Shown piece after piece: positions 1-64,000 of a DNA stretch of 64,000 nucleotides. The position numbers were made by a program, and so were the translations under genes. The notes under the pieces are model-generated. The model was not told the origin of the DNA. It ran no database searches and was given only the letters and a program-made list of their open reading frames with translations. Within the stretch, counting starts at the first letter, position 1. Each line of letters begins with the position of its first letter. This stretch comes from Escherichia phage vB_EcoM_ESCO8. Location of the stretch: sequence record OM386653.1; one strand, 5' to 3'.

Positions 1-471
1 GCCTTAGCAGAGCAGCAATTGTTTGTAGGTGCAGCTAAACTCATTCAAAAAATTATGTTGGATGAACTATTGCACGTTAAAATGGATTATGCTATTATTG
101 ATGCACTGCTGAAAGATCCTGTTTGGAGAAAAGTATACGAAGACAATATCGACGTTCTGACAGAAATTCTTGATACGGTAGTTGGACAAGAGGAAGATTG
201 GTGTGACTATCTGTTTAGTGAAGGAAGGGTTATCGTTGGTGGTAACGCAGAGTTGTTCAAACTTTGGGTTTACTTCAATGCCGCGCCTATCTATCGCAGA
301 CTGAAAATGAAACACAAATTCCGTGCACCGAAGAAAAGTCCACTGCCTTGGATGGATGTTTGGTTAAATCCAGATCAAATTCAAGCAGCAGCACAGGAGA
401 TCCAAATTACAGCTTACAAACTGAATTCAGCAAATAAAGATGTAAGTGACGACGAGGAGTTAGATTTTTAA
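1..471 (+). CDS. nrdB: ribonucleotide reductase class Ia beta subunit, C-terminal part (5' end outside window)
   Basis: Frame is open to position 1; translated tail ...EEDWCDYLFSEGRVIVGG...SPLPWMDVWL...DDEELDF matches the conserved NrdB C-terminus (W.DYLF, P.PW..WL, acidic R1-binding tail). Confidence 0.8.
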   Translation, partial: ALAEQQLFVGAAKLIQKIMLDELLHVKMDYAIIDALLKDPVWRKVYEDNIDVLTEILDTVVGQEEDWCDYLFSEGRVIVGGNAELFKLWVYFNAAPIYRRLKMKHKFRAPKKSPLPWMDVWLNPDQIQAAAQEIQITAYKLNSANKDVSDDEELDF

Positions 472-689
472 TGAAACTACTTTGTGTTGGATTAATTTCT
501 GACTTCAAAGACGTTTTCGAAAAGGGAGCCTCTTACGAGGCTTCCGAATTGCAGAATGGTTTCTGTGATGTTTACGGTAAACGTTTAAAAAAGAATGGTG
601 ATCATTGGCTAGGAGTTCTGTCTTGCGGTCATATTATAGTTAATGGTGTAGCCAAGTTTGAAATTATCAAAGGAGAAAAAGATGATTGA
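471..689 (+). CDS. hypothetical protein (72 aa)
   Basis: ORF track; ATG overlaps nrdB stop (taATGa), compact phage-style packing. Confidence 0.4.
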   Translation: MKLLCVGLISDFKDVFEKGASYEASELQNGFCDVYGKRLKKNGDHWLGVLSCGHIIVNGVAKFEIIKGEKDD

Positions 690-864
690 TTTTGTTGATG
701 TAGATATTAATTCTGACTTAACAGAAGATGAAGGTGGCGCTTTTGTGTGTTCAGATGGGGAAAAATGTTTTACTCTGATGGTAGAAACTTATGATGGTAT
801 CACAGAAATTCTGTTAACAGAGAATGAGTTAAAACAGATGTTAGAAAAGATTGAGGAGCTTTAA
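682..864 (+). CDS. hypothetical acidic protein
   Basis: ORF track 658..864; internal ATG at 682 preceded by aaaggagaaaaag RBS is the more likely start. Confidence 0.4.
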   Translation: MIDFVDVDINSDLTEDEGGAFVCSDGEKCFTLMVETYDGITEILLTENELKQMLEKIEEL

Positions 865-866
865 TA

Positions 867-1013
867 ATGGATGATGTAAGTATTTGTCCTATCTGCGGGG
901 GTACTGGGAATTTTATTGTTAGTATGGAACAATTTATTCCTTGTTGGAATTGTAACGGCTTAGGTTTCGTTCATACAGAAGAAAAAGAAGAGGAGGAAGA
1001 TAGTGGGGGTTGA
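867..1013 (+). CDS. small zinc-ribbon protein (48 aa, CPICGG...CWNCNG)
   Basis: Not in ORF track (under 60 aa); two CxxC pairs; fills the gap between flanking ORFs. Confidence 0.4.
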   Translation: MDDVSICPICGGTGNFIVSMEQFIPCWNCNGLGFVHTEEKEEEEDSGG

Positions 1014-1329
1014 TATTGCATGGCGTATGTTACAGGGTGCACCTTTTAATAAATGGGAAGAGGCTGTAGGAGAAGATCCTAGAATTGAAGAAGAATTTGA
1101 TGGAGATTTTAATTGGTTCTTACAAGAAGGTCTTGATTTAAGCCGTATCTCTCCTTTCTATGATGCTGATGAATCTTATTGCATATATGGCATTTATTTA
1201 GAAGGTGGCGAAGGAAGTATAGCTGTAGATCTTGAGCAACTAAATAAGAATGCAAAAGAAGCCTACGCACAACTTCTTGAAAAATATAACATTGAAACGG
1301 AAACTATTATTTCTCAACACGTTTGGTAA
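1003..1329 (+). CDS. hypothetical acidic protein
   Basis: ORF track; GTG at 1003 or ATG at 1027 as start. Confidence 0.45.
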   Translation: MGVDIAWRMLQGAPFNKWEEAVGEDPRIEEEFDGDFNWFLQEGLDLSRISPFYDADESYCIYGIYLEGGEGSIAVDLEQLNKNAKEAYAQLLEKYNIETETIISQHVW

Positions 1330-1342
1330 GGAGGATAGTAGA

Positions 1343-1540
1343 ATGATGCTAGATCAACTGATCAATACTCCTCGCGTAACAGTAAGTCCAAAAACATTTG
1401 CATCACTTTTAGAAGATGCTAGAGAGGTTTATAACTTTACTGAAGAAGAGATTCCTGTTCCTGTTGAAAAAGGTTCCAGATGGTTGTTTTATGAAGGTAT
1501 TATTTTTACTGAAGGGAATAATTGGAAGGAGACTAAATGA
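1343..1540 (+). CDS. hypothetical protein (65 aa)
   Basis: ATG at 1343 preceded by taaggaggatagtaga RBS; stop overlaps rmlB start. Confidence 0.4.
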   Translation: MMLDQLINTPRVTVSPKTFASLLEDAREVYNFTEEEIPVPVEKGSRWLFYEGIIFTEGNNWKETK

Positions 1541-2526
1541 AATACTTAGTAACAGGTGGTTTAGGCTTTATTGGAAGTGCAGTAGTTCGTTTCCTGGCTA
1601 AAAATACTAAGAATGATATTTACGTTATAGATAAATGGGGTTACGCTTCAGACCCTAGAAATTTATCAGAAACACCTAATGTAAAGTTTTGTCGTGTTGA
1701 CTTGACAAATGCGCAGTTAACTGCTAAGATTGTGGCAGATGTTAATCCAGATTATATAATGCATCTTGCAGCAGAGAGTCACGTAGATAATTCAATAGCA
1801 TCACCGAGTGTTTTTATAAATTCAAATATTGTTGGAACATTTAATCTTCTAGAGGCTGTTCGTTTAATGGGAGATAAATCAAATCTTAAAATGTTCCATC
1901 ATATTTCAACAGATGAAGTGTATGGTGATATGGAAGAAGGGGATTATCCGTTTACAGAACAGAATCCTTATAAACCAAGTAGTCCATATGCTGCATCTAA
2001 AGCTGCAAGCGATCATTTGGTAAGAGCATGGCATCGTACTTATGGTATTCCGACAGTTATAACAAATTGTTCAAATAATTTTGGAGCATATCATCATCCA
2101 GAAAAACTAATACCTAAAACGATAACAAATATCTTGATGCATAAACCAATCCCTGTTTATGGCAATGGTCTTCAAGTAAGAGATTGGTTATACGTTGACG
2201 ATCACGCAGAAGCATTACACCTAGTAGTAACTAAAGGCAAATCTGGAGAAACATATAATATTGGGAGCAGAAACCCTAGAACTAATATTGATGTAATCTA
2301 TATGATTTGTGATTATATGGATGCGGTGTATCCATCTGAAACAGATGCTTGTAGCCTCATTGAAATGGTTACAGATAGACCTGGACATGATTTAAGATAC
2401 GAAGTGAATCCTTATAAGATTGAAAAGGAATTAGGGTGGAAAGCTAAAGGCATATTTGAAGAAAAACTTTATTCAACCATTGATTGGTATGTAGATAACA
2501 AAGAGTGGTGGGAAAATAAAGTTTAA
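1537..2526 (+). CDS. rmlB: dTDP-glucose 4,6-dehydratase
   Basis: 329 aa; N-terminal Rossmann motif [13 protein letters not shown], catalytic YxxxK ([13 protein letters not shown]), typical RmlB length. Confidence 0.9.
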
Positions 2527-2534
2527 GGAGGAGT

Positions 2535-3404
2535 ATGAAAGGTATTATCTTAGCAGGTGGTAGTGGAACAAGACTTTACCCAGTTACTAAAGGGGTTAGT
2601 AAACAACTATTACCAATTTATGATAAGCCTATGATTTATTATCCACTCTCTGTCCTAATGCTTTCTGGAATTAGGGAAATACTAATAATTACAACACCAG
2701 AAGATCAAATTAATTTTGTAAATCTTCTAGGTGATGGTTCTTCTTTTGGTATTTCCCTACAGTATGCAATACAGGATAGCCCAAGAGGTTTAGCAGAAGC
2801 GTTTATTATTGGTGAGAACTTTATTGGTGAAGATTCTGTAGCACTTGTGCTAGGTGATAATTTATTCTTTGGTCAGAGTTTTGGTAGCATTTTAGATTCT
2901 GCTAAAGAACATATTGAAAAGAATGGTGGAGCTAATATTTTTGGGTATCACGTAAATGATCCTGAAAGATTTGGTGTTGTTGAGTTTGATTCTGAAGGTA
3001 CAGTGGTGAGTATTGAAGAAAAACCAAAAGCACCAAAAAGCAACTATGCAATCACAGGCTTGTACTTTTACGATAATTCTGTTGTACAGAAAGCTAAAAG
3101 CGTTAAACCTTCTGCTAGAGGGGAGTTAGAGATTACAGATATAAATGAGATGTACTGGAAAGAAAAGGCTTTACGTGTCTGTAAACTAGGAAGAGGTTTC
3201 ACTTGGCTGGATACAGGAACACATGAAAGTCTTATGGAAGCATCTCAATTTGTTCATGCAATAGAAAAGCAACAAGGTATGAAGGTTGCATGCCTGGAAG
3301 AGATTGCTTTTAAAAATGAATGGATTACTTTAGACTCTGTAAAAAGTTCTGGAGAGGTTTTAAGTAAAACAGACTACGGTAAGTATTTACTTAAATTAAA
3401 ATAA
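2535..3404 (+). CDS. rmlA: glucose-1-phosphate thymidylyltransferase
   Basis: 289 aa; [18 protein letters not shown] nucleotidyltransferase signature; follows rmlB. Confidence 0.9.
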
Positions 3405-3416
3405 AGGGGGAATTAA

Positions 3417-3971
3417 ATGATTCAAGCAACAAAAATCGAAGATTTGTTGATCATTCAACCTGACGTTTACGGAGATGAACGTGGTTTTTTCTTAGAAAGT
3501 TTTAATCAGGCTTTATATGATCAATACATAGGTAAACAAAACTTTGTCCAAGATAACCATTCACGTTCTATTCGAGGAGTTCTACGTGGGCTTCATTTTC
3601 AAAAGAAAAACCCACAAGGGAAGTTAGTACGTTGTGTTCGTGGTGAAGTTTATGATGTTGCTGTAGATATTAGGGTTGGTAGTCCAACATTTGGAGAATG
3701 GGTAGGTGTTCTCTTATCTGAAAAGAATAAAACACAATTTTGGATTCCTCCTGGTTTCGCTCATGGCTTTGTTGTGATTAGTGACATTGCTGATTTTGAA
3801 TATAAATGTACAGAATATTACGATCCGACTTCAGAGTGTAGTCTTGCGTGGAATGATCCAGATATCAATATTGATTGGGGTTTTGATTTAATCTTTAATG
3901 ATATTAATTTTAAACCTATCTTGTCACAAAAAGATCAGCAAGCCAAAACACTAAAGGAGATCATATTTTGA
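3417..3971 (+). CDS. rmlC: dTDP-4-dehydrorhamnose 3,5-epimerase
   Basis: 184 aa cupin-sized protein with RGLHFQ and FAHGF motifs; third gene of rml cluster. Confidence 0.85.
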   Translation: MIQATKIEDLLIIQPDVYGDERGFFLESFNQALYDQYIGKQNFVQDNHSRSIRGVLRGLHFQKKNPQGKLVRCVRGEVYDVAVDIRVGSPTFGEWVGVLLSEKNKTQFWIPPGFAHGFVVISDIADFEYKCTEYYDPTSECSLAWNDPDINIDWGFDLIFNDINFKPILSQKDQQAKTLKEIIF

Positions 3972-4798
3972 CAAAATTTTTAATCTTTGGTTCAAAAGGT
4001 CAATTAGGACAGTCTTTGGCAAAAGTTGCGCCCGAAGATGTTATTTTGATTGAAGCAAGTGATGTAGACATTACCAACTTTAAAGATGTTATGAATAGTC
4101 TTGTACAGCATGTGCCTGATGTTGTTGTGAATTGTGCGGCTTACACGGCAGTAGATAAAGCTGAAGAAGATGTTAACACCTGTATAAATGTTAATGCATA
4201 CGGTGCAACAAACATTGCCAAAGCATGTAATGATTTACTGATACAGTTTGTACATATTTCAACAGACTATGTTTTTGATGGGCATGTTGCTGGCACAGAA
4301 GATAGTAAAACAAACCCCTTGAACACCTACGGTTACAGTAAACAATTAGGTGAAACTTTAGTACAAACAGTTTGTCCTACAGCACTTATTATCAGAACAG
4401 CTTCTGTTTATAGTGAATTTGGACATAACTTTTTGAAAACTATGTTGGAACGCTACAACGGTGGTCAAAAAGAATTTAATGTAGTATGTGATCATTTGTC
4501 ATGTCCTACTTATGCACCTGATCTTGCAGAAACAATTTTTAAACTTGTAAAAGATGGTGTAAATAGTAAAGTTGTACACTATGCAGGTGCAGATTATATT
4601 TCTTGGTATGATTTTGCACGAAAGATATTTCTTGTTATAGATTTATCTGTTACAGTTAATCCTGTATCTGCTTCAACCTATAATTCCAAAGCAGTCAGAC
4701 CAGCAACATCTTATTTAAAAACAGATCCTACTTTAAATCCGCGAAGTGTTGATAGCGGTATTGTAAGAACTTTAACTATACTTTTAAACAAGGAGTGA
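3968..4798 (+). CDS. rmlD: dTDP-4-dehydrorhamnose reductase
   Basis: 276 aa; N-terminal Rossmann-like FGSKGQLGQSL; position after rmlC; TTG start overlapping rmlC stop. Confidence 0.75.
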   Translation: MTKFLIFGSKGQLGQSLAKVAPEDVILIEASDVDITNFKDVMNSLVQHVPDVVVNCAAYTAVDKAEEDVNTCINVNAYGATNIAKACNDLLIQFVHISTDYVFDGHVAGTEDSKTNPLNTYGYSKQLGETLVQTVCPTALIIRTASVYSEFGHNFLKTMLERYNGGQKEFNVVCDHLSCPTYAPDLAETIFKLVKDGVNSKVVHYAGADYISWYDFARKIFLVIDLSVTVNPVSASTYNSKAVRPATSYLKTDPTLNPRSVDSGIVRTLTILLNKE

Positions 4799-5061
4799 AA
4801 ATGAATTTTATTATCTACGGTAAACCAAATTGTCCTTTCTGCACTAACGCTAAGATTCTACTAGAACAGCGTGAACAGGATTTTAAATATCTTACCTTAG
4901 ATGAAGACTATTCTTTAGATCAGATTCAGAATCTGGTTTTAGAGAAAACAGGTGTTCTACCACGCACATTTCCTCAGATTTTTGTGGAAGATGGTGAACA
5001 GCTAACCCACGTAGGAGGTTTTTCTGAACTACGTGAATTCATGGCTCAGATTGCGGAGTAA
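4795..5061 (+). CDS. glutaredoxin (NrdC/NrdH-like redoxin)
   Basis: 88 aa; active-site CPFC near N-terminus, TFPQIFV and GGF motifs typical of glutaredoxins. Confidence 0.8.
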   Translation: MKMNFIIYGKPNCPFCTNAKILLEQREQDFKYLTLDEDYSLDQIQNLVLEKTGVLPRTFPQIFVEDGEQLTHVGGFSELREFMAQIAE

Positions 5062-5065
5062 CAAT

Positions 5066-5209
5066 ATGAAAGGTAAACAGAAACGTAAGATCTTTTCTCG
5101 TGCTTTGGCAACAGAGCTTAAGTCCCAAACTAAAAAGACGAAGCCTAAACGTGAAATGTCTCCTGAACACCTACTGTTTCAAGAGCTAGATCATGGGGAG
5201 GGCGACTGA
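5066..5209 (+). CDS. small basic protein (47 aa)
   Basis: Not in ORF track; ATG 5 nt after grx stop; Lys/Arg-rich. Confidence 0.3.
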   Translation: MKGKQKRKIFSRALATELKSQTKKTKPKREMSPEHLLFQELDHGEGD

Positions 5210-5221
5210 TATAAGGAAAAC

Positions 5222-5722
5222 ATGGCTAAAGTAGTTGATGTGTTTGATATGTTACGTTTTGATGAAGGACTAAAGCTAACTGTATATCCTGATACCGAAG
5301 GGTATTGGACAGTTGGTATTGGACACCTTCTGACAAAACTCAAAGATAAAGCAGAAGCTATACGCATTCTTGATAACTTAGTAGGTAGAAAAACCAATGG
5401 AGTTATTACTGAAGCGGAAGCTAGAAAAATCTTTGAGAGTGACGTAAAGAAAGCGATACAACAAATCCATTCAAGTACCATACTATCTCCTATTTACGAT
5501 AAAGTAAGTCCTAATCGTAAAATGGCTATTATTAATATGGTATTTCAAATGGGGTTGAAAGGTGCAGAATCTTTCAAAAATAGCTTGACTTTAGTGAGTA
5601 ATTCATATTATACTCAAGCCTCTATAAATTTACGTAAAAGTAAATGGTATCGCCAAACGCCTAATCGCGCAGAGCGTGTAATTCAGGTACTTAAAACTGG
5701 AACATTAGACGCTTATAACTAA
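5222..5722 (+). CDS. e: T4-type lysozyme (endolysin)
   Basis: 166 aa; MLRFDEGLKLTVYPDTEGYWTVGIGHLLTK closely matches the T4 lysozyme N-terminus including catalytic Glu/Asp/Thr positions. Confidence 0.9.
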   Translation: MAKVVDVFDMLRFDEGLKLTVYPDTEGYWTVGIGHLLTKLKDKAEAIRILDNLVGRKTNGVITEAEARKIFESDVKKAIQQIHSSTILSPIYDKVSPNRKMAIINMVFQMGLKGAESFKNSLTLVSNSYYTQASINLRKSKWYRQTPNRAERVIQVLKTGTLDAYN

Positions 5723-5725
5723 ACA

Positions 5726-5746
5726 AAGGGGCGAAAGCCCCTTTTA
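5726..5746 (+). terminator. rho-independent terminator (ggggcgaaagcccc + T-run)
   Basis: GC hairpin followed by tttt directly after lysozyme stop; same hairpin recurs at 17012. Confidence 0.6.
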
Positions 5747-5760
5747 TAAGGAGTGCAAAC

Positions 5761-6513
5761 ATGGGAAACAAAACCGCAAAGGCTCGTCGTCAATCAGCAG
5801 CCAATGATGACAAACGTGCCAGTCGTTATGCGGCTAAAGCAGTAGGAAATGATGATTACCGTCTTGATGAATTTACCCCTGTTGGGAATCAAGAAGCTAT
5901 TGTAAGAAGCATGGTTTGGAATGATTTAACCATTGTTAATGCCCCAGCAGGAACAGGAAAAACGACAACAGCACTATGGAAAGCATTGCAAATGCTTAAA
6001 GCTGGTGACTTCAGAAAGTTGATTTTCCTTAAAAACCCGACAGAAGTAGGTGATGATCAAATTGGTTTCTTATCTGGAGATAAGACTGATAAACTAGCAG
6101 CACACTACGAATCAACTAAAAGAATTTTCCAACAGTTTATGACTGCAAATAAATTGGAAAACGATATTGCAAGTGGCAAAATTGAACTTAATATTCCAAA
6201 CTATGCACTAGGTGCTACGTGGGATAACAGCATTATTCTTATTGATGAAGTTCAACTTATGTCACCAAATACAGTAAAACTTCTCCTTGAGCGAGCAGGT
6301 CTTAATACACGTATTGTCATTATGGGTGATGTTAATCAAACATATGCAATTAAACGAAGAGCTAACGGGTTAGGTGATTTGTTAGATCGTGTTGTTCCTA
6401 TTAATGAAGAAGGAGAAAGGGAAGCTATTGTGGATTTTATTGGTTATGTTGAAATGACAACTGCTGATAACCAACGTTCCCGTTTGTCTCAGTTCATCAC
6501 GGAAGTATATTAA
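5761..6513 (+). CDS. phoH: PhoH-like ATPase
   Basis: 250 aa; Walker A NAPAGTGKTT, Walker B ILIDEVQ, VIMGDVNQ motif. Confidence 0.85.
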   Translation: MGNKTAKARRQSAANDDKRASRYAAKAVGNDDYRLDEFTPVGNQEAIVRSMVWNDLTIVNAPAGTGKTTTALWKALQMLKAGDFRKLIFLKNPTEVGDDQIGFLSGDKTDKLAAHYESTKRIFQQFMTANKLENDIASGKIELNIPNYALGATWDNSIILIDEVQLMSPNTVKLLLERAGLNTRIVIMGDVNQTYAIKRRANGLGDLLDRVVPINEEGEREAIVDFIGYVEMTTADNQRSRLSQFITEVY

Positions 6514-6549
6514 TAATTACAAGGCAAGGATGCCTGTTATGGAGGTTAA

Positions 6550-7044
6550 ATGACGCTAATTGAGATTGATCGCAATGGTATTGATGAATGCTATCAAGCT
6601 GGCTTAGTTAAGCCGAATGAGTTTAGACAGATTTATATTGACAAGATTGAAAAAGAAATATCTCTTCGTTTAGAGAACATGACAACTTTGCAAAAAGTTC
6701 AGATGTTTTTTAGTTGGTTAAAAGGCGAGGATTGGCTAACTAAATATTACCAGGAATTATCTGATAGTCAAGAAGGCTTGTTTGAGTGTATAATAAATAT
6801 AGCTGGGTCTAATTCAGAATTACTCCTGATTGATGAAGAAGATTCTAAACTTCTTTTTCTTAGCAGTATCTTTCACAAGAAATCTATGTTAGTAAGAAAT
6901 TGCAGTGATTTACTAAATCATCCACTAACAAGAACTAATAAAATTCTTGTGGATAAAGAAACACTAAGAGCTATTGATTACCTCCGTAAATATGTAAGCG
7001 GTGGTAAAGCAGTCCTTAAAACACTACAGGAGGAAGTACAATGA
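6550..7044 (+). CDS. hypothetical protein (164 aa)
   Basis: ORF track; stop overlaps next start. Confidence 0.5.
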   Translation: MTLIEIDRNGIDECYQAGLVKPNEFRQIYIDKIEKEISLRLENMTTLQKVQMFFSWLKGEDWLTKYYQELSDSQEGLFECIINIAGSNSELLLIDEEDSKLLFLSSIFHKKSMLVRNCSDLLNHPLTRTNKILVDKETLRAIDYLRKYVSGGKAVLKTLQEEVQ

Positions 7045-7694
7045 CAACAATTATTGCAACACGTAACAAAATTCTGTCTGACGGTAAAGTAACAGTAGGT
7101 AGTCGTGTAGACACTTTAAATTTCAAGAAAGTGCGTAAAATTGGGGATTACCTTGTTGGTGGTGCAGGACGTCTGTCTTCTATCTTGACTTTCTTTTCTT
7201 GGTTCGAACAAAACTTACAATGCCAAGCAGCACAAGAGACAATCCCAGGTTTGGTGATCCAGTCAGATCCTGATAAAGAAGATGAAGAGTTTGTGGCATT
7301 GGTTGTTCACCCAGACGGTAAAATTTATATGCACGAGGGTAATAATCCAACACGAGCATATCCTTTAACTGAAGATTATTATGCTGTTGGTAGTGGGGCA
7401 GATTTTGCTTTAGCAGCTTTAGATGCAGGGGCAACTCCAGAAGAAGCGATGGAAGTTGCAAAACTACGAGATGCTTTTTCCGGTGGTGAAACTTTTGTCG
7501 AAGAGATCGAAGAACAACTGGAGCTAACAGCGGAAGATATTCTGAACTTCAGCAAGGAGCAACTAATTAGTATGCTGTTGACTGGTGATCCTGATAGTGA
7601 TGAAGCTGAAAGTATTTTAGCAGAAATGAAAGAATCACAAGAAAAAGTATTGACAGTCTCTGAAAAACTTGATAAAGTGTCCTCTGATAATTAA
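7041..7694 (+). CDS. HslV-like Ntn peptidase (proteasome-type) with acidic C-terminal extension
   Basis: N-terminal MTTIIATRN (Thr right after Met as in HslV), GGAGRLSS and YAVGSGADFALAA resemble HslV GFAGGTAD / GSGGPYA blocks; no HslU partner in window. Confidence 0.65.
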   Translation: MTTIIATRNKILSDGKVTVGSRVDTLNFKKVRKIGDYLVGGAGRLSSILTFFSWFEQNLQCQAAQETIPGLVIQSDPDKEDEEFVALVVHPDGKIYMHEGNNPTRAYPLTEDYYAVGSGADFALAALDAGATPEEAMEVAKLRDAFSGGETFVEEIEEQLELTAEDILNFSKEQLISMLLTGDPDSDEAESILAEMKESQEKVLTVSEKLDKVSSDN

Positions 7695-7702
7695 TCTAGT
7701 AT

Positions 7703-7725
7703 AAACCCCCCTTTAAGGGGGTTAT
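7703..7725 (+). terminator. rho-independent terminator (ccccccTTTAAggggg)
   Basis: Perfect hairpin directly after HslV-like stop followed by tt. Confidence 0.5.
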
Positions 7726-7736
7726 TAGGAGGAGAT

Positions 7737-8165
7737 ATGTTACCAGTACCTGTAACCTTTGTAGAAAAAGCCTACTACTCTTTAGAACAAAACTGTAAAA
7801 GAGCTAAAAATTTTATTGAAAGTTTAGCAGAACAGCGTTACACTGTATCTAAAAAGGGATGGTTCAGAACTTCACAATATTTAGTCAACCCTTTCGGAGA
7901 AGTTCGTGTGTTGTATGGCAACACAGAAAATATCTTAGAAAGAATGTTAGAACTAGATAGGATCTCCTCCTGTGATTATCAACTGTTGAAATTTTACGAT
8001 GTGTCAGAAAGCGTTAAAAACTTTCTTGACGACTTATGTAAACGAAAAACAGAAGAAGATACAATACCAGTATCTATGGAAGAATTAACATTCTTAAGAG
8101 ATATTATGGTTTTTGAAGAAGACCCTGAAATCACAAAAGAGGAGATTTTAAGTAGTGGCAAATAA
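7737..8165 (+). CDS. hypothetical protein (142 aa)
   Basis: ORF track; aggaggagat RBS before ATG. Confidence 0.5.
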   Translation: MLPVPVTFVEKAYYSLEQNCKRAKNFIESLAEQRYTVSKKGWFRTSQYLVNPFGEVRVLYGNTENILERMLELDRISSCDYQLLKFYDVSESVKNFLDDLCKRKTEEDTIPVSMEELTFLRDIMVFEEDPEITKEEILSSGK

Positions 8166-8664
8166 GTATGATCGTCCACCAACTGATTACTATCCTACTC
8201 CACAAAAATGTATAAATGCATTATTTAGTGTAATAGATTTTAATAACCTTAAAGAAGAAGGTTTTATTTTTGCAGAACCGTGTAAAGGCGCTGCTGCTGC
8301 AATTTATCAACATTTTCCAGAAGGATCAGAATATTGTGAGTTAGAAGAAGGGAAAGATTATTTTAACCACGAATGGCATACTAAGCCGGATATTATAATC
8401 ACAAATCCCCCATTCAAACTTGCACTTGAGTTCTTGCAAAAGAGCTTAAAAGAAGCAGACGTTTGCATATACTTGTTGCGTCTTGGGTTCCTAGAGTCTA
8501 TTAAACGAAGGGAATTCCATAAACAGAATCCACCAACAAACTTGATTGTTCTTTCTGAACGACCATCTTTTGTTGCAGGTGGTACTGATAAGACAGCATA
8601 TGCTTGGTACGTCTACGACCCAAAAAACAGGCTGGGTTTAACTCAACCTTTCTATTTTGTTTAA
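8155..8664 (+). CDS. small amino-methyltransferase-like protein (putative DNA N6-adenine or N4-cytosine MTase)
   Basis: 169 aa; YYPTP, FAEPCKGAAAA (AdoMet-binding-like) and IITNPPF (motif IV) in gamma-class order. Confidence 0.55.
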   Translation: MANKYDRPPTDYYPTPQKCINALFSVIDFNNLKEEGFIFAEPCKGAAAAIYQHFPEGSEYCELEEGKDYFNHEWHTKPDIIITNPPFKLALEFLQKSLKEADVCIYLLRLGFLESIKRREFHKQNPPTNLIVLSERPSFVAGGTDKTAYAWYVYDPKNRLGLTQPFYFV

Positions 8665-8677
8665 GAGGAGCATTTTT

Positions 8678-8908
8678 ATGACCGAGAAATTTACTGTTAC
8701 TATGGAACTCACCTTTGATGAAGAAGATTTTGATCTTCATGTATCAACTAAAGCAGATAACATTCACACAACACAGAGTGTTGCAATCGCTATGTTCTTT
8801 AAACAAGCTATTGCAAAACAAGCTGAAGTATGTGCTGGTTTAGCTGTAGAGTATGCAGAAGTTGTCAAGGTTCTTGAAAGTGCTCGTAACGGCGATTGGG
8901 ATGAATAA
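8678..8908 (+). CDS. hypothetical protein
   Basis: ORF track 8657..8908; ATG at 8678 after aagaggag RBS preferred. Confidence 0.4.
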   Translation: MTEKFTVTMELTFDEEDFDLHVSTKADNIHTTQSVAIAMFFKQAIAKQAEVCAGLAVEYAEVVKVLESARNGDWDE

Positions 8909-9111
8909 TGGCATACAATTACTATCTGGTATATTTTAACGAAACTAAGAAAAAAGACACAGGAACTAATGTTTATGCGGAATCCGAAGAACACGCAAAA
9001 GCTATTGGTTCCGTGCTTCTTTCTAGAATAGCAGGTGAAGAAATTCCTGTAGAGGCTATTTTTGCAGAAGTTGACCCTGGTATTCAAGAGGATGATATTA
9101 CCACTACTTAA
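8908..9111 (+). CDS. hypothetical protein (67 aa)
   Basis: ORF track; start overlaps previous stop. Confidence 0.4.
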   Translation: MAYNYYLVYFNETKKKDTGTNVYAESEEHAKAIGSVLLSRIAGEEIPVEAIFAEVDPGIQEDDITTT

Positions 9112-9168
9112 CTGTTGACTTTAACATTAAGGTAGTGCATACTTCCTGTAACAGAACAGGAGGGTATT

Positions 9169-9831
9169 ATGAAGTTTGTACTGTATCATCGACTTTCTAA
9201 GAAGAAACAACAAGGCAACCAGTATGGTATAGAATCACAGGAAGCAGATATTCAACGCTTCCTGGATTCACAAGAAAATTATACTATTGTAGGTAGCTTT
9301 GCAGAGTTTTATTCGGGTAAAGGCGATTGGAAGCAACGTAGAGAGCTTGTAAAAGCTGTTAATCTTTGTAAAGAAACAGGTGCTACACTTGTTGTTGCTA
9401 AGGTTGACCGTCTTGGACGTAACACAGCCTCTGTTGCAACCTTATTAGAGATGATTAATGTACGAATAGCAACTATGCCCTCCGCTGAAAATATGATAAT
9501 AAATATTTTAGCAGTTCTGGCAGAAGAAGAGGCTCGTGCAATATCTGATCGTGTTAAGAAGAGCCTTAAGGTAGCAAAAGCGAAGGGAACGCTTCTTGGT
9601 GCAGCAAACCCTAAATACAAAAGAACAGATTATACGAAAACGGAAGAAGCAAAACGCTCAAAAGAGTTTGCGCTTTCTTTAAAAGATTCTTTAGTTGCAT
9701 ACAGAGCTTGTAAAACGCCATATATGACGATTGCAAAGCATCTGAATGAATCAGGAAAGAGAACTATTCGTGGGAGTTTGTTCGATGCCAAAGCGGTACA
9801 ACGTCTTTGTGCAAAATTGAATATTAAATAA
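9169..9831 (+). CDS. small serine recombinase (resolvase/invertase family)
   Basis: 220 aa; YHRLS (catalytic Ser position), VVAKVDRLGRN, AVLAEEEARAISDRVKKSLKVAKAKG match resolvase catalytic-domain blocks; C-terminal helix-turn-helix-like tail. Confidence 0.7.
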   Translation: MKFVLYHRLSKKKQQGNQYGIESQEADIQRFLDSQENYTIVGSFAEFYSGKGDWKQRRELVKAVNLCKETGATLVVAKVDRLGRNTASVATLLEMINVRIATMPSAENMIINILAVLAEEEARAISDRVKKSLKVAKAKGTLLGAANPKYKRTDYTKTEEAKRSKEFALSLKDSLVAYRACKTPYMTIAKHLNESGKRTIRGSLFDAKAVQRLCAKLNIK

Positions 9832-9840
9832 GGAGGAAAC

Positions 9841-10044
9841 ATGGTAGTTCAATCTTTTGAGGAGACTGTTAAAAAACAATTCCTATCGAAGCGAGCGATG
9901 GTTGAATTTTTGCATTTTCTCGAAGTAGATAGGGTACTTATTGAGACTACACCAGATGGTAACTGGCAAGTCTCGTATATTGCCACCAGGCATATCGTAG
10001 ACAGTACGAAAGAAGAAAGTTCGGAAGTTACGGTTGCTAGTTAA
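9841..10044 (+). CDS. hypothetical protein (67 aa)
   Basis: ORF track; aaggaggaaac RBS. Confidence 0.4.
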   Translation: MVVQSFEETVKKQFLSKRAMVEFLHFLEVDRVLIETTPDGNWQVSYIATRHIVDSTKEESSEVTVAS

Positions 10045-10055
10045 AGGAGTTAAAT

Positions 10056-10628
10056 ATGCGTTTAGCTTTTAACGGGAAGATAAGCACAGCAAACATATTA
10101 TCAGCCATAGGATTATTAGGTAAAAAATTCACACCTTTCAGTTTACCTGTTTGTGTAGATTTTGATCATGTATTTGATATTAATAATCCTTCACGTTGTA
10201 TCGCCAGAAGTAATATTGATAACCCAAGTGAAAATCTGTTTTATATTACTAAACCATCCCAGGCAATTTTGAATCAATGGGAAGCAGGTCTGATTAAACC
10301 AGGTAAATATTTTGCATTACTACCTTGTAAATCATTGGCTATAGAGGACAGTCTAAACTATGCAAACAATCTTGTTGTTACAGCATTCATTGTCTCAGAA
10401 AAAGAAGAAACTGCGGCACTTGCAAACACTGTTAAATCTTTGTATGATGCTTTGGGTGTTACTTACACTACCTTCGTTTGTGAAGATATTCCACATTGCG
10501 TTGAATTCGTGGTGAATGGTGTAACTGTATGTCGTGTAGAAACAACTCAAGACGAAGACGTTTTTATTACTGTAGCCGATGTAATATCTGAACCTGTGTT
10601 TAGCTACGCAGTTTCATTAACACATTAA
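10056..10628 (+). CDS. hypothetical protein (190 aa)
   Basis: ORF track; aaggag RBS. Confidence 0.5.
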   Translation: MRLAFNGKISTANILSAIGLLGKKFTPFSLPVCVDFDHVFDINNPSRCIARSNIDNPSENLFYITKPSQAILNQWEAGLIKPGKYFALLPCKSLAIEDSLNYANNLVVTAFIVSEKEETAALANTVKSLYDALGVTYTTFVCEDIPHCVEFVVNGVTVCRVETTQDEDVFITVADVISEPVFSYAVSLTH

Positions 10629-10638
10629 GGAGAAGGGG

Positions 10639-10965
10639 ATGAAAATAACGACAGAACAGGCTTTAATAGACAAAGGAAGGGAAATCTTAGAAAGTCATTT
10701 GGAGGATATTCAAAGGACTCCAGGGTATCTCGGCTGGCGTATACAAGAAGCCGTCGATTTTCTACCCCGTAAAAATAAAGAGATTGAAGTAAGATCTCTA
10801 TTCCTCCTTGTTAAAGTAGATGGTGACGCTATATACAAAGATGTAGCGTCTCACATTGAACAAATAGAAGAAAAAGCCTACAAAGAATTTGCAGATCTTG
10901 TTGTAGAACATAATATAGAAGGTAAAGTTAATATCTTTATACTTATGGATTTTGAGGAGAGTTGA
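10639..10965 (+). CDS. hypothetical protein (108 aa)
   Basis: ORF track; aaggagaagggg RBS. Confidence 0.45.
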   Translation: MKITTEQALIDKGREILESHLEDIQRTPGYLGWRIQEAVDFLPRKNKEIEVRSLFLLVKVDGDAIYKDVASHIEQIEEKAYKEFADLVVEHNIEGKVNIFILMDFEES

Positions 10966-11708
10966 TGCTAGTATATCAAGAAATTAGTGTAAAAGATGAT
11001 CAAGACCTGTTTATTATTGGTGATTTACATGGTTGCTTTGATTTGTACCAGAAAGGTGTTAATACTTTAGGTATCCGAGATCAAGATGTTGTTGTATCTT
11101 TAGGAGATCTTACAGATCGCGGCAAGCAGAATTTTCGTTGTGTTGTTGAATTCACCAGAAAGCTAAATCGTTATGGTATTCGTGGAAATCATGAAGATAT
11201 GATGATTAAAGGGTTGCTAGAAGGTGATAGACGATATTACGAATGTTGGTTTCAGAACGGAGGCCATACAGTTCTAGACGAGTGTGGAGAAGAGGGTGCA
11301 ACTGCTCTTGCTTTGATGCTAGAAGATTTACCTGTTGTACTTGTTGTCAATTATCGTAATATGAAACTAGGCTTTATTCACGGTGGGTATCCTTCAGTTT
11401 TGGAACATTTACCAGTGACAGAAGTTTTGCCATTTTGTTTGAATATGAATAAAGAGCAAGTTTCTCGATTCACAGAATCTTTAATGTGGGATCGTGATAT
11501 GATAGATTGCGCACTTGAAGGGATTCTTCTTCCTAGAGTTTCAGGAGTAGATTATGTATTTCACGGGCATTCTTATGTTCCTAAACCTGTGATTAGCAGT
11601 AATAGGGTATATATGGACACAGGATCTTGCTTCAATGGTAATTTAACCTTTGCATATTTTGATGATTCAAATACGTTACAATTTTATTCTACTTTAGAGG
11701 AGGACTAA
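10962..11708 (+). CDS. Ser/Thr protein phosphatase (calcineurin-like metallophosphoesterase)
   Basis: 248 aa; GDLHG, GDLTDRG, GNHE metal-binding motifs in canonical order. Confidence 0.8.
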   Translation: MMLVYQEISVKDDQDLFIIGDLHGCFDLYQKGVNTLGIRDQDVVVSLGDLTDRGKQNFRCVVEFTRKLNRYGIRGNHEDMMIKGLLEGDRRYYECWFQNGGHTVLDECGEEGATALALMLEDLPVVLVVNYRNMKLGFIHGGYPSVLEHLPVTEVLPFCLNMNKEQVSRFTESLMWDRDMIDCALEGILLPRVSGVDYVFHGHSYVPKPVISSNRVYMDTGSCFNGNLTFAYFDDSNTLQFYSTLEED

Positions 11709-12028
11709 TGTATAAAATCACAATTAAAGAAACAGTAGGAGAACTTACGAAAGAAACTACTATTGAGACGGAAGATGTTGAGTTAGTCAAAGAGCTTTTA
11801 TTTCCAAAACCAGAAATAAAAGATAATGATGAACAGTTGGATGAAGATAATGAGACAGCAAGGGATAAATGGAAGAAACAACTAGCGGAGATTTGGAAAA
11901 AGCCTGAAGTAACTCCTCCATTTGATCCTCGTAGACCTTATAATCCTTGGGAAATTGGAAGCCCTTGGTTTACGTACCCTATCACTCCAATTGTTAATCC
12001 AATTGTTACTCCCAATATTACTTGTTAA
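11708..12028 (+). CDS. hypothetical protein, Pro-rich C-terminus
   Basis: ORF track 106 aa. Confidence 0.4.
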   Translation: MYKITIKETVGELTKETTIETEDVELVKELLFPKPEIKDNDEQLDEDNETARDKWKKQLAEIWKKPEVTPPFDPRRPYNPWEIGSPWFTYPITPIVNPIVTPNITC

Positions 12029-12038
12029 GGAGAAAACC

Positions 12039-12617
12039 ATGAGCGATTTATTCTACACAGGTGTTGGTAGCAGAGATATTACAGACGAAGAATGGGATAC
12101 TATGGTATCTGTTGCAAAATGGCTATCTACATGGTTCATTTTGCGATCTGGTAAAGCAGAAGGTGCAGATTCCGCATTTGAATGCGGGGTATATGATAGT
12201 GGGAACAATACAAAGAAAGAAATATACATCCCTTGGCTCTCGTTTAAAGGTAATGAAATAGAGGGAGAGGTTATTGTTCTTGACAGACCAGATAGTGTAA
12301 ACTATGCTTTAACCTTGCAATATGCAAAAGAATTGCATCCAGCTTGGGACAGATTATCTCAAGGTGCTAAAAAATTACATCAAAGAAATATCCACCAAGT
12401 TCTTGGAAGAGATCTTGAGAATCCAAAACCATCTTGTTTTCTTTTAGCTTGTGCAAATACAGATAAAAATGGAGATCCTTTAGGTGGTACAAGAACAGCT
12501 TGGATGTTGGCTAAAAAGTTTAATGTTCCTTGTTTTAATATTCGAGGTAAAAGTAAAAAACAAATTTTCGAATTTATTAAGCCTATTTTAGAGGAGAATG
12601 GTCTTGTCCAGAAATAA
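12039..12617 (+). CDS. SLOG-like (DprA/LOG/YpsA-type) Rossmann-fold protein, tentative
   Basis: Track ORF starts at 11922; ATG at 12039 after aaggagaaaacc RBS preferred. YTGVGSRD then LRSGKAEGAD resembles the GxGxR / SGxAxGxD SLOG signature. Confidence 0.4.
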   Translation: MSDLFYTGVGSRDITDEEWDTMVSVAKWLSTWFILRSGKAEGADSAFECGVYDSGNNTKKEIYIPWLSFKGNEIEGEVIVLDRPDSVNYALTLQYAKELHPAWDRLSQGAKKLHQRNIHQVLGRDLENPKPSCFLLACANTDKNGDPLGGTRTAWMLAKKFNVPCFNIRGKSKKQIFEFIKPILEENGLVQK

Positions 12618-13122
12618 TATAAGCGTCATTAAAGATAGCTTTATTGATGTAACAAACGATATTGTACCTACAATACAATATATAGTTGAGGCACAAGGTT
12701 TAAACTTTATACGTGATAAAGTTAAGATTGTTTTTCATAACACTCCAGGTTTTGTAACAGTGGGTTCAACAAAAACGCCGTGCTCTACAGATCTGATTAC
12801 TTTAGACAAAAACTTAACACAAGAAGAAGTAGAAATTCTTAACCTCTATTGGTTAGGTTTTAAAAGATACGAGGATACAGCTTTATCCAGAATGTCAACT
12901 ATTTTAGCTAATATTCTGGTTCGGAAAATTTCTAAAATATGGGATGAAGAAAACCCAGATGAAATAGTTTTACACTTTGCTAAACCGGAAGACGGGGCAT
13001 ATGATATAGACACATCTGAAATGGCTTATGGATTTATTATTTCTGGTAATGTATTACAGATGGAATCTTTATTGTATGTTGAGACAGTAAAACACAATAA
13101 CAACTACGAGGAGGTTGTATGA
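12598..13122 (+). CDS. hypothetical protein (174 aa)
   Basis: ORF track. Confidence 0.5.
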   Translation: MVLSRNNISVIKDSFIDVTNDIVPTIQYIVEAQGLNFIRDKVKIVFHNTPGFVTVGSTKTPCSTDLITLDKNLTQEEVEILNLYWLGFKRYEDTALSRMSTILANILVRKISKIWDEENPDEIVLHFAKPEDGAYDIDTSEMAYGFIISGNVLQMESLLYVETVKHNNNYEEVV

Positions 13123-13376
13123 AAGGTTTAGAGTTTAACTTTGTAGATGCGTGGGAAGGATGGGATGAACTAGGAGTAGGGGATTTATGTTTTTATGATG
13201 TTACCTTGAAGGAAGAATACAAACATCTAGCTCCTAGTGAAGATTGCGATGTGATTCTATCTATTCTGTTAAGTCAGTCTATAGTGCAATTCGATTTCTT
13301 AAAAGGTAGTGAATGTATTGAAAGTAAAGCATTCCGTTTAGAAGTTTCTCTTGGTGAAGAAGTTCCTGTAGAATAA
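13119..13376 (+). CDS. hypothetical protein (85 aa)
   Basis: ORF track. Confidence 0.4.
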   Translation: MKGLEFNFVDAWEGWDELGVGDLCFYDVTLKEEYKHLAPSEDCDVILSILLSQSIVQFDFLKGSECIESKAFRLEVSLGEEVPVE

Positions 13377-13380
13377 TATA

Positions 13381-13402
13381 AACCCGCTTCGGCGGGTTTT
13401 TT
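13381..13402 (+). terminator. rho-independent terminator (cccgcTTCGgcggg + T6)
   Basis: Hairpin with tetraloop followed by tttttt. Confidence 0.6.
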
Positions 13403-13403
13403 G

Positions 13404-13432
13404 TTGACAACACTAGTTTTTTCGAATAAACT
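13404..13432 (+). promoter_or_regulatory. sigma70-like promoter (TTGACA-N17-TAAACT)
   Basis: Perfect -35 hexamer immediately after terminator, upstream of 13459 CDS. Confidence 0.45.
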
Positions 13433-13458
13433 ACAGAAAAACAGAAGAGGAGTTTAGC

Positions 13459-13869
13459 ATGTATTATAGTGATTATTTTGTAAACCCAACAAAAGAACAA
13501 CTTCAATCAGCAGTGGATAAGATGCAGATTGTAGTTAAAGAATGTGAGAAAATAAGAAAACAACTACAAGAGGAGACTGTTGTTGTTAATAAATGGTTTG
13601 GTCTTAAGAAGAAAGTTGTTAGTAAACACAATATCATCCTTGAAAAAGCAAAAACGACAGGAACTAGTTACGCCTTACAAGCCTTGTTACTAAATTACAT
13701 TGATATAGAACAACATTCTCTTCTGCACTGTTGGCTTAACAGCCCTGGTATTGAGGATCTCTTGTTCTGGTTATCGTGTGAATCTGTACTTTTAAATGAG
13801 AATGAGGCTTACCGTTTAAACTTCTGCCTCAAGGCAGAATTACCAGCTAGTGTTAAGGAGAAGAAGTAA
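13459..13869 (+). CDS. hypothetical protein (136 aa)
   Basis: ORF track; gaggag RBS. Confidence 0.5.
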   Translation: MYYSDYFVNPTKEQLQSAVDKMQIVVKECEKIRKQLQEETVVVNKWFGLKKKVVSKHNIILEKAKTTGTSYALQALLLNYIDIEQHSLLHCWLNSPGIEDLLFWLSCESVLLNENEAYRLNFCLKAELPASVKEKK

Positions 13870-13871
13870 TA

Positions 13872-14861
13872 ATGAAAGTTTTAAGTCTTTTTGATGGTAT
13901 GTCAGGAGGAATGCTTGCGCTAAAAAGTGCAGGTATTGAAGTAGATACATATTACGCTTCAGAATTAGACAAATTTGCCGTAGCTGAAAGCCAAGCAAAT
14001 TTTCCAGATATTATTCAGTTAGGTGATGTTACAAAATGGAGAGAATGGGATATCCCGTGGGGAGAAATTGATCTTTTGTTAGGTGGTAGTCCGTGTCAAG
14101 GCTTCTCTTCTTCTGGTAAGGGTTTGAACTTTCAAGATCCGCGATCTAAGCTATTCTTCGAATATGTTGAAATTCTTGAACATATTAAAAAGTTTAATCC
14201 TAATGTTAAGTTCATGCTTGAAAACGTTAAGATGAAAGCGGAGTGGGAAAACGTGATCACAAGTTACTTAGGTGTTGATCCCGTATTCATTAACTCCGCA
14301 GATTTCACGGCACAGAATAGACAACGTTTATACTGGTGCAACTGGGAAATAAAACCCTGGGAGATTACCAATGAAGTGTTGCAAGATATCATTGAAGATG
14401 ATAGTATTGTAGACAGAGATAAGGCTTATTGCATAGATGCAAATTATGCCAAAGGTGGTAATATAGAACAGTATTTTGAAAAGAGTCGCAGACAACTGGT
14501 TTTTTATCCGGCAGCAATATATGGGCGTAGAATTAATGAAAATGGCAAACGTAGTACATCTAAAACTGATCGTTTGGTACATTGTTTGGAAGTTCAGGAC
14601 AGTGGAAAAACTCGTTGCCTCACAACTGTGCCTAAAGACGTACTATTAGCTTATATTCCACCTGGAAGATATCTAGATGCCTTTGAAAAATTAAGTGAAG
14701 GCGTACATTATAGAAAGTTAACGGTTAAAGAGTGTTGCCGCTTGCAAGGTGTGCCAGATGACTACTTTAAAGTGAGTAGTAACACACAAGCATATAAGAT
14801 GTTAGGCAATGGTTGGACTATACCTGTCATTGCACATATTCTTAAATGTATGGAGGAATAA
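13872..14861 (+). CDS. DNA cytosine-5 methyltransferase
   Basis: 329 aa; motif I LFDGMSGG, motif IV GGSPCQGFS, motif VI ENV, motif VIII QNRQR, motif X GNGWTIPV. Confidence 0.85.
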   Translation: MKVLSLFDGMSGGMLALKSAGIEVDTYYASELDKFAVAESQANFPDIIQLGDVTKWREWDIPWGEIDLLLGGSPCQGFSSSGKGLNFQDPRSKLFFEYVEILEHIKKFNPNVKFMLENVKMKAEWENVITSYLGVDPVFINSADFTAQNRQRLYWCNWEIKPWEITNEVLQDIIEDDSIVDRDKAYCIDANYAKGGNIEQYFEKSRRQLVFYPAAIYGRRINENGKRSTSKTDRLVHCLEVQDSGKTRCLTTVPKDVLLAYIPPGRYLDAFEKLSEGVHYRKLTVKECCRLQGVPDDYFKVSSNTQAYKMLGNGWTIPVIAHILKCMEE

Positions 14862-14983
14862 TGGAAACATTGTGGAAAGGCTGGAAGACTGCTGTGATAG
14901 CTTTTATAATTCCATTAACTTTTCTTGGTTGGTGTTTTTGGGAATTTATCTTTTGGTTAATTTCCCATATACATTGGGGGTAA
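14861..14983 (+). CDS. small hydrophobic peptide (40 aa)
   Basis: Not in track; ggaggaataATG overlapping dcm stop, stop abuts next ATG; one predicted TM helix. Confidence 0.35.
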   Translation: METLWKGWKTAVIAFIIPLTFLGWCFWEFIFWLISHIHWG

Positions 14984-14984
14984 T

Positions 14985-15593
14985 ATGACTCAAAAAGTTG
15001 CATATCAAGTAGATCGTGAAGATGGTGAAGGTAGTGTTGTAGTTTTTGATACACATGGTCTTGCAGCAAGACGCAAAGGTGCTTGTCTACTGGACATTGG
15101 TGGTGAAGATGAATACTGCACTGTACGTAGAGTAAAAGAATTTGATCAATATGCTGAAAAAGGTTTTGTACCCGTGAAAGCACTATTAGAAGCTGGATGG
15201 TGGATACCTAGTGCACATGATTATGATATTTTGGAAGATACAGATGAATTCAACAGTGAAGATTTTGTTTTTTCTCTGGATGAAAAATGTGTTTGGAAAA
15301 ACTGGGATGAAATGGAACGCCATGCTTATTTTATAAACGAAGCATTAGATCGTAAAACTTGGTTTGAAAATACAGTTAAAGCAGCGTATCCTCAATTTAC
15401 TTTTACACAGTTTTGGGGTGGCCCACATCATATTACTCATACAGCATATTTCGAGTTCCCAGGTTCACGTTATAAAGGTACTGTTTATTGGGATTGGGAC
15501 GAGAACAAAGAACCTTCTGCTCAAGATTTCCGTTGCTATGTTTGTCAAGGTGATCAAGAAGCCCTTGACAAGTACCTTAAAAGTCTGGTATAA
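14985..15593 (+). CDS. hypothetical protein (202 aa)
   Basis: ORF track. Confidence 0.5.
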   Translation: MTQKVAYQVDREDGEGSVVVFDTHGLAARRKGACLLDIGGEDEYCTVRRVKEFDQYAEKGFVPVKALLEAGWWIPSAHDYDILEDTDEFNSEDFVFSLDEKCVWKNWDEMERHAYFINEALDRKTWFENTVKAAYPQFTFTQFWGGPHHITHTAYFEFPGSRYKGTVYWDWDENKEPSAQDFRCYVCQGDQEALDKYLKSLV

Positions 15594-15608
15594 TCCGTAA
15601 AACTTAAC

Positions 15609-15632
15609 CAAAGCCCCAATCAGGGGCTTTAT
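15609..15632 (+). terminator. rho-independent terminator (gccccAATCAggggc + ttt)
   Basis: Hairpin after CDS stop. Confidence 0.5.
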
Positions 15633-15647
15633 TTGTGTGGAGGATAT

Positions 15648-16178
15648 ATGGGTTTTGATGATATGTTATTATATGAGGAGGCTTGTGTGAAAGAAGCTAT
15701 GGCTTTACCAGTTTTATCTATTGATATTACAACAGTAGACACTTTTTCAGATTGTGAAACGTGTGGATCGTATTCGTCTATTGTACATGAAGTTAGTGGG
15801 GATTTAGGCACTTACGAAGATGGAGATTATGCAAGTTGTTTAGGTGATAATCGAGATGGTGAAGTGGCGAATGTTGCAAACTGGATTGCTTCTAAGTTAA
15901 AAGAAAGAAATCGTCCGTTCCCTAATCTTCTTACACCAGAAGCTATGCTTAAAGCTGAACAAGAGATGTATGATTATGGTTATAAAGTAGATTATGACTA
16001 TAATGATCCTAAATATAAAAAATTGAGTGACAAGTATTGGGAACTAGCTAATGCTTATGATAAATACTACTCTACAGAAAACATTGTTAAATTGTTTTTA
16101 GATTTTGGAGTAGAAATTAATTGGGATTTCGAAGAGGAAGAGCGTTACGACGCATCTTCTTGGGATGATGATTACTAA
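15648..16178 (+). CDS. hypothetical acidic protein
   Basis: Track ORF from 15633; ATG at 15648 after ggaggatat RBS preferred. Confidence 0.5.
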   Translation: MGFDDMLLYEEACVKEAMALPVLSIDITTVDTFSDCETCGSYSSIVHEVSGDLGTYEDGDYASCLGDNRDGEVANVANWIASKLKERNRPFPNLLTPEAMLKAEQEMYDYGYKVDYDYNDPKYKKLSDKYWELANAYDKYYSTENIVKLFLDFGVEINWDFEEEERYDASSWDDDY

Positions 16179-16189
16179 GAGGATATTGA

Positions 16190-17002
16190 ATGCGAAGAGT
16201 AATTTTTGTTAGTGGCGCAGGTTTAAGTGCAGACAGTGGGATTCGAACGTTCCGAACAGACACAGATAGTGGTCGTGCCTTATGGGAAGAATATGACTTA
16301 GAAGAGGTCTGCGATATTGGAGCTTTCCAAGCAGGTTATCGTGTGAGAACATCTCCAGATCTTCCAGTGGTCGGTGGTGTAGACGAGAACGGTATGGACT
16401 TGTATGCCAAAACACACGAATTTTATAACAAAAGACGTGTTGAGCTTAAAGATGTACAACCTAATGCTGCACATATTCAAATAGCAAAGTGGTTTAAGGA
16501 ATATCCTAACCAAGTAGTAAACTTGACAACAAACGTCGATGATCTACTAGAGCGAGCAGGTGTGGACAGGGATTCTGTTATTCACGTGCACGGGTATCTC
16601 CCTGAAGTAGTTTACCGTATGCATCCTGGAGATTACAAAACACTGGTAGACATTGGTTACAATAGTATAAACATAGATGATTATAACTGGGTGAAGCCTA
16701 ATGTTGTATTTTTTGGTGAGGCTGCACCTTTGTATGCAGATATGGCTCACTTGTTTGATACTTTGACCATGCAAGATTTGGTTGTTGTAGTAGGATGTTC
16801 AAACCAAGTTATCAATTTTAATTGGGAATTATTCCCTGCACTTAATATGGGTACAAAAATGATTGTTGTTAACCCAGGAATTAATTACGAAGAAACTCTT
16901 CTTTACGAAGATAGAGGAGTCTTTGTTTACAGAGAAAAGGCAGCAGATGCTTTTAGCAATCCTGCTTTCATAAAAATGATAGAAGATCATTTGACTAAGT
17001 AA
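16190..17002 (+). CDS. Sir2-family (sirtuin-like) protein lacking the zinc-ribbon cysteines
   Basis: 270 aa; FVSGAGLSADSGIRTFR, TTNVDDLLERAG, HVHGY (catalytic His), VFFGEA and VVVGCS blocks in canonical order; no CxxC...CxxC module. Confidence 0.75.
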   Translation: MRRVIFVSGAGLSADSGIRTFRTDTDSGRALWEEYDLEEVCDIGAFQAGYRVRTSPDLPVVGGVDENGMDLYAKTHEFYNKRRVELKDVQPNAAHIQIAKWFKEYPNQVVNLTTNVDDLLERAGVDRDSVIHVHGYLPEVVYRMHPGDYKTLVDIGYNSINIDDYNWVKPNVVFFGEAAPLYADMAHLFDTLTMQDLVVVVGCSNQVINFNWELFPALNMGTKMIVVNPGINYEETLLYEDRGVFVYREKAADAFSNPAFIKMIEDHLTK

Positions 17003-17009
17003 CTTGACC

Positions 17010-17030
17010 AAGGGGCGAAAGCCCCTTTTC
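17010..17030 (+). terminator. rho-independent terminator (ggggcgaaagcccc + tttt)
   Basis: Identical hairpin to 5728-5741. Confidence 0.6.
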
Positions 17031-17045
17031 TTATAGGAGAATATT

Positions 17046-17303
17046 ATGACCACAGAACAAATCGTTAAAGACCATTTTATGATGCACTACGTTTATTACT
17101 TCAATAATAATCAACAGAAAGGTGAGGGATTTTGTTATCTATCCGCACAACAAGGTTTTGGTATCCGTCAAGCAGATATTAACGGGGCAGTGGCTGGAAT
17201 TACAAAAGGCTTGGTTGCAAACCTTAAAGATAATGTTGTTGTTGTCCCAACGTGCATCTCTTATCTCTCAACCTGCCCTGAAGAAGATTTTATGCATTCT
17301 TAA
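17046..17303 (+). CDS. hypothetical protein (85 aa)
   Basis: ORF track; aggag RBS. Confidence 0.4.
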   Translation: MTTEQIVKDHFMMHYVYYFNNNQQKGEGFCYLSAQQGFGIRQADINGAVAGITKGLVANLKDNVVVVPTCISYLSTCPEEDFMHS

Positions 17304-17370
17304 AACCTCCTGTAACGCATTCTAACGCACTTTTTATTTTAGTAATACGTTTCCCTATCTAATGCAAACA

Positions 17371-17405
17371 AAAGCCCCTAGAAGCGATTCTAGGGGCTTT
17401 ATTTT
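17371..17405. terminator. bidirectional terminator at convergence of plus and minus blocks
   Basis: aaaagccccTAGAAGCGATTCTAggggctttatttt: long hairpin flanked by A-run and T-run. Confidence 0.5.
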
Positions 17406-17478
17406 AGTCTTCTGTAAAATATCCTATGACAACAATGATAAAGATGATTAACACTACGATACTCTCTAATAAAGTCAT

Positions 17479-17700
17479 CTACAGATCTCGTTCATATAGT
17501 TCAATTATCAATTCATCCTCTGCTGTTATCGTACCAATTTGCCAAGTGTGAAGATAAACCTCTGTATAAGAGTGTATCTTACTATCTAACAAGCACAACC
17601 ACGTATTGTTGCTTACCTTTTCTTGAATATGAACCTTAACCACGAAAGGGTGAGGGTTATCTACTAAGAAACCAATACTACCTTCTACAACTACAGACAT
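17479..17700 (-). CDS. hypothetical protein (73 aa)
   Basis: ORF track. Confidence 0.45.
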   Translation of the reverse strand: MSVVVEGSIGFLVDNPHPFVVKVHIQEKVSNNTWLCLLDSKIHSYTEVYLHTWQIGTITAEDELIIELYERDL

Positions 17701-17747
17701 AATACCTCCTATTGTTTATGCTAAGACAAATAAAAACACACATACAA

Positions 17748-17772
17748 GAAAACCCGCCGGAGCGGGTTTAGC
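17748..17772 (-). terminator. rho-independent terminator (acccgcCGGAgcgggt)
   Basis: Hairpin followed by T-run on minus strand; same hairpin recurs at 44451. Confidence 0.5.
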
Positions 17773-17774
17773 TG

Positions 17775-18098
17775 TTATACAATGTGTTTTGTTTTAACGT
17801 GCGAAGATTTAAAAATCTTATTATGTAATGAAATACAACTATCACGGAACACATAGTAGTTAACAACATCTGGTTTATCAACACAGAGTGTAGCCACAAC
17901 TTTCATAGGTATAGATACATTCTCACGAAGAGTAATACTACCTTTCAAACGTTCAGATGAAATGTGAATCAAACCTTCTTTTTCATCAATGATAACTTCT
18001 TTAACATTTTTGAAATTATAACAAGAGTTGTCAACATAAGATACCCTTGCTTTTGTTTGCTTCTGTTTAGGACGAGAACCAGTGTTTATTTTTTGCAT
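17775..18098 (-). CDS. hypothetical protein (107 aa)
   Basis: ORF track. Confidence 0.45.
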   Translation of the reverse strand: MQKINTGSRPKQKQTKARVSYVDNSCYNFKNVKEVIIDEKEGLIHISSERLKGSITLRENVSIPMKVVATLCVDKPDVVNYYVFRDSCISLHNKIFKSSHVKTKHIV

Positions 18099-18106
18099 AG
18101 TTTTCC

Positions 18107-18394
18107 TTATTTGCTTTCACGAGCAAAATAATAATTTTCATATTCATTACGTGTAACGATTTCTGGATGATCAGGTTCACCGTAACTAAGTTTAATTTCA
18201 GGATACACTTTGGTGTTGAATAGACACGTAACACCTCTCATATAATATCCTGTAGGACTTAAGACAACATCATCTTCACTTACACTTGAGAATTTTATTT
18301 CACCATTAGTATCTTTGACGACAATAAGAGCATGTTCAGGCCAATCAAGATTCTCTTCTTTCAGTTTTTCATAAACTTCTTGCACTAGTTCCAT
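18107..18394 (-). CDS. hypothetical protein (95 aa)
   Basis: ORF track. Confidence 0.45.
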   Translation of the reverse strand: MELVQEVYEKLKEENLDWPEHALIVVKDTNGEIKFSSVSEDDVVLSPTGYYMRGVTCLFNTKVYPEIKLSYGEPDHPEIVTRNEYENYYFARESK

Positions 18395-18403
18395 ATTGCC
18401 TCC

Positions 18404-18577
18404 TCAGATTACAAATTTTTCTTCTTCTGGTTTCTCGTAGTTGGGAGAATAAACGTGGGATGGATTAAAACCTTTAAAGCTACCCCGCCCTTTTCGTGGA
18501 CAATTGAATGTTTTAGCTTTGTGATCACCAAAAGATTTACCACAATGTACACATTTATAATTGGTATCTTTGAACAT
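18404..18577 (-). CDS. small zinc-finger protein (57 aa, CVHCGK...FNCPRKGRG)
   Basis: Not in track; aaggagag RBS upstream; preferred over overlapping low-complexity track ORF 18409..18606. Confidence 0.45.
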   Translation of the reverse strand: MFKDTNYKCVHCGKSFGDHKAKTFNCPRKGRGSFKGFNPSHVYSPNYEKPEEEKFVI

Positions 18578-18733
18578 TTTACTCTCCTTTGAAAGATAGG
18601 CTGCACAGCAGTACAGCCTTTTAAAAAATTAGTGTTTAAATTTTTCGATTACTTCGTCAACTTTAGCGATGATAACATCCTGGTACTTGTGACCAAAATA
18701 ACCAACAACAACACCAACAATAAACGTCATCAT

Positions 18734-19333
18734 TTACTTCTCCTTTTTAACTATAATGGCTTCTTCATTCAGAGTAAACAGCAAGGAAGATGTATCACCA
18801 ACACACCTTGCACCTGGAATGAGTTCTAAAATTTTAGAGGATATAGCAATAGTATCTTCATCCAGTACATATTCTCCAGGTAACAATCTTAATGTTATTG
18901 GAAAATCTACGGATGCCAAACCAGAGAACATCCCATCATTAAGAAGAACAACTTCTAAACCGTTGCCTTCTTGTTGTGCATTATGCACTTTTTCCGGTAA
19001 GAAGTCAATACATTGATTTAAAATTTCCACATTTAATTCTACACCAGTCCGAGCTTTATAAACTCTAGCCAAATCTATGATCCGAGGATCAATACTGGCG
19101 TAAGGAGATTCTAGGTGTTTTGGGTCAATAGGAGCAACGCGCAATTTACCATCGAGAGATATCCACGTTACAATCCACATTTCACCAACCCCAGGTTGAT
19201 CTCGCGCAGTAAGGAATTCTACTAATGCTCCAGGATTAGGCATTATGTAATCTTGTGTGATCAACATGTTCTTCACTCGCAAAAGCATTCCTGGCTTCAG
19301 TAAGCCCTTCTCACCACTCCAATATTCTTTCAT
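18734..19333 (-). CDS. hypothetical protein (about 199 aa)
   Basis: Track ORF 18734..19378; internal ATG (MKEYW) at 19333 has aggagtaaaa RBS. Confidence 0.5.
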   Translation of the reverse strand: MKEYWSGEKGLLKPGMLLRVKNMLITQDYIMPNPGALVEFLTARDQPGVGEMWIVTWISLDGKLRVAPIDPKHLESPYASIDPRIIDLARVYKARTGVELNVEILNQCIDFLPEKVHNAQQEGNGLEVVLLNDGMFSGLASVDFPITLRLLPGEYVLDEDTIAISSKILELIPGARCVGDTSSLLFTLNEEAIIVKKEK

Positions 19334-19346
19334 TTTTACTCCTGAT

Positions 19347-19619
19347 TTAATGTCGTAGTTCACTAAACTTACAAACAAAGTGAACGTTAAGAAAAGTTAG
19401 TTTTCGATCTGGTGTAAACTCTGTTACTGTTTTATACACCTGTGCAATACCGAACCTGTTGACAGCAGGTACTGATAGTTGGCTTATACATTTCATAGCT
19501 GATAGTTTTGCCTCTTCTTCAGATGCAAAATAAGTAAACATACCTTCTTCGTCAACTATAATTTCTTGTGTAACACAATCTACAAAACAAAAGAAAACAT
19601 TAGGTAATTTTTCCGACAT
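19347..19619 (-). CDS. hypothetical protein (90 aa)
   Basis: ORF track. Confidence 0.45.
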   Translation of the reverse strand: MSEKLPNVFFCFVDCVTQEIIVDEEGMFTYFASEEEAKLSAMKCISQLSVPAVNRFGIAQVYKTVTEFTPDRKLTFLNVHFVCKFSELRH

Positions 19620-19620
19620 A

Positions 19621-19833
19621 TTAGTTGTTCCTGTACTTAGAGAACAAGGTATTGACTAACCAGTCAGCAAACAGTAATCCAAGTGTACCAATACCGTAAC
19701 CGATAAGCATAATGTAAGGCACTGCCTTATTTTCATTACCTGTCATTACTTCAGGAAAAATCAAAAATACAATACCGTTACCAACGATAATCCAGAACAT
19801 AAGAAACACAAACATACGAAGCAACATTGTCAT
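19621..19833 (-). CDS. small membrane protein (2 predicted TM helices)
   Basis: ORF track 70 aa; hydrophobic segments. Confidence 0.45.
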   Translation of the reverse strand: MTMLLRMFVFLMFWIIVGNGIVFLIFPEVMTGNENKAVPYIMLIGYGIGTLGLLFADWLVNTLFSKYRNN

Positions 19834-19834
19834 A

Positions 19835-20017
19835 TTATTCTTCCTCCTTCACTTCTTCAACTTTACGAAGCATACGTTTATCAAATGTAGCTTTCTGTAG
19901 TTGTTCATTAACATCAAACCATACCACTTCGCAAGTATCATAAGTAGATACCATTACAGTCATTAACATTTCTTCACTGGCAAGACGTACAATATCACCT
20001 GTTTTAATATTTACCAT
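19835..20017 (-). CDS. hypothetical protein (60 aa)
   Basis: ORF track; aggag RBS. Confidence 0.4.
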   Translation of the reverse strand: MVNIKTGDIVRLASEEMLMTVMVSTYDTCEVVWFDVNEQLQKATFDKRMLRKVEEVKEEE

Positions 20018-20421
20018 AACTCCTCCAGAAGTTTACCAAGTTTAGTTTTAAATTCATTATCCCACGCTATACGAACTATGTCAAGATCACCTTGTGCATT
20101 ACGTTTTGTATCTAAGTAGTAACCACCATGCTCATAGCGGTGTTTTATATGCTCGATCAGACGTTCTTTACCACTCTTGGATAAATAGTCATCAAATTCC
20201 CCATTGAAAAGGTCTAAGATTGTTTGTCTATTATCTCCTAGTTGGGTGATTCTAAAACTAATCAAAGATCCCTGTAAACCTATATCTGTTTGTTTAAGAG
20301 AAAACCCATGACCAAAGCCGCCTGTAACTATAACAAGCGGTTTTCCTGTGATAGAGCTTTTAATAACATCTTGCTTAGGTTCTGCCAAAGATGTTAGAAA
20401 CTCTTTTAACCATTTGAACAT
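20011..20421 (-). CDS. hypothetical protein (136 aa)
   Basis: ORF track. Confidence 0.5.
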   Translation of the reverse strand: MFKWLKEFLTSLAEPKQDVIKSSITGKPLVIVTGGFGHGFSLKQTDIGLQGSLISFRITQLGDNRQTILDLFNGEFDDYLSKSGKERLIEHIKHRYEHGGYYLDTKRNAQGDLDIVRIAWDNEFKTKLGKLLEELW

Positions 20422-20526
20422 AAACTCTCCTGTGTGGCGTGGCTTTGCCTAAGCGCCGAAGGCGCGGATCAAATATAAGCTGAATTTATTACGCCCAGGT
20501 AGCCAGGGCGCATAAATATCAGAAAT

Positions 20527-20775
20527 TTACCATCGAATAACTATTCGAGTAAAGTTTTCATCGTAATGAGATGTTTCTGTATCAATAAAAGTTAAAAAAC
20601 CTTCAGCATCCAAGCTAACTTTTACGAAAGTTGGATAAAGCGTGTATATAGCAGCTTCTCTGTCTCCATCTTTAGCTGCTCTTTCAATATACGCGTAGAT
20701 GTTTTGTAAACTCTCCTTTGCTTTGTTAAGTTCTGCGTTTTCTGCCAGTTCTCTCATTTTATCTGCTACAGTCAT
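20527..20775 (-). CDS. hypothetical protein (82 aa)
   Basis: ORF track. Confidence 0.45.
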   Translation of the reverse strand: MTVADKMRELAENAELNKAKESLQNIYAYIERAAKDGDREAAIYTLYPTFVKVSLDAEGFLTFIDTETSHYDENFTRIVIRW

Positions 20776-21044
20776 TTGTCAGTATCCTTTTCAATAAAGC
20801 CTGTGGTTTTACAAGGTACACATTCATACATTTGTCCAACATCTGCAACCACCCAACCCATTCCATTGCAATAAGGACAGATTGTTTTGTTCTCTTTAGC
20901 ATACACAGCCAGAAGTCTTTCTTCTAGCTTGTTGTAATCAGCAAGAAGAACATAGTCTCCTTCTGGATCTGGTACAATATCACATTGACCAGCAGCACCT
21001 TGGCTGTACACCTCTAAACCATATCGTGTAACCATTATCCCCAC
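20772..21044 (-). CDS. zinc-ribbon protein (CPYCNG...CVPC)
   Basis: ORF track 90 aa; two CxxC pairs. Confidence 0.45.
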   Translation of the reverse strand: MGIMVTRYGLEVYSQGAAGQCDIVPDPEGDYVLLADYNKLEERLLAVYAKENKTICPYCNGMGWVVADVGQMYECVPCKTTGFIEKDTDK

Positions 21045-21253
21045 TCCGCAATCAGTTTTGGATTTTCTGCACGAGAATAGAATGTTGTAATGTCACCGTA
21101 AGTGTACTCTTGTTCCGACAGTTTTACAAGAGAGATCATTTCACGATCTGGAGTACCAGGAATCCAGTCAAATACAGCAACGCCACGTGGTGTTACATAG
21201 AAACCAGATGTATTACCCGTAAACTTATCTTTTCCTTTATATAATTTGTACAC
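21035..21253 (-). CDS. hypothetical protein (72 aa)
   Basis: ORF track; GTG start with aggag RBS. Confidence 0.4.
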   Translation of the reverse strand: MYKLYKGKDKFTGNTSGFYVTPRGVAVFDWIPGTPDREMISLVKLSEQEYTYGDITTFYSRAENPKLIAEWG

Positions 21254-21324
21254 TTTCTACTCCTCATAGATAGAATCTATTAAAAACCTGCTATCAATCG
21301 GTATAAACAGTTTTACTTTTCGTA

Positions 21325-21379
21325 AAAAACATGCTACCCTAATCTTATATACCGAGCGATAGCGAGGTAGAGAATATTC
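21325..21379 (+). repeat. conserved ~55 nt element, copy A (aaaaacatgctaccctaa...gagcgaNagcgag...attc)
   Basis: Near-identical 18-mer plus similar downstream sequence also at 49968-50022. Confidence 0.4.
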
Positions 21380-21460
21380 CATGTTATACATGGAAAGAGT
21401 ATATGTAATGTTACTAACTCTATAACTAACTATATACTCTTTATACCTTACTTACTACTC

Positions 21461-21724
21461 TTATTGAAGTTCAAAGATATCCCCATCTCCATCATATCCA
21501 TACTCTAACTCTCCTGTATCATATAATACAATAAAGTCTGTATCATCTTCAATAAAAGATTTAGCATAGTCTACTAACTCTTCATTATCTTCATACCCTT
21601 CCAGGTACTCAATACGACCATTGATACATTTAGCTGCAACAACTCCTGGGCCATTGCTTGGAGTCCACTCACTGTATACTCGCATACCTAATTCTTTAAT
21701 CATTGTTTGTCTCCTCATAATCAA
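21461..21724 (-). CDS. hypothetical acidic protein (87 aa)
   Basis: ORF track. Confidence 0.45.
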   Translation of the reverse strand: MIMRRQTMIKELGMRVYSEWTPSNGPGVVAAKCINGRIEYLEGYEDNEELVDYAKSFIEDDTDFIVLYDTGELEYGYDGDGDIFELQ

Positions 21725-21920
21725 TGTAGTTGTAACACTTATTCTTTAAGAAATCTTCTGCTTGTTTATTGTGTTTTAGAATGATGCACTTCTCTTTGTT
21801 CTGTTCTACATCATTATGTAGATTGTACAAGTTAGATGCACCATACAGAATACCAATTAACAAAAGCAAAGAGATTGCTGTTGATAACAAAAATTGTTGC
21901 AACTTGTTTACAGACTTCAT
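21696..21920 (-). CDS. small membrane-anchored protein, paralog family B
   Basis: N-terminal TM helix; EKCIILKHNKQAEDFLKNKCYNYIDYEE matches 25784..26032 (EQCIVFKHQRNAEKFLALDCNRYVSYQMYE). Confidence 0.45.
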   Translation of the reverse strand: MKSVNKLQQFLLSTAISLLLLIGILYGASNLYNLHNDVEQNKEKCIILKHNKQAEDFLKNKCYNYIDYEETNND

Positions 21921-22143
21921 AAACCCTCCTTATCGTTAGTACACATTGATACTAACAAGAAGTTAAGATCGTGTCAACATCTTTGTGTTAATTTTATCCA
22001 CTGTTCACATTCTTCTTTTGTGTCGTACTCTACAGGCTTTCCTGTATCATTTCCACAACCATCTCCGAACGTAGCCCACCAGGAGAATAGAAAACAAGTT
22101 TCTCTTACTCTCCACTTATTGGCATAAGGTACAACATAATAAC

Positions 22144-22395
22144 TCATAAGATTGTGATCCTTAGTTCATTTTCTAAGGTGTGTCTCACACATTCTTTGAA
22201 ATTGTTATCAACATAAACCACACGTACCCCATGAGGTGTTTCTTTACATTCAAACACATTATATACAGTGTCAGATAAGACATGTTGTACGTTTACTTGT
22301 CCAACACCATCTTTAACCACAACCATTACTTTCAGTAAACTTGTATGGTTTTTAACTTCATCTTCTACGTATGCTACAACATCTTTGATATTCAT
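22144..22395 (-). CDS. hypothetical protein (83 aa)
   Basis: ORF track. Confidence 0.45.
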   Translation of the reverse strand: MNIKDVVAYVEDEVKNHTSLLKVMVVVKDGVGQVNVQHVLSDTVYNVFECKETPHGVRVVYVDNNFKECVRHTLENELRITIL

Positions 22396-22691
22396 CGTTT
22401 CTCCTGTTTAAGTACGATATAAGATTGACGAGATTTCCATCGTCCCATCTTAACAAGGCAAATAACGCCTCTCTTTAACAGATATTTCATATCTTCGTCA
22501 TAAGCTGTTTGCAATTGCCACTTACTGTTAACAGGAAGAGAACCATGTACCCTTAAGTGAGCTAACAGATACTTTCTTCGCTCCTTCCCATAAGGCAGAT
22601 ATTGCCATTCTTTCTTTGATACAGGTTCGTGTACTTTACGATGCCAGTAAGTAAGGTGTCTTCTTTTATGTAAACCCCTATTCCTTACCAT
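22392..22691 (-). CDS. hypothetical basic protein (99 aa)
   Basis: ORF track; Arg/Lys/His rich. Confidence 0.45.
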   Translation of the reverse strand: MVRNRGLHKRRHLTYWHRKVHEPVSKKEWQYLPYGKERRKYLLAHLRVHGSLPVNSKWQLQTAYDEDMKYLLKRGVICLVKMGRWKSRQSYIVLKQEKR

Positions 22692-22930
22692 TATACCTCT
22701 ACCTCCGTTACCCCAGGATCTCTAGTCCAGGTATAGTAGAGCATACCATCTTCTTTCAGTGCAATGCGATCACTTTCGTCTCGAAGATATAGGTCACATA
22801 CTACGCGCAGTTGCGGATCTGATCCGAGTAGTTCTGAAACAATAAGGTCATCACCGCTCATACGAGCAACAATCACTGCATATTGACCAGTATCTGCATC
22901 AAAAATTGGTTGTCCGATGTTTAATTGCAT
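22691..22930 (-). CDS. hypothetical protein (79 aa)
   Basis: ORF track. Confidence 0.4.
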   Translation of the reverse strand: MQLNIGQPIFDADTGQYAVIVARMSGDDLIVSELLGSDPQLRVVCDLYLRDESDRIALKEDGMLYYTWTRDPGVTEVEV

Positions 22931-23115
22931 TGTGTTGTCTCCTTATTCAGTACATTGTTTTGTGCTGCGCGCCAGCACTCATAAAAACCTTGGGTTAATG
23001 GCATAGTGTAATTTCCAGAAGGATCTCTTTCGAGATCCCCATCTGCATAACAACCACTACCTAAAAACCATTTTTCAAAATCGGATAAATCATCCCAATC
23101 TACACTATTTTCCAT
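22921..23115 (-). CDS. hypothetical protein (64 aa)
   Basis: ORF track. Confidence 0.4.
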   Translation of the reverse strand: MENSVDWDDLSDFEKWFLGSGCYADGDLERDPSGNYTMPLTQGFYECWRAAQNNVLNKETTQCN

Positions 23116-23116
23116 A

Positions 23117-23608
23117 TTATACTGTCTTATACCCTACAATAGCAACCTGATTCGTAGGCTTCCAACGACCAATAATCTCACCAGAAATCTCTGTGCTACC
23201 ATTTATGTATTGGTAATGGGTATCATCATGATTAACCCACGCCATAACGTCAAGAGTAGGGGTTTTGACGTGTACCAGTAGTGTAGCCCATTCTGGGGCT
23301 TCTTTAATATCTACAGAATCTTGCCAATCTTCTTCGATGTGCCAAGTAGGTTCACCATCAACATCTGTAACGAAGAAACGAGCTTTCATACGTTTAAAGA
23401 ACATTGGTGTATACCCATGATCGCACTCTGGGGTAAAATCATCCATCGTCTCGTCATAGGTGAAATATTGTCCATCTTTGTAATGAAAAGATGCGCAAAA
23501 TAGTTCATTACGAGCAGGAACATGCCATACAGCTACAAAACTACGACCATGTGGATAATGTTTAACCTCTTGCATAGTTTCCTCCTTATTTTTATTCAAA
23601 AGAATCAA
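23117..23608 (-). CDS. hypothetical protein (163 aa)
   Basis: ORF track; aggaggaaact RBS near internal Met also possible. Confidence 0.5.
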   Translation of the reverse strand: MILLNKNKEETMQEVKHYPHGRSFVAVWHVPARNELFCASFHYKDGQYFTYDETMDDFTPECDHGYTPMFFKRMKARFFVTDVDGEPTWHIEEDWQDSVDIKEAPEWATLLVHVKTPTLDVMAWVNHDDTHYQYINGSTEISGEIIGRWKPTNQVAIVGYKTV

Positions 23609-24035
23609 TTCGATTTTGTTCTATGTCAATTGCAGCATCTAAGATAAGTTTTAATGCTTCGAATTGCAAGTCTTCCTCTAAAGAGAAGACATATAAAACA
23701 ACGGATTCCAAGTAAGACAGCACTCCAAGACTAAGCGTTGCAATTTCTACTCCTGCATCGGAGAAGCCTGTTTGCAAAATTTCTTTGAAGAAACGCTGTT
23801 TATCAACAATAGCAGATAAAATAAGCGTTTTACGCTCGTCTGCTGATCGCACTGTGCAGTATATGTTGCTAAAAGAATCTAGCCACATTTTGATCATACC
23901 TTGTCGGTACATAAGGATTTCAATATCAGCTAACATATTATTTCTCCTCTGGAGAAAGGTTTGCATTAACTTGATAGTAAAAATCAAAATCTTTGTGTTG
24001 ATCGCACCATTCTTGAGCGTCTTTAAATGACGCAA
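23592..24035 (-). CDS. hypothetical protein (147 aa)
   Basis: ORF track. Confidence 0.45.
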   Translation of the reverse strand: MRHLKTLKNGAINTKILIFTIKLMQTFLQRRNNMLADIEILMYRQGMIKMWLDSFSNIYCTVRSADERKTLILSAIVDKQRFFKEILQTGFSDAGVEIATLSLGVLSYLESVVLYVFSLEEDLQFEALKLILDAAIDIEQNRIDSFE

Positions 24036-24126
24036 ATTGCATAGTGAATGTTGCCATCCACGTGTTCATACTTTTATTGAACTTGTCGATAAAAAATGTT
24101 TGCATTATTCCTCCCATTTTATCCAA
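23938..24126 (-). CDS. hypothetical protein (62 aa)
   Basis: ORF track. Confidence 0.35.
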   Translation of the reverse strand: MDKMGGIMQTFFIDKFNKSMNTWMATFTMQFASFKDAQEWCDQHKDFDFYYQVNANLSPEEK

Positions 24127-24338
24127 AGGCAGTATTCTGGAACATAAACCTCCTTCCCTTTGTTATTTACAAAGGTGTACTCCACAAATTCTGCTTTATA
24201 TGTTTTGTTATATTCCTGTGCTGCTGGCACAGGACATTTTGTAATGCGCGTTTCAGTCCAACGGCGGTGTATAACCGCCTTGTTCTTTGGATCAAACGGA
24301 TGTATAAAGTGTGTTTTACTCATGCGCCATTTCCACAA
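24105..24338 (-). CDS. hypothetical protein (77 aa)
   Basis: ORF track. Confidence 0.4.
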   Translation of the reverse strand: MWKWRMSKTHFIHPFDPKNKAVIHRRWTETRITKCPVPAAQEYNKTYKAEFVEYTFVNNKGKEVYVPEYCLWIKWEE

Positions 24339-24720
24339 GATTTTTAATCATAGTTTCTCGACAGAGATTCCACATGTCCGAAGCAACCATAGAGGCATAT
24401 TCATCGGGGTTGGATTCTGGTAAAATCTCTTTAACTGCTTCTGGTGTCGGGTTGCACATAGCAGGTAGTGCTTTAAGTGCATCTTCAATAGAGAGCTTCT
24501 TACCTTCACTGTAAATAACTTCGTAAGCATAGTCATTTACATCTTCTGGAATATCTTGATCCAGGTAACGCACAGTAGAGTTATGCATTTTGTTCATAGC
24601 TTCACTAACACCAGCGCCACAAAGCTGTGCAACTTCTTTAGAGATACAGTCACAAATAACAACTTCATAAGGTTGTCCACCATAATACTGTGCATTATAT
24701 TTGATTTTAACAGACCACAT
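24316..24720 (-). CDS. hypothetical protein (134 aa)
   Basis: ORF track. Confidence 0.5.
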   Translation of the reverse strand: MWSVKIKYNAQYYGGQPYEVVICDCISKEVAQLCGAGVSEAMNKMHNSTVRYLDQDIPEDVNDYAYEVIYSEGKKLSIEDALKALPAMCNPTPEAVKEILPESNPDEYASMVASDMWNLCRETMIKNLVEMAHE

Positions 24721-24786
24721 CTTACTCTCCTTATTTAACGTGTTTTAGCAATTCAATGCGATGCCCTTCAAACATAATCTCTTTCA

Positions 24787-25371
24787 TTACACATCCTCCA
24801 TTTGGAACATCTTCTTGTGGTTAGAATAGATCTGTTTGAAAATCTTGTCAAGGCGTTCATATGATTCTTTATGCTCTTGTTTCCATCCGTGATTTCGGAT
24901 TTTATCTGCTAGGTCATACGCCTCGCATAAAACTTTGGCAAAGTTGGTATTATCTATAGCACAAGCCTCAAAACCTTGAACTAAACCCTCTACATCATAC
25001 CACGTATAGTCAGAGTCACTAGGAGGCTTTCCTGCATCGGCTAAACGTTGCCTCACCCATTCGATACGTTTTTCATTCAAATGGCACTTACCTTCTCTAC
25101 ACTCTTGTTCTAATTCTTCTTTAGATTCATTGAATGGGTGAAGGACAGGTAGCTCTGCTTTTTGCAATTGCTCCAGATATTCTCCTACAATACGCATAGC
25201 TTCACTGTGTGTACACTTTCTACCTGTGTGCCAGTAACGGAAGATACTTTCTGTTAAACAGATGTTTTTACTAAACATCGCATTGTCTTTAACATTCACT
25301 CTATTAGCCCAGTCTAAATAATATACATAAAACTGCAATAATTCATAACTGCTTGGTATAATTTTACTCAT
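24787..25371 (-). CDS. paralog family A member 1 (194 aa)
   Basis: Shares LLQFY..W, LHPFN, RIEWVRQRL motifs with 25995..26363, 28287..28661, 28802..29218. Confidence 0.55.
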   Translation of the reverse strand: MSKIIPSSYELLQFYVYYLDWANRVNVKDNAMFSKNICLTESIFRYWHTGRKCTHSEAMRIVGEYLEQLQKAELPVLHPFNESKEELEQECREGKCHLNEKRIEWVRQRLADAGKPPSDSDYTWYDVEGLVQGFEACAIDNTNFAKVLCEAYDLADKIRNHGWKQEHKESYERLDKIFKQIYSNHKKMFQMEDV

Positions 25372-25549
25372 AGCCTCTCCTTAATTGTGAAAAATGTTAT
25401 CAATCAATATGACTAGTAATACAAGGATAGAAGGGAGTAGGAACAGAAATCTTAACATTATGTGATGCGTGTGAGAAGCGGCTTTAGCGCCAGCCGCCAG
25501 TAAGCCTACTAATCCTACAATAAAGAGCAGTTGTTCAGGGACACCCATA

Positions 25550-25774
25550 TTATGGAACACTTGGATACTCCGTAAGTTCGGCTAACAATTGGATATGTGG
25601 ACACGTGAATTGTTGTCCTGGATAGCGTGAGCTAATATCATCCAGCAAAGCAATCACAGCATTGTGCAATGCTTCGTAATCTTCATAATACACCATCTCT
25701 CCATTAGGATCTTCAACAATATCACAGTGACAAGCGTGAGCAGTACACGCATCCCATTCCAGACGTTTTACCAT
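25550..25774 (-). CDS. hypothetical Cys/His-rich protein (74 aa)
   Basis: ORF track; CTAHACHC motif. Confidence 0.4.
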   Translation of the reverse strand: MVKRLEWDACTAHACHCDIVEDPNGEMVYYEDYEALHNAVIALLDDISSRYPGQQFTCPHIQLLAELTEYPSVP

Positions 25775-25783
25775 AAACCCTCC

Positions 25784-26032
25784 TTACTCATACATTTGAT
25801 AAGATACATAACGATTGCAATCAAGTGCGAGAAACTTTTCAGCATTTCTTTGATGCTTGAACACAATACACTGTTCTTTTTTAGCTGCACTTTCACGAGC
25901 TTCTCTTGCCATATACTCACCTAAACGAACGATACCAGAGAATAACACGTATGCAAGAATAAGACAAACAGTGATTGCACAGAAAGTTTTAAACTTAACC
26001 ATTGTATTCCTCCATATCACGAATACGATCAA
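25784..26032 (-). CDS. small membrane-anchored protein, paralog family B
   Basis: See 21696..21920. Confidence 0.45.
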   Translation of the reverse strand: MIVFVIWRNTMVKFKTFCAITVCLILAYVLFSGIVRLGEYMAREARESAAKKEQCIVFKHQRNAEKFLALDCNRYVSYQMYE

Positions 26033-26363
26033 TCACCCATTGTACACGTTCTTTATTAAGGTGTGCAATGCCTAGCTCTGTTTCCGTAAAGTAGTGCGAG
26101 AAATCCGTATTAAACGGATGTAAATGGTTCAAACCCGCTTTCTTAAATTGTTCCTTCATTTCCTCTCGTACAGAGGATTGGAGCTTTGATACATTCTCAA
26201 CATCTTTTATCCAAGCAATATTGTATAAGAAGTCTACAAGACACGTGCAAAGACCATAATGCTTTTTGCTAAAGTTTGTATCTTCTTGTTCTAACCACCA
26301 TTCATAAAATTGTAGCAAATAGGGGCTGCTTTTCATGTTACACACTTTATTATTTTCTTGCAT
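25995..26363 (-). CDS. paralog family A member 2 (122 aa)
   Basis: LLQFYEWWLEQ, GLCTCLVDFL, LHPFN, RVQWVIDRI motifs. Confidence 0.55.
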   Translation of the reverse strand: MQENNKVCNMKSSPYLLQFYEWWLEQEDTNFSKKHYGLCTCLVDFLYNIAWIKDVENVSKLQSSVREEMKEQFKKAGLNHLHPFNTDFSHYFTETELGIAHLNKERVQWVIDRIRDMEEYNG

Positions 26364-26372
26364 GGTTTCTCC

Positions 26373-26672
26373 TTAATGCCAATCTACGATCACTGAATCT
26401 ACAAAACCCTCTTTGGTGTTTAAAGCATACACCTTACTAAGCCCACGCTCTCGTAGTGTTTCCATAGCAAGATCAATCAAATCAACTTGTCGTTTCTTTG
26501 CTTGTTCATTTTTTGGATAGTCATCCAAACCGAAAACAGACGGTTTAAATGCTTTGGAGTATTTGCCAGTCTTAGCCTGATCATAACAGTCCTGAATAAT
26601 TTCCTCAATAGGAAACCATAAACCTTCTCCACTTTGCTTTGCAATACAACGCAGTTTTTCTGTAACAGTCAT
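26373..26672 (-). CDS. hypothetical protein (99 aa)
   Basis: ORF track. Confidence 0.45.
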   Translation of the reverse strand: MTVTEKLRCIAKQSGEGLWFPIEEIIQDCYDQAKTGKYSKAFKPSVFGLDDYPKNEQAKKRQVDLIDLAMETLRERGLSKVYALNTKEGFVDSVIVDWH

Positions 26673-26881
26673 TCTTCCTCTCCTTTCAATTTACACTCAA
26701 AGATACCATTCTTAATGTTATCTGTCAAATAAAGACTATCTTCTATCTCTTCTTTTGTATACACATAAGCCTCCTTTTCCACGTCTGTCAGACCTTGCAT
26801 CGGAGCTAGTAGCCACCAGCTCCGCCAGTCAAACATAGGAGACTTATCAGATACACGAAGAATGTATCTGTCATTACACAT
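26669..26881 (-). CDS. hypothetical protein (70 aa)
   Basis: ORF track. Confidence 0.4.
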   Translation of the reverse strand: MCNDRYILRVSDKSPMFDWRSWWLLAPMQGLTDVEKEAYVYTKEEIEDSLYLTDNIKNGIFECKLKGEEE

Positions 26882-26884
26882 ATA

Positions 26885-27337
26885 TTATACGATGTTCACA
26901 CTAATATCTGCAACACCAACAAGAGAATAGATTTCAACTACACTCTGTGTACGATCCAGCTTGTAACGTTTCGCCTCTTTTTCAACTTCCTCATGGGAGA
27001 TGGTTTCCATGATCGGAACTCCATCCACTACAAGCAGGTATTTCTCTTCGTGTTTACTTTTTGGTGCTTCCTCTAAGACTTCTACAAAATACTCAAACTC
27101 ACTTTTTGCAAGCAACGTGTAACACTGAAGAAAGTCTCCTTCATTTTGAGCGATAATTTCTTGTTCTCCTGCTAAGGATTGCAAAGCAGTGACACCATAC
27201 CAATCATCCACATCTAATACACGAAAATAGGAATCACCTAAAAAAGAAGCAATCCTACTATTGCACTCAGACACATTAGCAAACTTACGGATATAAGATG
27301 CGTTCTTAAAACGATACACTTTACCAATTTCAAACAT
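26885..27337 (-). CDS. hypothetical protein (150 aa)
   Basis: ORF track. Confidence 0.5.
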   Translation of the reverse strand: MFEIGKVYRFKNASYIRKFANVSECNSRIASFLGDSYFRVLDVDDWYGVTALQSLAGEQEIIAQNEGDFLQCYTLLAKSEFEYFVEVLEEAPKSKHEEKYLLVVDGVPIMETISHEEVEKEAKRYKLDRTQSVVEIYSLVGVADISVNIV

Positions 27338-27539
27338 TACACAACTCCTTATTGTTCAAGGGTAAAAGGAATGATTTCACCATAGCTGTATTGCATGGCA
27401 TTCACTTCTGCTTCTGCACGTTGTGCTAGTTCTAGTGTTGCACAGATTTTGTAAGGTACAGTGCTGCATTGGCTCCAGCCTGGGGTATTCTTTGTTACTA
27501 AGTACACAGTAGTTTGTTTATCCATCTTCTTTTCCTCTT

Positions 27540-27797
27540 TTAAACAGTATATTCGTGTGGAAGGAAAACATAGTCTTCTCCTTCAACAACATCAACTACT
27601 TTCCACTTCCAGCCAGGTACTTGGCTCATTGTCTTGAATGACACATAAGCAACTCCGCTGTAAGCGATATCGGCATCTAATATAAGAGGGAAAGCAACGT
27701 GTGTCAACCCCAGATAACCACAATTATTTTCAATACACACCTGAATGCTTTTCATGTTATGCTCCATTAAAGACGGGGCGCGTAGCGTTACGTTCAT
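27540..27797 (-). CDS. hypothetical protein (85 aa)
   Basis: ORF track. Confidence 0.45.
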   Translation of the reverse strand: MNVTLRAPSLMEHNMKSIQVCIENNCGYLGLTHVAFPLILDADIAYSGVAYVSFKTMSQVPGWKWKVVDVVEGEDYVFLPHEYTV

Positions 27798-28215
27798 CGT
27801 TCACTGTAATAAGGTTTTTCATAACCATAACACCCTGAATATAGCCTAGCCAACGATGGCGTTTGGTTTCAGACATACCATTACACCCATTCTGAATTTC
27901 ATTCAACATCCACAGTAAGTGGGAAACACCTGTTTCACTGGTATCTGGATCTTCTACAGAACTAAGAATAGTTTCATAGCGTTCACAAATTTCTGGGTAG
28001 AATTCATAATCCTGTTGTACATCTCGCATTTCTCGAATGAAGTGACGAGCAATAGGCTTCCCACGAAAATATTCATTGATGAAATCAATAACACACATCT
28101 CACTGCCTGTCACCACGGAAGGCGTTCCTATGTTAAATTGAACACTCACACCGCATTCTTTTACAAGATTATGTACACGCTCCGTGTTAGCAAGATACAA
28201 AGATACAGTTTTCAT
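27757..28215 (-). CDS. hypothetical protein (152 aa)
   Basis: ORF track. Confidence 0.5.
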   Translation of the reverse strand: MKTVSLYLANTERVHNLVKECGVSVQFNIGTPSVVTGSEMCVIDFINEYFRGKPIARHFIREMRDVQQDYEFYPEICERYETILSSVEDPDTSETGVSHLLWMLNEIQNGCNGMSETKRHRWLGYIQGVMVMKNLITVNDERNATRPVFNGA

Positions 28216-28286
28216 TTACACCTCTCATTAGTAGTTTTGTTATGCGCGATATTGCATATTTTATGGAACACAGTGTACAGGCATTT

Positions 28287-28661
28287 CTATTCAATGCAAG
28301 CATTATTTGCATCTTCGATTCTGTCTTTCACCCATTGAAGACGTAACGTGTTGGTATGACACGCCAAGTCTATACACTCTGAAAGGTAATCCATGCAATC
28401 TGCATTGAACGGAAGATTGTAGTCCAGTCCTGCACATGTAAATTGTTTCCTCATTTCGTATTTCAAACTATCCAACAAACGATCACGCCATCTTTTATCT
28501 TCTTCTCTAGTTACCTCACCAACAAAATCATCTACATAATCTACCAGACAACCACATAAGCCACTCGTTGTGCGATTCATTGCAGGATGGTTGGCAATCC
28601 ATGCTTTATAGAATCGTATTAAAGCTGCACTACTCAACGGAATATTACTTTTCATGATCAC
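28287..28661 (-). CDS. paralog family A member 3 (124 aa)
   Basis: LIRFYKAWIANHP, GLCGCLVDYV, FTCAGLDYNLPFN, RLQWVKDRIEDANN motifs. Confidence 0.55.
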   Translation of the reverse strand: MIMKSNIPLSSAALIRFYKAWIANHPAMNRTTSGLCGCLVDYVDDFVGEVTREEDKRWRDRLLDSLKYEMRKQFTCAGLDYNLPFNADCMDYLSECIDLACHTNTLRLQWVKDRIEDANNACIE

Positions 28662-28827
28662 CTCCTAACTTAAGTATTCTACCTAGCAGATAAAAGAATG
28701 CCTGTATTGCACTAAGGAACATACACAAAATAATAAGAAGTCCGAAACCGACAAAACCTGCTTTTATCATTAACCAAACTATTCCAACCAATTCCCACAT
28801 TCTACACACCCTTACATGAATCGGCAA
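28645..28827 (-). CDS. small membrane protein (60 aa)
   Basis: ORF track; hydrophobic. Confidence 0.35.
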   Translation of the reverse strand: MPIHVRVCRMWELVGIVWLMIKAGFVGFGLLIILCMFLSAIQAFFYLLGRILKLGGDHEK

Positions 28828-29218
28828 TACGATCTTTCACCCACTGCAATCTCCCTGGGTTCGTATGGCAAGAATGTTTCTTACCTTCATCTTCATAACA
28901 CAGAAGATCATCATTAAAGGGCAGGAAGGAGGATAGCCCAGCACACGTGAATTGCAATTTCATCTCTTCCAGCGTTTTGCTACGAACCATTTTGAAATGT
29001 TCTATATCTTCTTGCGTAGGCTTTTTCTTTGACATAGCGGATGCCAGATAATCCATAAGGCAAATACACAAACCAACATTCTCACGATGCATTGAGGAAT
29101 GATCTTCCATCCATGCTTTGTAGAATTCTAACAGCAGTGGACTGCTAAGAGGAACACACATATCAGACTCCTTTATAAGATTACGTTTCATGCCACACAT
29201 CATATAGCATCTTTTCAT
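28802..29218 (-). CDS. paralog family A member 4 (138 aa)
   Basis: LLLEFYKAWMEDHS, GLCICLMDYL, FTCAGLSSFLPFN, RLQWVKDRIADSCKG motifs. Confidence 0.55.
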   Translation of the reverse strand: MKRCYMMCGMKRNLIKESDMCVPLSSPLLLEFYKAWMEDHSSMHRENVGLCICLMDYLASAMSKKKPTQEDIEHFKMVRSKTLEEMKLQFTCAGLSSFLPFNDDLLCYEDEGKKHSCHTNPGRLQWVKDRIADSCKGV

Positions 29219-29520
29219 CTGTTACAAGAACAGCAACATAGGAACATCATTAATGAAGGATTTAGTATAGGATTTCCCTATCAATTATTCTATATATACC
29301 TATTATTTTTAACACACCCCTTTGTACATAATATAGACAAATAAATATCTATGCCACAAAAATTTTCCGGTATACCCGATTTATTTCGACACACCCCCTT
29401 TTCATAAACGTAAAGTCAATAATATCAATAACTTGCCGCAAAATACTGCTCGCTTGCGAGAGGTGCTTAACGCGATTTTCAGCGCCCCCCGATTTCTGCC
29501 GACCGTCCCCCTCAAATATC

Positions 29521-29543
29521 AATGAGAATTATTATCATTTGCA
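29521..29543. promoter_or_regulatory. Fur-box-like palindromic site 1 (aatgagaattattatcatttgc)
   Basis: 14 of 19 match to GATAATGATAATCATTATC by eye; AATGA...TCATT inverted repeat. Confidence 0.35.
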
Positions 29544-29718
29544 TTATCATTCAATGACTTATAAGACTTTTGATTATTTTCTGAGCAAGAAAGGCACTAC
29601 TCACAACAAAACAGATAAATTCTAAGTAAATCAATGGCTTGGCATTTCTAAACATCTATATACACCTTGCCAAATGAAATGATCTGGCGTGAAATAGTGC
29701 CACCCGTGGAAGATAGCT

Positions 29719-29737
29719 GATAATGATTCTCATTTGC
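29719..29737. promoter_or_regulatory. Fur-box-like site 2 (gataatgattctcatttgc)
   Basis: Exact GATAATGAT half-site; 15 of 19 to Fur consensus; near-identical copy at 42212-42230. Confidence 0.4.
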
Positions 29738-30568
29738 ATACTTTCTGTACTATAAAACCGACTAAAAATCAAGATAATTCTATTTTATTGCGCTTTTAAG
29801 AAAGTAGGCTCAACAAATGGTAAGTTATATTGCAACAAATAGGGATAGTTATGCCCGACAAATAACAACAATAGTATGAAAAATCATCTATTCGGATGTA
29901 AATAATTTTGCGCAATAGCACTGTGTTCCCATAGCGCCCCCTGGAGGGTGGCGCATTATGATCATCAATGTCATTATTCACCATGTTTATTATTGCATAG
30001 CTTATATTATAGCCAATGTTCTAAACATTAGCTAATAATAACGCACCGCAACAATGTAAGGGAATACAATATACCATGTATATTGTTGCGCTTGCAATTG
30101 TTGCAAGCTACATAAGCACAGATAATAACTATCGGTGATGGTTATTATGTGGGGTGTGTAGTTGCGTTATTATTAGCCGCCTATGTGTCCGGCATAGGCT
30201 GCTAATGATACGCTTGCGAATTATATTTCTTGTTATAGTTATTGTATGGAATGATTACTGTATGAAATGATTATTTAGGTAATAGATAGGAAGGTAAAGA
30301 TTAGATCATAAATAGATAGGATATTAATTATTTAGTAATGTTACTAACAATTTAATAGTTACTTTGTGCAACAATTCGATAGATTATAGTTATAGTTTTA
30401 AAGGTTAGATAGATTATATTTAGCTTAGTAATGATTTATATTGGTTATTGTTGTTTAATATAAGGTTATCAATGAGATAGTAACAGTAAGTTATAAATAA
30501 AGGTGAGATAATTAGTTTTAATTTAGTTAGATAACTTATTATTTTATAGGTTAGATGGTCATAAGTTA

Positions 30569-30589
30569 AGAATGATTATCATTATTGCA
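30569..30589. promoter_or_regulatory. Fur-box-like site 3 (aagAATGATtATCATTATtgc)
   Basis: Perfect 13-bp palindrome AATGATtATCATT matching the Fur-box core. Confidence 0.4.
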
Positions 30590-30626
30590 TTATGCAGTTT
30601 ATTGCATAAATAATCAGCTATAAATA

Positions 30627-30645
30627 AGAATGATTATCATTTAAG
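30627..30645. promoter_or_regulatory. Fur-box-like site 4 (aagAATGATtATCATTtaa)
   Basis: Same perfect palindrome 45 bp from site 3. Confidence 0.4.
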
Positions 30646-30855
30646 AGGAAAGACAAGAAAAAGGCTGTTTTTTCCCGATAGTTACATTGAGAAATTAAAA
30701 ATAAGCGGTCTAAAACACGCTGTAAGCGCCTTATGATCTTCATGGTATGGTTGTTCATCTGCTCCTTGATTAGCTCGATACCGCGATCTATTCACTTTTT
30801 TCGGTGAACGTTTTTGATAGGTAAAAGCTATCATATTTATTTAGGTAAAAAGAAA

Positions 30856-30872
30856 GGGCGCTTTGTGCGCCC
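30856..30872 (-). terminator. terminator hairpin (gggcgcTTTGTgcgccc) at 3' end of minus-strand array
   Basis: GC hairpin followed by T-rich run on minus strand, just downstream of CDS 30889..31272. Confidence 0.5.
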
Positions 30873-30888
30873 TGGTATGAAATGTTAT

Positions 30889-31272
30889 TTACTGATAAGC
30901 AGGATCGTTTGTTATATCAATCCAATGAGCTAAATTAATTTTATTTTTTGCTTTCATTTTCTCGATCAAACGTTCGGCTAATGTCTCGGAACGAATATAA
31001 ACATAATCGCTAAAATCTTGCCCCGTTTCTTCGTCGATCATTTCCCTGTATTCAACCTTGCCGATAAACGCATGATTCAGCGCATAAGTTTTACCCGTGT
31101 ACCAGTTGTGTAAATGAATCTCGCATTTATAATCGTCGCTATAACCTTCGGTTGTTCTAACTTCAACCAAGTCACCTTTAAACACTGATAAGCACCACAT
31201 AGGATCACGATCTACAGCGCCGTTAAAATCTTTACCGTTTACAGTCGCTGCCAGGTTGATGATATTGCTCAT
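30889..31272 (-). CDS. hypothetical protein (127 aa)
   Basis: ORF track; first gene of PeSL-associated array. Confidence 0.5.
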   Translation of the reverse strand: MSNIINLAATVNGKDFNGAVDRDPMWCLSVFKGDLVEVRTTEGYSDDYKCEIHLHNWYTGKTYALNHAFIGKVEYREMIDEETGQDFSDYVYIRSETLAERLIEKMKAKNKINLAHWIDITNDPAYQ

Positions 31273-31347
31273 GGTGATTCCTCGTTTACCGTTTAAAATT
31301 GTTTGCCCTACACGATAACTATAAATTAACAGAGGCTATAAAGCAAG

Positions 31348-31578
31348 TTATTTTTCATAGAATTTTTCTACTGTGATATTCTTCCCAGTGGGATTAGCTA
31401 CTTTCAAAATTTTATCATGTACTGGACGCCCAAAAGAATAAGATCCGTATACAGTAAACCAATAATCACCGTCAGGCTGTACTATCACCGCTGCATAGGG
31501 TACGCCTTTTTCGTTATTGCTGACATAATAGATCACATTGCCGTTAATAGCCTCAGCGCGTTTAATTTGTTCGATCAT
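31348..31578 (-). CDS. hypothetical protein (76 aa)
   Basis: Track ORF 31348..31656 reads through the upstream stem-loop cassette; internal ATG (MIEQIK) at 31578 preferred. Confidence 0.45.
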   Translation of the reverse strand: MIEQIKRAEAINGNVIYYVSNNEKGVPYAAVIVQPDGDYWFTVYGSYSFGRPVHDKILKVANPTGKNITVEKFYEK

Positions 31579-31597
31579 GATATGATTCCTATATTGA

Positions 31598-31656
31598 GCG
31601 GGAAACCATTTCCCGCCTACGTGATAAATAATAATGTAAGCGTGATCCGGTGTCAA
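31598..31656 (-). promoter_or_regulatory. PeSL-like cassette (TTGACA -35, -10, hairpin GCGGGAAAtggTTTCCCGC)
   Basis: Minus-strand reading: TTGACA, 16 nt, TTATTA, then GC hairpin, then RBS and start of 31348..31578. Confidence 0.55.
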
Positions 31657-31669
31657 TAGATAAAGTTAA

Positions 31670-31906
31670 TTATTTTGCATAATCAATAACAGCGCAGATT
31701 TTATCATTTACATCTTGTAAATCAAAGGCATAGGCGATCTTGCCTTGCAATTTTCCACGGGTGAAACAGATACGATAAACGCCGTTTTTACTATCCTCTT
31801 CTGATTTTAGTATTTTTGCAACCGTTGCAATTAACAGATCATCAGAGTAAGCGATAAAGCCACCACGTAAAATAGGTGATTTTTTGAGGATCATGACTTC
31901 TTTCAT
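31670..31906 (-). CDS. hypothetical protein (78 aa)
   Basis: ORF track. Confidence 0.45.
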   Translation of the reverse strand: MKEVMILKKSPILRGGFIAYSDDLLIATVAKILKSEEDSKNGVYRICFTRGKLQGKIAYAFDLQDVNDKICAVIDYAK

Positions 31907-32334
31907 TTTCTTTTTCCTGTTTTCGTTTTGGGTATGTTCTACCCTCTAAAAACAATATTAAACTGTTGTGATTTATCGGTCAATAGATGAGATTGTAAAG
32001 ATTTGATAGTTTATTCCTTTGATGTTTTGTTGTTTGATAGTTATTAGCTATCAATATATAGCGGGATCTTCCGGTGATTATCTTCCCCTGTCCCCAGGTG
32101 CCGCCCGTTCCATAATAATAATCAAAAGCAGGGTAAAAGGCAAGATAAAAAGCAAATTATTTCCTATGTGCTTTAAACGCTCTAGATAGCTTTATAACGG
32201 CTTTTTCATCCTGGTAAGGTGATTAATCATCACTACCTTGTTTAAGCGGTTATAATCGGTTTTAGGCTGTTTTACGCCACCTTTACGCCTATTCTTTACG
32301 TGTTGTTTCCATCGTGAAAAAAGAATACAAAAAA

Positions 32335-32351
32335 GGGCGCTTAGTGCGCCC
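32335..32351. terminator. bidirectional terminator hairpin (gggcgcTTAGTgcgccc)
   Basis: Flanked by A-run and T-run; downstream of CDS 32369..32758. Confidence 0.5.
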
Positions 32352-32368
32352 CTTTCTTTTACCGTGTA

Positions 32369-32758
32369 TTAATATTCGTTATAATACATCGCTAATTTTT
32401 CATCAAAAGCTGATTGACGATCCGCATACTCCCAGAACATTTCCTGATCCTGTTGTTCGTCATCATCCATCATGTTGAATTGCGCAACCTCCTGGTAAGT
32501 GATCGCTATATTATAACGATAGGTGATCTCTTCTGCGATGTTTTCCGGTAAAGATGATTCTACACTGTCTAACAGCATATCTAACATCATTTCAGCCGCT
32601 TTTTCATCATTATCAAAGCAGTAAGCAGACCATGCCGCATGATGTTTATTTTTCATCTTTGCAATCAAGCCGTTTACTAAAAAAGGCGCTACGTTGTTAA
32701 CGATACCCTGTAAAGATTGGAATTTTTCAACGTTAGAAACAGAAACCAGGTTGCGCAT
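32369..32758 (-). CDS. hypothetical acidic protein (129 aa)
   Basis: ORF track. Confidence 0.5.
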   Translation of the reverse strand: MRNLVSVSNVEKFQSLQGIVNNVAPFLVNGLIAKMKNKHHAAWSAYCFDNDEKAAEMMLDMLLDSVESSLPENIAEEITYRYNIAITYQEVAQFNMMDDDEQQDQEMFWEYADRQSAFDEKLAMYYNEY

Positions 32759-32782
32759 AGTATTTACCTTTTTTGATTACCT

Positions 32783-32842
32783 GGCGGGAAACCATTTCCC
32801 GCCTACGTGGTAAATAATACCATATTGGGGATCGGTGTCAAT
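32783..32842 (-). promoter_or_regulatory. PeSL-like cassette (hairpin GGCGGGAAAtggTTTCCCGCC)
   Basis: TTGACA at 32837-32842 (minus), TATTAT -10, hairpin 32783-32803, then RBS of 32369..32758. Confidence 0.55.
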
Positions 32843-32847
32843 ACTTT

Positions 32848-33234
32848 TTATTCAATATAAATCAAATTATCTTCACCAATGTAAGCATGCACCGATGGCA
32901 TTAATTTAGCTGCATTTGTTAGGCGGTTGGCGGTGTTAGTAGTGTATATTTCAGGGCGATCCCAAAAGCCTACGCCGTGACCGTTACGGGTGAAATGTAA
33001 GTCATTCCCGATCTGGTTTGCTGTTGCGCCGTCGCTCATTGCCTCAGAGATAGCAGCATCATTGGCATCACAATAAGCCGCTACGTCATGAATGATCCGC
33101 TGATGGGCTTGATCTGAAAAATCATAATCGTCTAAGTTATCAATAAAATAGCCTTCATGATCCCTGGCTGATTCAGCAAAAATAAAGGCTTCTTTATAAC
33201 CGTTGATGATTTCAATAATGATTTCAGTTTTCAT
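32848..33234 (-). CDS. hypothetical protein (128 aa)
   Basis: ORF track. Confidence 0.5.
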   Translation of the reverse strand: MKTEIIIEIINGYKEAFIFAESARDHEGYFIDNLDDYDFSDQAHQRIIHDVAAYCDANDAAISEAMSDGATANQIGNDLHFTRNGHGVGFWDRPEIYTTNTANRLTNAAKLMPSVHAYIGEDNLIYIE

Positions 33235-33464
33235 GCTGTACGCTCGACAATAATAATGGTTTGCGGGATCTCGTTTTCTACTACTAACAAGGCTTTTTTC
33301 TGTGTGATAGATATTTTAACACGTTGTAAAGTAGCGGTAAAATCTTTCATTTCATTATGCGCGGATTTAGTGCAATGCCAGATCTCAGGTTTACCTATTT
33401 GCAAGCCGCGTAAAAATTCTGTTTTACCTGTCTTATTCGTGATCATTTGATTCACCTTATCCAA
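33231..33464 (-). CDS. hypothetical protein (77 aa)
   Basis: ORF track. Confidence 0.4.
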   Translation of the reverse strand: MDKVNQMITNKTGKTEFLRGLQIGKPEIWHCTKSAHNEMKDFTATLQRVKISITQKKALLVVENEIPQTIIIVERTA

Positions 33465-33579
33465 TACCGTGGGAAGATAGGATCATGTTAGCCATAGTTG
33501 CAACCAATCCAACCGATAACGCCAGGCCAACTACTACAACCGTGAAAATTTTCTCTAACATGATTCTACCCTCATTAAT

Positions 33580-33641
33580 GGGCGTTGCCTTATTGCCCCG
33601 CCCTATGTCGTACACTTTACCAGATAACAGCATATTGTCAA
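33580..33641 (-). promoter_or_regulatory. PeSL-like cassette (variant hairpin)
   Basis: TTGACA at 33636-33641 (minus) followed by GC-rich dyad gggcg...cgccc. Confidence 0.4.
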
Positions 33642-33642
33642 A

Positions 33643-33837
33643 CTATTTTTTATAAGGGATCAGTAAACTTCTCGCTATTGCTTCACGTAAACCTTTACTT
33701 TTTATTAGATCTATTGTTGCAGGGTGGCAAGTAAAAGCCTTTGACCATTTTTGATCACCTGGTTTACGGGCGAAAATGTAAACTTCTCCGTCGATTTCAT
33801 CCCAACGAGTATTGCTTGTTAGTTTTTTAAGCGCCAT
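33643..33837 (-). CDS. hypothetical protein (about 64 aa)
   Basis: Track ORF 33643..33867 runs into the upstream hairpin; internal ATG (MALKKL) with aaaagagaaa RBS preferred. Confidence 0.4.
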   Translation of the reverse strand: MALKKLTSNTRWDEIDGEVYIFARKPGDQKWSKAFTCHPATIDLIKSKGLREAIARSLLIPYKK

Positions 33838-33858
33838 GCTGATTTCTCTTTTAGTTGT

Positions 33859-33916
33859 GAGCGGCACTATTGCCGCCCTACGAAATACATTCTACCCGAT
33901 TTATAATTGTTGTCAA
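33859..33916 (-). promoter_or_regulatory. PeSL-like cassette (hairpin GCGGCActatTGCCGC)
   Basis: TTGACA 33911-33916 (minus), hairpin 33861-33876. Confidence 0.55.
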
Positions 33917-33917
33917 A

Positions 33918-34187
33918 CTATTTTTTCAAGCTCGACCAGTCAAAACACGGGGCGATCTCGTTAAAACTTGTACCCTGTAAAGCACATAATTTTTTAGCAA
34001 TAGCCGCCGTAACCTGGCGTTGTACGCGAGGATCTGCTACTGATTGGAGAAAGTAGGCGGCTTTATATGTGATCATGCTTTCGCCTGTTTCCTTGTTAAC
34101 GTGGTGCACGGTTTTAGCCTTATCATCTTTTACCAGGGTGTAACCGGATTCGATGGCCTTGATTGCAACGTCCAAAGATATTTTCAT
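33918..34187 (-). CDS. hypothetical protein (89 aa)
   Basis: ORF track; aagagg RBS. Confidence 0.45.
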   Translation of the reverse strand: MKISLDVAIKAIESGYTLVKDDKAKTVHHVNKETGESMITYKAAYFLQSVADPRVQRQVTAAIAKKLCALQGTSFNEIAPCFDWSSLKK

Positions 34188-34206
34188 GATTTACCTCTTT
34201 ATTGAC

Positions 34207-34227
34207 GGCGGGGAATACTCCCCCGCC
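34207..34227 (-). promoter_or_regulatory. stand-alone GC hairpin (GGCGGGGaatactCCCCCGCC) in 5' leader
   Basis: Hairpin between two minus-strand genes with no TTGACA hexamer present. Confidence 0.4.
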
Positions 34228-34234
34228 TTATTAA

Positions 34235-34405
34235 TTACTCTTCATCGTCGCCGTTATAGTATTCAATGCCGTTTTCATCGGTTACAGTAATGTTAACGCC
34301 ACCGATAGCAACACGATCACGGGCAAACGTCATGGCTTCATTTAAATCTTCAGACCAAAAAATATTGTGACCTTTGCGCGATACGTAAAACATAGTTGGG
34401 ATCAT
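34235..34405 (-). CDS. hypothetical protein (about 56 aa)
   Basis: Track ORF 34235..34435 begins inside the hairpin; internal ATG (MIPTMF) preferred. Confidence 0.4.
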   Translation of the reverse strand: MIPTMFYVSRKGHNIFWSEDLNEAMTFARDRVAIGGVNITVTDENGIEYYNGDDEE

Positions 34406-34427
34406 GATTTGTTTCTCTTCTGTTATG

Positions 34428-34485
34428 AGCGGCACTATTGCCGCCCTATGTGATAAACTTTACTACGTTGTTTGCCTAGTGTCAA
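34428..34485 (-). promoter_or_regulatory. PeSL-like cassette (hairpin GCGGCActatTGCCGC)
   Basis: TTGACA 34480-34485 (minus), hairpin 34430-34445. Confidence 0.55.
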
Positions 34486-34486
34486 A

Positions 34487-34771
34487 TTATTTTTTAATGT
34501 TTTGCCCTACAAAATTAATCACTTCCTTAAGCTGTTTCTCAGTCATGATCGTGCCTGGCAATTCTTCTTTGATTTCTTCCGGTAGATAGATATTACCGCG
34601 CCAGGTTAATAAACAACCGTTTTGATCTTCGCAGATAGAATAAGAGAAGATCCACTCATTATCATTCTCAAGCTCCCAAAAGCACAAAAAATCTTCTTTC
34701 CCCAGGTTTTCAACGGTTAAACATAAGCCGCGACGTGCTGCATAGTTGGAAAGTGCTTTTGTGATCTTCAT
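34487..34771 (-). CDS. hypothetical protein (94 aa)
   Basis: ORF track. Confidence 0.45.
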   Translation of the reverse strand: MKITKALSNYAARRGLCLTVENLGKEDFLCFWELENDNEWIFSYSICEDQNGCLLTWRGNIYLPEEIKEELPGTIMTEKQLKEVINFVGQNIKK

Positions 34772-34790
34772 AGCTTATCTCTTCTTTTAA

Positions 34791-34854
34791 GGCGGGGGAA
34801 ACCATTTCCCCGCTCTATGAGATACAATATACTACCCGTTCAGTGTGCTGTCAA
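34791..34854 (-). promoter_or_regulatory. PeSL-like cassette (hairpin GGCGGGGGAAAccaTTTCCCCGC)
   Basis: TTGACA 34849-34854 (minus), hairpin 34791-34813. Confidence 0.55.
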
Positions 34855-35178
34855 TCAATAATCTTCAATATTTTCTACATTGACAAAAGCATGTTTATTT
34901 TCTAAGTTTTCGCCGTACCATTGCCCCATGTTGATTTCTGCGGTGCGCAACCAGGACATGCCGCGTTCTATCTTTTTGCTCGCAATGTCGATCCGGCTTT
35001 TGCATAGTGATTTAGCTTGCAATGTAAAAACACTATTGCCCTGTAATGCTTCCAGGTCATCATGTGCAAGGCGATACTCTTTAAAGCCTGATTCTATCAT
35101 TTCAATCGCATCAAGGAAACGAGCGCGATGATAGAAAAAATCAGAGTTATCCAAATAAACACCGATCACAGATTTCAT
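34855..35178 (-). CDS. hypothetical protein (about 107 aa)
   Basis: Track ORF 34855..35238; internal ATG (MKSVIG) preferred; TTGACA-N17-TAAACT promoter without hairpin upstream. Confidence 0.45.
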   Translation of the reverse strand: MKSVIGVYLDNSDFFYHRARFLDAIEMIESGFKEYRLAHDDLEALQGNSVFTLQAKSLCKSRIDIASKKIERGMSWLRTAEINMGQWYGENLENKHAFVNVENIEDY

Positions 35179-35507
35179 AATTTTACCCTTTTGTTTGCGG
35201 CCTTTGCCGTTTTCAAGATATAGTTTAAAGCATAACAAAAAATTGTCAAGCCTTTAAAGCGTACAACTATAAAACCTATTAAAACACAATGTATAATAAC
35301 ATGGCTATAGTAGCAATACAACATAAAGCCATGCTTGTTTTCCTTCCTTCCTCGTATGCTGGATTTATTACGCTATATTGTACGGGAATAATTTTCATGC
35401 TGTTTCCTTAATGTCTTAAAACGTGGTTTACAATAGAAACAAGCATACAGAAGAAAAAAGATCCTGTCAATAAGATACCGAAAAATAAATGTAAATAGGG
35501 CATGGTT

Positions 35508-35810
35508 TTACTCCTTAAAAAAATCATTGACAATTAAACTGATAACGCCCAGCACCAGATCACCAGGTAGCGCCGCGCTTTCGTTGTTGCTTGTTTGCAC
35601 TTCCTCACTAGTACCAGCATGATAAATCGCATGGTAAGCAATAGTATAATAACCTTTCGTTATTTCTTTAAGATTAATGATTAGCACGTTATTTGTTTCA
35701 TCTTGAAACAATTTAGCGGTGATAGTATTGTTTTCTTTTACACTATCGACTTTTATTGATGGATCATTTACACCAGAAAAAAGAAAAAACGTTTTAGCTA
35801 TGCCGTTCAT
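35508..35810 (-). CDS. hypothetical protein (100 aa)
   Basis: ORF track. Confidence 0.45.
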   Translation of the reverse strand: MNGIAKTFFLFSGVNDPSIKVDSVKENNTITAKLFQDETNNVLIINLKEITKGYYTIAYHAIYHAGTSEEVQTSNNESAALPGDLVLGVISLIVNDFFKE

Positions 35811-35857
35811 GTAGTTCTCCTTTGTTGTGTGTATCTTATAACGTGCTTTCTATGTTG

Positions 35858-36259
35858 TCAATCTTTTATCTCGGTGCATTTTGCTAGGGTATACGTTGCA
35901 AGTGCTGACACTAGTTTTTCATTGCTACGATCTGCGGCTGTACTGTGTACTTTTTGAATACTTTTTAACCACGGCGTAAAATTTTGAGTAGTGAGCACAC
36001 TGGTAATAATTTCACATGGCACATCTTCATTTAAGCCATTAACAATAGATTTATCTATTTTTGCCGTTAGTTGTGTAACAGCACCATAAGCGATCATGTG
36101 TGAATCCTCCATGATTTCATCGGGGATCGCATTATTAATAAGCATGACGTTTTCCATTGCATCAACGGCGCTTAATTCTGCTACTGTGGAGGATATCGCC
36201 GCGCTAGATGTTCCAACCATGCCAAAAGAGATTAAACCAGCGATCAATAATTTTTTCAT
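35858..36259 (-). CDS. putative secreted protein (signal-peptide-like N-terminus)
   Basis: Track ORF 35858..36271; start at MKKLLIAGLISFGMVGTSSAA after gagg RBS. Confidence 0.45.
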   Translation of the reverse strand: MKKLLIAGLISFGMVGTSSAAISSTVAELSAVDAMENVMLINNAIPDEIMEDSHMIAYGAVTQLTAKIDKSIVNGLNEDVPCEIITSVLTTQNFTPWLKSIQKVHSTAADRSNEKLVSALATYTLAKCTEIKD

Positions 36260-36267
36260 TTCTTGCC

Positions 36268-36450
36268 TCATATATGTTTTATTGAGATTATATTGTCACT
36301 ATATACAACGTTTTTCAACGTGTCAATAAAAATCTTATTGCCTTCAATCCCCAGGATCACGCCGCTAGTTATGAAGCCATATTGATCACGATATCTGGCG
36401 CATAACCTTTGCCCCTGGGCTAGTGCCTTGCTTATTTCTTCTAATCTCAT
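36268..36450 (-). CDS. hypothetical protein (60 aa)
   Basis: ORF track. Confidence 0.35.
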   Translation of the reverse strand: MRLEEISKALAQGQRLCARYRDQYGFITSGVILGIEGNKIFIDTLKNVVYSDNIISIKHI

Positions 36451-36540
36451 TTTAAAGCTCCTGTAAAGCCGTCTAACGTTGATTTATAGGCTTGCCCTGG
36501 CGTTACCATTGCCTATGGGTAACAAGCCTCTATATAAGCT

Positions 36541-36566
36541 AAAAGGGCGCTTATTGCGCCCTTTTT
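36541..36566. terminator. bidirectional terminator (aaaagggcgcTTATtgcgcccttttt)
   Basis: Perfect hairpin flanked by A4 and T5. Confidence 0.55.
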
Positions 36567-36567
36567 G

Positions 36568-36705
36568 TTATTCGTTCCAGTATCTTTTTGTGCTGCGATC
36601 TCTTTTTGTTTTGTTCCGCTTATCGCCTTTTTTGGTGATCTCTTCGTTCCAATTTTTACGCGCCTTGCTGCGGTTGAATTTTTCGATCTGCTGTGATGCG
36701 TTCAT
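36568..36705 (-). CDS. small basic protein (45 aa)
   Basis: Not in track; aagagga RBS; Lys/Arg-rich; followed by terminator. Confidence 0.4.
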   Translation of the reverse strand: MNASQQIEKFNRSKARKNWNEEITKKGDKRNKTKRDRSTKRYWNE

Positions 36706-36720
36706 GTTTTTTCCTCTTAA

Positions 36721-37080
36721 TTACGCCACGTTATGCTGTTTTGCCAGGGTTACGATCATGCTTGCAATATATAACCAATAATTTTCCCGCTCACGGGTAA
36801 CGGTTGTTTCTTTACTTGTTTCTTTTATGTACTTCCATTCAATTAACAAGTGATCGATCTCGTTATAATCAAAAGCAATATTGATTTCTGACGGTAAACC
36901 TTGTAACCAGGAGGCTATCGCCTTGATCATGTTATGATTGTAACGTTTTTGATTATCGGGATACCAGTATTCAGATTTAAAACGGCGCATCAGTTCGGTG
37001 ATCTTTTCTTTTTCTGTTGTAGTACCATTAAAAGAAATAGCCGACACAATGTAAGTTTTAATTGCTTTTACTGATTTCAT
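36721..37080 (-). CDS. hypothetical protein (119 aa)
   Basis: ORF track. Confidence 0.5.
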   Translation of the reverse strand: MKSVKAIKTYIVSAISFNGTTTEKEKITELMRRFKSEYWYPDNQKRYNHNMIKAIASWLQGLPSEINIAFDYNEIDHLLIEWKYIKETSKETTVTRERENYWLYIASMIVTLAKQHNVA

Positions 37081-37100
37081 AATCTTATCTCTTTATTGAT

Positions 37101-37159
37101 GGCGGGAAACCATTTCCCGCCGTTGTTGTTACTTTACTTATAAATCATGCTACTGTCAA
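37101..37159 (-). promoter_or_regulatory. PeSL-like cassette (hairpin GGCGGGAAAccaTTTCCCGCC)
   Basis: TTGACA 37154-37159 (minus), hairpin 37101-37121. Confidence 0.55.
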
Positions 37160-37166
37160 GCGGATA

Positions 37167-37337
37167 TTATTTATTTTTTAACGTTAATGTTCCCAGCTTA
37201 TCAGCGTGACGCAGACCAGGGAAGATCCATTTTCCTGATTCATCTTTTACCGGGGCTTTAAGCGTAGCGCCCAAGTTGGCGGCATTAACTTTACGTGCAA
37301 CGTTGCGAGCGGCTTCACGGGTGGCGAAAGTGATCAT
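37167..37337 (-). CDS. small protein (56 aa)
   Basis: Not in track; sits between two cassettes. Confidence 0.4.
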   Translation of the reverse strand: MITFATREAARNVARKVNAANLGATLKAPVKDESGKWIFPGLRHADKLGTLTLKNK

Positions 37338-37408
37338 GGTGTTTTCCTCTTCTCTTTGTTAGGCGGTTGGCTATTCCACCGCCTTGATGAATACAGTTTA
37401 CTCTATTT

Positions 37409-37567
37409 TTATTTCTTTGCAACTACTTTTATATTTTCTTTCTTTGCCTCTTCCACCTGATCCGCCCACTGCTTACCCCACGTTTGAGCGTTATAGTGAT
37501 ATTGACAAAGAGCAACGCCACGTTTTAAACCAGAGATAGACTTTTTACCACATTGGCAAGTTTTCAT
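37409..37567 (-). CDS. small zinc-binding protein (52 aa, CQCGKK...CQYH)
   Basis: Not in track; aaggga RBS. Confidence 0.4.
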   Translation of the reverse strand: MKTCQCGKKSISGLKRGVALCQYHYNAQTWGKQWADQVEEAKKENIKVVAKK

Positions 37568-37578
37568 TTTGTGATCCC

Positions 37579-37794
37579 TTAGTTGATAATTGTCAAAGTA
37601 AAATCATAATCTTTTGACAGTTTATATTGCACCTTGTTACCGTATATGTCACCTTTACGTAAAGATCCACGGATACCGATAACATCCTTCACGTCTTTTA
37701 AATTTTTCACGCCTGTAATGTCTTTGTTGAAATACTCGTCATCTGAAAATAAAACTTGACTTGCATTTTTTAACAGTGTGCGGATATTAGCCAT
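37579..37794 (-). CDS. hypothetical protein (about 71 aa)
   Basis: Track ORF 37579..37842 reads into hairpin; internal ATG (MANIRT) preferred. Confidence 0.4.
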   Translation of the reverse strand: MANIRTLLKNASQVLFSDDEYFNKDITGVKNLKDVKDVIGIRGSLRKGDIYGNKVQYKLSKDYDFTLTIIN

Positions 37795-37815
37795 TTTGAT
37801 AATCTCTCTTACTAT

Positions 37816-37874
37816 GAGCGGCACTATTGCCGCCCTATGCATTACATTTTACTGATTTTAGTTATCTTGTCAAG
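37816..37874 (-). promoter_or_regulatory. PeSL-like cassette (hairpin GCGGCActatTGCCGC)
   Basis: TTGACA 37869-37874 (minus), hairpin 37818-37833. Confidence 0.55.
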
Positions 37875-37881
37875 ATTATTT

Positions 37882-38109
37882 TTAGTTTAATCCATCCAGG
37901 CACAACAAGCGATCAACATTCAGATCGGTTAGGCTAATCGTTGGCACCTGGTAGGATTCGATGTACTCAACGCTCGACCATTGCCCGAAGTTAGCGACCG
38001 CCCAGCTATTCAAGGAAGAGTGAAGATCATCCCCTTTCTTCTCGGTGATAACTGCTACTACCTGGGAGCTTCCAACCGTACCGGATACGCGAACAATAAC
38101 GATAGCCAT
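37882..38109 (-). CDS. hypothetical protein (75 aa)
   Basis: ORF track. Confidence 0.4.
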   Translation of the reverse strand: MAIVIVRVSGTVGSSQVVAVITEKKGDDLHSSLNSWAVANFGQWSSVEYIESYQVPTISLTDLNVDRLLCLDGLN

Positions 38110-38131
38110 AATGATAACCTTTCTTTGATTT

Positions 38132-38191
38132 GGCGGGAAACCATTTCCCGCCCTATGTGATATATCTTACACTAATTTAAAACGTTGTCAA
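38132..38191 (-). promoter_or_regulatory. PeSL-like cassette (hairpin GGCGGGAAAccaTTTCCCGCC)
   Basis: TTGACA 38186-38191 (minus), 16 nt, TAAGAT, hairpin 38132-38152. Confidence 0.55.
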
Positions 38192-38286
38192 ATTATTTTC
38201 TATTTCTTCCGTAATAGCCTAATTTATGATCTAAGCTAAAACGTTTTGTGAGATAGGTCGAACGATGTTTCATTTTTATATCTCCT

Positions 38287-38526
38287 TTACATTCCAACCA
38301 TCGCGGCGCGGATTGCAGTTTTACTGAACTTGTAACCGTCTGGCGTTTTATCTTGATCCATACTTTCAAGAAATAACATCATATCACGCGCTGCGTCATT
38401 CTTATTGGTGTTAGCTGCGATAAATTCACGCGCAAGATTATAAAAACCTTCATCATTGTTGATCCAAAGGCTTACATTCCAATGAGTTTTGTTTTTGTGA
38501 CCTAAGAACATTTTTGATTTAGCCAT
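38287..38526 (-). CDS. hypothetical protein (79 aa)
   Basis: ORF track. Confidence 0.45.
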   Translation of the reverse strand: MAKSKMFLGHKNKTHWNVSLWINNDEGFYNLAREFIAANTNKNDAARDMMLFLESMDQDKTPDGYKFSKTAIRAAMVGM

Positions 38527-38548
38527 GATGTTAATCTCTTTTTCAGTG

Positions 38549-38609
38549 AGGCGGGAACTATTCCCGCTCTCTATGTAATACAGTTTACTCTTTTTATTCG
38601 TGCTGTCAA
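38549..38609 (-). promoter_or_regulatory. PeSL-like cassette (hairpin GCGGGAActaTTCCCGC)
   Basis: TTGACA 38604-38609 (minus), hairpin 38549-38572. Confidence 0.5.
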
Positions 38610-38614
38610 TGCTT

Positions 38615-38980
38615 TTATAAATCTTTTTTACGTTTTACATCGCTTGCATGACTGTATACAGTGATCCCATTGTCACGGCAAAAACGGGAAAGGTAGGCAT
38701 AATTTGAAAACTCTTTACCTTCCAGGTTGATAACCTTGCTAAATTCTTCCATTGCTACAGTGTCAAAGTGATCCCCGTATCCATATTGGAACGGCACGTT
38801 TACTACTTCGATCAGTTTACCGCCGATCTCAACGTCAACCATCAAAGAGAAATAAGTATTACCATAAGACTTTTGAAACCAGCGACGGGCGCTAATATGT
38901 ACCGCTTCAATGCTGGATAGTTCAATTTTAGCAGTGTTAGCCAGGGTAGCATAAGCAGAAACATTGATATTTTTAGCCAT
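38615..38980 (-). CDS. hypothetical protein (121 aa)
   Basis: ORF track. Confidence 0.5.
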   Translation of the reverse strand: MAKNINVSAYATLANTAKIELSSIEAVHISARRWFQKSYGNTYFSLMVDVEIGGKLIEVVNVPFQYGYGDHFDTVAMEEFSKVINLEGKEFSNYAYLSRFCRDNGITVYSHASDVKRKKDL

Positions 38981-39075
38981 AGTCTTTAATCTCTTTTGAT
39001 TAGTTAGGAGTATTCCCGATAAAAGTTATTATGCTTGTACTATCGTTCGTTGTCAATAGCACAAGACTAAAACTT

Positions 39076-39255
39076 TTAACGATAATCATCATAGGCTTTA
39101 TTGACCTGGCGAATATAGCATTCAAAAGCTAGATCAATAGATTTATATTCACGGATATAATCACCATAGGAAACCACATACATTTCTATAGCTTCCTCAT
39201 ATGCCAAGATGATAGAATCTAAACCTACGATCTCAGTCTTTGCAATAATAGCCAT
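39076..39255 (-). CDS. small acidic protein (59 aa)
   Basis: Not in track; between cassettes. Confidence 0.4.
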   Translation of the reverse strand: MAIIAKTEIVGLDSIILAYEEAIEMYVVSYGDYIREYKSIDLAFECYIRQVNKAYDDYR

Positions 39256-39401
39256 GCTTTTATTCCTTAGTAATGTTTCAATCTATATAAGCATTATAGC
39301 TTACTGATTTCAGGTGTCAAGTGATTTTTTATTTCACCTTATGGGGCGTTGCCCCGCTTTATGTGGTACATATTACGGGGCTTGTTTGCATATGTCAAGC
39401 C

Positions 39402-39947
39402 TTACACAATACAATTTTCATAATTTTTTAGGGCTTGTCTTTTTTCCTCTTCTGTCGGCATGTATGGCTGGATCTCTTCCTCTTCCAGGGTAGGCATGAT
39501 TTCTTCCTCTTCCTCCTGGTCTTCCTCTTGCGCTACGGCAACAAGTTTATTGATCTTCTCCTGGGCTTTAATCAATTTTGCATCTAGCACCATTTTAGCG
39601 GTGTTGTATACCGTCCATGCCATGCGTTTTTCTTCGTATGCTTTATCTAGTGCGGCTAATTTAGCGGGATACTCTTCTAACACCTTAAAAGCCGGATCAA
39701 TGCTATATAAGGGATTATTTTTAGCGTCATCGCTTGGATCTGCGGCGCTTGCAATGTCAGCGTTACCATTTGCCAGCCAACCAGGGCGAACGGATCGCGT
39801 CTTTGTGTGCCCGTTGCTCTTTGCCGCTCGATTCCCTATCTGCTCCCCGCTGTACCCTTCCATGTGATCGATCATGTCATCTGGTATTATGCGCGGATCA
39901 TTAGCGTCATGCTTTACCCATGACTGGATCACATATTCACGCCCCAT
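39402..39947 (-). CDS. hypothetical protein with acidic Glu-rich C-terminal region (181 aa)
   Basis: ORF track. Confidence 0.5.
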   Translation of the reverse strand: MGREYVIQSWVKHDANDPRIIPDDMIDHMEGYSGEQIGNRAAKSNGHTKTRSVRPGWLANGNADIASAADPSDDAKNNPLYSIDPAFKVLEEYPAKLAALDKAYEEKRMAWTVYNTAKMVLDAKLIKAQEKINKLVAVAQEEDQEEEEEIMPTLEEEEIQPYMPTEEEKRQALKNYENCIV

Positions 39948-40209
39948 GTTCGTTCGCCTCTTCTGTTAGTAGTTTACACACCTTAAACATGCTTGCCGCG
40001 TCTTTTGACGGTAGCCAGCCTATGCGATACACTCCAGGATCTGGATTCGTTATATCTGTTAATTGAGCGTTACGATGATTAAAGATAGTGTAACCGCCAC
40101 CAGCACGGGGATAAACATTATCTTTAAACCTGATAGCGTATCTCGCCAGGTTGAACGTTGTAGCATGTTCAAAAGCGATCACATTATCAAAAACTTTTAG
40201 AAAAAACAA
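39937..40209 (-). CDS. hypothetical protein (90 aa)
   Basis: ORF track. Confidence 0.4.
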   Translation of the reverse strand: MFFLKVFDNVIAFEHATTFNLARYAIRFKDNVYPRAGGGYTIFNHRNAQLTDITNPDPGVYRIGWLPSKDAASMFKVCKLLTEEANEHGA

Positions 40210-40211
40210 GA

Positions 40212-40358
40212 TTATCCTCCCCAGCGTTTAAAGCCCGTTGCACGGTTATTTTTTAACTCTCGTTTTAGTCTCTTGCAACGGTTTACAAGTGCAAACCGTG
40301 CCGGAGTTGTAACAGTAGCGCCGTTTTTGGTGTGAATACTCATTACATATTGTTTCAT
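40212..40358 (-). CDS. small basic protein (48 aa)
   Basis: Not in track; downstream of hairpin 40376-40396. Confidence 0.35.
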   Translation of the reverse strand: MKQYVMSIHTKNGATVTTPARFALVNRCKRLKRELKNNRATGFKRWGG

Positions 40359-40436
40359 AAAGTTTTATCCTATGTAAGCGGGAATAGTTCCCGCTTTAAG
40401 ATAGCTTATCAGGTTTTAGTGCAATGTTAACCGTTT

Positions 40437-40799
40437 TTATTCGTAAATTTTACCGCTTTCTACCCATACCATAACACGGCGCATGTTATCCCATGCATCT
40501 TGTCGCAGATTTAAGGCATGCAATTCTTCGGTTGTGCTCATACCTGGTACGGGCTTGCTATATGTTACAAAGAGATCGCCAGCATATTCATAAGCCAGGG
40601 TAAGATCACATTGAATCATCTTTTTAAGCATAGCATTAAGCATCATATTAGCGGCATGTTGATCACGTTTTAGCGGTAGCGTTGCGATCTGTGAGCGATA
40701 GCTTTCGATCCGTGCATCCACTGCATCACGTGGAAGATTTTTCACGTCGTCGCGGAAAGATACCAGGTTTAACATGATAGTATTGATTTGCTTGCTCAT
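40437..40799 (-). CDS. hypothetical protein (120 aa)
   Basis: ORF track. Confidence 0.5.
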   Translation of the reverse strand: MSKQINTIMLNLVSFRDDVKNLPRDAVDARIESYRSQIATLPLKRDQHAANMMLNAMLKKMIQCDLTLAYEYAGDLFVTYSKPVPGMSTTEELHALNLRQDAWDNMRRVMVWVESGKIYE

Positions 40800-40821
40800 T
40801 GCATTACCCTTTCTTTGATTT

Positions 40822-40882
40822 GGCGGGAAACCATTTCCCCGCCTTATGTGGTATATATTACAAAATTATTTTTAAGTGTCAA
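40822..40882 (-). promoter_or_regulatory. PeSL-like cassette (hairpin GGCGGGAAAccaTTTCCCCGCC)
   Basis: TTGACA 40877-40882 (minus), hairpin 40822-40843. Confidence 0.55.
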
Positions 40883-40885
40883 GCC

Positions 40886-41158
40886 TTAAAGCAAAAACGC
40901 TACATCTTGCGCTTTTAGTGTAGTGTCGATCATTTTCGGGCTTTTATAATCCACAAAGCGCGCGGTTTTTTCAATAACGAAGCCGAGATAATCTTGTTTA
41001 TTGAAATTACATTCTTTTTTAAATGTTTCCCGTGCCACGGTGATCGCTGCATCCAGGGATAAACGCCCATCAATATTGATGTTAGCGAAAGATCCGCCAC
41101 CGCGCATAGGTTTACCAGTGATGCCAGCTACGATCATTGATGCGCTATATGATGCCAT
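40886..41158 (-). CDS. hypothetical protein (90 aa)
   Basis: ORF track. Confidence 0.45.
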   Translation of the reverse strand: MASYSASMIVAGITGKPMRGGGSFANINIDGRLSLDAAITVARETFKKECNFNKQDYLGFVIEKTARFVDYKSPKMIDTTLKAQDVAFLL

Positions 41159-41180
41159 GATTATTTCTCTCTTCTGTTAT

Positions 41181-41238
41181 GAGCGGCACTATTGCCGCCC
41201 TATGTGATACATCTTATCAGATTAAAAAACGTTGTCAA
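41181..41238 (-). promoter_or_regulatory. PeSL-like cassette (hairpin GCGGCActatTGCCGC)
   Basis: TTGACA 41233-41238 (minus), 16 nt, TAAGAT, hairpin 41183-41198, then RBS and ATG of 40886..41158. Confidence 0.55.
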
Positions 41239-41609
41239 GAATATTTTTAAAAGATAATAACCGCTACTACAATCCAAAATGGAACGGCTAGAATGATAGC
41301 GTTAATCGTTCCAACCGTCAAGCTGTTTTCTTTCTTGATCATCGTTATCAACCTTTTATAAGTAATGTTATTGTGACGGTGGATTGTGGAGATCCTCACC
41401 TTTGCCCGTCCTGCATTGCGCCCTCCTTTTGTTTATTGTCGTTGTGCCTCGCCCCCCTCGACAAGATGAATAATACGCTACCAGGTGAGGAACGTCAACC
41501 CCTTTTTTAATCTTTTTTCATTTCTTTTTTGCTTGCTATCTATAAAGGAAAGGGGCTATTATCTTTCTACCGCGCCAACCAGGGCGCACATCAAAGAAAG
41601 GGCGATACC

Positions 41610-41876
41610 ATGACAAATACTACTTTACACCTCATGCACTCATTAGGCTGGCAAGGCGGCACGGTGCACCAGGTAGCAAGCGCAACGGGCTTAAAGGTTG
41701 AAACCGTTCTCAACCTGGGCGATCATAAGGTGGAAGAAATAGATCATTTTGATACGTTCGCAAATGGTTATCTATGGGCTTGCAGTGGCGGCGGGGAAAG
41801 CAAGATCCCGCCAGGGGCGCGGGGCGACATGTATTTTTGGCTAGGTGTCCTATCCTGGCAAGAAAACAAAAAATAA
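41610..41876 (+). CDS. hypothetical protein (about 88 aa), GC-rich
   Basis: Track ORF 41529..41876; internal ATG (MTNTTLHL) after aaagaaagggcg preferred; higher GC than surrounding phage DNA. Confidence 0.35.
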   Translation: MTNTTLHLMHSLGWQGGTVHQVASATGLKVETVLNLGDHKVEEIDHFDTFANGYLWACSGGGESKIPPGARGDMYFWLGVLSWQENKK

Positions 41877-41878
41877 TC

Positions 41879-41907
41879 TTGACAAGCCCAGGGATCGGGC
41901 TTATACT
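41879..41907 (+). promoter_or_regulatory. strong sigma70-like promoter (TTGACA-N17-TATACT)
   Basis: Perfect -35 and near-consensus -10; no ORF for about 800 bp downstream. Confidence 0.4.
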
Positions 41908-42138
41908 GTTTTACATACAGAAGAGGAAGCGCCACCCCCACGGCGTAAAGGCGGGGCTAACATACCAGGGCACTACTGGTTGGAAGGTTGATCGCCGGTA
42001 GCTCGTCTAAAATAAATTTGTAAAGAAATGTAAAGATAAAAATAATCGCTTGCTTTTGTTGTTGGTTATGCTATTCTTATTGTATGGCGAGGGGACACGG
42101 GAGCGCGAGACAAACACCGCCCCTGCGCGTTATTCTCT

Positions 42139-42252
42139 AAATGAGAAAATTCTCATTTGCTAATGATTCTCATTCTCTTACTGAGAATGATTATCACTTA
42201 CATACTTAAATGATAATGATTCTCATTTACAAATGAAAATGATTATCATACG
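42139..42252. promoter_or_regulatory. cluster of five Fur-box-like palindromic sites
   Basis: aatgagaaAAttctcatt (8+8 palindrome), AATGAttcTCATT, gAATGATtATCAc, GATAATGATtctCATTtac, AATGATtATCATa within 114 bp. Confidence 0.4.
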
Positions 42253-42269
42253 CACACCCATAAAAACAC

Positions 42270-42478
42270 GAAATTGAACTTTTCATTTTTGATTTTTCTA
42301 CGGAAAAAGGCAAAAAACTTTAAATAAACTGGGGAATTTTTAAAAAATTGAAGTTTTCATTTTCAAAATCTGGATAGAAATACGTACAAAAACTTTAAAT
42401 AATTTTGACCAAACTTGAACTTTTCATTTTCAAAATTTGTACCCAAAAATCTGTAAAAACTTTAAATAATTTTGTCCT
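42270..42478. repeat. three tandem ~66-74 bp direct repeats (ttgaaSttttcattttcaaaat ... aaaactttaaataa)
   Basis: Units begin near 42274, 42348, 42414; each has a TTGAA..TTCAA dyad and a TTTAAATA box. Confidence 0.55.
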
Positions 42479-42688
42479 TTTTATAAAAATGATTTTACTG
42501 TTCTGTTATAAGTAGTAGTTAAGAGATAGTATGCCTTTTAAAGATCAGATACCATAGTCAAACAAACAAATTAAATACTTTATTAACAGAGTACAGAATA
42601 ATATTTACTCTGGATATATTATTCAGAGGGTGGATTTCCGTACATGAAACCCACACCCCTTTTTATAAAAATAAAAATTTTCAAAATA

Positions 42689-43240
42689 TCAGGAAATATC
42701 AGATTGTGCTTTTAGATAAACAGCAAGGTCTGTATGCCATTTTCCTAAAAGATTTTGTCCTTTCCAACAGTCCTTATTTTCCACATCACGATCCCACATT
42801 CCCATTTTGATACCATAAATAGAATCATAAGGGCTTGCCTCTACGAACTCCTTATCTGCGTAAGCGATAAGTTTATTTTTGAGATCTTCATTTTGTGTGT
42901 ATTTAAGATACAAACCACGCTTGACAATCTTCTCCCGTAAAGAAGTCCAAGTAGCTTCATCGTAATCTTTAACTAATCTACCTAGTCGCTTATAATATGC
43001 CTGTTCTTTTTCTCCTGTATATCTTAGATCTCCGGTTAAAATAGAAGATGCAATGTTGTAATCATAAAACAAACATGCTTTTCTCCACATCATATATTGT
43101 TCCACACAAGTAAATTCAACAGAACTTGTAATAGAATTATTATACTTGGGAGCTAAAGGTTCAATAAAAGATGATAGATACCAGTTGCTAAATTCATCTT
43201 TTGCCGAGAAGAAGAACACATACTTATCAGTAATCCGCAT
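42689..43240 (-). CDS. NADAR-domain (YbiA-like) protein
   Basis: 183 aa; FFFSAKDEFSNWY, CVEQYMMWRKA, GQNLLGKWHTDLAVYL fit the NADAR pattern (F.F....SN..., ..EQ..QA.KA, G.NLLG). Confidence 0.65.
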   Translation of the reverse strand: MRITDKYVFFFSAKDEFSNWYLSSFIEPLAPKYNNSITSSVEFTCVEQYMMWRKACLFYDYNIASSILTGDLRYTGEKEQAYYKRLGRLVKDYDEATWTSLREKIVKRGLYLKYTQNEDLKNKLIAYADKEFVEASPYDSIYGIKMGMWDRDVENKDCWKGQNLLGKWHTDLAVYLKAQSDIS

Positions 43241-44413
43241 TTACATCTCCTTACTGTATACTAATTTGCCACCATATTGTGTAATAATTTTTTGAAGATT
43301 TTCCAAATCAGAAACACTTACTGTTTCTGTATAACCATCTTTCAACTCTCTTGCCGTTAAAATACCAGTTTTTAATTTTTTCTTTATAGCTCTTTCAGCA
43401 GCCCTACATTGTTTCACTGTGCTAAAATCATATAAACAAATACGCCCCATAAAAAACAGATTACGGCTCTTTTGACCGTTTAATCGTCTATCGCTATCTT
43501 TAGATATACCAAACTTAAGAGCAACTATAATATCATTATCTTTAACAATATTAATATATAATTGCTGTTGATTATGACCAGCACACTGTGGACAACCTTG
43601 ACCGAGGCTTAATAAATTACGAGCACTCCCTATCTGCTCACCATGCACAAGACAAAGATATTTAAACTTACCTATAGAAGAGGGTTTGGTAATCCAATCT
43701 ACCCAGACATACCCTTTCCCTTCTACTTCCTTTTTTACCCTATAGGTGATCTGGTCTTCTGTATACTGATAGTTCCCACAACGACACGGAATATACCCTT
43801 GTTTAAGGTTATGTCCTGCAGAGTAAAATTTACCATCACAAACACCTGCTTGAACATATTCATCATGGGAGCAAACAGGACACTCAACCATCCATACTGC
43901 ATCACGCTTGTTACGTTTCCCTGTATTGGTGAAGATAGTGCCTTCCTTAAATTCCCCTGTAGAAAAGAAATCTGCAATATGTTGATCGTCGGACATTGTT
44001 TGTCTCTCCCTCTTACATTGTGGACAACCGCTACCACGTTTAAAATTGTTAATACTTGTAGTATCCCATTTATTACCACAATGACACAACAAATCAAGTT
44101 TTGTTTTATTCCCTTTCCATTCTCCCACGTACCCTAACACCTGATACCCCCTCTTCTGTGCTATCTCTTCCAAGATCGGCAATTCTGTTTCCCATGTTAA
44201 CGGCTTCTTACCAGAACAGATAGGACAACCACGTCCCTTCTTAAAATCATTAATGTTCGTGGTGTTCCACTCTCCATGTTTAGGACAAGATAGCTTAAGT
44301 TTAGTCTTGTTCCCTTTCCATTCACCAACATAACCCAGGATTTGAATATTGCGATTTTTAGCAAGGGGTGTTAATTCTTCTTTATATTGTTCCCATGATT
44401 TTGGTGCTGTCAT
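43241..44413 (-). CDS. zinc-ribbon-repeat protein with C-terminal GIY-YIG/T5orf172-like domain (putative nuclease)
   Basis: 390 aa; two tandem ~45 aa repeats (LGYVGEWKGNKTKL.L.C...G.W.TT.IN.FK.G.GCP.C), further GCPQC motif, C-terminal LYINIV...ALKFGISKDSDRRL resembling the T5orf172 KxGxT...RR core. Confidence 0.4.
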   Translation of the reverse strand: MTAPKSWEQYKEELTPLAKNRNIQILGYVGEWKGNKTKLKLSCPKHGEWNTTNINDFKKGRGCPICSGKKPLTWETELPILEEIAQKRGYQVLGYVGEWKGNKTKLDLLCHCGNKWDTTSINNFKRGSGCPQCKRERQTMSDDQHIADFFSTGEFKEGTIFTNTGKRNKRDAVWMVECPVCSHDEYVQAGVCDGKFYSAGHNLKQGYIPCRCGNYQYTEDQITYRVKKEVEGKGYVWVDWITKPSSIGKFKYLCLVHGEQIGSARNLLSLGQGCPQCAGHNQQQLYINIVKDNDIIVALKFGISKDSDRRLNGQKSRNLFFMGRICLYDFSTVKQCRAAERAIKKKLKTGILTARELKDGYTETVSVSDLENLQKIITQYGGKLVYSKEM

Positions 44414-44450
44414 CTATTACTCCTCTTATTAAATCTGGCATCAATACAAG

Positions 44451-44470
44451 AAAACCCGCCGGAGCGGGTT
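44451..44470. terminator. bidirectional terminator (acccgcCGGAgcgggt + T-run)
   Basis: Same hairpin as 17750-17770. Confidence 0.5.
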
Positions 44471-44487
44471 TTTATTTGCTGGCTTAC

Positions 44488-45615
44488 TTAAAACACGCTT
44501 GCCAAAGTTGCACCATTGGTGATAGTTGGTTCCAGAACAATACGGAAAGAATCTTCTGGATCATCACTAAACACAACGATTTTACCGCCTGTAATAAGAT
44601 CTGCTTTCATTTTTGTCGCATTCAATGGAATTCGAGCATCTCCTTCATCATCAAAAACCACGTAAGAGCTATTAGCAAGGGCTTCTTTAGAGTCTGCATC
44701 ACTTGGAGATGACAAGTACACGTCTAGTGTGCACGAGCCACCTAAAAAGATTGCAGGTGTGAAGTTATGCCAACTAGATACCCAGCTAACTTTCTGAAGT
44801 TTCCCATTAATAACAACGCTGCTGATATCCCACTTATTACCACCACCCAAAGAAACGCCCATCATAGAGATGCATTCTTTAAAGGATAAATCAGGGTAGA
44901 AATTAAGTTCTTCTACTATACCTTGGATCACATCAAAGGACAACTCTAAACTTACATCCCAAAGCCTTTGGAAATTATCAAAGTGTGCTTTGTTATCCAG
45001 GTTTTTATCTAAATAGTCAATCATAGTTTCTAGTGAGATTTTATCATAATTAAAATTATAAAACACACGACTAGGACGATTTAGAAAGAATTCAGAGATA
45101 AAGCCACTGTTTTTAGTTAGAATAAACAGTTTATTACCACTGCCAGTACCATCTAACAAAGTGAGAAGTGCTTCTTGATCTTGTTTCTTCTCATACACTT
45201 TATCAAACTCGTCAAAAATAATCACTGCTTTGTCGGTGATCTTGCTAATAAGTTCAATGAAATTAGCATCGCTGTAGGCTTGAGTAACCATAATAGTTGG
45301 AATACCTTCTTCTACAAGGTCACGACTAATGAGTTTGGCTAACATAGTTTTACCACTACCCTTAGTTCCTGTCAGAAGCAATCCTGTATTTTTACCTTGT
45401 GCACTCCGGCGATGGAATGTACGGATAACGTGATTTGCTCGTTTTTCTGTTTCACCATACAGAACATCCGGTACACCTGTCAGATTACCACGGCTTAAAA
45501 AATAATTGCCAAGGGGATCACGACTAACAGTATAGAATCCAGGTGGAAGATAGTTAGATTCCACGCCCATATCTTTATTTACACTTACAATATCACCATA
45601 AATCGTGTATTTCAT
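44488..45615 (-). CDS. AAA-type P-loop ATPase, paralog 1
   Basis: 375 aa; Walker A GTKGSGKT, Walker B IIFDEFD, NRPSR arginine motif; about 45% identical by eye over the ATPase core to 60181..61341. Confidence 0.6.
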   Translation of the reverse strand: MKYTIYGDIVSVNKDMGVESNYLPPGFYTVSRDPLGNYFLSRGNLTGVPDVLYGETEKRANHVIRTFHRRSAQGKNTGLLLTGTKGSGKTMLAKLISRDLVEEGIPTIMVTQAYSDANFIELISKITDKAVIIFDEFDKVYEKKQDQEALLTLLDGTGSGNKLFILTKNSGFISEFFLNRPSRVFYNFNYDKISLETMIDYLDKNLDNKAHFDNFQRLWDVSLELSFDVIQGIVEELNFYPDLSFKECISMMGVSLGGGNKWDISSVVINGKLQKVSWVSSWHNFTPAIFLGGSCTLDVYLSSPSDADSKEALANSSYVVFDDEGDARIPLNATKMKADLITGGKIVVFSDDPEDSFRIVLEPTITNGATLASVF

Positions 45616-45626
45616 TTTAACCCCTT

Positions 45627-46064
45627 TTATTTTTGTTGAGATGAACGAATTAAATCAGCAGCAAATTCAATCAGATACACTTTTGGTGCAATAATGATTT
45701 TTAGCCAATCAAAATTCGAAAAGAAAATAACAAATCCTAAAAAGAAAAAGAAAGCACAGACAACAAGGCCAACAATAGGTAAAGCAGATACTTCACCATA
45801 GCGATCTCGTGACCACAGGCATTCTTTATCTTTAATTGCTTTTACGAGGTTCCGCACAGCAATAAAAGTAATAAACATAAAGCAAATACTAAAAAGTTGC
45901 CATAAACCTGCGGATACTGCTTTCCACACTAATAGTTGATGGATTACTTCTGGAATTTGTTGTTTTCCAAACTCTACAACATCACTCATTGTTTGAATAG
46001 TGACGTTAACCATGTTCAGAAGTACATCCGTTGCTTTATCTGCGATTGCGTTTGTTTTACTCAT
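45627..46064 (-). CDS. membrane protein (145 aa, multiple TM helices)
   Basis: ORF track; hydrophobic segments. Confidence 0.45.
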   Translation of the reverse strand: MSKTNAIADKATDVLLNMVNVTIQTMSDVVEFGKQQIPEVIHQLLVWKAVSAGLWQLFSICFMFITFIAVRNLVKAIKDKECLWSRDRYGEVSALPIVGLVVCAFFFFLGFVIFFSNFDWLKIIIAPKVYLIEFAADLIRSSQQK

Positions 46065-46078
46065 TCTTTATTCCTCAC

Positions 46079-46252
46079 TTACCTTTTAAGGAAACCAATC
46101 ATAATGAAGAACCACATCCAGGCAGGAGAGATAATAAAGCCAAAGAAACCGCAAATAACCGCTTTCTTAATCTCTTCCAGACAACCCACCAGGAAAAGAA
46201 CGAGTGAGACTACAATCCAGATAGCCATAAATACTGTAACAAAGAAACTCAT
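46079..46252 (-). CDS. small membrane protein (57 aa)
   Basis: Not in track; hydrophobic. Confidence 0.3.
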   Translation of the reverse strand: MSFFVTVFMAIWIVVSLVLFLVGCLEEIKKAVICGFFGFIISPAWMWFFIMIGFLKR

Positions 46253-46272
46253 ACCTTTCTCCCGTCTGTATT

Positions 46273-46524
46273 TTAAAATTCAACCACCACTTTATCGAGG
46301 TGCTCTGCTTCAACTTGATCTAATGTTAACACCTCAACTAAACCCTTGTCAATACCTAATTTAATAACATCAACATATTGTCCAAACAGATCCTGGATAG
46401 ATATCTTGTGTTCGACAACAACAACCACTTCATTCCCTTTTGTGAATTCTCTCCATACACGTCCACATTTGAAAATAAAGTCTGCTTCATCTGCTGTTAT
46501 CATTTTAGGTTTGATACTTAACAT
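46273..46524 (-). CDS. hypothetical protein (83 aa)
   Basis: ORF track. Confidence 0.45.
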   Translation of the reverse strand: MLSIKPKMITADEADFIFKCGRVWREFTKGNEVVVVVEHKISIQDLFGQYVDVIKLGIDKGLVEVLTLDQVEAEHLDKVVVEF

Positions 46525-46862
46525 TATAAAACTCCGTACTCTGGTTCAATATTATGCTTACGACAAATGGCATCCCAACGCTCATTACCAAAACTTCTTC
46601 CATGTAGTGCATCGTATGCGAAATGTTCTGCCAACCACATTACTACACCATCTGGTTCAGTGTCAAGCGGAATTCGAAACTCTCGATCATAACGCATACG
46701 GAGAACAAACTCATTACCGTCTTCCAGCAGGTGCATATGACTTTTAGCTCGTGATGCCAAATCGAAGAAAGGAGGTTCATCGTTCCAAACGTGACGCTCA
46801 ACTTCAACACCATGATCAACTACCAAAGTGGCAATTACTTCTCTCATTTCTTTACTAAACAT
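46524..46862 (-). CDS. hypothetical protein (112 aa)
   Basis: ORF track. Confidence 0.5.
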   Translation of the reverse strand: MFSKEMREVIATLVVDHGVEVERHVWNDEPPFFDLASRAKSHMHLLEDGNEFVLRMRYDREFRIPLDTEPDGVVMWLAEHFAYDALHGRSFGNERWDAICRKHNIEPEYGVL

Positions 46863-46960
46863 ATTAAAGCCCTCCTAATTTAATAGTCCACTCAACACCT
46901 GTTAGATAACTTCTTTACACAAGTATACTAAGAACATATAAGTGATTTTACCAGATATGT

Positions 46961-47314
46961 TTAGCTCCACAAATTATGGAAATACTTAGCAAACAAAATA
47001 CGACCTTCTAAACGCTCTTGCCGTTGTTTTTCATTAACTTCTTCAGGTGGAGTTGAATCCTTAAAAGAGGACTCCATTTTTTCAAGAATTTCTAACCAGT
47101 GTTCTGCTGCTCGTTCTTCCATATAAGGTAGATAGTCACCTTTAGCGTGTGGGTACATCCGACGAAGTAACCCGCTAGGAATTTTAACATTGTTTGTGGC
47201 TATCACTTTTGCACGATATGCAGAAAGTGCGTTGTAGATCAGTTTACTTAGTGTCACATCCAGATCAAGAAGATCACTCTCTTCAAATTGAATTTCATCG
47301 TGTACAATTTTCAT
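46961..47314 (-). CDS. hypothetical protein (117 aa)
   Basis: ORF track. Confidence 0.5.
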   Translation of the reverse strand: MKIVHDEIQFEESDLLDLDVTLSKLIYNALSAYRAKVIATNNVKIPSGLLRRMYPHAKGDYLPYMEERAAEHWLEILEKMESSFKDSTPPEEVNEKQRQERLEGRILFAKYFHNLWS

Positions 47315-47325
47315 ATCACTCTCCT

Positions 47326-47616
47326 TTATAGTAAAACACGTTTTGCACTGCTTGGTGCATTGTCGAACATGTTTATCACTTTGTCAAGTTTGTGTATTAA
47401 CTCGTTCGTAATGTTCCACTCTTTGTATGATCTCCATTGTTTCTTATTCTCACCTACCTGGTGTAAAACTTTGATTGGTGCATTCAAACGTACATTGCGT
47501 TCTTTGTCCTCTTCAAAAGAGGCTAACCATTTTTCGTTATGCCCATGAACAGCAATAATAATGCCAAAACCATCAAAAGTTTCTGTAATATTCTTAGTTG
47601 CTAGTGTGATGTTCAT
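47326..47616 (-). CDS. hypothetical protein (96 aa)
   Basis: ORF track. Confidence 0.45.
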   Translation of the reverse strand: MNITLATKNITETFDGFGIIIAVHGHNEKWLASFEEDKERNVRLNAPIKVLHQVGENKKQWRSYKEWNITNELIHKLDKVINMFDNAPSSAKRVLL

Positions 47617-47665
47617 ATCTAACCTCTTTTGTTACGATACCCACAGAGTACCAGAAACTAATTTC

Positions 47666-47693
47666 AAATCAAGTATTGACATACATTTTTATT
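47666..47693 (+). promoter_or_regulatory. sigma70-like promoter (TTGACA-N16-TAAGAT) in divergent intergenic region
   Basis: Same -10 hexamer as several PeSL cassettes; drives the plus-strand block starting at 47735. Confidence 0.45.
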
Positions 47694-47734
47694 TTGTTAA
47701 GATTAGCGCATACCAAATGAAAGGAGAAAAACAA

Positions 47735-47881
47735 ATGCAAAACATCGAACTAACTTCTATCGAAGCTAAAGAAGCAATGAAGGAAGATAGACGTGTTGAA
47801 CATAACCGTTTTTGCGGTGGTGAGTGGTTTGAGATGGAATTCAGATCGGAAGTTTGGCAAGGGAGTGATGGGGGGGTGTAA
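47735..47881 (+). CDS. small protein (48 aa)
   Basis: Track ORF 47561..47881; internal ATG after gaaaggagaaaaacaa RBS. Confidence 0.35.
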   Translation: MQNIELTSIEAKEAMKEDRRVEHNRFCGGEWFEMEFRSEVWQGSDGGV

Positions 47882-47899
47882 TCAAAAAGGAAAGAAGAA

Positions 47900-48046
47900 A
47901 TGATCTACAAAAATAAGTTCACTGGCTGTCTGCGTAAATTTATTGACAAAAAAGGGTATGTTTCTGTTGACAATGGTGTTACGTGGGTGCAAAATGGCAC
48001 TTCAGAACAACTGATCAAGGCTTTACCTTACTATGAGGAGGTTTAA
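47900..48046 (+). CDS. small protein (48 aa)
   Basis: Not in track; aaaaaggaaagaagaa RBS; stop abuts next ATG. Confidence 0.35.
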   Translation: MIYKNKFTGCLRKFIDKKGYVSVDNGVTWVQNGTSEQLIKALPYYEEV

Positions 48047-48370
48047 ATGTCAAACAGTCTGTTTAGCGTGTCAATTGCACCACGTGTCAATATCCGTTGT
48101 CAGTTTGTTACTTTACCTGGTGTAACGCATATCACATTAGAATACGATCCTCGCTCACGAGACAACCCAATCACAGGGAAAATTGATTGTGCTTATGGTG
48201 ATTTTGTTATGGATCACCAAACCATCTTATGCTGTGTGCAACGCTTACAGGCAGGATCTTTATACATCTTTAAGAAAACGGTGTTCCAAGAGATTGCTCA
48301 AGCAGTTGAAAGTGGTATGGAGACTCTTAACGCTATGATTGAAGCAGCCAACAAGAAGGAGGTTTTATGA
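48047..48370 (+). CDS. hypothetical protein (107 aa)
   Basis: ORF track. Confidence 0.45.
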   Translation: MSNSLFSVSIAPRVNIRCQFVTLPGVTHITLEYDPRSRDNPITGKIDCAYGDFVMDHQTILCCVQRLQAGSLYIFKKTVFQEIAQAVESGMETLNAMIEAANKKEVL

Positions 48371-48624
48371 CACTTTATCACGTAACTACAGAAGGCGACT
48401 GTGAAGGCCGCACTACAAAAGATTTGGGGTATGTTGAAGCAGATTCACCTGAACATGCAATTAAGTATCTGCACTCTATTGGTAAGTATGCTTATTATGA
48501 ATATTATATTTATGAGGTTGAGGAAAATCCTATACAAGTAGCAACACCTATGGTAGAGTTGGAACCTCTTAAAGCAAAAGTTAAAACTGGCAGTACATCT
48601 GGATTTAAGGGGGTAGTACAATGA
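48367..48624 (+). CDS. hypothetical protein (85 aa)
   Basis: ORF track. Confidence 0.45.
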   Translation: MTLYHVTTEGDCEGRTTKDLGYVEADSPEHAIKYLHSIGKYAYYEYYIYEVEENPIQVATPMVELEPLKAKVKTGSTSGFKGVVQ

Positions 48625-48890
48625 AAATTCGTGATAATATTGCAGACTACATTGTAACTTGTGAAGATGGTACAGATGTTTTGCTCCCGCAACCAATTGT
48701 TTGGGAGGATGGTGAAATGTACCGTGTAGCTACGGAACATTGTAAAGGTATTGACATTAAAGCTCTTTGTGCTATGCTTGTCGAAGATCAAGAATCTGAT
48801 CTCTCAGTTGTAACATACCAAGATGTGTATGAAATCTGTGAAACTTTACTACAAATGCATGAAGATGGACAAGAGGTATTTCCAAAATGA
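48621..48890 (+). CDS. hypothetical protein (89 aa)
   Basis: ORF track. Confidence 0.45.
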   Translation: MKIRDNIADYIVTCEDGTDVLLPQPIVWEDGEMYRVATEHCKGIDIKALCAMLVEDQESDLSVVTYQDVYEICETLLQMHEDGQEVFPK

Positions 48891-49087
48891 CAGAATGGGT
48901 AAAAGTAGAAGATCCATACGATATCCCACTAGGTGAGTATGTGGTGGTAATGGAAGATGGTGAAAAAGGGTATTGTGAAGTGCATAAAAGTATGTCTGGT
49001 AAGATTATTGTGGTGAACCATCATTTTCACTTTGATTACCCTCCTATTGTGGCATATATGCCTTTACCTAAATATGAAGGGGATTAA
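48887..49087 (+). CDS. hypothetical protein (66 aa)
   Basis: ORF track. Confidence 0.4.
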   Translation: MTEWVKVEDPYDIPLGEYVVVMEDGEKGYCEVHKSMSGKIIVVNHHFHFDYPPIVAYMPLPKYEGD

Positions 49088-49234
49088 ATGTTATTCTTTA
49101 GACTTAATATTGCTTTTTGTTTGTTTGCAAACATTGCATTCTGGGTATTGGGTAGTGTAAAATTAGGCTACTTCTTTATTGTACTACAAGCTATTTGTTT
49201 AGCTGGTCAAATAATCACTAAGGGGCGAGTATGA
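49088..49234 (+). CDS. small membrane peptide (48 aa)
   Basis: Not in track; ATGA overlap with next gene. Confidence 0.35.
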   Translation: MLFFRLNIAFCLFANIAFWVLGSVKLGYFFIVLQAICLAGQIITKGRV

Positions 49235-49659
49235 CACAACAAATCCAAGATAAATTTAATGAACTCTATCCAGCAAGCGAAAGCGGCACTCATAACGTGC
49301 GTAAATCGCTCTATAACGTCTTTAAAGCAGGATGGGAGGCTTGCCTTCAGGCTCAAGAAAAACCAGCGTTAGGGACGCGTAACGGCTTTTATATCCCGAT
49401 TGTTGAAAGCGAGGAAGGATGGGGTAGCAAATATGATGGCTATATGGTAGGATTCACCATAGAAGATCTTGAAGAACGCCGTAAAGTCTTTGAGGCAGCT
49501 AATACAGAAAAGTATGGCTACTATTATGAACGACCTATTCGTTACACTCCTGTTGTGCTTAGTCCTAAAGCTGTTGAAACAATGTCTGCAACAGAAAAAG
49601 AAAGGACTCGCCATTGTGTATGGTTTGATGATATTGACGATTTTCGATTTGGAGAATAA
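49231..49659 (+). CDS. hypothetical protein (142 aa)
   Basis: ORF track; aaggggcgag RBS. Confidence 0.5.
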   Translation: MTQQIQDKFNELYPASESGTHNVRKSLYNVFKAGWEACLQAQEKPALGTRNGFYIPIVESEEGWGSKYDGYMVGFTIEDLEERRKVFEAANTEKYGYYYERPIRYTPVVLSPKAVETMSATEKERTRHCVWFDDIDDFRFGE

Positions 49660-49662
49660 TTT

Positions 49663-49935
49663 ATGAAAAATAAACACCCTTACTATCAACTATTGCATGT
49701 ACTGCGCCGATTGCGCAATAAGCAGATTGAAGATTTCCGTCACTTCAAGCGTGATCGTGTGAATCGTCAATGGATGGATCATCGTTTCTTCTCTTTAACT
49801 GTACGTAAGTTCCGTGAAGAGATTAAGAAGACAGACCAGGTAATTGCAGGTGCTAAACGTGCAATCTCTATGTCAAAAATCACAGGTGTAAATCATATGT
49901 ACGACTTCAAAACAGACTCTGTTGTACCTATGTAA
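49663..49935 (+). CDS. hypothetical basic protein (90 aa)
   Basis: ORF track. Confidence 0.45.
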   Translation: MKNKHPYYQLLHVLRRLRNKQIEDFRHFKRDRVNRQWMDHRFFSLTVRKFREEIKKTDQVIAGAKRAISMSKITGVNHMYDFKTDSVVPM

Positions 49936-49967
49936 AAGTATTTTGTAAAGTTTTGTGGAGAGTATTG

Positions 49968-50022
49968 ACTTTTTCAGAAAAACATGCTACCCTAAACCTG
50001 AAAGGTGACGAGCGAAGCGAGT
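49968..50022 (+). repeat. conserved ~55 nt element, copy B
   Basis: aaaaacatgctaccctaa and downstream gagcgaagcgag...attctc shared with 21325-21379; followed by 7-bp dyad 50043-50071 and RBS of 50100 CDS. Confidence 0.4.
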
Positions 50023-50099
50023 TAGTATTCTCTATAGATATTGTTCCTGTCACTCATGGAGGGGCAGGAACAGAGTATATTACTGTATAGGAGAATACT

Positions 50100-50366
50100 A
50101 TGGATGTTACTACACTAAGGTTTATACTTCTCTTCTTACTTATAGTTATAGGATTAATTGTTATACCCTATCTATATGTCTACATGTTATCTCGTAAGTA
50201 TGGTTATGATCGTATACCATTTTACTATTTAATACCTGTCTTAGTTATCTATCTATTTCTCTTTTGTAGATATTGTCCTGAACTAGTTCCTGAACACTGG
50301 AAGTTAGAACCTGTTGAAGTTTACCATTGTGAATGGAAGACAGAGTACAGATCTAACAGTAATTAG
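50100..50366 (+). CDS. membrane protein (88 aa, 2 TM helices)
   Basis: ORF track; aggagaatact RBS. Confidence 0.45.
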   Translation: MDVTTLRFILLFLLIVIGLIVIPYLYVYMLSRKYGYDRIPFYYLIPVLVIYLFLFCRYCPELVPEHWKLEPVEVYHCEWKTEYRSNSN

Positions 50367-50426
50367 TTATTGACTCTACCTACTAAATAATCTAGATTCT
50401 ATGTAAAATTTACTAAGGAGACTACT

Positions 50427-50591
50427 ATGCAAAACATTTCTATCACTAAAACAAAAAGATCTGTACCTAAACTTACTCACTCTACCTACCCTGTTATCAT
50501 CCGAAAAGGAAAAGAATGGATTAAAGATGATCATGGTGGTTATGTAGAAGTGTCAAAGCTGAAAGAAGCAGAAGTTAACTTTGTACGCTAA
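50427..50591 (+). CDS. small basic protein (54 aa)
   Basis: Not in track; taaggagactact RBS. Confidence 0.4.
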   Translation: MQNISITKTKRSVPKLTHSTYPVIIRKGKEWIKDDHGGYVEVSKLKEAEVNFVR

Positions 50592-50601
50592 GGAGTAGAT
50601 T

Positions 50602-50883
50602 ATGACTGAAGAGTTTAAGCAATGGTTTGATAAAAACTTTCTACCCCATCTGTGGCCTAATGAAGAAGAACGTCAAGAGATGATGATCTACACTTGGCTT
50701 GCCTGGCGGGATGGCATCCGTAGCAAAGAAGCACAGGAAGAGGAACCTATTGCTTACATCTTTAAACATCCGGCAGGTAAGTTGTTTTGGGCTTTAACAG
50801 ACGAAAGTAATAAAGATCACCATGATGTTATTCCTGTGTATGCCAAGAACAATGTGAAGGATCAATCAGATGACAATGTATAG
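50602..50883 (+). CDS. hypothetical protein (93 aa)
   Basis: ORF track; aaggag RBS. Confidence 0.45.
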   Translation: MTEEFKQWFDKNFLPHLWPNEEERQEMMIYTWLAWRDGIRSKEAQEEEPIAYIFKHPAGKLFWALTDESNKDHHDVIPVYAKNNVKDQSDDNV

Positions 50884-51352
50884 CATATGGGGTAGAATGG
50901 GTGAAGACCATGACTACTATTGCTTGAAAAGTAACGTTGAACAGGTAGATGTTGATCAAATTATAAAGCACTACCTGAAAACATGGCGTGAGGTGGAGTT
51001 TAGAGAGTTCGCTATCCTCCATAGTCAAGAAGGAGAAAAGGAGATAGACATGAGTACACTAACTAAAGCAGTACAAACGCATAAAGAATATGAGGAAGCA
51101 GTTAAAGATGAAGTAAACCCTACTTCACTGACCTTCGAAAACCTTACCCCTTTGTTTTGGTCATATGATGGTAATGAAATCCTTACACATCATACACCAG
51201 AGGCTGTTAAAAATTGGGAAGGCTGTTGTAATTCCTATGAGGTACGGTATGTTGTAGAAGAAGATGATACGTACATTATGTTCCGCATAGATAACGGTTG
51301 TGGTGATCAATGGGATATTGTTCTTTCTAAACATTTGCAATTGGGTGGTTAA
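50870..51352 (+). CDS. hypothetical protein (160 aa)
   Basis: ORF track. Confidence 0.5.
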   Translation: MTMYSIWGRMGEDHDYYCLKSNVEQVDVDQIIKHYLKTWREVEFREFAILHSQEGEKEIDMSTLTKAVQTHKEYEEAVKDEVNPTSLTFENLTPLFWSYDGNEILTHHTPEAVKNWEGCCNSYEVRYVVEEDDTYIMFRIDNGCGDQWDIVLSKHLQLGG

Positions 51353-51353
51353 A

Positions 51354-51716
51354 ATGCTAAAGTACCTGATGATTACTTGGTTATGTTTACTTTCATTTGC
51401 TGGACATGCAACAGAAGGTTTTAAACTTGGTGCTGACGGTACTAAATTCTTTACATATTGGGGTGGGAAAGCCTTATACCAAGAAGAAAAGAATAGCATA
51501 GAATGTACGGTTAGTAAGAAGATTAAATCAGTAGATCAATATGGGGATGCCTATACTGGTGTAGGTTTTAACTGTGGAAAAGATTTATTTCTATTTGTTA
51601 AAAAGTATTTAGATGTTAACCTTGTATTGCTTATTGTTGTAGATCCTGCTAAGTTTGAAGAGCGTAAAGCATATCGTGCAGATATGTTCCTAGAATATGA
51701 TGATAAGGAGAAATAA
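51354..51716 (+). CDS. putative secreted protein (signal-peptide-like N-terminus)
   Basis: Track ORF 51300..51716; start at MLKYLMITWLCLLSFAGHA. Confidence 0.45.
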   Translation: MLKYLMITWLCLLSFAGHATEGFKLGADGTKFFTYWGGKALYQEEKNSIECTVSKKIKSVDQYGDAYTGVGFNCGKDLFLFVKKYLDVNLVLLIVVDPAKFEERKAYRADMFLEYDDKEK

Positions 51717-52067
51717 ATGCTTGATGTAACTATTAATGGTGTTAAATATATTCCTTACGTAGAGAAAAGCAATCCTGATGCCCTGGATGTTATGTTTGAG
51801 GATTCAGATCTTGGTACTGTCACTGTACGGGAATATTTCCGACAACTACTCTCTACGTTATGGAGAGAAGAAGAGTGTTTTAATGGTAAACGTCCATTTG
51901 GTAACTCATGCTGGCAATTTGATATGATCCGCGCCTTAATTGAGGCAGGGTATATTGAAGGTACAGTTGTGTACGATGAAGATGGATATCCAGAAGAGAC
52001 TGACTACGACAGTAAAGAAGCTAATAAATTTATACAGGGCTTGATTGCACAGATGTGTTTGGGTTAA
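51717..52067 (+). CDS. hypothetical protein (116 aa)
   Basis: ORF track; aaggagaaataa RBS. Confidence 0.45.
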   Translation: MLDVTINGVKYIPYVEKSNPDALDVMFEDSDLGTVTVREYFRQLLSTLWREEECFNGKRPFGNSCWQFDMIRALIEAGYIEGTVVYDEDGYPEETDYDSKEANKFIQGLIAQMCLG

Positions 52068-52068
52068 T

Positions 52069-52455
52069 ATGAAAGTATTAAATTTTTACCACTTAGGTAA
52101 AGTAATACCTGAAGGTGCAGTTTACATTGGCAGAGCTATGCCTCATATGGGGTTAAAAGCCTCAAAGTTTGCAAATCCTTTTAAGTTAAAGGATGATGAA
52201 CCACGAGGGTCAACTATACAAAGATATAAAGAGTGGTTGTGGGAACAAATTCGTTGTGGTAAAATCACTCTTGAGGATTTGTTAGAATTAGAAGGGAAAG
52301 ACTTAGTTTGCTTCTGCGCACCTCAACCTTGTCATGGTGATGTGTTGGTAGCAGCGGTTGCTTGGGCTAGAACAGAGTGGGATAAAAGGCATCCTACTTA
52401 CACAGATGATTATTGGATTTGGGAGGATATTTATGAAGACTACACAAGAAATTAA
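52069..52455 (+). CDS. hypothetical protein with CFCAPQPCHGDVL motif
   Basis: Track ORF 52045..52455; internal ATG preferred; conserved-looking VYIGR...ANPF...CxCxPxPCHGD pattern. Confidence 0.45.
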   Translation: MKVLNFYHLGKVIPEGAVYIGRAMPHMGLKASKFANPFKLKDDEPRGSTIQRYKEWLWEQIRCGKITLEDLLELEGKDLVCFCAPQPCHGDVLVAAVAWARTEWDKRHPTYTDDYWIWEDIYEDYTRN

Positions 52456-52798
52456 CGTATTTGATCTGTCAGGTTTAGATATGGAAAAAGCAACCCTGTA
52501 TCATCACGATAAAGATAACATTACATACATCTACATCGGAGCAGATAAATATAACATTCCTGAAGACTCCCTGGCAGTAATGAAGGAAGGGGATATGCCT
52601 TTGCAAGAGAAGATGATTGGTTTTTCCTTTCGTCAAGATGTTAAGATGGATGGTGTTATTGCTATCTTCCAGGTGGACGAGTTTTATATGGTTACTTTTG
52701 TAACACCAAATTTCACCAATATCAATGGGGAAGAGGCAGCAAACGATGTTATTGTTCTAACGTTGGGTAATGCCTTAAAAGATTTAGAAAACGTTTAA
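52433..52798 (+). CDS. hypothetical protein (121 aa)
   Basis: Track ORF 52358..52798; ATG after gggaggatattt RBS. Confidence 0.45.
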   Translation: MKTTQEINVFDLSGLDMEKATLYHHDKDNITYIYIGADKYNIPEDSLAVMKEGDMPLQEKMIGFSFRQDVKMDGVIAIFQVDEFYMVTFVTPNFTNINGEEAANDVIVLTLGNALKDLENV

Positions 52799-52819
52799 CA
52801 AACCAATAAGGAAAATATA

Positions 52820-53335
52820 ATGTTTTTTGATGCTCAATCTCCACTTGTTGACTCTGTAAGCAGAGCGGTAATATATCCAGACTTTGATGAAAGAGAAATA
52901 TGGCTTAAGGAACACCACTATGATCCAGAAAATGTCAACTGGTGCAATCTGGATGTTGGTAAGTATCCGCGAGATAAGGGCATCTTGAAATATTATGCTT
53001 GCTATACGGTGGATAACATCTATGAATACTACGTGTTTCGTAGTTTGATTATCCATCTAAATAAATTGGGTGCTCTAACAGGGGATTCTCAATTTACTCT
53101 AGGCCACTATAAACCATTTAAGAAAGGTGGAGAGCACTTTCCAAGCAATTGGATTATACAAACATTAAAAGATAATTCTCGTGCTAGTGATGTTATCCCA
53201 GACAAAAAAGAAAAGTGGACATGGCATGAGCAAATGGAGTATATTATACAACATATGCCACAACGTGTATTGTATGAGGAAAAGTTGGTCAACCGTTGTG
53301 CCGAGTTAATACAGATTGTTAAAGGGTTTTACTAG
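52820..53335 (+). CDS. hypothetical protein (171 aa)
   Basis: ORF track; aaggaaaatataATG. Confidence 0.5.
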   Translation: MFFDAQSPLVDSVSRAVIYPDFDEREIWLKEHHYDPENVNWCNLDVGKYPRDKGILKYYACYTVDNIYEYYVFRSLIIHLNKLGALTGDSQFTLGHYKPFKKGGEHFPSNWIIQTLKDNSRASDVIPDKKEKWTWHEQMEYIIQHMPQRVLYEEKLVNRCAELIQIVKGFY

Positions 53336-53343
53336 GGGGAAAT

Positions 53344-53820
53344 ATGTCTAAACGTTTTGGTCGTAATCAAAAAAGAAAGTTAAGTGCTCAACTAGCAACT
53401 TTGCAAAAAGAGGTTAACACTTTACAAAAAAGTGTTTGTGAACTTAAGGAACAAAACCAACTTGAAAAAGAGTGTATCCAGCTTACACAGGAAGTTATTG
53501 GTGAGTATTTTCCTTCACTAGTTCCTAAGAAGGTGGCTCTTAGGGAAAATCTACCTTTTACTTTATCCTTAATGCAAGCAAATGATAGATTCCAAACTGA
53601 AACTGATGATTTGATGTTTGCAATGCATCAATTACATGGTTTAGAATATACAGCACAAGTGGATAAACTTCGTAACATGTTATATGTGCGGGTAGAAACA
53701 CCTAAAGGTGAGACAGTAGCTTTTAATTATAATTTCCAACAGCTACCTGATCATATTATTGAACAAATTTTAAAACGAGATTTTGTTCCTATGCTTGTTA
53801 AACAAATTAAGAGAGGTTGA
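53344..53820 (+). CDS. hypothetical protein (158 aa), basic N-terminus, coiled-coil-like
   Basis: ORF track. Confidence 0.45.
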   Translation: MSKRFGRNQKRKLSAQLATLQKEVNTLQKSVCELKEQNQLEKECIQLTQEVIGEYFPSLVPKKVALRENLPFTLSLMQANDRFQTETDDLMFAMHQLHGLEYTAQVDKLRNMLYVRVETPKGETVAFNYNFQQLPDHIIEQILKRDFVPMLVKQIKRG

Positions 53821-53821
53821 A

Positions 53822-55558
53822 ATGGCTAAGAAAGAGTTGAGCTTCACTCCAACAGAAGAGCAAACAGCTATTAAGGAGGCTTTTCCAGACCATCGCTTTT
53901 TAACTATCCAAGCTAAATCTGGATCAGGCAAAACGTCAACACTTTATTTGCTGGCTAACAGTACAGAAGATCGCATTCTTTACTTAGCTTTCAATAAAAG
54001 CATGGCAGAAGAAGCACGACGTAAGATGCCACTAAATGTAGAATGCCGTACATTGCATTCTATTTGCTATCAATTCCTGGATCATCGTTTACGTGCAAAA
54101 CTGTCACGACCAGAAGGACAGTATGTTAACGTTGCAGGTACAGGTAGCGAGATAGCAAAGAAATTTAAGATTAATAATCTTATTGATAAACGAGGGAAAA
54201 CACTTTTAACTCGTGCTATGATCGGTTTAATGATCAAGCAAACCGTAGGTAAGTTTGAATTTTCGGATGATCCTTTTATCAGCCGTAAACATTTTCCTAG
54301 TGTACATCTTGCAGATATTAAAAGAAAAGGTATTAACGAACACAAACTAATTACAGAAGTAGTTAAGTATGCAAAACAACTGTGGCGAGAGCGCATCGAT
54401 CCTAACACAGATACTTTGATGACGCATGACACCTATGTAAAATTGTTTGAATTGTCTGGTGCTGATCTTGGTTATGATATTATTTTTGGTGATGAATTCC
54501 AGGATGTTAACCCTGCATTCTTGTCTATTCTGCGAAATGCTAAATCTGCAAAACAAGTAGTAGTGGTGGGTGACGAATATCAGAGCATCTACCAGTTCCG
54601 TGGAAGCCAAAATATGATGAAGGAAACCTCTACATATGGGGCAGAGCTTCCATTAACTGCTTGCTTCCGTTTTGGCCCCAAAGTGGCAAACATTGCCAAT
54701 ATGATTTTAAGCGATAAAGAACCTTTGCGTCATCCTTTGGTTGGTAAAGGCTTTGATACTGTAGTAGGTAGCTACAAATCAGATGTTGTAGACTATACAA
54801 AACCTTACACTATCATCTTTCGCAAGAATTTAACCTTGCTTATGGAGGCAATGGATCGTATTGCAGATGGGGAAGAAATTATTATTAACGTAGATACCAG
54901 AGATTTTATCTCTATGGTAGATAGTGTTAATGCTCTTCGGAGAGGAGATATTGAGAAAGTAAAACATGAAACTGTATTACCTTACGCAGACTGGAATGAA
55001 TTTGTTGAGTGTGCAGAGGCTGATCCAGATGCTAAACGCTTGTTAAACATCGTAGTTTCTGGTAAGGCGAACACTATAGCACATACACTTAGAACGCATA
55101 GAAATTCTCCTACAGCAAAAGTCACACTGACTACAGCACACAAGTCTAAAGGTTTGGAGTGGGATCAGGTTATTGTTGCTAATGATTTTCCTTCCAACTA
55201 TGATAAAAAGACTGGTGAATGGATAGGACTGGAAGAGGCAGAGCGAAACCTACTGTATGTAGCGCATACCCGTTGTGTTAAATGCTTACAATGGAACACA
55301 ACCGTACAGGAGATTATAGATATCAACCGTGTTGCAACAGAGAAAGTACCAACAAGCACCACTTTACCGATCAATGGTATTAAACTTGGTGTATTTGGCG
55401 CTGGCACATCTCGAAAAGCTGTAGAAAAATTTGTTGCAGATTCTTTTGATGGTAACTATAATCATGCACAAGCATATGAGAGTTGGTTAGAGGAAGGTGA
55501 AGGTGATTTTTTAGGTGAAATAAATCTTTTACCAGATATAAATAAACTGGTAAACTAA
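53822..55558 (+). CDS. SF1 UvrD/Rep-type DNA helicase
   Basis: Track ORF from 53783; ATG at 53822 after agagaggttgaa RBS. Walker A AKSGSGKTSTL, motif II GDEFQD, motif III VGDEYQSIYQFRG, C-terminal TAHKSKGLEWD. Confidence 0.75.
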   Translation: MAKKELSFTPTEEQTAIKEAFPDHRFLTIQAKSGSGKTSTLYLLANSTEDRILYLAFNKSMAEEARRKMPLNVECRTLHSICYQFLDHRLRAKLSRPEGQYVNVAGTGSEIAKKFKINNLIDKRGKTLLTRAMIGLMIKQTVGKFEFSDDPFISRKHFPSVHLADIKRKGINEHKLITEVVKYAKQLWRERIDPNTDTLMTHDTYVKLFELSGADLGYDIIFGDEFQDVNPAFLSILRNAKSAKQVVVVGDEYQSIYQFRGSQNMMKETSTYGAELPLTACFRFGPKVANIANMILSDKEPLRHPLVGKGFDTVVGSYKSDVVDYTKPYTIIFRKNLTLLMEAMDRIADGEEIIINVDTRDFISMVDSVNALRRGDIEKVKHETVLPYADWNEFVECAEADPDAKRLLNIVVSGKANTIAHTLRTHRNSPTAKVTLTTAHKSKGLEWDQVIVANDFPSNYDKKTGEWIGLEEAERNLLYVAHTRCVKCLQWNTTVQEIIDINRVATEKVPTSTTLPINGIKLGVFGAGTSRKAVEKFVADSFDGNYNHAQAYESWLEEGEGDFLGEINLLPDINKLVN

Positions 55559-55568
55559 GGGGGTTAAA

Positions 55569-55820
55569 GTGGCAGGGTATCATTTGAAGGAGATTAGCAA
55601 AGAGGAATATGGTTCTATTGCTAAAATTCAAGAAGAGCTTTATGAACTTCAGGATGCTATTGATCAAGATTGCAAGCTGATGCAACTTATTGAGTTATCA
55701 GATATTGTAGGCGCTGTTGAAGGTGTTCTTGAACAGCATTTTCCTGATATGACGCTTCAAGATTTGATCACTATGTCGAACATTACTAAACGTGCATTCC
55801 GCAATGGAGGTCGCTCATGA
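55569..55820 (+). CDS. MazG-like nucleotide pyrophosphohydrolase domain protein, tentative
   Basis: 83 aa; EELYELQDAI...ELSDIVG resembles the MazG EExxEL...E(L)xD helical signature. Confidence 0.4.
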   Translation: MAGYHLKEISKEEYGSIAKIQEELYELQDAIDQDCKLMQLIELSDIVGAVEGVLEQHFPDMTLQDLITMSNITKRAFRNGGRS

Positions 55821-56389
55821 ATGTTGAAGTAATAGCCCAAGCTATTGATTACTATGGTCGGTTTGCACAAATGTTGGAAGTTCCATATCTCGTGGATGCT
55901 GATATACTGGTGTACACACTACCAGAAAATAAAGAGGATCGCCCATTAGGGCATCCTAACGGTAAATACTATGTAGCCAGTGCAGAACAATCTTTCCTGC
56001 AAATGGAGAAGGATGGTTTTGAATTTGCAGCAGGTAATCCTTATATGGCACTAACACCATGTTACCGTACAGAAGAAAATTTAGATGATACTCATTTCAA
56101 TATTTTCTTGAAATTGGAGTTGATTGAGTTCTATCCTGATGCTACAATTGAAGAGTATGCTAACTCTATGCGCTGTTTCTTCTCTACTTACTATGGAGTT
56201 AAAACATATTTAGTACCCACTAATATTGGGGTTGACGTAGAGGATGAATATGGTTTAGAATTAGGTTCATTCGGTATGAGGGAGTCTCCAAAAGGTCATC
56301 CTTATATCTATGCAACAGGTATTGCGGAGCCTAGGGCTTCACTGGCAATAAACCGTGTTGTAAATAAGATTCAAAGCATTAGCAAATAA
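55817..56389 (+). CDS. hypothetical protein with class II aminoacyl-tRNA-synthetase-like motif 2, weak
   Basis: 190 aa; CYRTEENLDDTHFNIFLKLEL resembles class II motif 2 (fRxE...H..F...E); GSFGMRE is a possible motif-3 analogue. Fold assignment uncertain. Confidence 0.3.
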   Translation: MNVEVIAQAIDYYGRFAQMLEVPYLVDADILVYTLPENKEDRPLGHPNGKYYVASAEQSFLQMEKDGFEFAAGNPYMALTPCYRTEENLDDTHFNIFLKLELIEFYPDATIEEYANSMRCFFSTYYGVKTYLVPTNIGVDVEDEYGLELGSFGMRESPKGHPYIYATGIAEPRASLAINRVVNKIQSISK

Positions 56390-56401
56390 GAGGAGAATAG
56401 A

Positions 56402-56836
56402 ATGTCTATTGTGACACAAATGAAAGCAGATCGTATCTTAGCACGTACAACCGATAAGGGTGCTTTTGCTTTGTTAACTAATATTATTGGTGAGTTTGAC
56501 CTTGCTCGTACTCAAAAGGCAAATCTAAATAAATCAGAAGACGATATTATGATTAACATTGTTAAGATTGGTATTGCACACGCTAAAGAGGAGCTAGACT
56601 CACTTAAGAAAGTTAATGCTTCCCTTAGCAAATGTGAGCGAGCTATGCGTGATATCACCACTCTGGAAAAATATTTACCAGAAATGCTATCTGAAGATGA
56701 CCTTCGAGCGATTGCTGAAGAATTTGCCTTGACAGGCAAGAAAATGCCAGATATGATGAAACACCTTAAAGCAGAGTATCCGAATCAATATGATGGAAAA
56801 CTTGCTTCTACCATTGCAAAAGAAATTTTAAACTAA
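56402..56836 (+). CDS. GatB/YqeY-domain protein
   Basis: 144 aa; YLPEMLSEDDLRAIAEEFALTGKKMPDMMKHLKAEYP...KLASTIAKEIL parallels YqeY YLPEQLSEEE...DMGKVMG...KVK...LV. Confidence 0.5.
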   Translation: MSIVTQMKADRILARTTDKGAFALLTNIIGEFDLARTQKANLNKSEDDIMINIVKIGIAHAKEELDSLKKVNASLSKCERAMRDITTLEKYLPEMLSEDDLRAIAEEFALTGKKMPDMMKHLKAEYPNQYDGKLASTIAKEILN

Positions 56837-56853
56837 TTTAGAAGGAGAACATA

Positions 56854-57804
56854 ATGATTGCATTTTACGCTAATAAACTGGAAGTTAAAAAAGCAGCAGA
56901 AGAGATGGGTATCCTGCATATTCTTAACGAAGCAATTCACAAAAGTTTTGGTTACACGTCTGAAGCAGAAATCAATGATCTGATTCACAGTGTTAATGAC
57001 TTGTTCTTCTACCCTAACTTTCTACAGCAATTAGATGGTTGTGGATTTGAATATATGGAGCTTCATCCTGAATATACATTTATGGAAGTAACACCTGAAG
57101 GTTTTCTGGAGATTATTCGTACTGAATATCTTGCTAAAGAGGATAAAGAAAAAGATATGGCTGAAAAAGTACAACTGACTGTGCATAATACGTGTTTCCT
57201 GGATACTGAGGCCACGGAAGAAAATATTAATTACTTGCTTTCCGTTTGTAATCCTCATTGTCCACAACCACATTGGAAAAATGCAGATCATTATCTAATG
57301 TATTCAACTGAAGAAAACATTACTTTCTTCGATGAAAATAGTGGTATTAATGGTGCACATAAGAATTCTCCATATAGGAAAGATCGGTTTGTAGTTGATG
57401 TAAAAACATTTACTAAACTGTTTGAGGAGTATTATTCAAAAAATGAAAGTAAGACTGAATCTTCACCAAAACCACGTTTTCGCCGACCGCGTAAACCTGT
57501 GCCTACTCGTTCTGTAAGTTATGTTCGTATCATTTACACTACGCAGCAGGTATATACTCTTAAGAACGTAAGTACCCTTTCTGTACAAGAAGATGTAATT
57601 AATATTGTGCGTAATAATGTTATTACAGAGGGTATTGAGGAAAAGATTATGTCTGTTATCGATCCTAAACTTGTTATGGCAATCATTATTAATGAACCAA
57701 AAGGTGTAACAACATTGTTCCGAAATATTCATGGCACTTGGGAAACTCAAGTTGACGGTTTGACTTCTGATGGTTGTACACGTATTACCAAAAACCTTGA
57801 CTAA
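56854..57804 (+). CDS. hypothetical protein (316 aa)
   Basis: ORF track; aaggagaacataATG. Confidence 0.5.
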   Translation: MIAFYANKLEVKKAAEEMGILHILNEAIHKSFGYTSEAEINDLIHSVNDLFFYPNFLQQLDGCGFEYMELHPEYTFMEVTPEGFLEIIRTEYLAKEDKEKDMAEKVQLTVHNTCFLDTEATEENINYLLSVCNPHCPQPHWKNADHYLMYSTEENITFFDENSGINGAHKNSPYRKDRFVVDVKTFTKLFEEYYSKNESKTESSPKPRFRRPRKPVPTRSVSYVRIIYTTQQVYTLKNVSTLSVQEDVINIVRNNVITEGIEEKIMSVIDPKLVMAIIINEPKGVTTLFRNIHGTWETQVDGLTSDGCTRITKNLD

Positions 57805-57851
57805 GATCAAGGACAATCTTACGAAAAAGATTTAAAATAAAGATCCACCCT

Positions 57852-57880
57852 AAAGCCAGCTTAATGCTGGCTTTTATTTT
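57852..57880 (+). terminator. rho-independent terminator (aagccagcTTAATgctggctt + T-run)
   Basis: Hairpin after 56854..57804 stop; argues that the nrdD start is at 57894, not 57864. Confidence 0.55.
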
Positions 57881-57893
57881 CCACGGAGGATTA

Positions 57894-59693
57894 ATGACCC
57901 AAAAACTATATGAGGATGTAATCGGATTCCTCGAACAAACATCCGAAGAATTTACTCGTGAAAATGCAAACAAACCTGCAATGATTGTTAATACTCACCG
58001 AGACTTACTAGCAGGTATCCTAAGCAAGCACATGGCAATGACCCATATTTTACCGGAAGATCTGGCAGAATGGCATAAAAGTGGGTATGGTCACATTCAC
58101 GATTTAGATTATTTACTCTCACCTTTAACTAATTGTTGCCTGGTAAATTACCAAGATATGCTTGAGAACGGTTTCCGTATTGGTAATGCACATATTGAAA
58201 AACCAAAATCTATCGGTGTAGCGACTACTGTCCTAACTCAAATTATTCAAGCAGTAGCTTCTAGCCAATATGGTGGACAAACTTGTGCACATGTTGATAC
58301 TGGGCTTAGTCAATACGTTAAAGCAAGTTTTAATAAAATATATGCCGATGTTGGCGATTATGATATTGCTATGCGTATGGTAGATAAACAGGTCTATGAT
58401 GCAATGCAAACTTTAATCTACCAGGTGAACACTCTAATGAGTGTAAATGGTCAGTCACCTTTTATAACAATTAGTTTAGGTTTGGATACCTCTGCTTTTG
58501 GTAGAATGATCACTAAAAACTACCTAATGGTGCACAAACAAGGATTGGGAAAAGATAGGGTAACTCCTGTGTTTCCTAAAGTTATCTTCTTCTTGGAAGA
58601 TGGTGTTAACATGAAAGCTGGCGATCCAAATTATGATTTGAAGCAACTGGCAATGGAGTGTTGTGCTGAACGCATTTATCCTGATTTTATCTCTGTACCT
58701 TTAAACAAAGAAGTTACAGGATCTTCAGATGGTCGCGTCACAAGCATGGGTTGCCGTAGCTTCTTGTCATACTATGCAACAGAGCAAGGTGAAAAATATG
58801 ATGGTCGTTTCAACTTAGGCGTAGTTTCTTTAAACTTACCTATCATTGCAGCAGAGTCCCGTGAAAAGGGCATCTTATTTACTGAACTGTTGGAACAACA
58901 TATGGAGATGGCGTATAAGGCACATATGCTACGTGTTAACCGTATTAGACATACCAAAGCATCTCAAAACCCTACATTGTTTATGGAAGGGGCTTTAGCT
59001 CGACTAGAAGCTAATGAAGAGATTGGTAAGCTATTTGAAGGTGGTTATGCCTCTATTAGTATCGGTTATGTAGGTTTAGCAGAAGCTATGGAGATTTTAT
59101 ACCCAGGTAACACCAATCCAAAAGCAATGGGTAAAAACATCCTTCAATATATGAAGGATATCTGTGGCACATTTAAAGAACGTTCTGGTTTAGCTTTTAG
59201 TTTGTATGGAACACCAGCAGAATCCTTGTGCTATAAATTTGCCAAAGCATTAAATGATCGCTATCCTGGTTCTATTGATCGTGACTACTTGACAAACTCT
59301 TTCCATCAACCTGTGTGGATGCACACTACCCCGTTCCAAAAGTGGGATTATGAGGAAGGTTTTGCACAAATCAGTAATGGTGGGAACATAGGCTATGTAG
59401 AAACACCAAACCTTAAAAATAACTTGCAAGCACTGGAAACCCTTGTAGATTATGCCTACAACAAAATTCCTTATTTTGGCGTGAACCAACCTGTAGATCA
59501 GTGTTTCAAATGTGGTTTTCATGGTGAATTTAAGGCAACAGCTAAAGGCTTCGAGTGTCCAAGTTGTGGCAATCATGAGGAAGAATCTATATCTGTAATC
59601 AGAAGAGTGTCAGGATACCTGTCTGCCCCTAACTCTCGCCCTTATAATAAAGGTAAAATGCAAGAGGTATTAGAAAGGGAGAAACATTTTTGA
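57894..59693 (+). CDS. nrdD: anaerobic ribonucleoside-triphosphate reductase
   Basis: About 599 aa; C-terminal zinc ribbon CFKCGFHGEF...CPSCGN followed by glycyl-radical-like RRVSGYL; followed by nrdG. Confidence 0.85.
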   Translation: MTQKLYEDVIGFLEQTSEEFTRENANKPAMIVNTHRDLLAGILSKHMAMTHILPEDLAEWHKSGYGHIHDLDYLLSPLTNCCLVNYQDMLENGFRIGNAHIEKPKSIGVATTVLTQIIQAVASSQYGGQTCAHVDTGLSQYVKASFNKIYADVGDYDIAMRMVDKQVYDAMQTLIYQVNTLMSVNGQSPFITISLGLDTSAFGRMITKNYLMVHKQGLGKDRVTPVFPKVIFFLEDGVNMKAGDPNYDLKQLAMECCAERIYPDFISVPLNKEVTGSSDGRVTSMGCRSFLSYYATEQGEKYDGRFNLGVVSLNLPIIAAESREKGILFTELLEQHMEMAYKAHMLRVNRIRHTKASQNPTLFMEGALARLEANEEIGKLFEGGYASISIGYVGLAEAMEILYPGNTNPKAMGKNILQYMKDICGTFKERSGLAFSLYGTPAESLCYKFAKALNDRYPGSIDRDYLTNSFHQPVWMHTTPFQKWDYEEGFAQISNGGNIGYVETPNLKNNLQALETLVDYAYNKIPYFGVNQPVDQCFKCGFHGEFKATAKGFECPSCGNHEEESISVIRRVSGYLSAPNSRPYNKGKMQEVLEREKHF

Positions 59694-60160
59694 ATTACGC
59701 CGGATATGAACCTGTTGACATGCTCAACGGTGATGGTGTAAGATGCTCTTTGTGGGTGAGCGGTTGTAGCCACGGTTGCCGTGGCTGCTTTAACCAGAAA
59801 GCCTGGTCGTATAACTACGGACAAGAGTTCACTACTGAAACATTAGATCTTATCTTGAAAGATTTATCTCGACCTTTCATTAAAGGATTAACAGTTTTAG
59901 GTGGTGAACCTCTTGACAAAGAGAACATTGACACTGTAGAGTATGTTCTTGAGAAGGTAAGAGATTGTTTTGGAAACAAAAAAGATATTGTCTTATATAC
60001 AGGATATCTTTTTGAAGAAATTCCAGAGAAAATTAAAAAACTGGTTGACATAGTAATAGATGGTAAGTATGATATGACTCAACCAACAACGAAACGTTAT
60101 AGAGGTTCAGATAATCAACGAATGTGGGTTAAGAAAGACAACATTTGGGAATCTGACTAA
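59690..60160 (+). CDS. nrdG: anaerobic RNR activating protein (radical SAM)
   Basis: 156 aa; CSHGCRGC (Cx3Cx2C) radical-SAM cluster motif near N-terminus; directly downstream of nrdD. Confidence 0.85.
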   Translation: MNYAGYEPVDMLNGDGVRCSLWVSGCSHGCRGCFNQKAWSYNYGQEFTTETLDLILKDLSRPFIKGLTVLGGEPLDKENIDTVEYVLEKVRDCFGNKKDIVLYTGYLFEEIPEKIKKLVDIVIDGKYDMTQPTTKRYRGSDNQRMWVKKDNIWESD

Positions 60161-60180
60161 ATTAAATAGAGGAGAAAACT

Positions 60181-61341
60181 ATGTTTACAGTATTCGGCAA
60201 TCAAATCTTCCTGCGTCAGAAGTCTGGTACAGATATTGAAGAAATTCCAGCAGGAACTTTTGGTGTAGGTGTTACTCAAAGTGGCGAGTTCTTCCTGTAT
60301 CCTAAAAACGATATGGAAGTCCCTTCAGTAACATACGGTGATACTGATGATAAATCAGAACGTATTATCAAGACGTTCCTTAGCCGCAAAGGTAAAAACA
60401 CAGGTGTTCTCCTTGAGGGTACGAAGGGTAGCGGTAAAACTTTGCAAGCTAAAATGCTGTCTTCTGCTCTTCGTGAAATGGGTATTCCTACTATTTCTAT
60501 CGGTAGTGCTTTTAATGGTGAAGGCTTTATCAATTTTATGTCTAAAATCACACAACCTGTGATGATTATGATCGATGAATTTGATAAACTGTATGCTGAA
60601 AAAGATGCACAGGATGGTTTGCTTACCCTGCTGGATGGTGTTGGTGGCTATGACAAGCTGTTTGTATTGACTAAAAATGATGGTTATGTATCAGAATTTT
60701 TGCGTAATCGCCCTAGCCGTATTTTCTACAGCTTTAACTATAAGAAACTACCTAAAGCTACTATGGATGATTATCTGGCTAAAAATCTGGAGAACAAAGC
60801 CTTTTTACCAGATTTTGAAACGCTTTATAATCTGTCCGTGGACTTGAACTTTGATATTGTTCAGTCATTAGTAGAAGAACTTAACCGTTACCCTAATGAC
60901 AAATTCTCTGATGCACTTGCATTAATGGGTATCAGTATTACTGAACACCGCTATGCTGCAAAAGAAGTTAAACTTCTGAAAGTTAACGGTGTAGATCGTA
61001 CAGGAGATGTTTCGGCAGATACCGATATTGACGGTATGACAGCACAGGGTTTGTTTAGCGGTAATCGTTATGTTGTAGCTGTAGACCATAAGCTAGGAGA
61101 AGAGCATCTTCCTGAAATGGAAGGAGTCGTTACCGTAGAAGATAAAGACGAAGAAGGTGACTACTACTGGGGTGTAGACCGTATCTTGCTGACGTATGAT
61201 GAAAAACACATCCGTACAATGGGCGGTGACGGTTATCACTTTATGTTCACCGATGATAAAGGTAACAACATTGAAGTTGTTATTAAAAACAAAGAACGTA
61301 AAAACTACACAGAGTATGTGTTTGGTGGTCGTTCTTACTAA
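60181..61341 (+). CDS. AAA-type P-loop ATPase, paralog 2
   Basis: 386 aa; Walker A GTKGSGKT, Walker B IMIDEFD, NRPSR; paralog of 44488..45615. Confidence 0.6.
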   Translation: MFTVFGNQIFLRQKSGTDIEEIPAGTFGVGVTQSGEFFLYPKNDMEVPSVTYGDTDDKSERIIKTFLSRKGKNTGVLLEGTKGSGKTLQAKMLSSALREMGIPTISIGSAFNGEGFINFMSKITQPVMIMIDEFDKLYAEKDAQDGLLTLLDGVGGYDKLFVLTKNDGYVSEFLRNRPSRIFYSFNYKKLPKATMDDYLAKNLENKAFLPDFETLYNLSVDLNFDIVQSLVEELNRYPNDKFSDALALMGISITEHRYAAKEVKLLKVNGVDRTGDVSADTDIDGMTAQGLFSGNRYVVAVDHKLGEEHLPEMEGVVTVEDKDEEGDYYWGVDRILLTYDEKHIRTMGGDGYHFMFTDDKGNNIEVVIKNKERKNYTEYVFGGRSY

Positions 61342-61347
61342 GTGATA

Positions 61348-61372
61348 AAAGGAGGCGAAAGCCTCCTTTATT
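61348..61372 (+). terminator. rho-independent terminator (ggaggcGAAAgcctcc + ttta ttt)
   Basis: Hairpin after ATPase stop. Confidence 0.5.
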
Positions 61373-61375
61373 TGT

Positions 61376-61579
61376 ATGGAGGGTATTATGGATCATTATT
61401 TTGTTTTTAAAGATAAAGTTGATACCGCAGGTGGTCACGTTGCTAAAAATGATCGTGACATTAAAGAAGTATTAGGAGATCTGATTAACATTTTAGAACA
61501 AAAAGAGTTGCTTTTAGATAAGGATATTGCTAGACTTCTTGGTGTGGGGATAAGTGACATACAAAGATTACCATTCTAA
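61376..61579 (+). CDS. hypothetical protein (63-67 aa)
   Basis: ORF track; second in-frame ATG at 61388 has a better RBS. Confidence 0.4.
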   Translation: MEGIMDHYFVFKDKVDTAGGHVAKNDRDIKEVLGDLINILEQKELLLDKDIARLLGVGISDIQRLPF

Positions 61580-61590
61580 AGGGGAAGAAA

Positions 61591-61746
61591 ATGCTTACAG
61601 ATGATGAATATAAAGCTATCCAAGAAAAACTAACGGAACTTGAAATTCTTGCTGTCAATATTAAAGATCAATCACATGCTGGAAAGTTACTACATCAAGA
61701 GATCAATAAAATTAAGCAGATGATATTCTTTTGGACGGAGGATTAA
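61591..61746 (+). CDS. small protein (51 aa)
   Basis: Not in track; ggggaagaaaATG RBS; stop abuts HAD-like gene. Confidence 0.35.
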   Translation: MLTDDEYKAIQEKLTELEILAVNIKDQSHAGKLLHQEINKIKQMIFFWTED

Positions 61747-61748
61747 AA

Positions 61749-62405
61749 ATGACTGTTAAGCATATTTCTTTTGATGTATGGAATACTCTTATTACTGCTA
61801 ATCCTTTGTATGCAGAAGAACGCAACAAGGTTATTGCCGAGTATGCCTCTTGTTCTGAGGTAGAAGCAGCTACCGTATATAAAGAGGTAAAAACTCTCCT
61901 GGATTTAAAAGCAGAAAAAGGCATTTGTGGAACATCTAGAAATGCTTGGGAAACACTTTCTGCTCGTTTGAACATTGATCTTGATAAAGTAGATGGGTTA
62001 AAAAGAGACTGTTTAGCAATGTTTATAAAACATCCTCCAACATTAAACCCTGAACTTTGCAAGAAGTTGGAAGAGCTAAGTTCAACCTATTCTTTGAGTA
62101 TTAAAAGCAATACTAATTTTGTACCTGGTAGTTTTTTAGCTGTATATTCTGGCTTGACAAAATTACCATTCGACTTTATGCATTTTTCTGACGAGTTTTG
62201 CTTGTGTAAACCAGATCCTAGGTTTTTTAAACTCTCTTTTGATGAAATGGTAACGTTTGATCTCGCACCAGAGGAGATCTTACACGTTGGAGATAGTTTG
62301 ATCTATGATGGAAAAGCTGTTGACATAGGGATGAAGTTCTGTCATATTATTAATCCAGAAGACTTGTTGGCTAAACTTAAAAAAGAGGAACTTATTAATG
62401 CGTAA
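61749..62405 (+). CDS. HAD-superfamily-like hydrolase, tentative
   Basis: Track ORF from 61731; ATG at 61749 after ggaggattaaaa. N-terminal ISFDVWNTL (haloacid-dehalogenase-like DxxGTL variant) and C-terminal HVGDSLIYDGKAVDIGM (motif IV-like). Confidence 0.45.
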   Translation: MTVKHISFDVWNTLITANPLYAEERNKVIAEYASCSEVEAATVYKEVKTLLDLKAEKGICGTSRNAWETLSARLNIDLDKVDGLKRDCLAMFIKHPPTLNPELCKKLEELSSTYSLSIKSNTNFVPGSFLAVYSGLTKLPFDFMHFSDEFCLCKPDPRFFKLSFDEMVTFDLAPEEILHVGDSLIYDGKAVDIGMKFCHIINPEDLLAKLKKEELINA

Positions 62406-63255
62406 TCAAATTCAACATTTTGCTAATACTTTTACTAACCTGAAGGAAGCAAAATTTAACATTGCAGATTATTCCAAGCTAAAGTTTGGTAGTAACCAGG
62501 CAGCAAAAAGAATGGGGCGCATTCTGGCTGAAAGTTTCTTTTCCAAGTATGAAGAACGACTGGTAAATGAAAGTTTTGTTGTTATTCCATCTCCATATAA
62601 CTATGTGAAAAATGCAGCTACAGTGTTATCTGAACATTTTGTAGATCACCTCAACTACCTAATCTCTATCAAAGGAGGTAAAGCAGTGGAGTGGGATATC
62701 GTTCATCGTAAAGTGAGCTATATCAATGATTATGGATTTCTTAGCAAAGAAGATCGTAAGGCTTTGATCGATGGTGACACTTTCTCTATCAATCGTGATT
62801 TCTGGGGTAATAAAACTCTGATTTTCATTGATGATGTTAATATTACAGGAACGCACGAAGAAAAACTTATTGAAATTTTAGACAAAGAAGGTGTTGAAAA
62901 CGATACGTTTTTCCTGTACTTTGCAAAGTATGAAGGTACAGAAGCCAATACCGAAGCTGCACTTAACTTCAACTATATCAATAACCTGGCAGCTTTTATT
63001 AAAATGATTAAACAAGAAACTGATGCTAAATGTTTGGTTCGTCCTATTAAGTATCTAATGAGTCAAAGCGAAGTTGATTTTAAAATTGCACTTTCACAGC
63101 TTCCTTTGTATTATGTAGAACAACTGTTCTTTGGTTGCCTTGCAGAAGGCTACAATAACATTGAAAAATATAAAGAGAACTTTGATTTCCTACGTCAATT
63201 TTTTGAAAGCAACATTATCAACAAATCTAATGTTAAAGGGGATTATTATGTCTAA
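62398..63255 (+). CDS. phosphoribosyltransferase (type I PRT) fold protein
   Basis: 285 aa; TLIFIDDVNITGTH matches the PRPP-binding loop (hhhhDDhhxTGxT). Confidence 0.5.
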   Translation: MRNQIQHFANTFTNLKEAKFNIADYSKLKFGSNQAAKRMGRILAESFFSKYEERLVNESFVVIPSPYNYVKNAATVLSEHFVDHLNYLISIKGGKAVEWDIVHRKVSYINDYGFLSKEDRKALIDGDTFSINRDFWGNKTLIFIDDVNITGTHEEKLIEILDKEGVENDTFFLYFAKYEGTEANTEAALNFNYINNLAAFIKMIKQETDAKCLVRPIKYLMSQSEVDFKIALSQLPLYYVEQLFFGCLAEGYNNIEKYKENFDFLRQFFESNIINKSNVKGDYYV

Positions 63256-63964
63256 TAAAGTAATGACTTTCGGAGATCCTATCACCAATATTACAGAAAA
63301 AGATTTTGGGCGTGTAGCAACAGATAAAGATGGTGTCTTAAGAATTCGTGTACAAGGTATTACAGCACAGGATGAATATGCTGTGTATGTTTCAGGTCTT
63401 AACTATATTGATGATCGCATTACACAAAACTTTGCACTGATCGGTGGTGTAGAGAAAATGTATTGGGAAGATGAAATTGTAACAAGTTATCCGGCAGGTA
63501 TCATTGAGGTATACGGTGATCTTTTAGCAGCAGCCGAGAGAGGCGATATAGACGCTATAGCACACTGCTGTAACTGTTTTTGCACTATGGGTAGTGGTAT
63601 TGCACCAAAAATTAAAAGCAAGTGGCCTGGTGCGTTTAAAGCAGATTGTGCCACTAAACATGGTGATTATAAAAAATTAGGTACGTTTACCAAATATATA
63701 GAAAACAATTTGACAATTTATAATTTATATGGACAATATGGTTATAGTCGTCGTGAGGAAGGTAAGCGTGACCTGAATTATGAAGCTATCTACAATGCGT
63801 TAGATAGTATGGGAGACGATGTTGTATCTTCAGGCGGTAAAATTGTAGGTTTACCAATGCTTGGTTGTGGTTTGGCTGGAGGTTCTTGGAGTATTGTAAA
63901 ACTTATGATCGAAGAAACTCTAGTAAACAAAGGTTTAAATGTAATTGTTTACAAACTGAAATAA
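63248..63964 (+). CDS. macro-domain protein with N-terminal extension
   Basis: Track ORF from 63131; ATG at 63248 (MSNKV). GDIDAIAHCCNCFCTMGSGIA resembles macro D-A-I-V-N-A-A-N...GGGV; C-terminal VGLPMLGCGLAGGS resembles the macro diphosphate-binding loop. Confidence 0.5.
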   Translation: MSNKVMTFGDPITNITEKDFGRVATDKDGVLRIRVQGITAQDEYAVYVSGLNYIDDRITQNFALIGGVEKMYWEDEIVTSYPAGIIEVYGDLLAAAERGDIDAIAHCCNCFCTMGSGIAPKIKSKWPGAFKADCATKHGDYKKLGTFTKYIENNLTIYNLYGQYGYSRREEGKRDLNYEAIYNALDSMGDDVVSSGGKIVGLPMLGCGLAGGSWSIVKLMIEETLVNKGLNVIVYKLK

Positions 63965-63973
63965 GGAGAAAGT

Positions 63974-64000
63974 ATGGCAGGTGTTTTAGCAGTATTAGGT
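63974..64000 (+). CDS. start of next CDS (truncated by window end)
   Basis: aaggagaaagtATG then MAGVLAVLG; only 9 codons visible. Confidence 0.25.

Follow-up and report, generated by a model that had tools for sequence, protein, structure and literature searches.

A Probable PeSL-Like Array of Promoter–Hairpin Units Before the Small Genes of a phi92-Like Coliphage

Layout and Extent of the Array

Why should a phage place much the same promoter and stem-loop before one tiny gene after another, and what does the stem-loop do there? The question is raised by a 64-kb stretch of Escherichia phage vB_EcoM_ESCO8 (OM386653.1; 64,000 nt, hereafter the window), where ~31 tiny genes occupy ~10 kb of E. 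coli phage DNA on the minus strand (31273–41238). A preliminary description had reported about 18 such cassettes at 31598–41238, one before almost every gene, and had likened them to the PeSL cassettes of T4-type phages.

The count holds: 18 units with a hairpin lie on the minus strand of 31273–41238, and 17 of them carry a sigma-70-like promoter, which is missing from the unit at 34188–34232. Five additional promoters lack a hairpin (39320, 39056, 36326, 35861, and 31346). A unit of one or the other kind precedes 23 of the ~31 small genes, that is, most of them, and "almost every gene" was a mild overstatement. The array reaches slightly further left than first stated, to a degenerate unit at 31273–31346 before gene 30889–31272, and ends at a terminator (30855–30873). 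The unit anatomy of promoter, conserved run, hairpin, and leader is as first described. Sixteen of the 18 hairpins have dG ≤ −9, and two are weak (35249 and 31983). The two main hairpin types, GGCGGGAAATGGTTTCCCGCC-like (seven copies) and GGGCGGCAATAGTGCCGCTC (four copies), are joined by six others. The cargo genes are indeed uncharacterised, with no function known for any of them.

41159..41238 (−): unit 1, TTGACA-16-TAAGAT, run gtatcacatag, hairpin GGGCGGCAATAGTGCCGCTC, leader; before gene 40886–41158 (90 aa)
40800..40882 (−): unit 2, TTGACA-16-TAATAT, ataccacataa, hairpin GGCGGGGAAATGGTTTCCCGCC; before gene 40437–40799 (120 aa)
40359..40430 (−): unit 3 (variant), TTAACA-16-TAAGCT, hairpin AAGCGGGAACTATTCCCGCTT beginning 6 nt past the −10; before gene 40212–40358 (48 aa), which is followed by genes 39937–40209 and 39402–39947 without their own unit
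39321..39398 (−): unit 4, TTGACA-17-TAATAT, gtaccacataaa, short hairpin GGGGCAACGCCCC; unit 5 directly next
39256..39320 (−): unit 5, perfect consensus TTGACA-16-TATAAT, no hairpin; before gene 39076–39255 (59 aa)
38981..39056 (−): unit 6, TTGACA-17-CATAAT, no GC hairpin; before gene 38615–38980 (121 aa)
38527..38609 (−): unit 7, TTGACA-16-TAAACT, gtattacatagaga, hairpin GCGGGAATAGTTCCCGC; before gene 38287–38526 (79 aa, DUF7249)
38110..38191 (−): unit 8, TTGACA-16-TAAGAT, atatcacatag, hairpin GGCGGGAAATGGTTTCCCGCC; before gene 37882–38109 (75 aa)
37795..37873 (−): unit 9, TTGACA-16-TAAAAT, gtaatgcatag, hairpin GGGCGGCAATAGTGCCGCTC; before gene 37579–37794 (71 aa)
37409–37567: cassette gene (52 aa), next after gene 37579–37794; patchy distribution
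37338..37422 (−): unit 10, weak −35, TTGCAA-16-TAAACT, gtattcatcaa, hairpin GGCGGTGGAATAGCCAACCGCC; before gene 37167–37337 (56 aa)
37081..37159 (−): unit 11, TTGACA-17-TAAAGT, hairpin GGCGGGAAATGGTTTCCCGCC; before genes 36721–37080 (119 aa) and 36568–36705 (45 aa; Pfam Phage_1_1)
36541..36565 (.): canonical bidirectional intrinsic terminator, GGGCGC..GCGCCC between A and T runs
36260..36326 (−): unit 12, TTGACA-17-TATAGT, no hairpin, within the 3' part of gene 36268–36450; before gene 35858–36259 (133 aa; N-terminus signal-peptide-like)
35811..35861 (−): unit 13, TTGACA-17-TAAGAT, no hairpin; before genes 35508–35810, 35408–35503, and 35279–35398
35179..35249 (−): unit 14, TTGACA-16-TAAACT, weak hairpin CGGCAAAGGCCG; before gene 34855–35178 (107 aa)
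34772..34854 (−): unit 15, TTGACA-17-TATATT, gtatctcatagag, hairpin CGGGGAAATGGTTTCCCCCG; before gene 34487–34771 (94 aa)
34406..34485 (−): unit 16, TTGACA-17-TAAAGT, ttatcacatag, hairpin GGGCGGCAATAGTGCCGCTC, with 42 nt repeated exactly in unit 1; before gene 34235–34405 (56 aa)
34188..34232 (−): unit 17, hairpin GGCGGGGGAGTATTCCCCGCC and leader, promoter not recognisable; before gene 33918–34187 (89 aa)
33838..33916 (−): unit 18, TTGACA-16-TAGAAT, gtatttcgtag, hairpin GGGCGGCAATAGTGCCGCTC; before gene 33643–33837 (64 aa)
33562..33641 (−): unit 19, TTGACA-16-TAAAGT, gtacgacatag, bulged hairpin GGGCGGGGCAATAAGGCAACGCCC; before genes 33457–33561, 33231–33446, and 32848–33234
32759..32841 (−): unit 20, TTGACA-16-TATTAT, ttaccacgtag, hairpin GCGGGAAATGGTTTCCCGC; before gene 32369–32758 (129 aa)
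32329..32357 (−): canonical intrinsic terminator, gene-strand T-run
31907..31983 (−): unit 21, TTGACC-17-TAATAT, weak hairpin GGGTAGAACATACCC; before gene 31670–31906 (78 aa)
31579..31656 (−): unit 22, TTGACA-17-TATTAT, ttatcacgtag, hairpin GCGGGAAATGGTTTCCCGC; before gene 31348–31578 (76 aa)
31273..31346 (−): unit 23 (degenerate), TTGCTT-17-TATAGT and run tatcgtgtagggc, no hairpin; before gene 30889–31272 (127 aa; Phi92_gp248 homologue)
30855..30873 (−): canonical intrinsic terminator, closing the array

Sequence matches identify the phage as a Justusliebigvirus (phi92-like, Stephanstirmvirinae), not a T4-type phage: the closest genomes belong to that genus (96–97% identity), and the array genes are homologous to Phi92_gp226–gp248. 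The region is probably the one hyperplastic array of early genes in this phi92-like myovirus, built of self-contained expression cassettes.

Enrichment and Geometry of the Units

The 64-kb window contains 21 exact matches to TTGACA-N17-TANNNT where 1.4 would be expected, and 12 to the N16 form (1.5 expected). For both spacings combined the enrichment exceeds 10-fold, and the matches cluster on the gene strand: 18 of the 33 exact ones lie on the minus strand within 31598–41238. Promoter-like sites number 58, compared with 36.6 ± 7.0 in shuffles. A strict scan, which demanded that a perfect GC stem of ≥6 bp begin ≤16 nt past the −10 of a promoter, recovers 12 units in the region but just three in all the rest of the window; a relaxed reading adds units with bulged or weaker hairpins. 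Across ESCO32 and the window, equivalent to a whole genome, units are confined to the array apart from isolated look-alikes.

Twelve genomes yield 71 distinct units, among which 41 different hairpin sequences occur. The stem begins 10–11 nt past the −10 in 59 of the 71 units (83%; range 8–12 nt), which would correspond to about +3 to +5 of a transcript whose start site, and hence 5' tail length, is predicted. Stems have a median of 9 pairs, a mean dG of −14.3 kcal/mol, and a mean shuffle z-score of −4.0 across the 71 units, and the hairpin ends 15–25 nt before the ATG. The conserved run after the −10 is real: in 59 distinct units, nucleotides 1–12 past the −10 read (G/T)TA(T/C)CAC(A/G)TAGG, at 70–92% per position. 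Promoter spacers are unconserved among units.

Exchange of Cassettes Among Related Phages

The modular gene shuffling proposed earlier is borne out by the related genomes, which are not strictly syntenic: cassettes have been gained, lost, replaced, and re-ordered, with junctions in units. Where junctions have been sequenced, they coincide with the −35 box or the conserved run or fall between the −10 and the hairpin; the positions observed also include the −10 region and one arm of a stem. Paula lacks the whole unit 21 cassette, with the junction at ATCTATTGAC, the −35 box; alia has lost one cassette (junction TATCACGTAGG); and in ESCO32 an additional gene is flanked by two units, halves of which together match the window's unit 7, a chimera. 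In PHB05, a deletion runs from the hairpin-arm GCGGGAAA to an identical 8-mer within gene 13, and some events, such as this one, relied on microhomology outside units. Overall, unit intervals make up 17% of the region and contain 29 of the 62 distinct end-points of homology to relatives (binomial p = 4e-8). Selection for intact genes confounds this enrichment, since there is hardly any intergenic DNA in the array that is not unit DNA.

Exchange also crosses genera. Gene 11 is patchy in two genera at 99.5–100% identity, with flanks at ~87%, and gene order is unlike between the two. The rV5-like phage PDX carries three of the window's cassettes in another order (~90% identity), and the jumbo phage SP27 encodes orthologues with identical hairpin geometry. 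The cassette format is common to rV5-like and jumbo coliphages, and cassettes have passed from one of these lineages to another.

In published PeSLs the stem-loop mostly lies within the promoter or overlaps it, its position varies, and it is presented as a terminator; PeSL crossovers have been mapped in or beside the stem-loop. Here, in contrast, the hairpin is fixed 10–11 nt past the −10 and has no U-tract. Because of these differences in position and role, the array is PeSL-like in behaviour but not a straightforward member. The proposed PeSL match therefore stands for cassette behaviour, and fails for lineage and geometry; the array is best read as a PeSL-like system of another geometry in another lineage.

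Function of the Hairpin

In our best explanation, to which we assign a probability of about 0.6, the locus would consist of early-gene cassettes with their own expression, the hairpin stabilising or insulating the mRNA at its 5' terminus and the units serving as recombination linkers. Each unit supplies a predicted near-consensus sigma-70 promoter, by which host RNA polymerase could transcribe the small gene right after infection without a phage factor. The start site would be set by the conserved discriminator/start region (G/T)TAYCACRTAGG, giving a transcript of ~3–5 unpaired nucleotides, a stable 6–12-bp GC hairpin, and a 15–25-nt unstructured A-rich leader with the RBS. Such a tail of 3–5 nt would reach the upper limit of the protective range for ompA-type hairpins and may still admit RppH. 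The hairpin would most likely guard the triphosphate end against RppH and 5'-end-dependent RNase E attack, and, judging from its geometry and E. coli RNA-decay biology, such shielding would lengthen the life of early messages. Both RNase E and RppH require a single-stranded 5' end, and this requirement accounts for the stabilisation that 5' secondary structure has long been known to confer (review PMC3997798). The hairpin may also give all cassettes one RBS context regardless of upstream sequence. The units themselves (60–90 nt, ~20 copies, one orientation, exact matches ≤42 nt) act as portable homology: as comparison of genomes shows, recombination at the −35 box, conserved run, or −10/hairpin interval deletes, inserts, replaces, or re-orders whole genes and leaves every gene with a working promoter and leader.

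Several observations argue that the hairpin structure itself is under selection. Cognate arms fold better than between-unit swaps (−12.8 vs. −9.5 kcal/mol). Hairpins with a 3-nt loop pair in 96.6% of cells and their shuffled counterparts in 82.6%, with none of 500 shuffles as high as the real set, and both-side changes occur in 5 of 10 pairs, whereas slid controls pair at 43–66%; the input to this covariation test was sequences selected for folding. Orthologous genes in the same position have differing hairpin types by phage (four or five for gene 1, three for gene 22). It is this co-variation of stems, together with the variety of hairpin types before a single gene, that points to selection on structure. 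The promoter-less unit 17 and the five hairpin-less promoters indicate that the link between hairpin and 5' end is not strict and that the hairpin can be dispensed with.

It is unlikely that the hairpin is instead a PeSL-type terminator or attenuator, one that damps or stops transcription entering from the cassette upstream and leaves the expression of each gene to its own promoter alone. PeSL stem-loops are published as effective terminators (with one of them, lacZ expression fell to the same extent as with rrnB T1), the present hairpins are GC-rich and intergenic, and the depositors of Paula and ASO2A annotated them as rho-independent terminators (WebGeSTer, TransTermHP). However, none of the 18 unit hairpins passes a gene-strand T-tract test, which the array's three GGGCGC terminators, canonical hairpins with a T-run, do pass; lacking the U-tract on the gene strand, the unit hairpin is not a canonical terminator. 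A terminator could also sit anywhere in the inter-gene spacer, yet the hairpin is locked 10–11 nt past the −10, which only makes sense relative to the unit's own start site, and the order annotated in ASO2A (promoter, terminator, gene) would silence all genes. The fixed offset downstream of the −10 and the missing U-tract agree with the original placement of the hairpin in the leader.

Translation control had been suggested as well. Control by RBS occlusion is unsupported, since nearly all predicted leaders leave the RBS unpaired, and RNA stabilisation is the better-supported candidate of the two. An open RBS would equally suit a hairpin that clamps the leader and makes translation uniform, for own-promoter starts and upstream read-through alike, or one bound by a phage or host protein that times translation or decay; we regard either as improbable, to about the same degree as termination. 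The hairpin-to-ATG distance is constant within 15–25 nt, the hairpin of promoter-less unit 17 is retained in all relatives, and the strongly conserved CACRTAGG beside the stem could be a recognition site. The distance to the −10 is nevertheless tighter than that to the ATG, and the 41 different stems with variable loops would offer a protein only the flanking run as a common surface; no candidate binding protein was identified.

Hairpin stability is equal on the sense and antisense strands, and therefore sequence cannot tell whether the element works in sense RNA, in antisense RNA, or as DNA. A DNA-level role, either as an operator at which a dimeric phage regulator shuts down early transcription or as a cruciform or single-strand hairpin for a dedicated recombinase, is nonetheless very improbable. 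Near-perfect palindromes just downstream of promoters occupy a typical roadblock position, and the PeSL crossovers in or next to the stem-loop fit a recombinase, but a sequence-specific DNA-binding protein would not tolerate 41 palindrome variants in which only pairing potential is kept, and the junctions scatter over the −35 box, conserved run, −10 region, and stem arm rather than one defined site. Equally improbable is that hairpin and run merely hitch-hike, copied with the promoters by duplication or gene conversion as the long exact within-genome stretches (≤42 nt) would predict, since pairing, unlike the spacers, is kept through compensatory changes and wholesale replacement of hairpin types, and one geometry recurs in three phage lineages.

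Separately, the ESCO32 annotation includes a recombinase/resolvase-family DNA invertase at 42595–43257 of that genome, a site matching position ~8–9 kb in the window.

Phage identity and extent of the array

The array region matches Justusliebigvirus genomes (ESCO32, Nernie, and Paula among them) at 96-97% identity and, more distantly, Phapecoctavirus (phAPEC8-like) genomes at ~87%; in the Paula record, the array genes are named as homologues of Phi92_gp226 to gp248, every one of them hypothetical. Because of this 96-97% identity and the Phi92 homologue labels, the T4-type context given in the preliminary description is abandoned, and the window is assigned from sequence comparison to Justusliebigvirus, a phi92-like myovirus of the subfamily Stephanstirmvirinae. 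Nineteen records titled 'Campylobacter phage' (A150, C3, B15, etc.) are ~88-95% identical to these E. coli phages, and look like mislabelled or contaminant sequences.

The array (31273-41238, minus strand, here the gene strand) occupies 10 kb of a ~147-kb genome, and its units, each a putative promoter, conserved run, GC hairpin, and RBS leader (numbered 1-23 from 41238 downward), are confined there. The earlier figure of about 18 cassettes agrees with the 18 hairpin-bearing units recovered, but their placement before almost every gene was overstated: ~31 genes were counted, and a unit stands in front of 23. The rest of the complete relative ESCO32 (1-50 kb and 97-147 kb) yielded isolated look-alikes only, and the array is therefore regarded as a single, bounded genome feature. 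Upstream of unit 1 (41159-41238) there are two further TTGACG promoters (41498 and 41321) with a small ORF, and the divergent plus-strand gene (Phi92_gp224 homologue) has its own TTGACA-17-TATACT promoter at 41879; thus, we infer that the array starts at a divergent promoter region. The features that delimit and punctuate the array are as follows:

41247-41530 and 41529-41876 (+), ORF region upstream of unit 1
36541-36565, canonical terminator with T-run
32329-32357, canonical terminator with T-run
30855-30873, canonical terminator with T-run

Unit 21 (31907-31983) and the terminator at 32329-32357 are separated by an ORF-free gap of 340 nt (31990-32330), which has no Rfam match. In base composition, G+C rises to 39-43% in 32000-42000, where both Dam sites (GATC, 33-39 per 4 kb vs. 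11-23 elsewhere) and Dcm sites (CCWGG, 16 per 4 kb vs. 2-8 elsewhere) are about twice as dense; GGCC is strongly avoided window-wide (14 observed vs. 67.5 expected).

Promoters and unit architecture

The repeated promoter-plus-stem-loop unit that had been described is directly visible on the minus strand of 31000-42000, and its promoter motif is enriched. The window contains 21 exact copies of TTGACA-N17-TANNNT (1.4 expected) and 12 of TTGACA-N16-TANNNT (1.5 expected), with 18 of these 33 matches on the minus strand of the 9.6 kb originally flagged. A looser consensus scan of 30500-42600 gave 58 promoter-like sites vs. 36.6 +/- 7.0 in shuffles. Judged by sequence, the gene strand carries 22 promoter-like sites with spacers of 16-17 nt, an exact TTGACA -35 box in 17, and a -10 box of the form TANNNT or CATAAT; five promoters in the array lack a hairpin. 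For 14 of 20 units, the stop codon of the preceding gene falls 0-13 nt ahead of the -35 box; the 25 nt 5' of that box are 60-88% A+T. Across 71 distinct units, collected from the window and eleven related loci, there is no conservation in the spacer separating the two hexamers.

A strict scan, requiring a promoter and a perfect GC stem beginning within 16 nt after the -10 box, found 12 units in the array region and three in the other 54 kb (both strands). Hairpin-bearing units number 18 once bulged or weaker stems are added, one of the 18 being without a promoter. The look-alikes outside the array, together with one from ESCO32, are:

window 7669 (+), promoter plus hairpin
window 15565 (+), promoter plus hairpin
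window 18660 (-), promoter plus hairpin
L013:1426 (ESCO32 locus, genome position ~98.7 kb), promoter plus hairpin GACATAGAGCGGAGGATTGTCCTCCGC

The ESCO32 look-alike has the CATAG run too, and lies before an integral membrane protein gene.

The hairpin is placed with respect to the promoter. Pairing begins 8-12 nt beyond the -10 box in every one of the 71 distinct units (10-11 nt in 83%), and in none does a stem fall within the promoter. The 12 nt that follow the -10 box read (G/T)TA(T/C)CAC(A/G)TAGG, each position being 70-92% conserved among the 59 units with the hairpin at 10-11 nt. The stems comprise 6-12 pairs (median 9) and most loops are 3-4 nt long, with a mean predicted dG of -14.3 kcal/mol and a mean shuffle z-score of -4.0 (71 distinct units); the 5' arm is 62% G with zero T, and the 3' arm 58% C. 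From the hairpin end to the ATG there are 15-25 nt of predicted unstructured, purine-rich leader that carries the RBS, with a Shine-Dalgarno sequence and the ATG at its 3' end. Given a start 6-8 nt past the -10 box, at the CA/CR steps of the conserved run, the predicted free 5' tail would be 3-5 nt.

An Rfam 15 scan of 29500-43500 returned nothing above threshold, and two sub-threshold matches at chance level. Searching IMG/VR for exact matches to the unit motif gave no more than five contigs, 97-153 kb in length, and so did not widen the host range of the unit.

Leader hairpins and transcription termination

The placement of the hairpin in the predicted leader, and not as a canonical terminator, was upheld: a T-tract follows the hairpin on the gene strand in 0 of 18 units, whereas all three GGGCGC terminators of the array pass the same test on that strand. 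Three unit hairpins (34207, 37097, and 39342) pass it on the opposite strand only. In the GenBank records of Paula and of the Phapecoctavirus ASO2A, the leader hairpins are nevertheless labelled as rho-independent terminators, often on the non-gene strand in Paula, and in ASO2A with the terminator between promoter and gene, an annotated order that is untenable as it stands. These labels are probably a systematic annotation error across this phage group; the paper behind the deposited records merely gives counts of predicted features. Occlusion of the RBS by the hairpin was also considered and was rejected, the RBS being unpaired in nearly all predicted leader folds.

Conservation of hairpin structure

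Stem structure is kept while sequence varies, as seen in the diversity of the stems, in compensatory changes, and in exchanges of hairpin type at orthologous genes. Pairing is retained in all 41 distinct hairpin sequences, and replacing a 3' arm with that of another hairpin costs a mean of 3.3 kcal/mol. MAFFT alignments of whole units or of all hairpins were structure-inconsistent, with stems and loops of unequal length, and the formal pair count was therefore restricted to the class with 3-nt loops; hairpins outside it were assessed by the arm-swap test. The 14 distinct 3-nt-loop hairpins that came out in register under MAFFT show pairing in 96.6% of cells vs. 82.6% when shuffled (0 of 500 shuffles reaching the observed value), a count that leans toward structure because these sequences were picked for folding. 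Both sides are changed in five of ten pairs of this set, and pairing falls to 43-66% when the partner column is slid.

Hairpin-type swaps at orthologous genes are more telling than the pair count. Different hairpin types occur on orthologous genes among phages with the distance to the ATG unchanged: the gene 1 stem begins with GGGCGGCA, GGGCGGCGGA, or GGGGCG in different phages, gene 22 has three hairpin types, and at genes 6 and 7 the hairpin is present or absent depending on the phage. Neither sense vs. antisense hairpin stability nor G.U counts gave a strand signal; stability is equal on both strands, and the strand on which the structure acts is thus not readable from sequence.

Gain, loss, and shuffling of cassettes

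Relatives differ by whole cassettes at the units. BLAST of 30500-42600 against the eleven loci gave 62 distinct homology end-points. Unit intervals, which make up 17% of the region, contain 29 of them (p = 4e-8), and numerous further end-points are no more than 20 nt away from such an interval. This enrichment is partly expected given selection for intact genes, and junction sequences are more specific than end-point counts.

Several junctions can be read directly. Paula lacks 31663-31978, comprising one gene and its promoter, and has a single hybrid -35 region at the junction in place of the two copies of ATCTATTGAC found in the window. In phage alia, 31322-31615 is missing, and the promoter of unit 22 (31579-31656) is joined to the gene 31 leader exactly at TATCACGTAGG. 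ESCO32 has an additional 264-nt gene between two units, and unit 7 of the window (38527-38609) corresponds to the promoter half of one of these flanking units and the hairpin half of the other. In PHB05 (L007 ~5509-5555, equivalent to window 36790-37113) most of gene 13 is deleted, with the 8-mer GCGGGAAA at the deletion ends, in the hairpin arm of unit 11 (37081-37159) and within the gene 13 coding sequence; the deletion is thus a microhomology event as opposed to an exchange between units. A large unit-to-unit deletion was sought at the VEcB locus and none was seen. Exact repeats of up to 42 nt are common to units within the window; the 42-nt identity links units 1 and 16, and recombination across it would delete 6.75 kb.

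Gene 11 (37409-37567), encoding a cysteine-rich product of 52 aa (MKTCQCGKK...), is missing from six Justusliebigvirus loci. Nernie, outra, and EmilieFrey carry it at 99.5-100% identity, as do the Phapecoctavirus genomes ASO2A and PNJ1809-36, and the jumbo phage 121Q carries it at 87.6%. The TTGCAA -35 box of unit 10 (37338-37422) is present both with and without the gene 11 insertion among the compared loci. Between the two genera, gene order differs (g1-g4-g5-g2-g7 vs. g1-g2-g3-g4-g5-g6-g7). In the rV5-like phage PDX, the window segments 33233-33924, 39074-39267, and 31349-31581 are adjacent at ~90% identity, the remainder of the region being unalignable; the same unit geometry is found in PDX, and ahead of orthologues in the jumbo phage SP27. 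The proposal that cassettes are gained and lost between relatives is therefore borne out: presence, absence, and order vary, junctions lie in units, and with these gains, losses, and re-orderings the region is not strictly syntenic.

Cargo genes

Pfam and PHROGs scans of 30 proteins identified none with a known function, in keeping with the earlier statement that the cargo is uncharacterised. Several are very small membrane proteins, and named matches were limited to a small membrane-protein family, the T7 gp1.1 family (of unknown role), and DUF7249:

36568-36705, T7 gene 1.1 family protein (Pfam Phage_1_1), E = 9e-11
38287-38526, DUF7249 protein, E = 9e-12

Comparison with known systems

The closest counterpart is the promoter-early stem-loop (PeSL) cassette of the T4-like phages RB49/phi1, PST/T4, and nt-1/KVP40 (Arbiol et al. 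2010, PMC2839356; Comeau et al. 2014, PMC4122927). Both have a near-consensus sigma-70 promoter with the upstream stop codon in an AT-rich stretch right before the -35 box, a G-run/C-run stem-loop, a Shine-Dalgarno sequence and initiation codon closing the unit at its 3' end, densely packed arrays within a variable, ORFan-rich (hyperplastic) region, and indels or replacements between close relatives with junctions inside units. However, PeSLs have been reported in T4-like phages only, and their stem-loops occupy five positions, mostly between or overlapping the hexamers, and are presented as terminators. In the Stephanstirmvirinae array, by contrast, the stem-loop is always 3' of the -10 box, mostly at a fixed 10-11 nt, within the predicted transcript and with no U-tract, and a 12-nt conserved run separates it from the -10 box. 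The observation made at the outset thus stands and its interpretation is supported with qualifications, the phage being not T4-type and the unit not a straightforward PeSL. A literature search for phi92-, phAPEC8-, and rV5-like phages found neither a description of such units nor transcript-start data; the rV5 paper gives promoters and terminators as separate lists.

In their predicted position, the hairpins resemble the 5' UTR stabilisers of ompA and papA (Emory, Bouvet and Belasco 1992, cited in review PMC3997798), in which a simple, stable stem-loop a few nucleotides from the 5' end (a predicted location here), of unimportant sequence and critical position, is followed by an accessible RBS. 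Those are single cellular-gene cases proven by half-life, whereas the present hairpin is an interchangeable module, repeated on ~18 phage genes, with a predicted stabilising role.

The host-takeover module of Bacillus phage SPO1 consists of ~24 small early genes clustered together with many strong early promoters. It is likewise a compact array of small, mostly unknown genes with many strong promoters for the host polymerase at the start of infection, although in another host and another phage lineage; we know of no conserved leader hairpin or cassette shuffling described for it. Lambdoid morons (genes inserted between core genes together with a promoter and terminator of their own) are also autonomous expression units with accessory genes that are gained or lost between relatives, but they are isolated, often in opposite orientation, and have a true terminator and no shared flanking repeat for exchange (PMC2839356).

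Proposed function of the unit

From the promoter sequences, host RNA polymerase would start at every unit, and the geometry, taken with established biology, suggests that the hairpin would form the 5'-terminal structure of each message. RNase E and RppH require a single-stranded 5' end, which accounts for the stabilisation long seen with secondary structure there (review PMC3997798); internal stem-loops, by contrast, are readily passed by scanning RNase E (PMC9943677). The hairpin is tightly tied to the -10 box, and not to the stop codon or the ATG, and this speaks for a role at the 5' end rather than for a terminator or for RBS insulation alone. At 3-5 nt, the modelled tail may slightly exceed the length that is optimal for a stabiliser hairpin.

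A bolder extension, which we consider improbable, is that the unit would serve as a shared 'connector' for a pool of cassettes spanning large myoviruses of E. coli that are unrelated to one another (phi92-like, rV5-like, and 350-kb Asteriusvirus jumbo phages), by which single self-expressing genes pass between co-infecting phages through unit-to-unit exchange, possibly via excised circles; such a system would be integron-like without an integrase, with the hairpin as both 5' mRNA stabiliser and recombination focus.

As an architecture for expression and shuffling, the array is neat and open to testing, and it involves no new principle. If the main reading holds, the array extends the PeSL idea past T4-like phages in a cleaner layout of promoter, fixed start, 5' hairpin, and open RBS, and provides a simple, testable rule by which a lytic phage would stabilise ~20 very short early messages and express them evenly, with their genes still exchangeable. 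The ~31 uncharacterised small proteins would then be marked as a variable early set, and such sets are the usual home of host-takeover and anti-defence functions. The array would also reveal which small early genes move between phage lineages, flag a recurrent annotation error in which hairpins are deposited as terminators, and provide E. coli engineers with small, natural promoter-plus-leader parts.

Flanking non-coding regions

Palindromes of the form AATGAT(A/T)ATCATT (for example, GCAATAATGATAATCATTCTT), which resemble the core of the E. coli Fur box, cluster in both non-coding regions beside the array:

29521-29539, palindrome
29722-29734, palindrome
30571-30583, palindrome
30629-30641, palindrome
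42162-42250, palindromes

The window contains 31 matches at up to two mismatches vs. 6.4 +/- 2.5 in shuffles, and on this sequence basis the palindromes are candidate Fur sites or candidate phage-regulator operators. In the ~800 nt of non-coding sequence at 41900-42690, three 67-nt direct repeats (42270-42477) lie beside the Fur-like boxes, an iteron-like layout that may mark an origin or control region. On the other side, just beyond the array-closing terminator, ~1.4 kb of AT-rich and apparently non-coding sequence (29400-30850) is rich in short CTATCT and TAATCAT repeats.

Follow-up and report, generated by a model that had tools for sequence, protein, structure and literature searches.

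Sequence comparison indicates that a conserved promoter in Escherichia phage vB_EcoM_ESCO8 very probably makes a folded non-coding RNA, which we call RNA1. Comparison shows that selection maintains the promoter and the structure of the RNA across two phage subfamilies. RNA1 lies in a non-coding control region, most likely a replication origin activated by transcription, and would form the folded 5' domain of the transcript made there; we propose this reading tentatively and give it slightly less than an even chance. The window we analyzed is a 64,000-nucleotide stretch of record OM386653.1. It belongs to Justusliebigvirus and is 99.9% identical to phage outra. The region of interest begins with a GC-rich island in a 1.5-kb gap within the early minus-strand gene block of this phi92/phAPEC8-like phage. 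Its features are listed in the table.

Table. Features in and around the GC-rich island (positions are those of the 64-kb window; a dot marks features without an assigned strand)
Feature	Position	Strand	Basis or remark
32-aa hydrophobic small ORF	41247..41345	-	annotated in phage EmilieFrey
GC-rich 5' leader of minus-strand transcript	41386..41469	-	GC 0.56 at 41400-41469
Sigma-70-type promoter TTGACG-17-TATTAT	41470..41498	-	10/12 matches
Promoter-like site TTGCTA-18-TATTAT, upstream of small gene	41533..41562	+	9/12 matches
88-aa gene, phrog_19316, no assigned function	41610..41876	+	ORF list, homologue comparison
Promoter P1, TTGACA-17-TATACT	41879..41907	+	11/12 consensus positions
Predicted terminator dyad AAGCCC-N7-GGGCTT with T-rich tail	41884..41902	+	inside promoter P1 spacer
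RNA1, putative structured non-coding RNA, ~92-95 nt	about 41914..42005	+	5' end predicted from promoter P1
RNA1 stem P1	41930-41933 with 41942-41945	+	invariant
RNA1 pseudoknot	loop C-run 41935-41939 with G-run 41953-41956	+	one covarying column
RNA1 hairpin P2	41961-41968 with 41976-41982	+	covariation
RNA1 invariant tail AUCGCCGGNAGYUCG	about 41990-42005	+	alignment
Two direct copies of TGTAAAGA	42017..42036	+	just upstream of promoter P2; kept in most genera
Promoter P2, -35 TTGCTT, extended -10 TGcTATTCT	42050..42077	+	conserved in alignment A5
GC-rich conserved leader after promoter P2	42084..42137	+	alignment
Array of five palindromes	42139..42248	.	four match Fur 7-1-7 motif TGATAATnATTATCA
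Three ~67-bp direct repeats, candidate iterons	42270..42477	.	GC 0.23-0.26
AT-rich spacer	42478..42627	.	GC about 0.26
Hairpin, folds on both strands, TTTTT after it on plus strand	42628..42664	.	fold

Promoter P1 lies exactly where a first-pass annotation of this DNA had placed a near-consensus promoter. It was the best site in a 3.5-kb promoter scan, and its hexamers and spacer fit our definition of a sigma-70-type promoter (-35 and -10 hexamers with a 16-18-bp spacer). The window has 14 sites that match 11 or 12 of the 12 positions, compared with 4.0 +/- 1.9 in shuffles, and promoter P1 is the only such plus-strand site in the minus-strand gene block at 17-47 kb. We found a sigma-70-type promoter with 9-12 of 12 matches at a fixed distance from all 38 homologous copies of RNA1, the -10 hexamer ending 15-23 nt before stem P1 of the RNA. 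The promoter sequences differ between copies despite this constant placement. By these measures promoter P1 looks functional. The claim that no ORF follows it holds for 780 bp of the plus strand, where nothing exceeds 37 aa (the longest ORFs at 41908-42688 are 37 and 36 aa). Its description as an orphan does not hold: promoter P1 has a conserved product and belongs to a conserved multi-part module. The literature we searched on these phages contains no relevant transcriptome or non-coding RNA report.

The RNA1 region is the best conserved part of the locus. Positions 41910-42036 alone still align in distant genera (Mydovirus, Certrevirus, Seunavirus and others), at 82-85% identity, and they are matched by 237 phage records, among them phages of E. 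coli, Salmonella and Klebsiella. A covariance model detected RNA1 once in the window (114.5 bits); each related genome likewise has one copy, except Ro1, which has two. In the predicted fold, a short hairpin would pair through its loop with a downstream G-run to form an H-type pseudoknot, followed by a hairpin of variable length and then an invariant single-stranded tail. Of the 6 pairs of hairpin P2, 4 show compensatory changes in alignment A1 and 5 do so in A3, with a covariation score of 0.17-0.19 (0.19 in A3). Shuffles gave 0.064, with none of 500 reaching the hairpin P2 score, and slid controls gave at most 0.053. Two-sided switches from A-U to G-C occur within close relatives (L005 versus L014, and the window versus phi1_175008). 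The pseudoknot changes from CCCC:GGGG to CCAA:UUGG in pEp01, L030, L034, P8734 and the second Ro1 copy, a single compensatory column that possibly reflects one or two evolutionary events. Stem P1 of RNA1 is invariant and hence uninformative on covariation; RNAalifold favors an alternative closing stem that is likewise invariant. The folding energy of 41914-42012 is no better than that of shuffled sequences (z = -0.21). Indels of 1-10 nt in the C-run and in hairpin P2 indicate that RNA1 is non-coding. The first-pass annotation had noted GC dyads downstream of the promoter and suggested a structured non-coding RNA; the dyads are present, and the suggestion is supported by the promoter in 38 of 38 copies and by the covariation of hairpin P2.

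We considered whether the conserved block might act as DNA, either as a single-strand initiation or primosome-assembly hairpin or as binding sites for origin proteins. In one lineage hairpin P2 is reduced to a mini-hairpin capped by C(UUCG)G, a motif typical of RNA, which argues that the element acts as RNA rather than DNA. Read on the opposite strand, the G-U pairs of the plus strand would become A-C mismatches, and the correctly spaced promoter has survived sequence turnover in every copy. These observations make a DNA element very unlikely, even though the block adjoins the putative origin repeats, structured single-stranded DNA would also give hairpin covariation, and the leader after promoter P2 is conserved in sequence without a consensus RNA structure.

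We compared RNA1 with known RNAs and genomes. It matches no known family in Rfam: Rfam 15 gave no match anywhere in the window at gathering thresholds, and at E <= 10 nothing within 41350-42720 overlapped RNA1. ARAGORN found no tRNA or tmRNA genes in the window. A host origin of RNA1 was rejected, as a blastn search of 5,426 complete E. coli genomes came back empty. When 185,579 species genomes were scanned for the pattern, the only matches were chance ones in GC-rich genomes and one phage contig; of four chance matches examined with the covariance model, three were unmatched and the fourth scored E = 0.58. A metagenome scan added one divergent RNA1 lineage (L044/L048), its remaining matches being due to chance. 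We also rejected an identity with pseudo-ToxI of phiTE, a Type III antitoxin mimic. In phiTE the escape locus maps to 106.7 kb (PMC3475682) and the module homologous to the RNA1 region to ~39.7 kb, and the 36-nt ToxI-like repeats are missing from the RNA1 locus. RNA1 is a candidate new RNA family, now defined by a covariance model, a promoter and a fold that can be tested.

A terminator scan of the plus strand found no terminator-like site at 41908-42600 that would give RNA1 a discrete 3' end; the first hairpin with a T-run after it is at 42628-42664. This result bears on the possibility that host RNA polymerase makes RNA1 early as a trans-acting small RNA or as a protein decoy, which might regulate by base pairing or act as a sponge for some host or defense factor. 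The closeness of RNA1 to the repeats would then be incidental. Such a role would suit the strong early-type promoter, the compact fold, the GGA motifs in the 5' purine-rich stretch and the tail, and the tail itself, whose ~15 invariant single-stranded nucleotides could be recognized by a conserved partner. Ro1, moreover, has a free-standing ORF inserted beside the RNA gene plus a second complete copy, which implies that the phage keeps an intact RNA1. We nevertheless consider a trans-acting RNA unlikely. In addition to the missing terminator, the invariant tail has no complementary target within the 64-kb window, and the rigid synteny of RNA1 with promoter P2, the palindromes and the repeats suggests that these elements are functionally linked.

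RNA1 might instead act in cis, as a leader that governs read-through of the transcript to which it belongs. It could be an antiterminator that modifies the polymerase, like HK022 put, or a riboswitch-like pseudoknot that toggles between GGCG pairings. An invariant GGCG can pair with an upstream or a downstream CGCC, both also invariant, and the two alternatives have mean ensemble probabilities of 0.51 and 0.18. Small pseudoknot aptamers share the topology of RNA1 (hairpin, A-rich linker, loop pairing). RNA1 also resembles HK022 put RNA and other promoter-proximal leaders in having two stem-loops right after an early promoter, starting ~15-23 nt past the -10 hexamer, and no terminator of its own. 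Unlike at put, there are no genes downstream of RNA1 that need antitermination and none that it could regulate, and no riboswitch or leader family in Rfam matches even at E <= 10. We consider a cis-acting leader an improbable account of the locus.

The DNA downstream of RNA1 forms an ordered unit. Promoter P2 lies 170 bp downstream of promoter P1 and is followed by a leader whose 3' half (ACAAACACC..CCCTGC..ATTCT) is conserved and abuts the palindromes. We rejected this leader as a second structured RNA (no consensus structure; z = -0.01), and its AUG-led 18-codon frame is not conserved. The Fur-like palindromes are at 42158, 42182, 42211 and 42234; three score 13 of 14 against the 7-1-7 motif and the fourth 12 of 14, and two match the 19-mer Fur box at 16 of 19 (42158-42248). 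Relatives carry direct repeats at the same position as those in the window, with a genus-specific core sequence. Transcription from both sides probably stops at the hairpin at the far end: that of the plus-strand non-coding unit and that of a NADAR gene arriving on the minus strand. RNA1, promoter P2, the palindromes and the repeats keep rigid synteny and fixed spacing across the two subfamilies, which defines a conserved module in the order promoter, RNA, promoter, palindromes, repeats.

This anatomy suggests a replication origin, an assignment that we make with less confidence than the control-region reading as a whole. The context is origin-like in that the lowest-GC DNA of the window is located here, the three 67-bp direct repeats have a fixed position and a genus-specific core, and tandem promoters P1 and P2 face the repeats in a unit bounded by a terminator hairpin. 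In our model, promoter P1, whose spacer doubles as the terminator hairpin of the 88-aa gene, would transcribe the ~92-nt RNA1. Since no terminator follows RNA1, we infer read-through, and transcripts from promoters P1 and P2 would traverse the palindromes, the three repeats and the AT-rich DNA before ending at the hairpin and T-run. Host RNA polymerase entering the repeats and AT-rich DNA would open or prime the DNA, and RNA1 could serve as a stabilizer, a factor-binding handle or a regulatory switch at the 5' end.

Several known origins share parts of this arrangement. The primary origin of T7 consists of the tandem promoters phi1.1A and phi1.1B followed by an AT-rich region, and T4 oriF and oriG combine a promoter with a downstream unwinding element and R-loop priming. 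As in these origins, the promoters described here face AT-rich, gene-free DNA in which transcription could open or prime, and as in T7 there are two in tandem. Unlike in the T7 and T4 origins, both promoters here belong to the host sigma-70 type, their transcript starts with a conserved pseudoknotted RNA, and genus-specific long repeats and Fur-box-like palindromes lie in between; the origin here is also a candidate only. The folding of ColE1 RNA II decides the downstream outcome. RNA1 resembles RNA II as a structured non-coding transcript of host polymerase with its promoter upstream of a candidate origin. It differs in being far shorter and in having no sequence or Rfam similarity to RNA II; no antisense promoter like that of RNA I is evident, and ColE1 has no counterpart of the iteron-like repeats.

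The repeats themselves invite comparison with iteron origins (lambda ori, P4 ori/crr, T4 oriE and theta plasmids), which likewise place three or more direct repeats next to AT-rich DNA. Several direct repeats adjoin AT-rich DNA at 42270-42477, and their sequence diverges between lineages as it does in iteron origins, which is expected if the repeats co-evolve with a phage-encoded binding protein. In contrast to iteron origins, the repeats are long (~67 bp), no initiator gene was identified nearby, and host DnaA boxes are not conserved: among 35 loci, no TTATCCACA-like box is conserved in the first 900 bp after RNA1. The palindromes also occur in another AT-rich non-coding region, at 29.2-30.9 kb, which is an equally plausible origin. 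In these phages GC skew tracks transcription rather than replication, both in our analysis and in the rV5 genome paper, where skew analysis failed to place the origin and a "non-coding" box is marked at the equivalent area (PMC3606486). The module makes the location of the origin and its control open to direct experiment in rV5-like and phi92/phAPEC8-like phages, which are frequent in therapy and biocontrol collections for E. coli, Salmonella and Klebsiella.

The palindromes raise a further possibility. In the E. coli Fur box GATAATGATAATCATTATC, two 7-1-7 repeats overlap (PMC11353095). The consensus of the phage palindromes, AAA-TGAGAAT-G-ATTATCA-TTC, shares 13 of 14 positions with the 7-1-7 unit, and Fur-like sites with at most 2 mismatches number 9 in the window, against 0.9 expected, in two non-coding regions. 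In phages of E. coli, Salmonella, Klebsiella, Serratia, Erwinia and Pectobacterium alike, the palindromes are unchanged while the adjoining repeats diverge, as expected for a host rather than a phage binding partner. If they are genuine host Fur sites, RNA1 could be a regulatory, riboswitch-like or priming 5' domain of a Fur-gated transcript. The phage would then gate origin or non-coding transcription on host iron status; alternatively, multiplying genome copies would titrate Fur and de-repress host iron uptake. Binding of Fur would link the control region of a lytic phage to host iron sensing. We regard this explanation as doubtful. Unlike Fur boxes, the sites lie in non-coding regions of a lytic phage with no recognizable iron-regulated promoter beneath them, and the G at position 4 departs systematically from the consensus. 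The real partner of the palindromes could be a phage protein instead of Fur.

We returned to the GC-rich island in which promoter P1 was first noticed. GC is 0.496 at 41380-42000, and the 600 bp from 41400 (GC 0.497, z = 4.5) are the most GC-rich stretch of that length in the 64 kb. Sampling 600-bp segments every 10 bases gave a mean of 0.372 (sd 0.027) and a maximum of 0.495 at 41371, so the stretch exceeds all sampled segments, and the compositional shift that had been claimed is confirmed. The first-pass annotation described the setting as AT-rich non-coding DNA. Directly after the island, the lowest-GC 600-bp segment (0.258) starts at 42131. The island itself is not uniformly non-coding. 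It is a composite of a minus-strand leader, a plus-strand gene cassette, and promoter P1 with RNA1. Its GC-richness does not count as evidence for one horizontally acquired block: the GC-rich pieces are separate functional elements and the RNA piece is GC-rich (0.53-0.67) in every relative examined, ahead of DNA of 0.21-0.46.

The plus-strand cassette does have the anatomy of a moron. The ORF reported there is real and GC-rich (0.494), and its GC3 of 0.517 is atypical for the phage (0.280 +/- 0.061 in 38 long ORFs; z ~3.9). It encodes a five-helix protein restricted to these phages. The cassette is opposite in orientation to its surroundings and has its own promoter and predicted terminator, the dyad in the promoter P1 spacer. 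These spacers vary between genera and are still GC-rich, with dyad symmetry when read by eye; the spacer of L044, the sole copy lacking an upstream plus-strand ORF, is T-rich and has no dyad. Gene content of the slot varies among relatives. KB57 and PVP-SE1 carry a DUF7170 gene with an equivalent promoter upstream, phi1_175008 has both genes, and L044 has none. An identifiable foreign source, from a host or plasmid, is missing: homologues of the 88-aa protein form only 21 clusters, with longest contigs of phage scale (~140-148 kb), no bacterial chromosomal context observed and no donor or host homologue, and the protein has no Pfam family. The moron idea thus fits the small ORF cassette only, and there without a donor. 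Extended to a stray strong promoter lacking a dedicated product, it accounts for 41533-41902 and leaves the most conserved DNA of the region, the RNA after promoter P1, unexplained. L044 retains promoter P1 and RNA1 without the ORF, and the RNA region is unmatched in E. coli genomes. For promoter P1 and RNA1 the moron reading is largely refuted, and as an account of the whole it is highly improbable.

The remaining part of the island belongs to the minus strand. A family search with the 32-aa ORF gave no match. The promoter at 41470..41498 restarts minus-strand transcription toward this small membrane ORF and the early genes. The leader downstream of it contains the sequence first cited as an example of GC-richness (41422-41463) and, at 41388-41403, the motif GGAGATCCTCACCTTT, which is common to Mydovirus phages. 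We rejected GGAGATCCTCACCTTT as an inverted partner of the RNA1 tail; it is confined to Justusliebigvirus and Mydovirus, which places it outside the core module.

We confirmed the first-pass observation of a GC-rich island with a near-consensus promoter facing DNA that lacks an ORF, because each part checks out. GC content is 0.496 over 41380-42000, TTGACA-17-TATACT matches 11/12 promoter positions, and plus-strand ORFs do not exceed 37 aa for 780 bp past the promoter. The 600-bp stretch at 41400 (GC 0.497, z = 4.5) tops all 600-bp windows sampled in 10-base steps (maximum 0.495 at 41371), and the lowest-GC 600-bp window (42131 onward, GC 0.258) adjoins the island. The island is a composite of separate elements, tabulated below. 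The example sequence originally quoted for it falls in the leader of a transcript read from the minus strand (predicted promoter 41498-41470). This leader carries GGAGATCCTCACCTTT at 41388-41403, read as AAAGGUGAGGAUCUCC on the minus-strand RNA. The motif is identical between Justusliebigvirus and Mydovirus, absent in PVP-SE1, phiTE and UPEC06, and similar to the AAGGUGGAUCGCC part of RNA1, the structured RNA described below.

Elements of the GC-rich island and the adjoining non-coding DNA
Element	Position	Strand	GC	Remark
Minus-strand leader	41400-41469	-	0.56	
Promoter-like site of ORF	41533-41562	+		
ORF	41610-41876	+	0.49	
Flagged promoter	41879-41907	+		
Hairpin with T-rich tail after ORF	41884-41902	+		
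RNA1	41914-42010	+	0.58	
Hairpin P2 of RNA1	41961-41968 with 41976-41982	+		covariation
Two direct copies of TGTAAAGA	42017-42036			just 5' of -35 hexamer of second promoter
Second promoter	42050-42077	+	0.23 (with spacer)	extended -10 hexamer
Leader 3' of second promoter	42084-42137	+	0.65	3' half conserved
Palindromes	42139-42248		0.23-0.27	one to five copies, after leader
Direct repeats	42270-42477		0.23-0.27	three, about 65 bp each
AT-rich DNA	after repeats		0.23-0.27	
Hairpin, then TTTTT on plus strand	42628-42664			seen in window; folds on both strands

The window contains 14 promoter matches of at least 11/12 (4.0 +/- 1.9 in shuffles). Ten lie on the minus strand at 20-39 kb, nine of them in the early block at 27.7-39.3 kb, and the flagged promoter is the sole plus-strand site of this strength within the 17-47 kb minus-strand block. 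The early genes at 31656-39320 are interspersed with eight near-consensus sigma-70 promoters (at least 11/12), all minus-strand. By GC skew and ORFs, a gap of ~1.5 kb (41159-42688) interrupts the long minus-strand early gene block. The stretch 41200-42700 shares 99.9% identity with Escherichia phage outra (Justusliebigvirus, Stephanstirmvirinae) and 97-98% with many further relatives; in outra and its relatives it is annotated only as "hypothetical protein", plus "repeat_region" in two records. The gene adjoining the non-coding region (42689-43240, minus strand) encodes a NADAR-domain protein (PF08719, E = 2e-36), annotated in phage EmilieFrey as a YbiA-like N-glycosidase.

A sensitive blastn search matched 237 phage records. 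Distant genera, including Mydovirus (KB57, Mydo), Certrevirus (CR9, phiTE), Seunavirus (PVP-SE1, 4MG) and Raoultella phage Ro1, align only over query ~531-657 (window 41910-42036, 82-85% identity), a segment that starts directly 3' of the flagged promoter. We drew loci from GenBank phages, IMG/VR and metagenomes and built a covariance model from 31 distinct sequences (alignment A1). The model found exactly one copy in the window (41903-42014, 114.5 bits, E = 2e-31) and one in each related genome searched except Ro1, which has two; it rejected chance pattern matches in GC-rich bacterial genomes. A sigma-70-type promoter scoring 9-12/12 precedes all 38 RNA1 copies, with 15-23 nt between the end of its -10 hexamer and the first RNA1 stem. 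The promoter sequences vary between genera despite this kept spacing.

The structured non-coding RNA suggested by the first-pass annotation was borne out by this conservation and by covariation in hairpin P2. Compensatory changes affect 4/6 pairs in A1 and 5/6 in A3, the alignment built with the model. Covariation scores 0.17-0.19, compared with 0.064 in shuffles (reached by 0/500) and at most 0.053 in slid-partner controls. The second pair switches from A-U to G-C inside otherwise near-identical groups (L005 vs L014; the window vs phi1_175008), so several independent events are likely. In the environmental locus L044, only a stub capped by C(UUCG)G is left of the hairpin. Stem P1 (CGCC:GGCG) does not vary and is thus uninformative. 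A C-run in its loop can pair with a G-run that follows 10 nt later, giving a pseudoknot; CCCC:GGGG is replaced by CCAA:UUGG in pEp01, L030, L034, P8734 and the second Ro1 copy, with one compensatory column counted, in four sequences. RNAalifold instead favours a pairing of GGCG with a CGCC further downstream, in the invariant tail (AUCGCCGGNAGYUCG, the most conserved segment of RNA1). The thermodynamic ensemble, calculated without pseudoknots, gives the upstream pairing a mean of 0.51 and the alternative one of 0.18; covariation does not discriminate between them. Indels of 1-10 nt among relatives exclude a coding function. The folding energy of the window sequence is no better than shuffles (z = -0.21), so the case for RNA1 rests on comparison, not thermodynamics. 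This comparison shows a putatively functional promoter with a structured RNA as its predicted immediate product, both conserved across two subfamilies. We regard a real promoter plus a structured RNA element as very probable; a rival view treats the conserved block as an origin element acting at the DNA level.

RNA1 had no Rfam match at gathering thresholds or at E <= 10, ARAGORN found no tRNA or tmRNA in the window, and 5,426 complete E. coli genomes gave no blastn match to the RNA region. Full-text literature searches found no description of such an RNA. The pseudo-ToxI RNA of phiTE was ruled out as its identity, being a different locus (PMC3475682). RNA1 appears to represent an RNA family not described before, set in a module that is likewise undescribed but conserved. 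In Ro1 (L016, reverse strand, ~2806-3520), a 197-aa ORF with no Pfam match has inserted precisely behind the ...GGATCGCTGGTA of RNA1; past it come a second promoter and a further, complete RNA1, which is of the divergent P8734 type. The arrangement resembles a mobile (homing-type) insertion adjoining a conserved RNA gene.

The ORF upstream of the promoter was proposed to be a horizontally acquired moron. Its anatomy is moron-like: GC3 is atypical (0.517 vs 0.280 +/- 0.061 for 38 long ORFs of the window), it has its own promoter-like site and hairpin, and its slot is variable. No donor was identified. An unrelated DUF7170 gene occupies the slot in KB57 and PVP-SE1, phi1_175008 carries both genes, and the environmental phage L044/L048 carries neither. 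The GC dyad in the spacer of the flagged promoter varies in sequence between genera and stays GC-rich, yet the spacer is T-rich in L044, the sole lineage without an upstream plus-strand ORF. We therefore read the dyad as a putative terminator of the upstream gene that overlaps the promoter.

The order of elements downstream of RNA1 is conserved among the relatives compared. We found no terminator after RNA1 and no consensus structure in the leader after the second promoter. The TGTAAAGA copies, kept in most genera and not in UPEC06, may be a UP-element-like or activator site. Read by eye, the repeat cores are genus-specific: CGATCGAGAmC in KB57, PVP-SE1 and phiTE, with variants in Kashira; AACCYCTCAAGT in UPEC06 and pEp01; and a unit containing TTTAAATAA in the window, phAPEC8 and phi1_175008. 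By its anatomy, the unit would be a non-coding control region, with a replication origin activated by transcription as its most plausible role, because tandem promoters face genus-specific repeats and the window's most AT-rich DNA and are terminator-insulated. We hold the origin role itself only tentatively. RNA1 would then form the folded 5' domain of the control-region transcript; alternatively, it could be a cis-acting antitermination or riboswitch-like leader, or a trans-acting small RNA or decoy. Against an origin, no conserved DnaA boxes were found within 900 bp downstream of RNA1 in 35 loci. The rV5 genome paper marked only a "non-coding" box, and its skew analysis did not locate an origin (PMC3606486). 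Promoter-driven structured RNAs beside iteron-like repeats are already known from other replicons; the architecture of this module and its array of Fur-box-like sites are not.

The palindromes share the consensus AAA-TGAGAAT-G-ATTATCA-TTC (56 sites), which agrees with the 7-1-7 Fur-box unit at 13/14 positions (Fur consensus, PMC11353095). At least one copy occurs in 33/35 distinct loci, the first at a near-constant 114-149 nt after RNA1 in most and at 169-175 nt in three. Across phages of six host genera the palindrome stays the same, whereas the adjoining repeats diverge. The window holds nine Fur-box-like sites with at most two mismatches (0.9 expected), four beside the RNA1 module and four at 29.5-30.6 kb, in a second large stretch of non-coding DNA. 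As a competing candidate, this region counts against an origin role for the RNA1 module. It spans 29219-30888 (GC about 0.30), without a strong sigma-70 promoter or an RNA1 copy, and could be a second origin or a regulatory hub. Its palindromes (29523, 29718, 30567 and 30625) border GC dyads and an AT-rich core that contains short repeats of the GATAGATTAT type, and the lowest 300-bp GC of the window lies inside it, at 30251.

Follow-up and report, generated by a model that had tools for sequence, protein, structure and literature searches.

Conserved arrays of Fur-box-like palindromes at the borders of the left-terminal early region in phi92-like phages

The Fur operators of Escherichia coli, such as those at fepA-fes, fepB-entC and fepD-entS, are built from a 19-bp inverted repeat of 9-1-9 or 7-1-7 form, and within E. 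coli Fur clusters neighboring sites overlap tightly, offset by 3 or 6 bp (Chen et al. 2007, PMC2189734). About 83% of these clusters overlap promoters (PMC2189734). Fur boxes on phage DNA were previously known only as single operators in front of temperate-phage cargo genes, as in temperate lambdoid coliphages, where sitABCD is preceded by a Fur box (PMC6969025). In the open-access literature on Fur with T5, rV5-like or lytic phages, and on decoys or titration, only this sitABCD Fur box was found, and an older description is possible. A phage palindrome array is found in the injection stop signal (iss) region of T5 (Repeat Region 3, palE-palJ and DRC/DRD), which is large and noncoding, follows a rightward early unit and is located about 8% of the genome in from the left end. 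Function of the iss has been demonstrated experimentally only for T5 and BF23. The open-access literature neither assigns a protein to the T5 palindromes nor calls them Fur boxes, and one T5 text proposes DnaA and A1 restriction activity. Finally, in the PeSL cassettes of T4-type phages, small genes are spaced by a repeated promoter and GC stem-loop (PMC2839356, PMC4122927).

Here we compare these systems with a noncoding locus of Escherichia phage vB_EcoM_ESCO8 (OM386653.1), a phi92-like virulent myovirus of the genus Justusliebigvirus, subfamily Stephanstirmvirinae. The window, meaning the whole stretch of DNA analyzed, is 64,000 nucleotides long, and all positions are numbered from its first base. 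Between positions 41500 and 43300 the window is 99.9% identical to Escherichia phage outra and 97 to 98% identical to phi92, inny and about 50 others. The palindrome array of interest lies inside an 810-bp noncoding gap in a region of about 31% GC content. To the left of the gap is a small plus-strand gene, a gp224 homologue (41610-41876), for which a Pfam search of the gp224-like protein returned no domain and PHROGs returned only matches of unknown function. To the right is a convergent minus-strand operon encoding a NADAR protein, a CapR-repeat endonuclease and an ATPase. Two genes of the operon that converges on the array occupy 43241-44413 and 42689-43240, both on the minus strand; one product, annotated as an endonuclease in phi92, carries three CapR-homology repeats and a weak T5orf172-like domain, and its partner gene encodes a NADAR-domain protein. 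Searches for tRNAs and Rfam families in the window and in 41850-42700 gave no meaningful match, and GC skew was uninformative as to a replication origin.

An earlier note on this DNA had described five Fur-box-like palindromes in positions 42139-42252. All five are present, of which only four have the canonical 9-1-9 form, the center of the fifth being one base short. The exception is box 1 (42140-42157; AATGAGAAAATTCTCATT), which had been called a perfect 8+8 palindrome; its arms are 8 nt long, but they flank a 2-nt center, such that box 1 is an 8-2-8 palindrome that misses the 9-1-9 register by one base, rather than a perfect continuous one. In phi92 and one IMG/VR relative, box 1 is a full 9-1-9 palindrome (AATGAGAAAAATTCTCATT), and it is 8-2-8 here because the A-run is one base shorter than that of phi92. 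The length of this central A-run (42145-42149; phi92 6641-6659) is polymorphic among phi92-like phages: phi92 and one IMG/VR genome have the 9-1-9 form, and the window, outra, inny and a second IMG/VR genome have the 8-2-8 form. Some isolates may therefore have a weaker first box.

The remaining four boxes each have at most 2 mismatches to the 7-1-7 Fur motif TGATAATNATTATCA and match the 9-1-9 consensus at 14 to 17 of 18 positions. Box 2 (42156-42174; TTTGCTAATGATTCTCATT) is of the Fur-type 9-1-9 form with 14/18 matches and a score of 20.5 bits, and box 3 (42180-42198; ACTGAGAATGATTATCACT) has 15/18 matches, one mismatch to the 7-1-7 motif and 23.4 bits. Box 4 (42209-42227; AATGATAATGATTCTCATT) matches at 17/18 with 31.7 bits, and box 5 (42232-42250; AATGAAAATGATTATCATA) matches at 16/18 with 23.8 bits. 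The palindromes originally picked out at these places correspond to 42162-42174 (AATGATTCTCATT), 42184-42196 (GAATGATTATCAC), 42211-42229 (GATAATGATTCTCATTTAC) and 42238-42250 (AATGATTATCATA). As had been noticed, GATAATGATTCTCATTTAC is nearly identical to a site in a second, left-hand cluster, with 18 of 19 positions shared with 29718-29736. The description of the five sites as overlapping did not hold, as they are discrete and spaced, with centers about 15, 24, 29 and 23 bp apart.

Sites of this kind are far more frequent in the window than expected. The motif TGATAATNATTATCA, allowing 2 mismatches, is matched 9 times versus 0.9 expected, and none of 100 shuffled sequences reached 9. The 19-mer GATAATGATAATCATTATC, allowing 3 mismatches, is matched 4 times versus 0.12 expected, and the 9-1-9 consensus AATGATAATNATTATCATT is matched at 15/18 or better 6 times versus 0.14 expected. 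All of the latter matches fall within two noncoding gaps, the gap that holds the array and another at 29219-30888. A phage-derived log-odds PWM finds 8 sites of at least 20 bits in the window versus 0.035 in simulated sequence. Moreover, no site of such strength occurs in the remainder of the genome of outra, the closest full genome, such that strong sites are confined to 2.2 kb of noncoding DNA in a 145-kb genome. We conclude that the palindromes are nonrandom in both number and location.

The existence of the second cluster was borne out: in addition to the right array there is a set of four boxes at 29521-30641. The left boxes are located at 29521-29539 (AATGAGAATTATTATCATT; 17/18; 29.9 bits), 29716-29734 (GCTGATAATGATTCTCATT; 15/18; 23.9 bits), 30565-30583 (GTTAAGAATGATTATCATT; 20.0 bits) and 30623-30641 (AATAAGAATGATTATCATT; 16/18; 27.8 bits). 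Their position relative to the genome end can be transferred from relatives, as published PhageTerm analyses report a direct terminal repeat (DTR) of 342 bp in BME3 and of 317 bp in Klebsiella phage FKP3. The BME3 record carries the same 342-bp segment at its start and end, which maps to window 29469-29810 (+), and the FKP3 record starts at the point homologous to window 29469, with the equivalents of the two leftmost boxes at +40 and +210. Homology to these two relatives thus suggests that the physical genome end lies at about 29469 and that the 1.6-kb noncoding gap 29219-30888 probably represents the terminus of the genome. Since the terminus of the relatives is at about 29469, the two leftmost boxes fall inside the equivalent of the short terminal repeat, at about +53 and +248 from the end. 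The BME3 DTR annotation is placed about 73 bp further left than the terminal duplication of the record itself (window 29396-29810), and the boxes at 29521 and 29716 are inside the DTR under either placement. The BME3 GenBank record also holds additional duplicated segments near its end. By the same homology, the right array is about 12.7 kb from the end, or 8.6% of a genome of about 146 kb. The earlier note had left out that the left cluster lies in and beside the terminal repeat.

Between the two clusters are short genes that are oriented toward the genome end and have a repeated promoter and stem-loop cassette as spacers. The spacers form repeat families D1 to D4 on the minus strand, in which TTGACA-17-TAAGAT is followed by GGCGGCAATAGTGCCGC or GGCGGGAAATGGTTTCCCGCC. 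Throughout 30800-41600, where the genes are on the minus strand, the spacers combine a TTGACA-17-TAAGAT-like promoter with a GC stem-loop of the CATAGGGCGG type. The two clusters had been said to bracket a PeSL array, and they do flank this block of small early genes with PeSL-like spacers; PeSL array is a fair label, because the short end-facing genes carry the repeated promoter and stem-loop cassette between them. The likeness to the T4-type cassettes is limited in that the Fur-like boxes here lie outside the cassettes and the phage is not T4-type. The leftward array is closed by a terminator at 30855-30873, and the boxes at 30565 and 30623 lie just past it, 1.1 kb in from the end, the former about 270 bp past the terminator of the last early-array gene.

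The identity of the motif was assessed with the PWM, the training set of which consisted solely of rV5-like phage boxes that were picked by their position after the conserved module described below, together with their periodic followers. The left-cluster and T5 boxes, which were excluded from training, score 20 to 32 bits. When the 40 kb of E. coli K-12 DNA that surrounds the enterobactin cluster was scanned, the best six matches, at 11.3 to 18.5 bits, fell in the fepB/entC, fepD/entS and fepA/fes intergenic regions, and the seventh reached 8.6 bits. These regions are the three Fur-regulated bidirectional promoters of the scanned ent-fep stretch. Thus, the description of the palindromes as Fur-box-like was correct, as they match the consensus far above chance and a matrix built from phage sites retrieves genuine Fur operators of E. 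coli. Like the operators of E. coli, the phage boxes are 19-bp inverted repeats of 9-1-9 or 7-1-7 form that cluster over about 100 bp. Weaker secondary matches are present at +6 bp beside the boxes at 29521, 29716, 42156, 42180 and 42232. Unlike those of E. coli, the main phage boxes are separate (23 to 29 bp apart), have no clear promoter of a protein-coding gene beneath them, prefer G/C at positions 6 and 14 and reside in the noncoding DNA of a virulent phage. Likewise, the boxes resemble the sitABCD type in being a host Fur site on phage DNA, but there a single operator serves the promoter of iron-related cargo, whereas here, in virulent phages, there are multi-site arrays to which no iron gene is attached.

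The phage half-sites vary independently at positions 6 and 14 (G/T/A/C) and ATGA...TCAT is invariant, which fits half-site recognition by a dimeric protein rather than an RNA or DNA hairpin. RNA hairpins were considered and are disfavored, as the half-sites are often noncomplementary at 6/14 and the loop would be only 1 to 3 nt. The phage consensus prefers G/C at these positions (GAGAAT...ATTCTC), where the textbook Fur box has T/A. With the Zur box, the phage boxes have only the outer AAATG/CATTT in common. A tblastn search of a phi92-like genome with an approximate E. coli Fur query sequence detected no Fur homologue. The earlier note had left open whether the binder is host Fur or a phage factor, and had suggested that one dimeric protein binds at both borders. 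The latter is the natural reading of two clusters with one motif, and for the former the evidence presented here and below favors host Fur.

The 250 bp to the left of the right array is a conserved noncoding module, about 75 to 85% identical between genera, and the array is the tail of this larger module, a fact that had been missed earlier. The order of elements is P1, a probable structured RNA (RNA1), a CpxR-like box, P2, a GC hairpin, Fur boxes and direct repeats. P1 (41879-41907, +) is a sigma-70 promoter close to consensus, TTGACA-17-TATACT, whose spacer contains a GC hairpin, and it is kept in 11 genus-level relatives. RNA1 (41914-42015, +) is a GC-rich noncoding element with about 84% identity across genera of Stephanstirmvirinae and Vequintavirinae. 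Within it are an invariant hairpin of 4 bp and a longer helix, the latter with one clean AU<->GC compensatory pair that splits the sequences 5 to 5. No Rfam family matched RNA1, and conservation and covariation suggest that it is a probable structured RNA. RNA1, driven by P1 (41879-42015 for the two, +), is a candidate new phage noncoding RNA.

Downstream of RNA1 is a CpxR-consensus-like direct repeat, GTAAAGAAATGTAAA (42020-42034, +), which is the only copy in the window and occupies the same place just upstream of P2 in 11 related loci. The CpxR consensus is GTAAA(N)4-8GTAAA (cited in PMC9603713), and the box may provide an envelope-stress input to phage early transcription. In phi92- and phAPEC8-like phages there is an insertion of about 10 bp between the CpxR-like box and the -35 element, which would keep the helical phase. 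A near-identical 15-mer is found in early noncoding DNA of T5-like phages (T5 5080-5094, Spc35 4774 and Pectobacterium phage DU_PP_V 6844). P2 (42050-42077, +) is a promoter-like pair, TTGCTT-16-TATTCT, with TTGATC or TTGCAA and TATTAT or TATATT in relatives. It is followed by a GC-rich hairpin element (42086-42137, +) with an invariant CAA(A/T)CACC core that ends in ATTCT directly before box 1. The helix flanking the core differs in shape between genera. The element could be a small RNA of about 55 nt with a weak terminator or a DNA element recognized by a protein. An 18-codon open reading frame at 42084-42140 was rejected, and there is no conserved small open reading frame in the element, because a 1-nt indel between genera shifts the frame.

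The array follows the module in all related genera examined, including Justusliebigvirus, Phapecoctavirus, Seunavirus, Mydovirus, Certrevirus and Henunavirus; the relatives were phi92, inny, phAPEC8, FKP3, PVP-SE1, NINP13076, GAP31, KB57, Mydo, CR3, phiTE, pEa_SNUABM_56 and UPEC06. In every one of them the first Fur-like box begins two or three bases after ATTCT, and box 1 is the positional homologue of this invariant first box following ...ATTCTnn. Across 11 genus-level relatives the first box can be aligned and hardly varies, and the DNA past it is unalignable. One to four more boxes usually follow in 29-bp steps (24, 29 and 23 bp here), and box number (1 to 5) and spacing turn over across relatives. 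In IMG/VR, a box was present at +139 to +150 from the RNA1 anchor in 13 of the 13 module-bearing loci with enough downstream sequence, and a site of at least 14 bits was present in the 520 nt downstream of none of 63 chance anchor matches. The motif is unchanged in phage genera that infect Escherichia, Salmonella, Klebsiella, Cronobacter, Pectobacterium, Erwinia and Proteus. Pseudomonas phage VCM (Otagovirus), a myovirus, also keeps the ...GGGCGTCATTCTGGTAATGCGAATG junction, and the module therefore predates the enterobacterial rV5-like group. At 2440-2545 of VCM, the junction ...GGGCGTCATTCTGGTAATGCGAATGCTTCTCAAC is accompanied by a second Fur-like box.

To the right of the boxes are three direct repeats of about 67 bp (42270-42477, +), which carry a repeat_region annotation in phages inny, alia and muut. 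The window repeats have the form TTGAAC/GTTTTCATTTTCAAAAT...AAAAACTTTAAATAA, and in other genera this place is taken by three or four repeats of unrelated sequence (for example, ...TCGATCGAGAACC). No strong sigma-70 promoter overlaps the array, the best candidates having 9/12 matches at most, and boxes 4 and 5 contain weak divergent promoter-like hexamer pairs of that quality, TTCTCA-18-TATCAT (+) and TTTTCA-18-TATCAT (-). A third promoter, GAGACA-18-TATTCT, that would place box 1 at +1 was rejected, as the last base of its putative -10 varies (T/C/A) between genera. A minus-strand promoter covered by Fur, TTGAAT-18-CAGAAT, is plausible in about six Vequintavirinae and was rejected for this phage, being absent here and not conserved; its A2 is lost in phiTE, pEa56 and KB57. 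In Seunavirus and Mydovirus the boxes are followed by a promoter that has no conserved counterpart in phi92-like phages. Downstream of the array there is no protein-coding gene in the right orientation. The absence of such a gene, and the presence of only weak hexamers in boxes 4 and 5, argue against a classical operator.

The same kind of array is present in T5. In the T5 genome (AY543070), Fur-like sites at 231-249, 6098-6116 and 9552-9720 score as top-grade Fur boxes, the first including a perfect 7-1-7 element, TGATAATCATTATCA, at +233 in the 3' part of dmp. The site at +231 is identical in Spc35, and the box at 6098 adjoins DnaA boxes. The array at 9552-9720 is located in the annotated injection stop signal, by the 7.9% nick and before the DRD repeats (GTGCAAATCCGAC), and so matches the right array of the window in being a Fur-like palindrome array followed by direct repeats. 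The rV5-derived PWM detects arrays of 25 to 32 bits in T5, Spc35, DU_PP_V, Gostya9 and Vibrio valsw3, and a two-box query retrieved 653 phage records, mostly T5-like and rV5-like. T5 further resembles the phi92-like module in having a CpxR-like GTAAAGAAAYGTAAA box in early noncoding DNA, and T5-like phages carry GTAAAGAA(A/G)(C/T)GTAAA there. When 18 T5 left-end proteins, including A1 and A2, were compared with a phi92-like genome by tblastn, nothing was found below E=0.01. That T5-like phages have the same arrays yet no detectable common early protein favors a host factor, and the same motif in two unrelated families that infect many Gammaproteobacteria and have no phage protein in common, identical to a host operator type of conserved specificity in those hosts, argues for host Fur. 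Taken together, sequence comparisons make it quite probable that Fur binds the boxes, a premise common to several of the functional readings considered below.

We favor, with moderate confidence, a reading in which the boxes are a host-Fur operator array and bound Fur creates an iron-dependent block where the early domain ends. The array would be the 3' end of the conserved module and would mark the inner border of the left-terminal early region. Iron-loaded host Fur dimers would occupy the four or five right boxes and the four boxes in or beside the terminal repeat, and the Fur-DNA blocks would form immediately past the 3' ends of two divergent early transcription units. One unit would be the leftward small-gene array, ending at the terminator at 30855-30873, and the other would be the rightward gp224/P1/P2 unit, ending at the hairpin at 42086-42129. 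Bound Fur-Fe would prevent transcription by host RNA polymerase from leaving the early domain and would silence weak promoters embedded in or just past the array. The sequence beyond, comprising the repeats and the antisense of the convergent operon, would become dependent on host iron status. Each of the two inner clusters comes immediately after a terminator-like hairpin that closes an early unit, and the T5 array likewise follows a terminator; from this position we infer that an iron-dependent Fur-DNA barrier or switch is the most likely function. The barrier or iron-switch function, deduced from position alone, is speculative. The main alternatives are titration of Fur and a T5-like entry checkpoint, with a phage-encoded binder as a minor one, and these are not mutually exclusive.

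If Fur binds, the purpose of the boxes could instead be titration, an alternative we consider unlikely. The ten high-affinity sites per packaged genome, multiplied by replication, would act as a decoy that drains Fur from host operators, and the resulting derepression of iron uptake and RyhB would supply the iron-dependent ribonucleotide reductases of the phage, which does encode RNR subunits. Consistent with titration, the phage sites match the consensus at 15 to 17 of 18 positions versus 15/18 for the best site in the ent cluster, they lack an obvious regulated gene, and two of them are duplicated in the terminal repeat. Moreover, multicopy Fur boxes are known to relieve repression of the regulon in the Fur titration assay (PMC2189734), in which, as here, many high-affinity boxes reside on replicating DNA, although the assay, read out from fhuF::lacZ, is an artificial plasmid system rather than a phage genome. 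One entering genome, however, offers too few sites, and titration would come only late, when host transcription may be off. T5, with the same arrays, degrades host DNA within minutes, and titration leaves unexplained why the arrays are fixed in position by the conserved module and at the borders of the early region.

A DNA-entry checkpoint like the T5 injection stop signal is a quite unlikely alternative. The array and repeats would mark the end of a first-entering segment of about 12.7 kb, where a protein-DNA complex, containing Fur or a different host factor, would pause or gate the delivery, or else the activation, of the remaining genome. With the end placed by homology, a noncoding block of palindromes and direct repeats lies about 12.7 kb or about 8% from the end, as in the T5 injection stop region. 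The layouts are also alike: T5 has a box at +231, leftward pre-early genes, a rightward unit with a terminator, the array and direct repeats, an order also seen in Spc35 and DU_PP_V, and here there are boxes at about +53 and +248, a leftward array, a rightward unit with a hairpin, the array at 8.6% and repeats. Extended to both groups, the idea is that Fur-box arrays are the cis-acting core of a stepwise delivery or activation checkpoint common to T5-like siphoviruses and rV5/phi92-like myoviruses, with host Fur as the sought T5 iss factor, and to this too we give only a small probability. Two-step transfer has never been reported for rV5/phi92-like phages, and it is hard to see how a cytoplasmic protein could halt DNA that is still outside the cell. 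DnaA boxes, a 10-kb terminal repeat, the A1/A2 genes and a fixed nick are features of T5, none of which was found in the phi92-like phage: there are no A1/A2 homologues, there is no TTATCCACA cluster near either Fur cluster, and the DTR of relatives is 317 to 342 bp, or about 0.3 kb, versus about 10 kb in T5. Were the checkpoint real, phi92-like phages would have an early "first-step" segment of about 12.7 kb bounded by Fur-DNA complexes, and the transition would be tuned by iron status.

That the sites are merely Fur-box-like and bind a dimeric DNA-binding protein of the phage, such as an early repressor or an origin or packaging factor, is improbable. In its favor, GAGAAT-N-ATTCTC is systematically unlike GATAAT-N-ATTATC, many of the small early proteins are uncharacterized, with gp224 lacking a Pfam match, and the region is origin-like in that promoters read into AT-rich direct repeats. 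Of the features of an iteron origin, the AT-rich 67-bp repeats and inward promoters are present, and DnaA boxes and a recognizable adjacent initiator are absent. A phage protein and its site would be expected to co-diverge, but the motif is constant over very divergent phages and two unrelated families that have no early proteins in common by tblastn, and it picks out true Fur operators in E. coli. Lastly, that the boxes are functionless AT-rich palindromes or simple repeats, as might arise in DNA of about 31% GC, has a negligible probability, as the counts are 10- to 200-fold over shuffled or simulated sequence and conservation of the box position across genera already contradicts it.

We conclude that the boxes are best explained as a host-Fur operator array, with an iron-dependent block at the early-domain borders as its likeliest role. 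Elements of this kind are known, and what appears new is their form and placement: virulent phages carry multi-site arrays both in the terminal repeat and where the early region ends internally, a feature shared with the T5 injection-stop region. Such strong arrays are conserved at noncoding borders in large virulent enterobacterial phages of two unrelated families. The CpxR-like box next to the array suggests envelope stress as a further input of the module. If Fur binds, the "bewildering" palindromes of the T5 iss, unexplained for decades, would gain a concrete candidate protein, and these phages would sense or manipulate the iron status of the host as soon as their first DNA is inside the cell. 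The iron supply in the gut or in the course of infection could then alter the performance of rV5/phi92-like and T5-like therapeutic phages.
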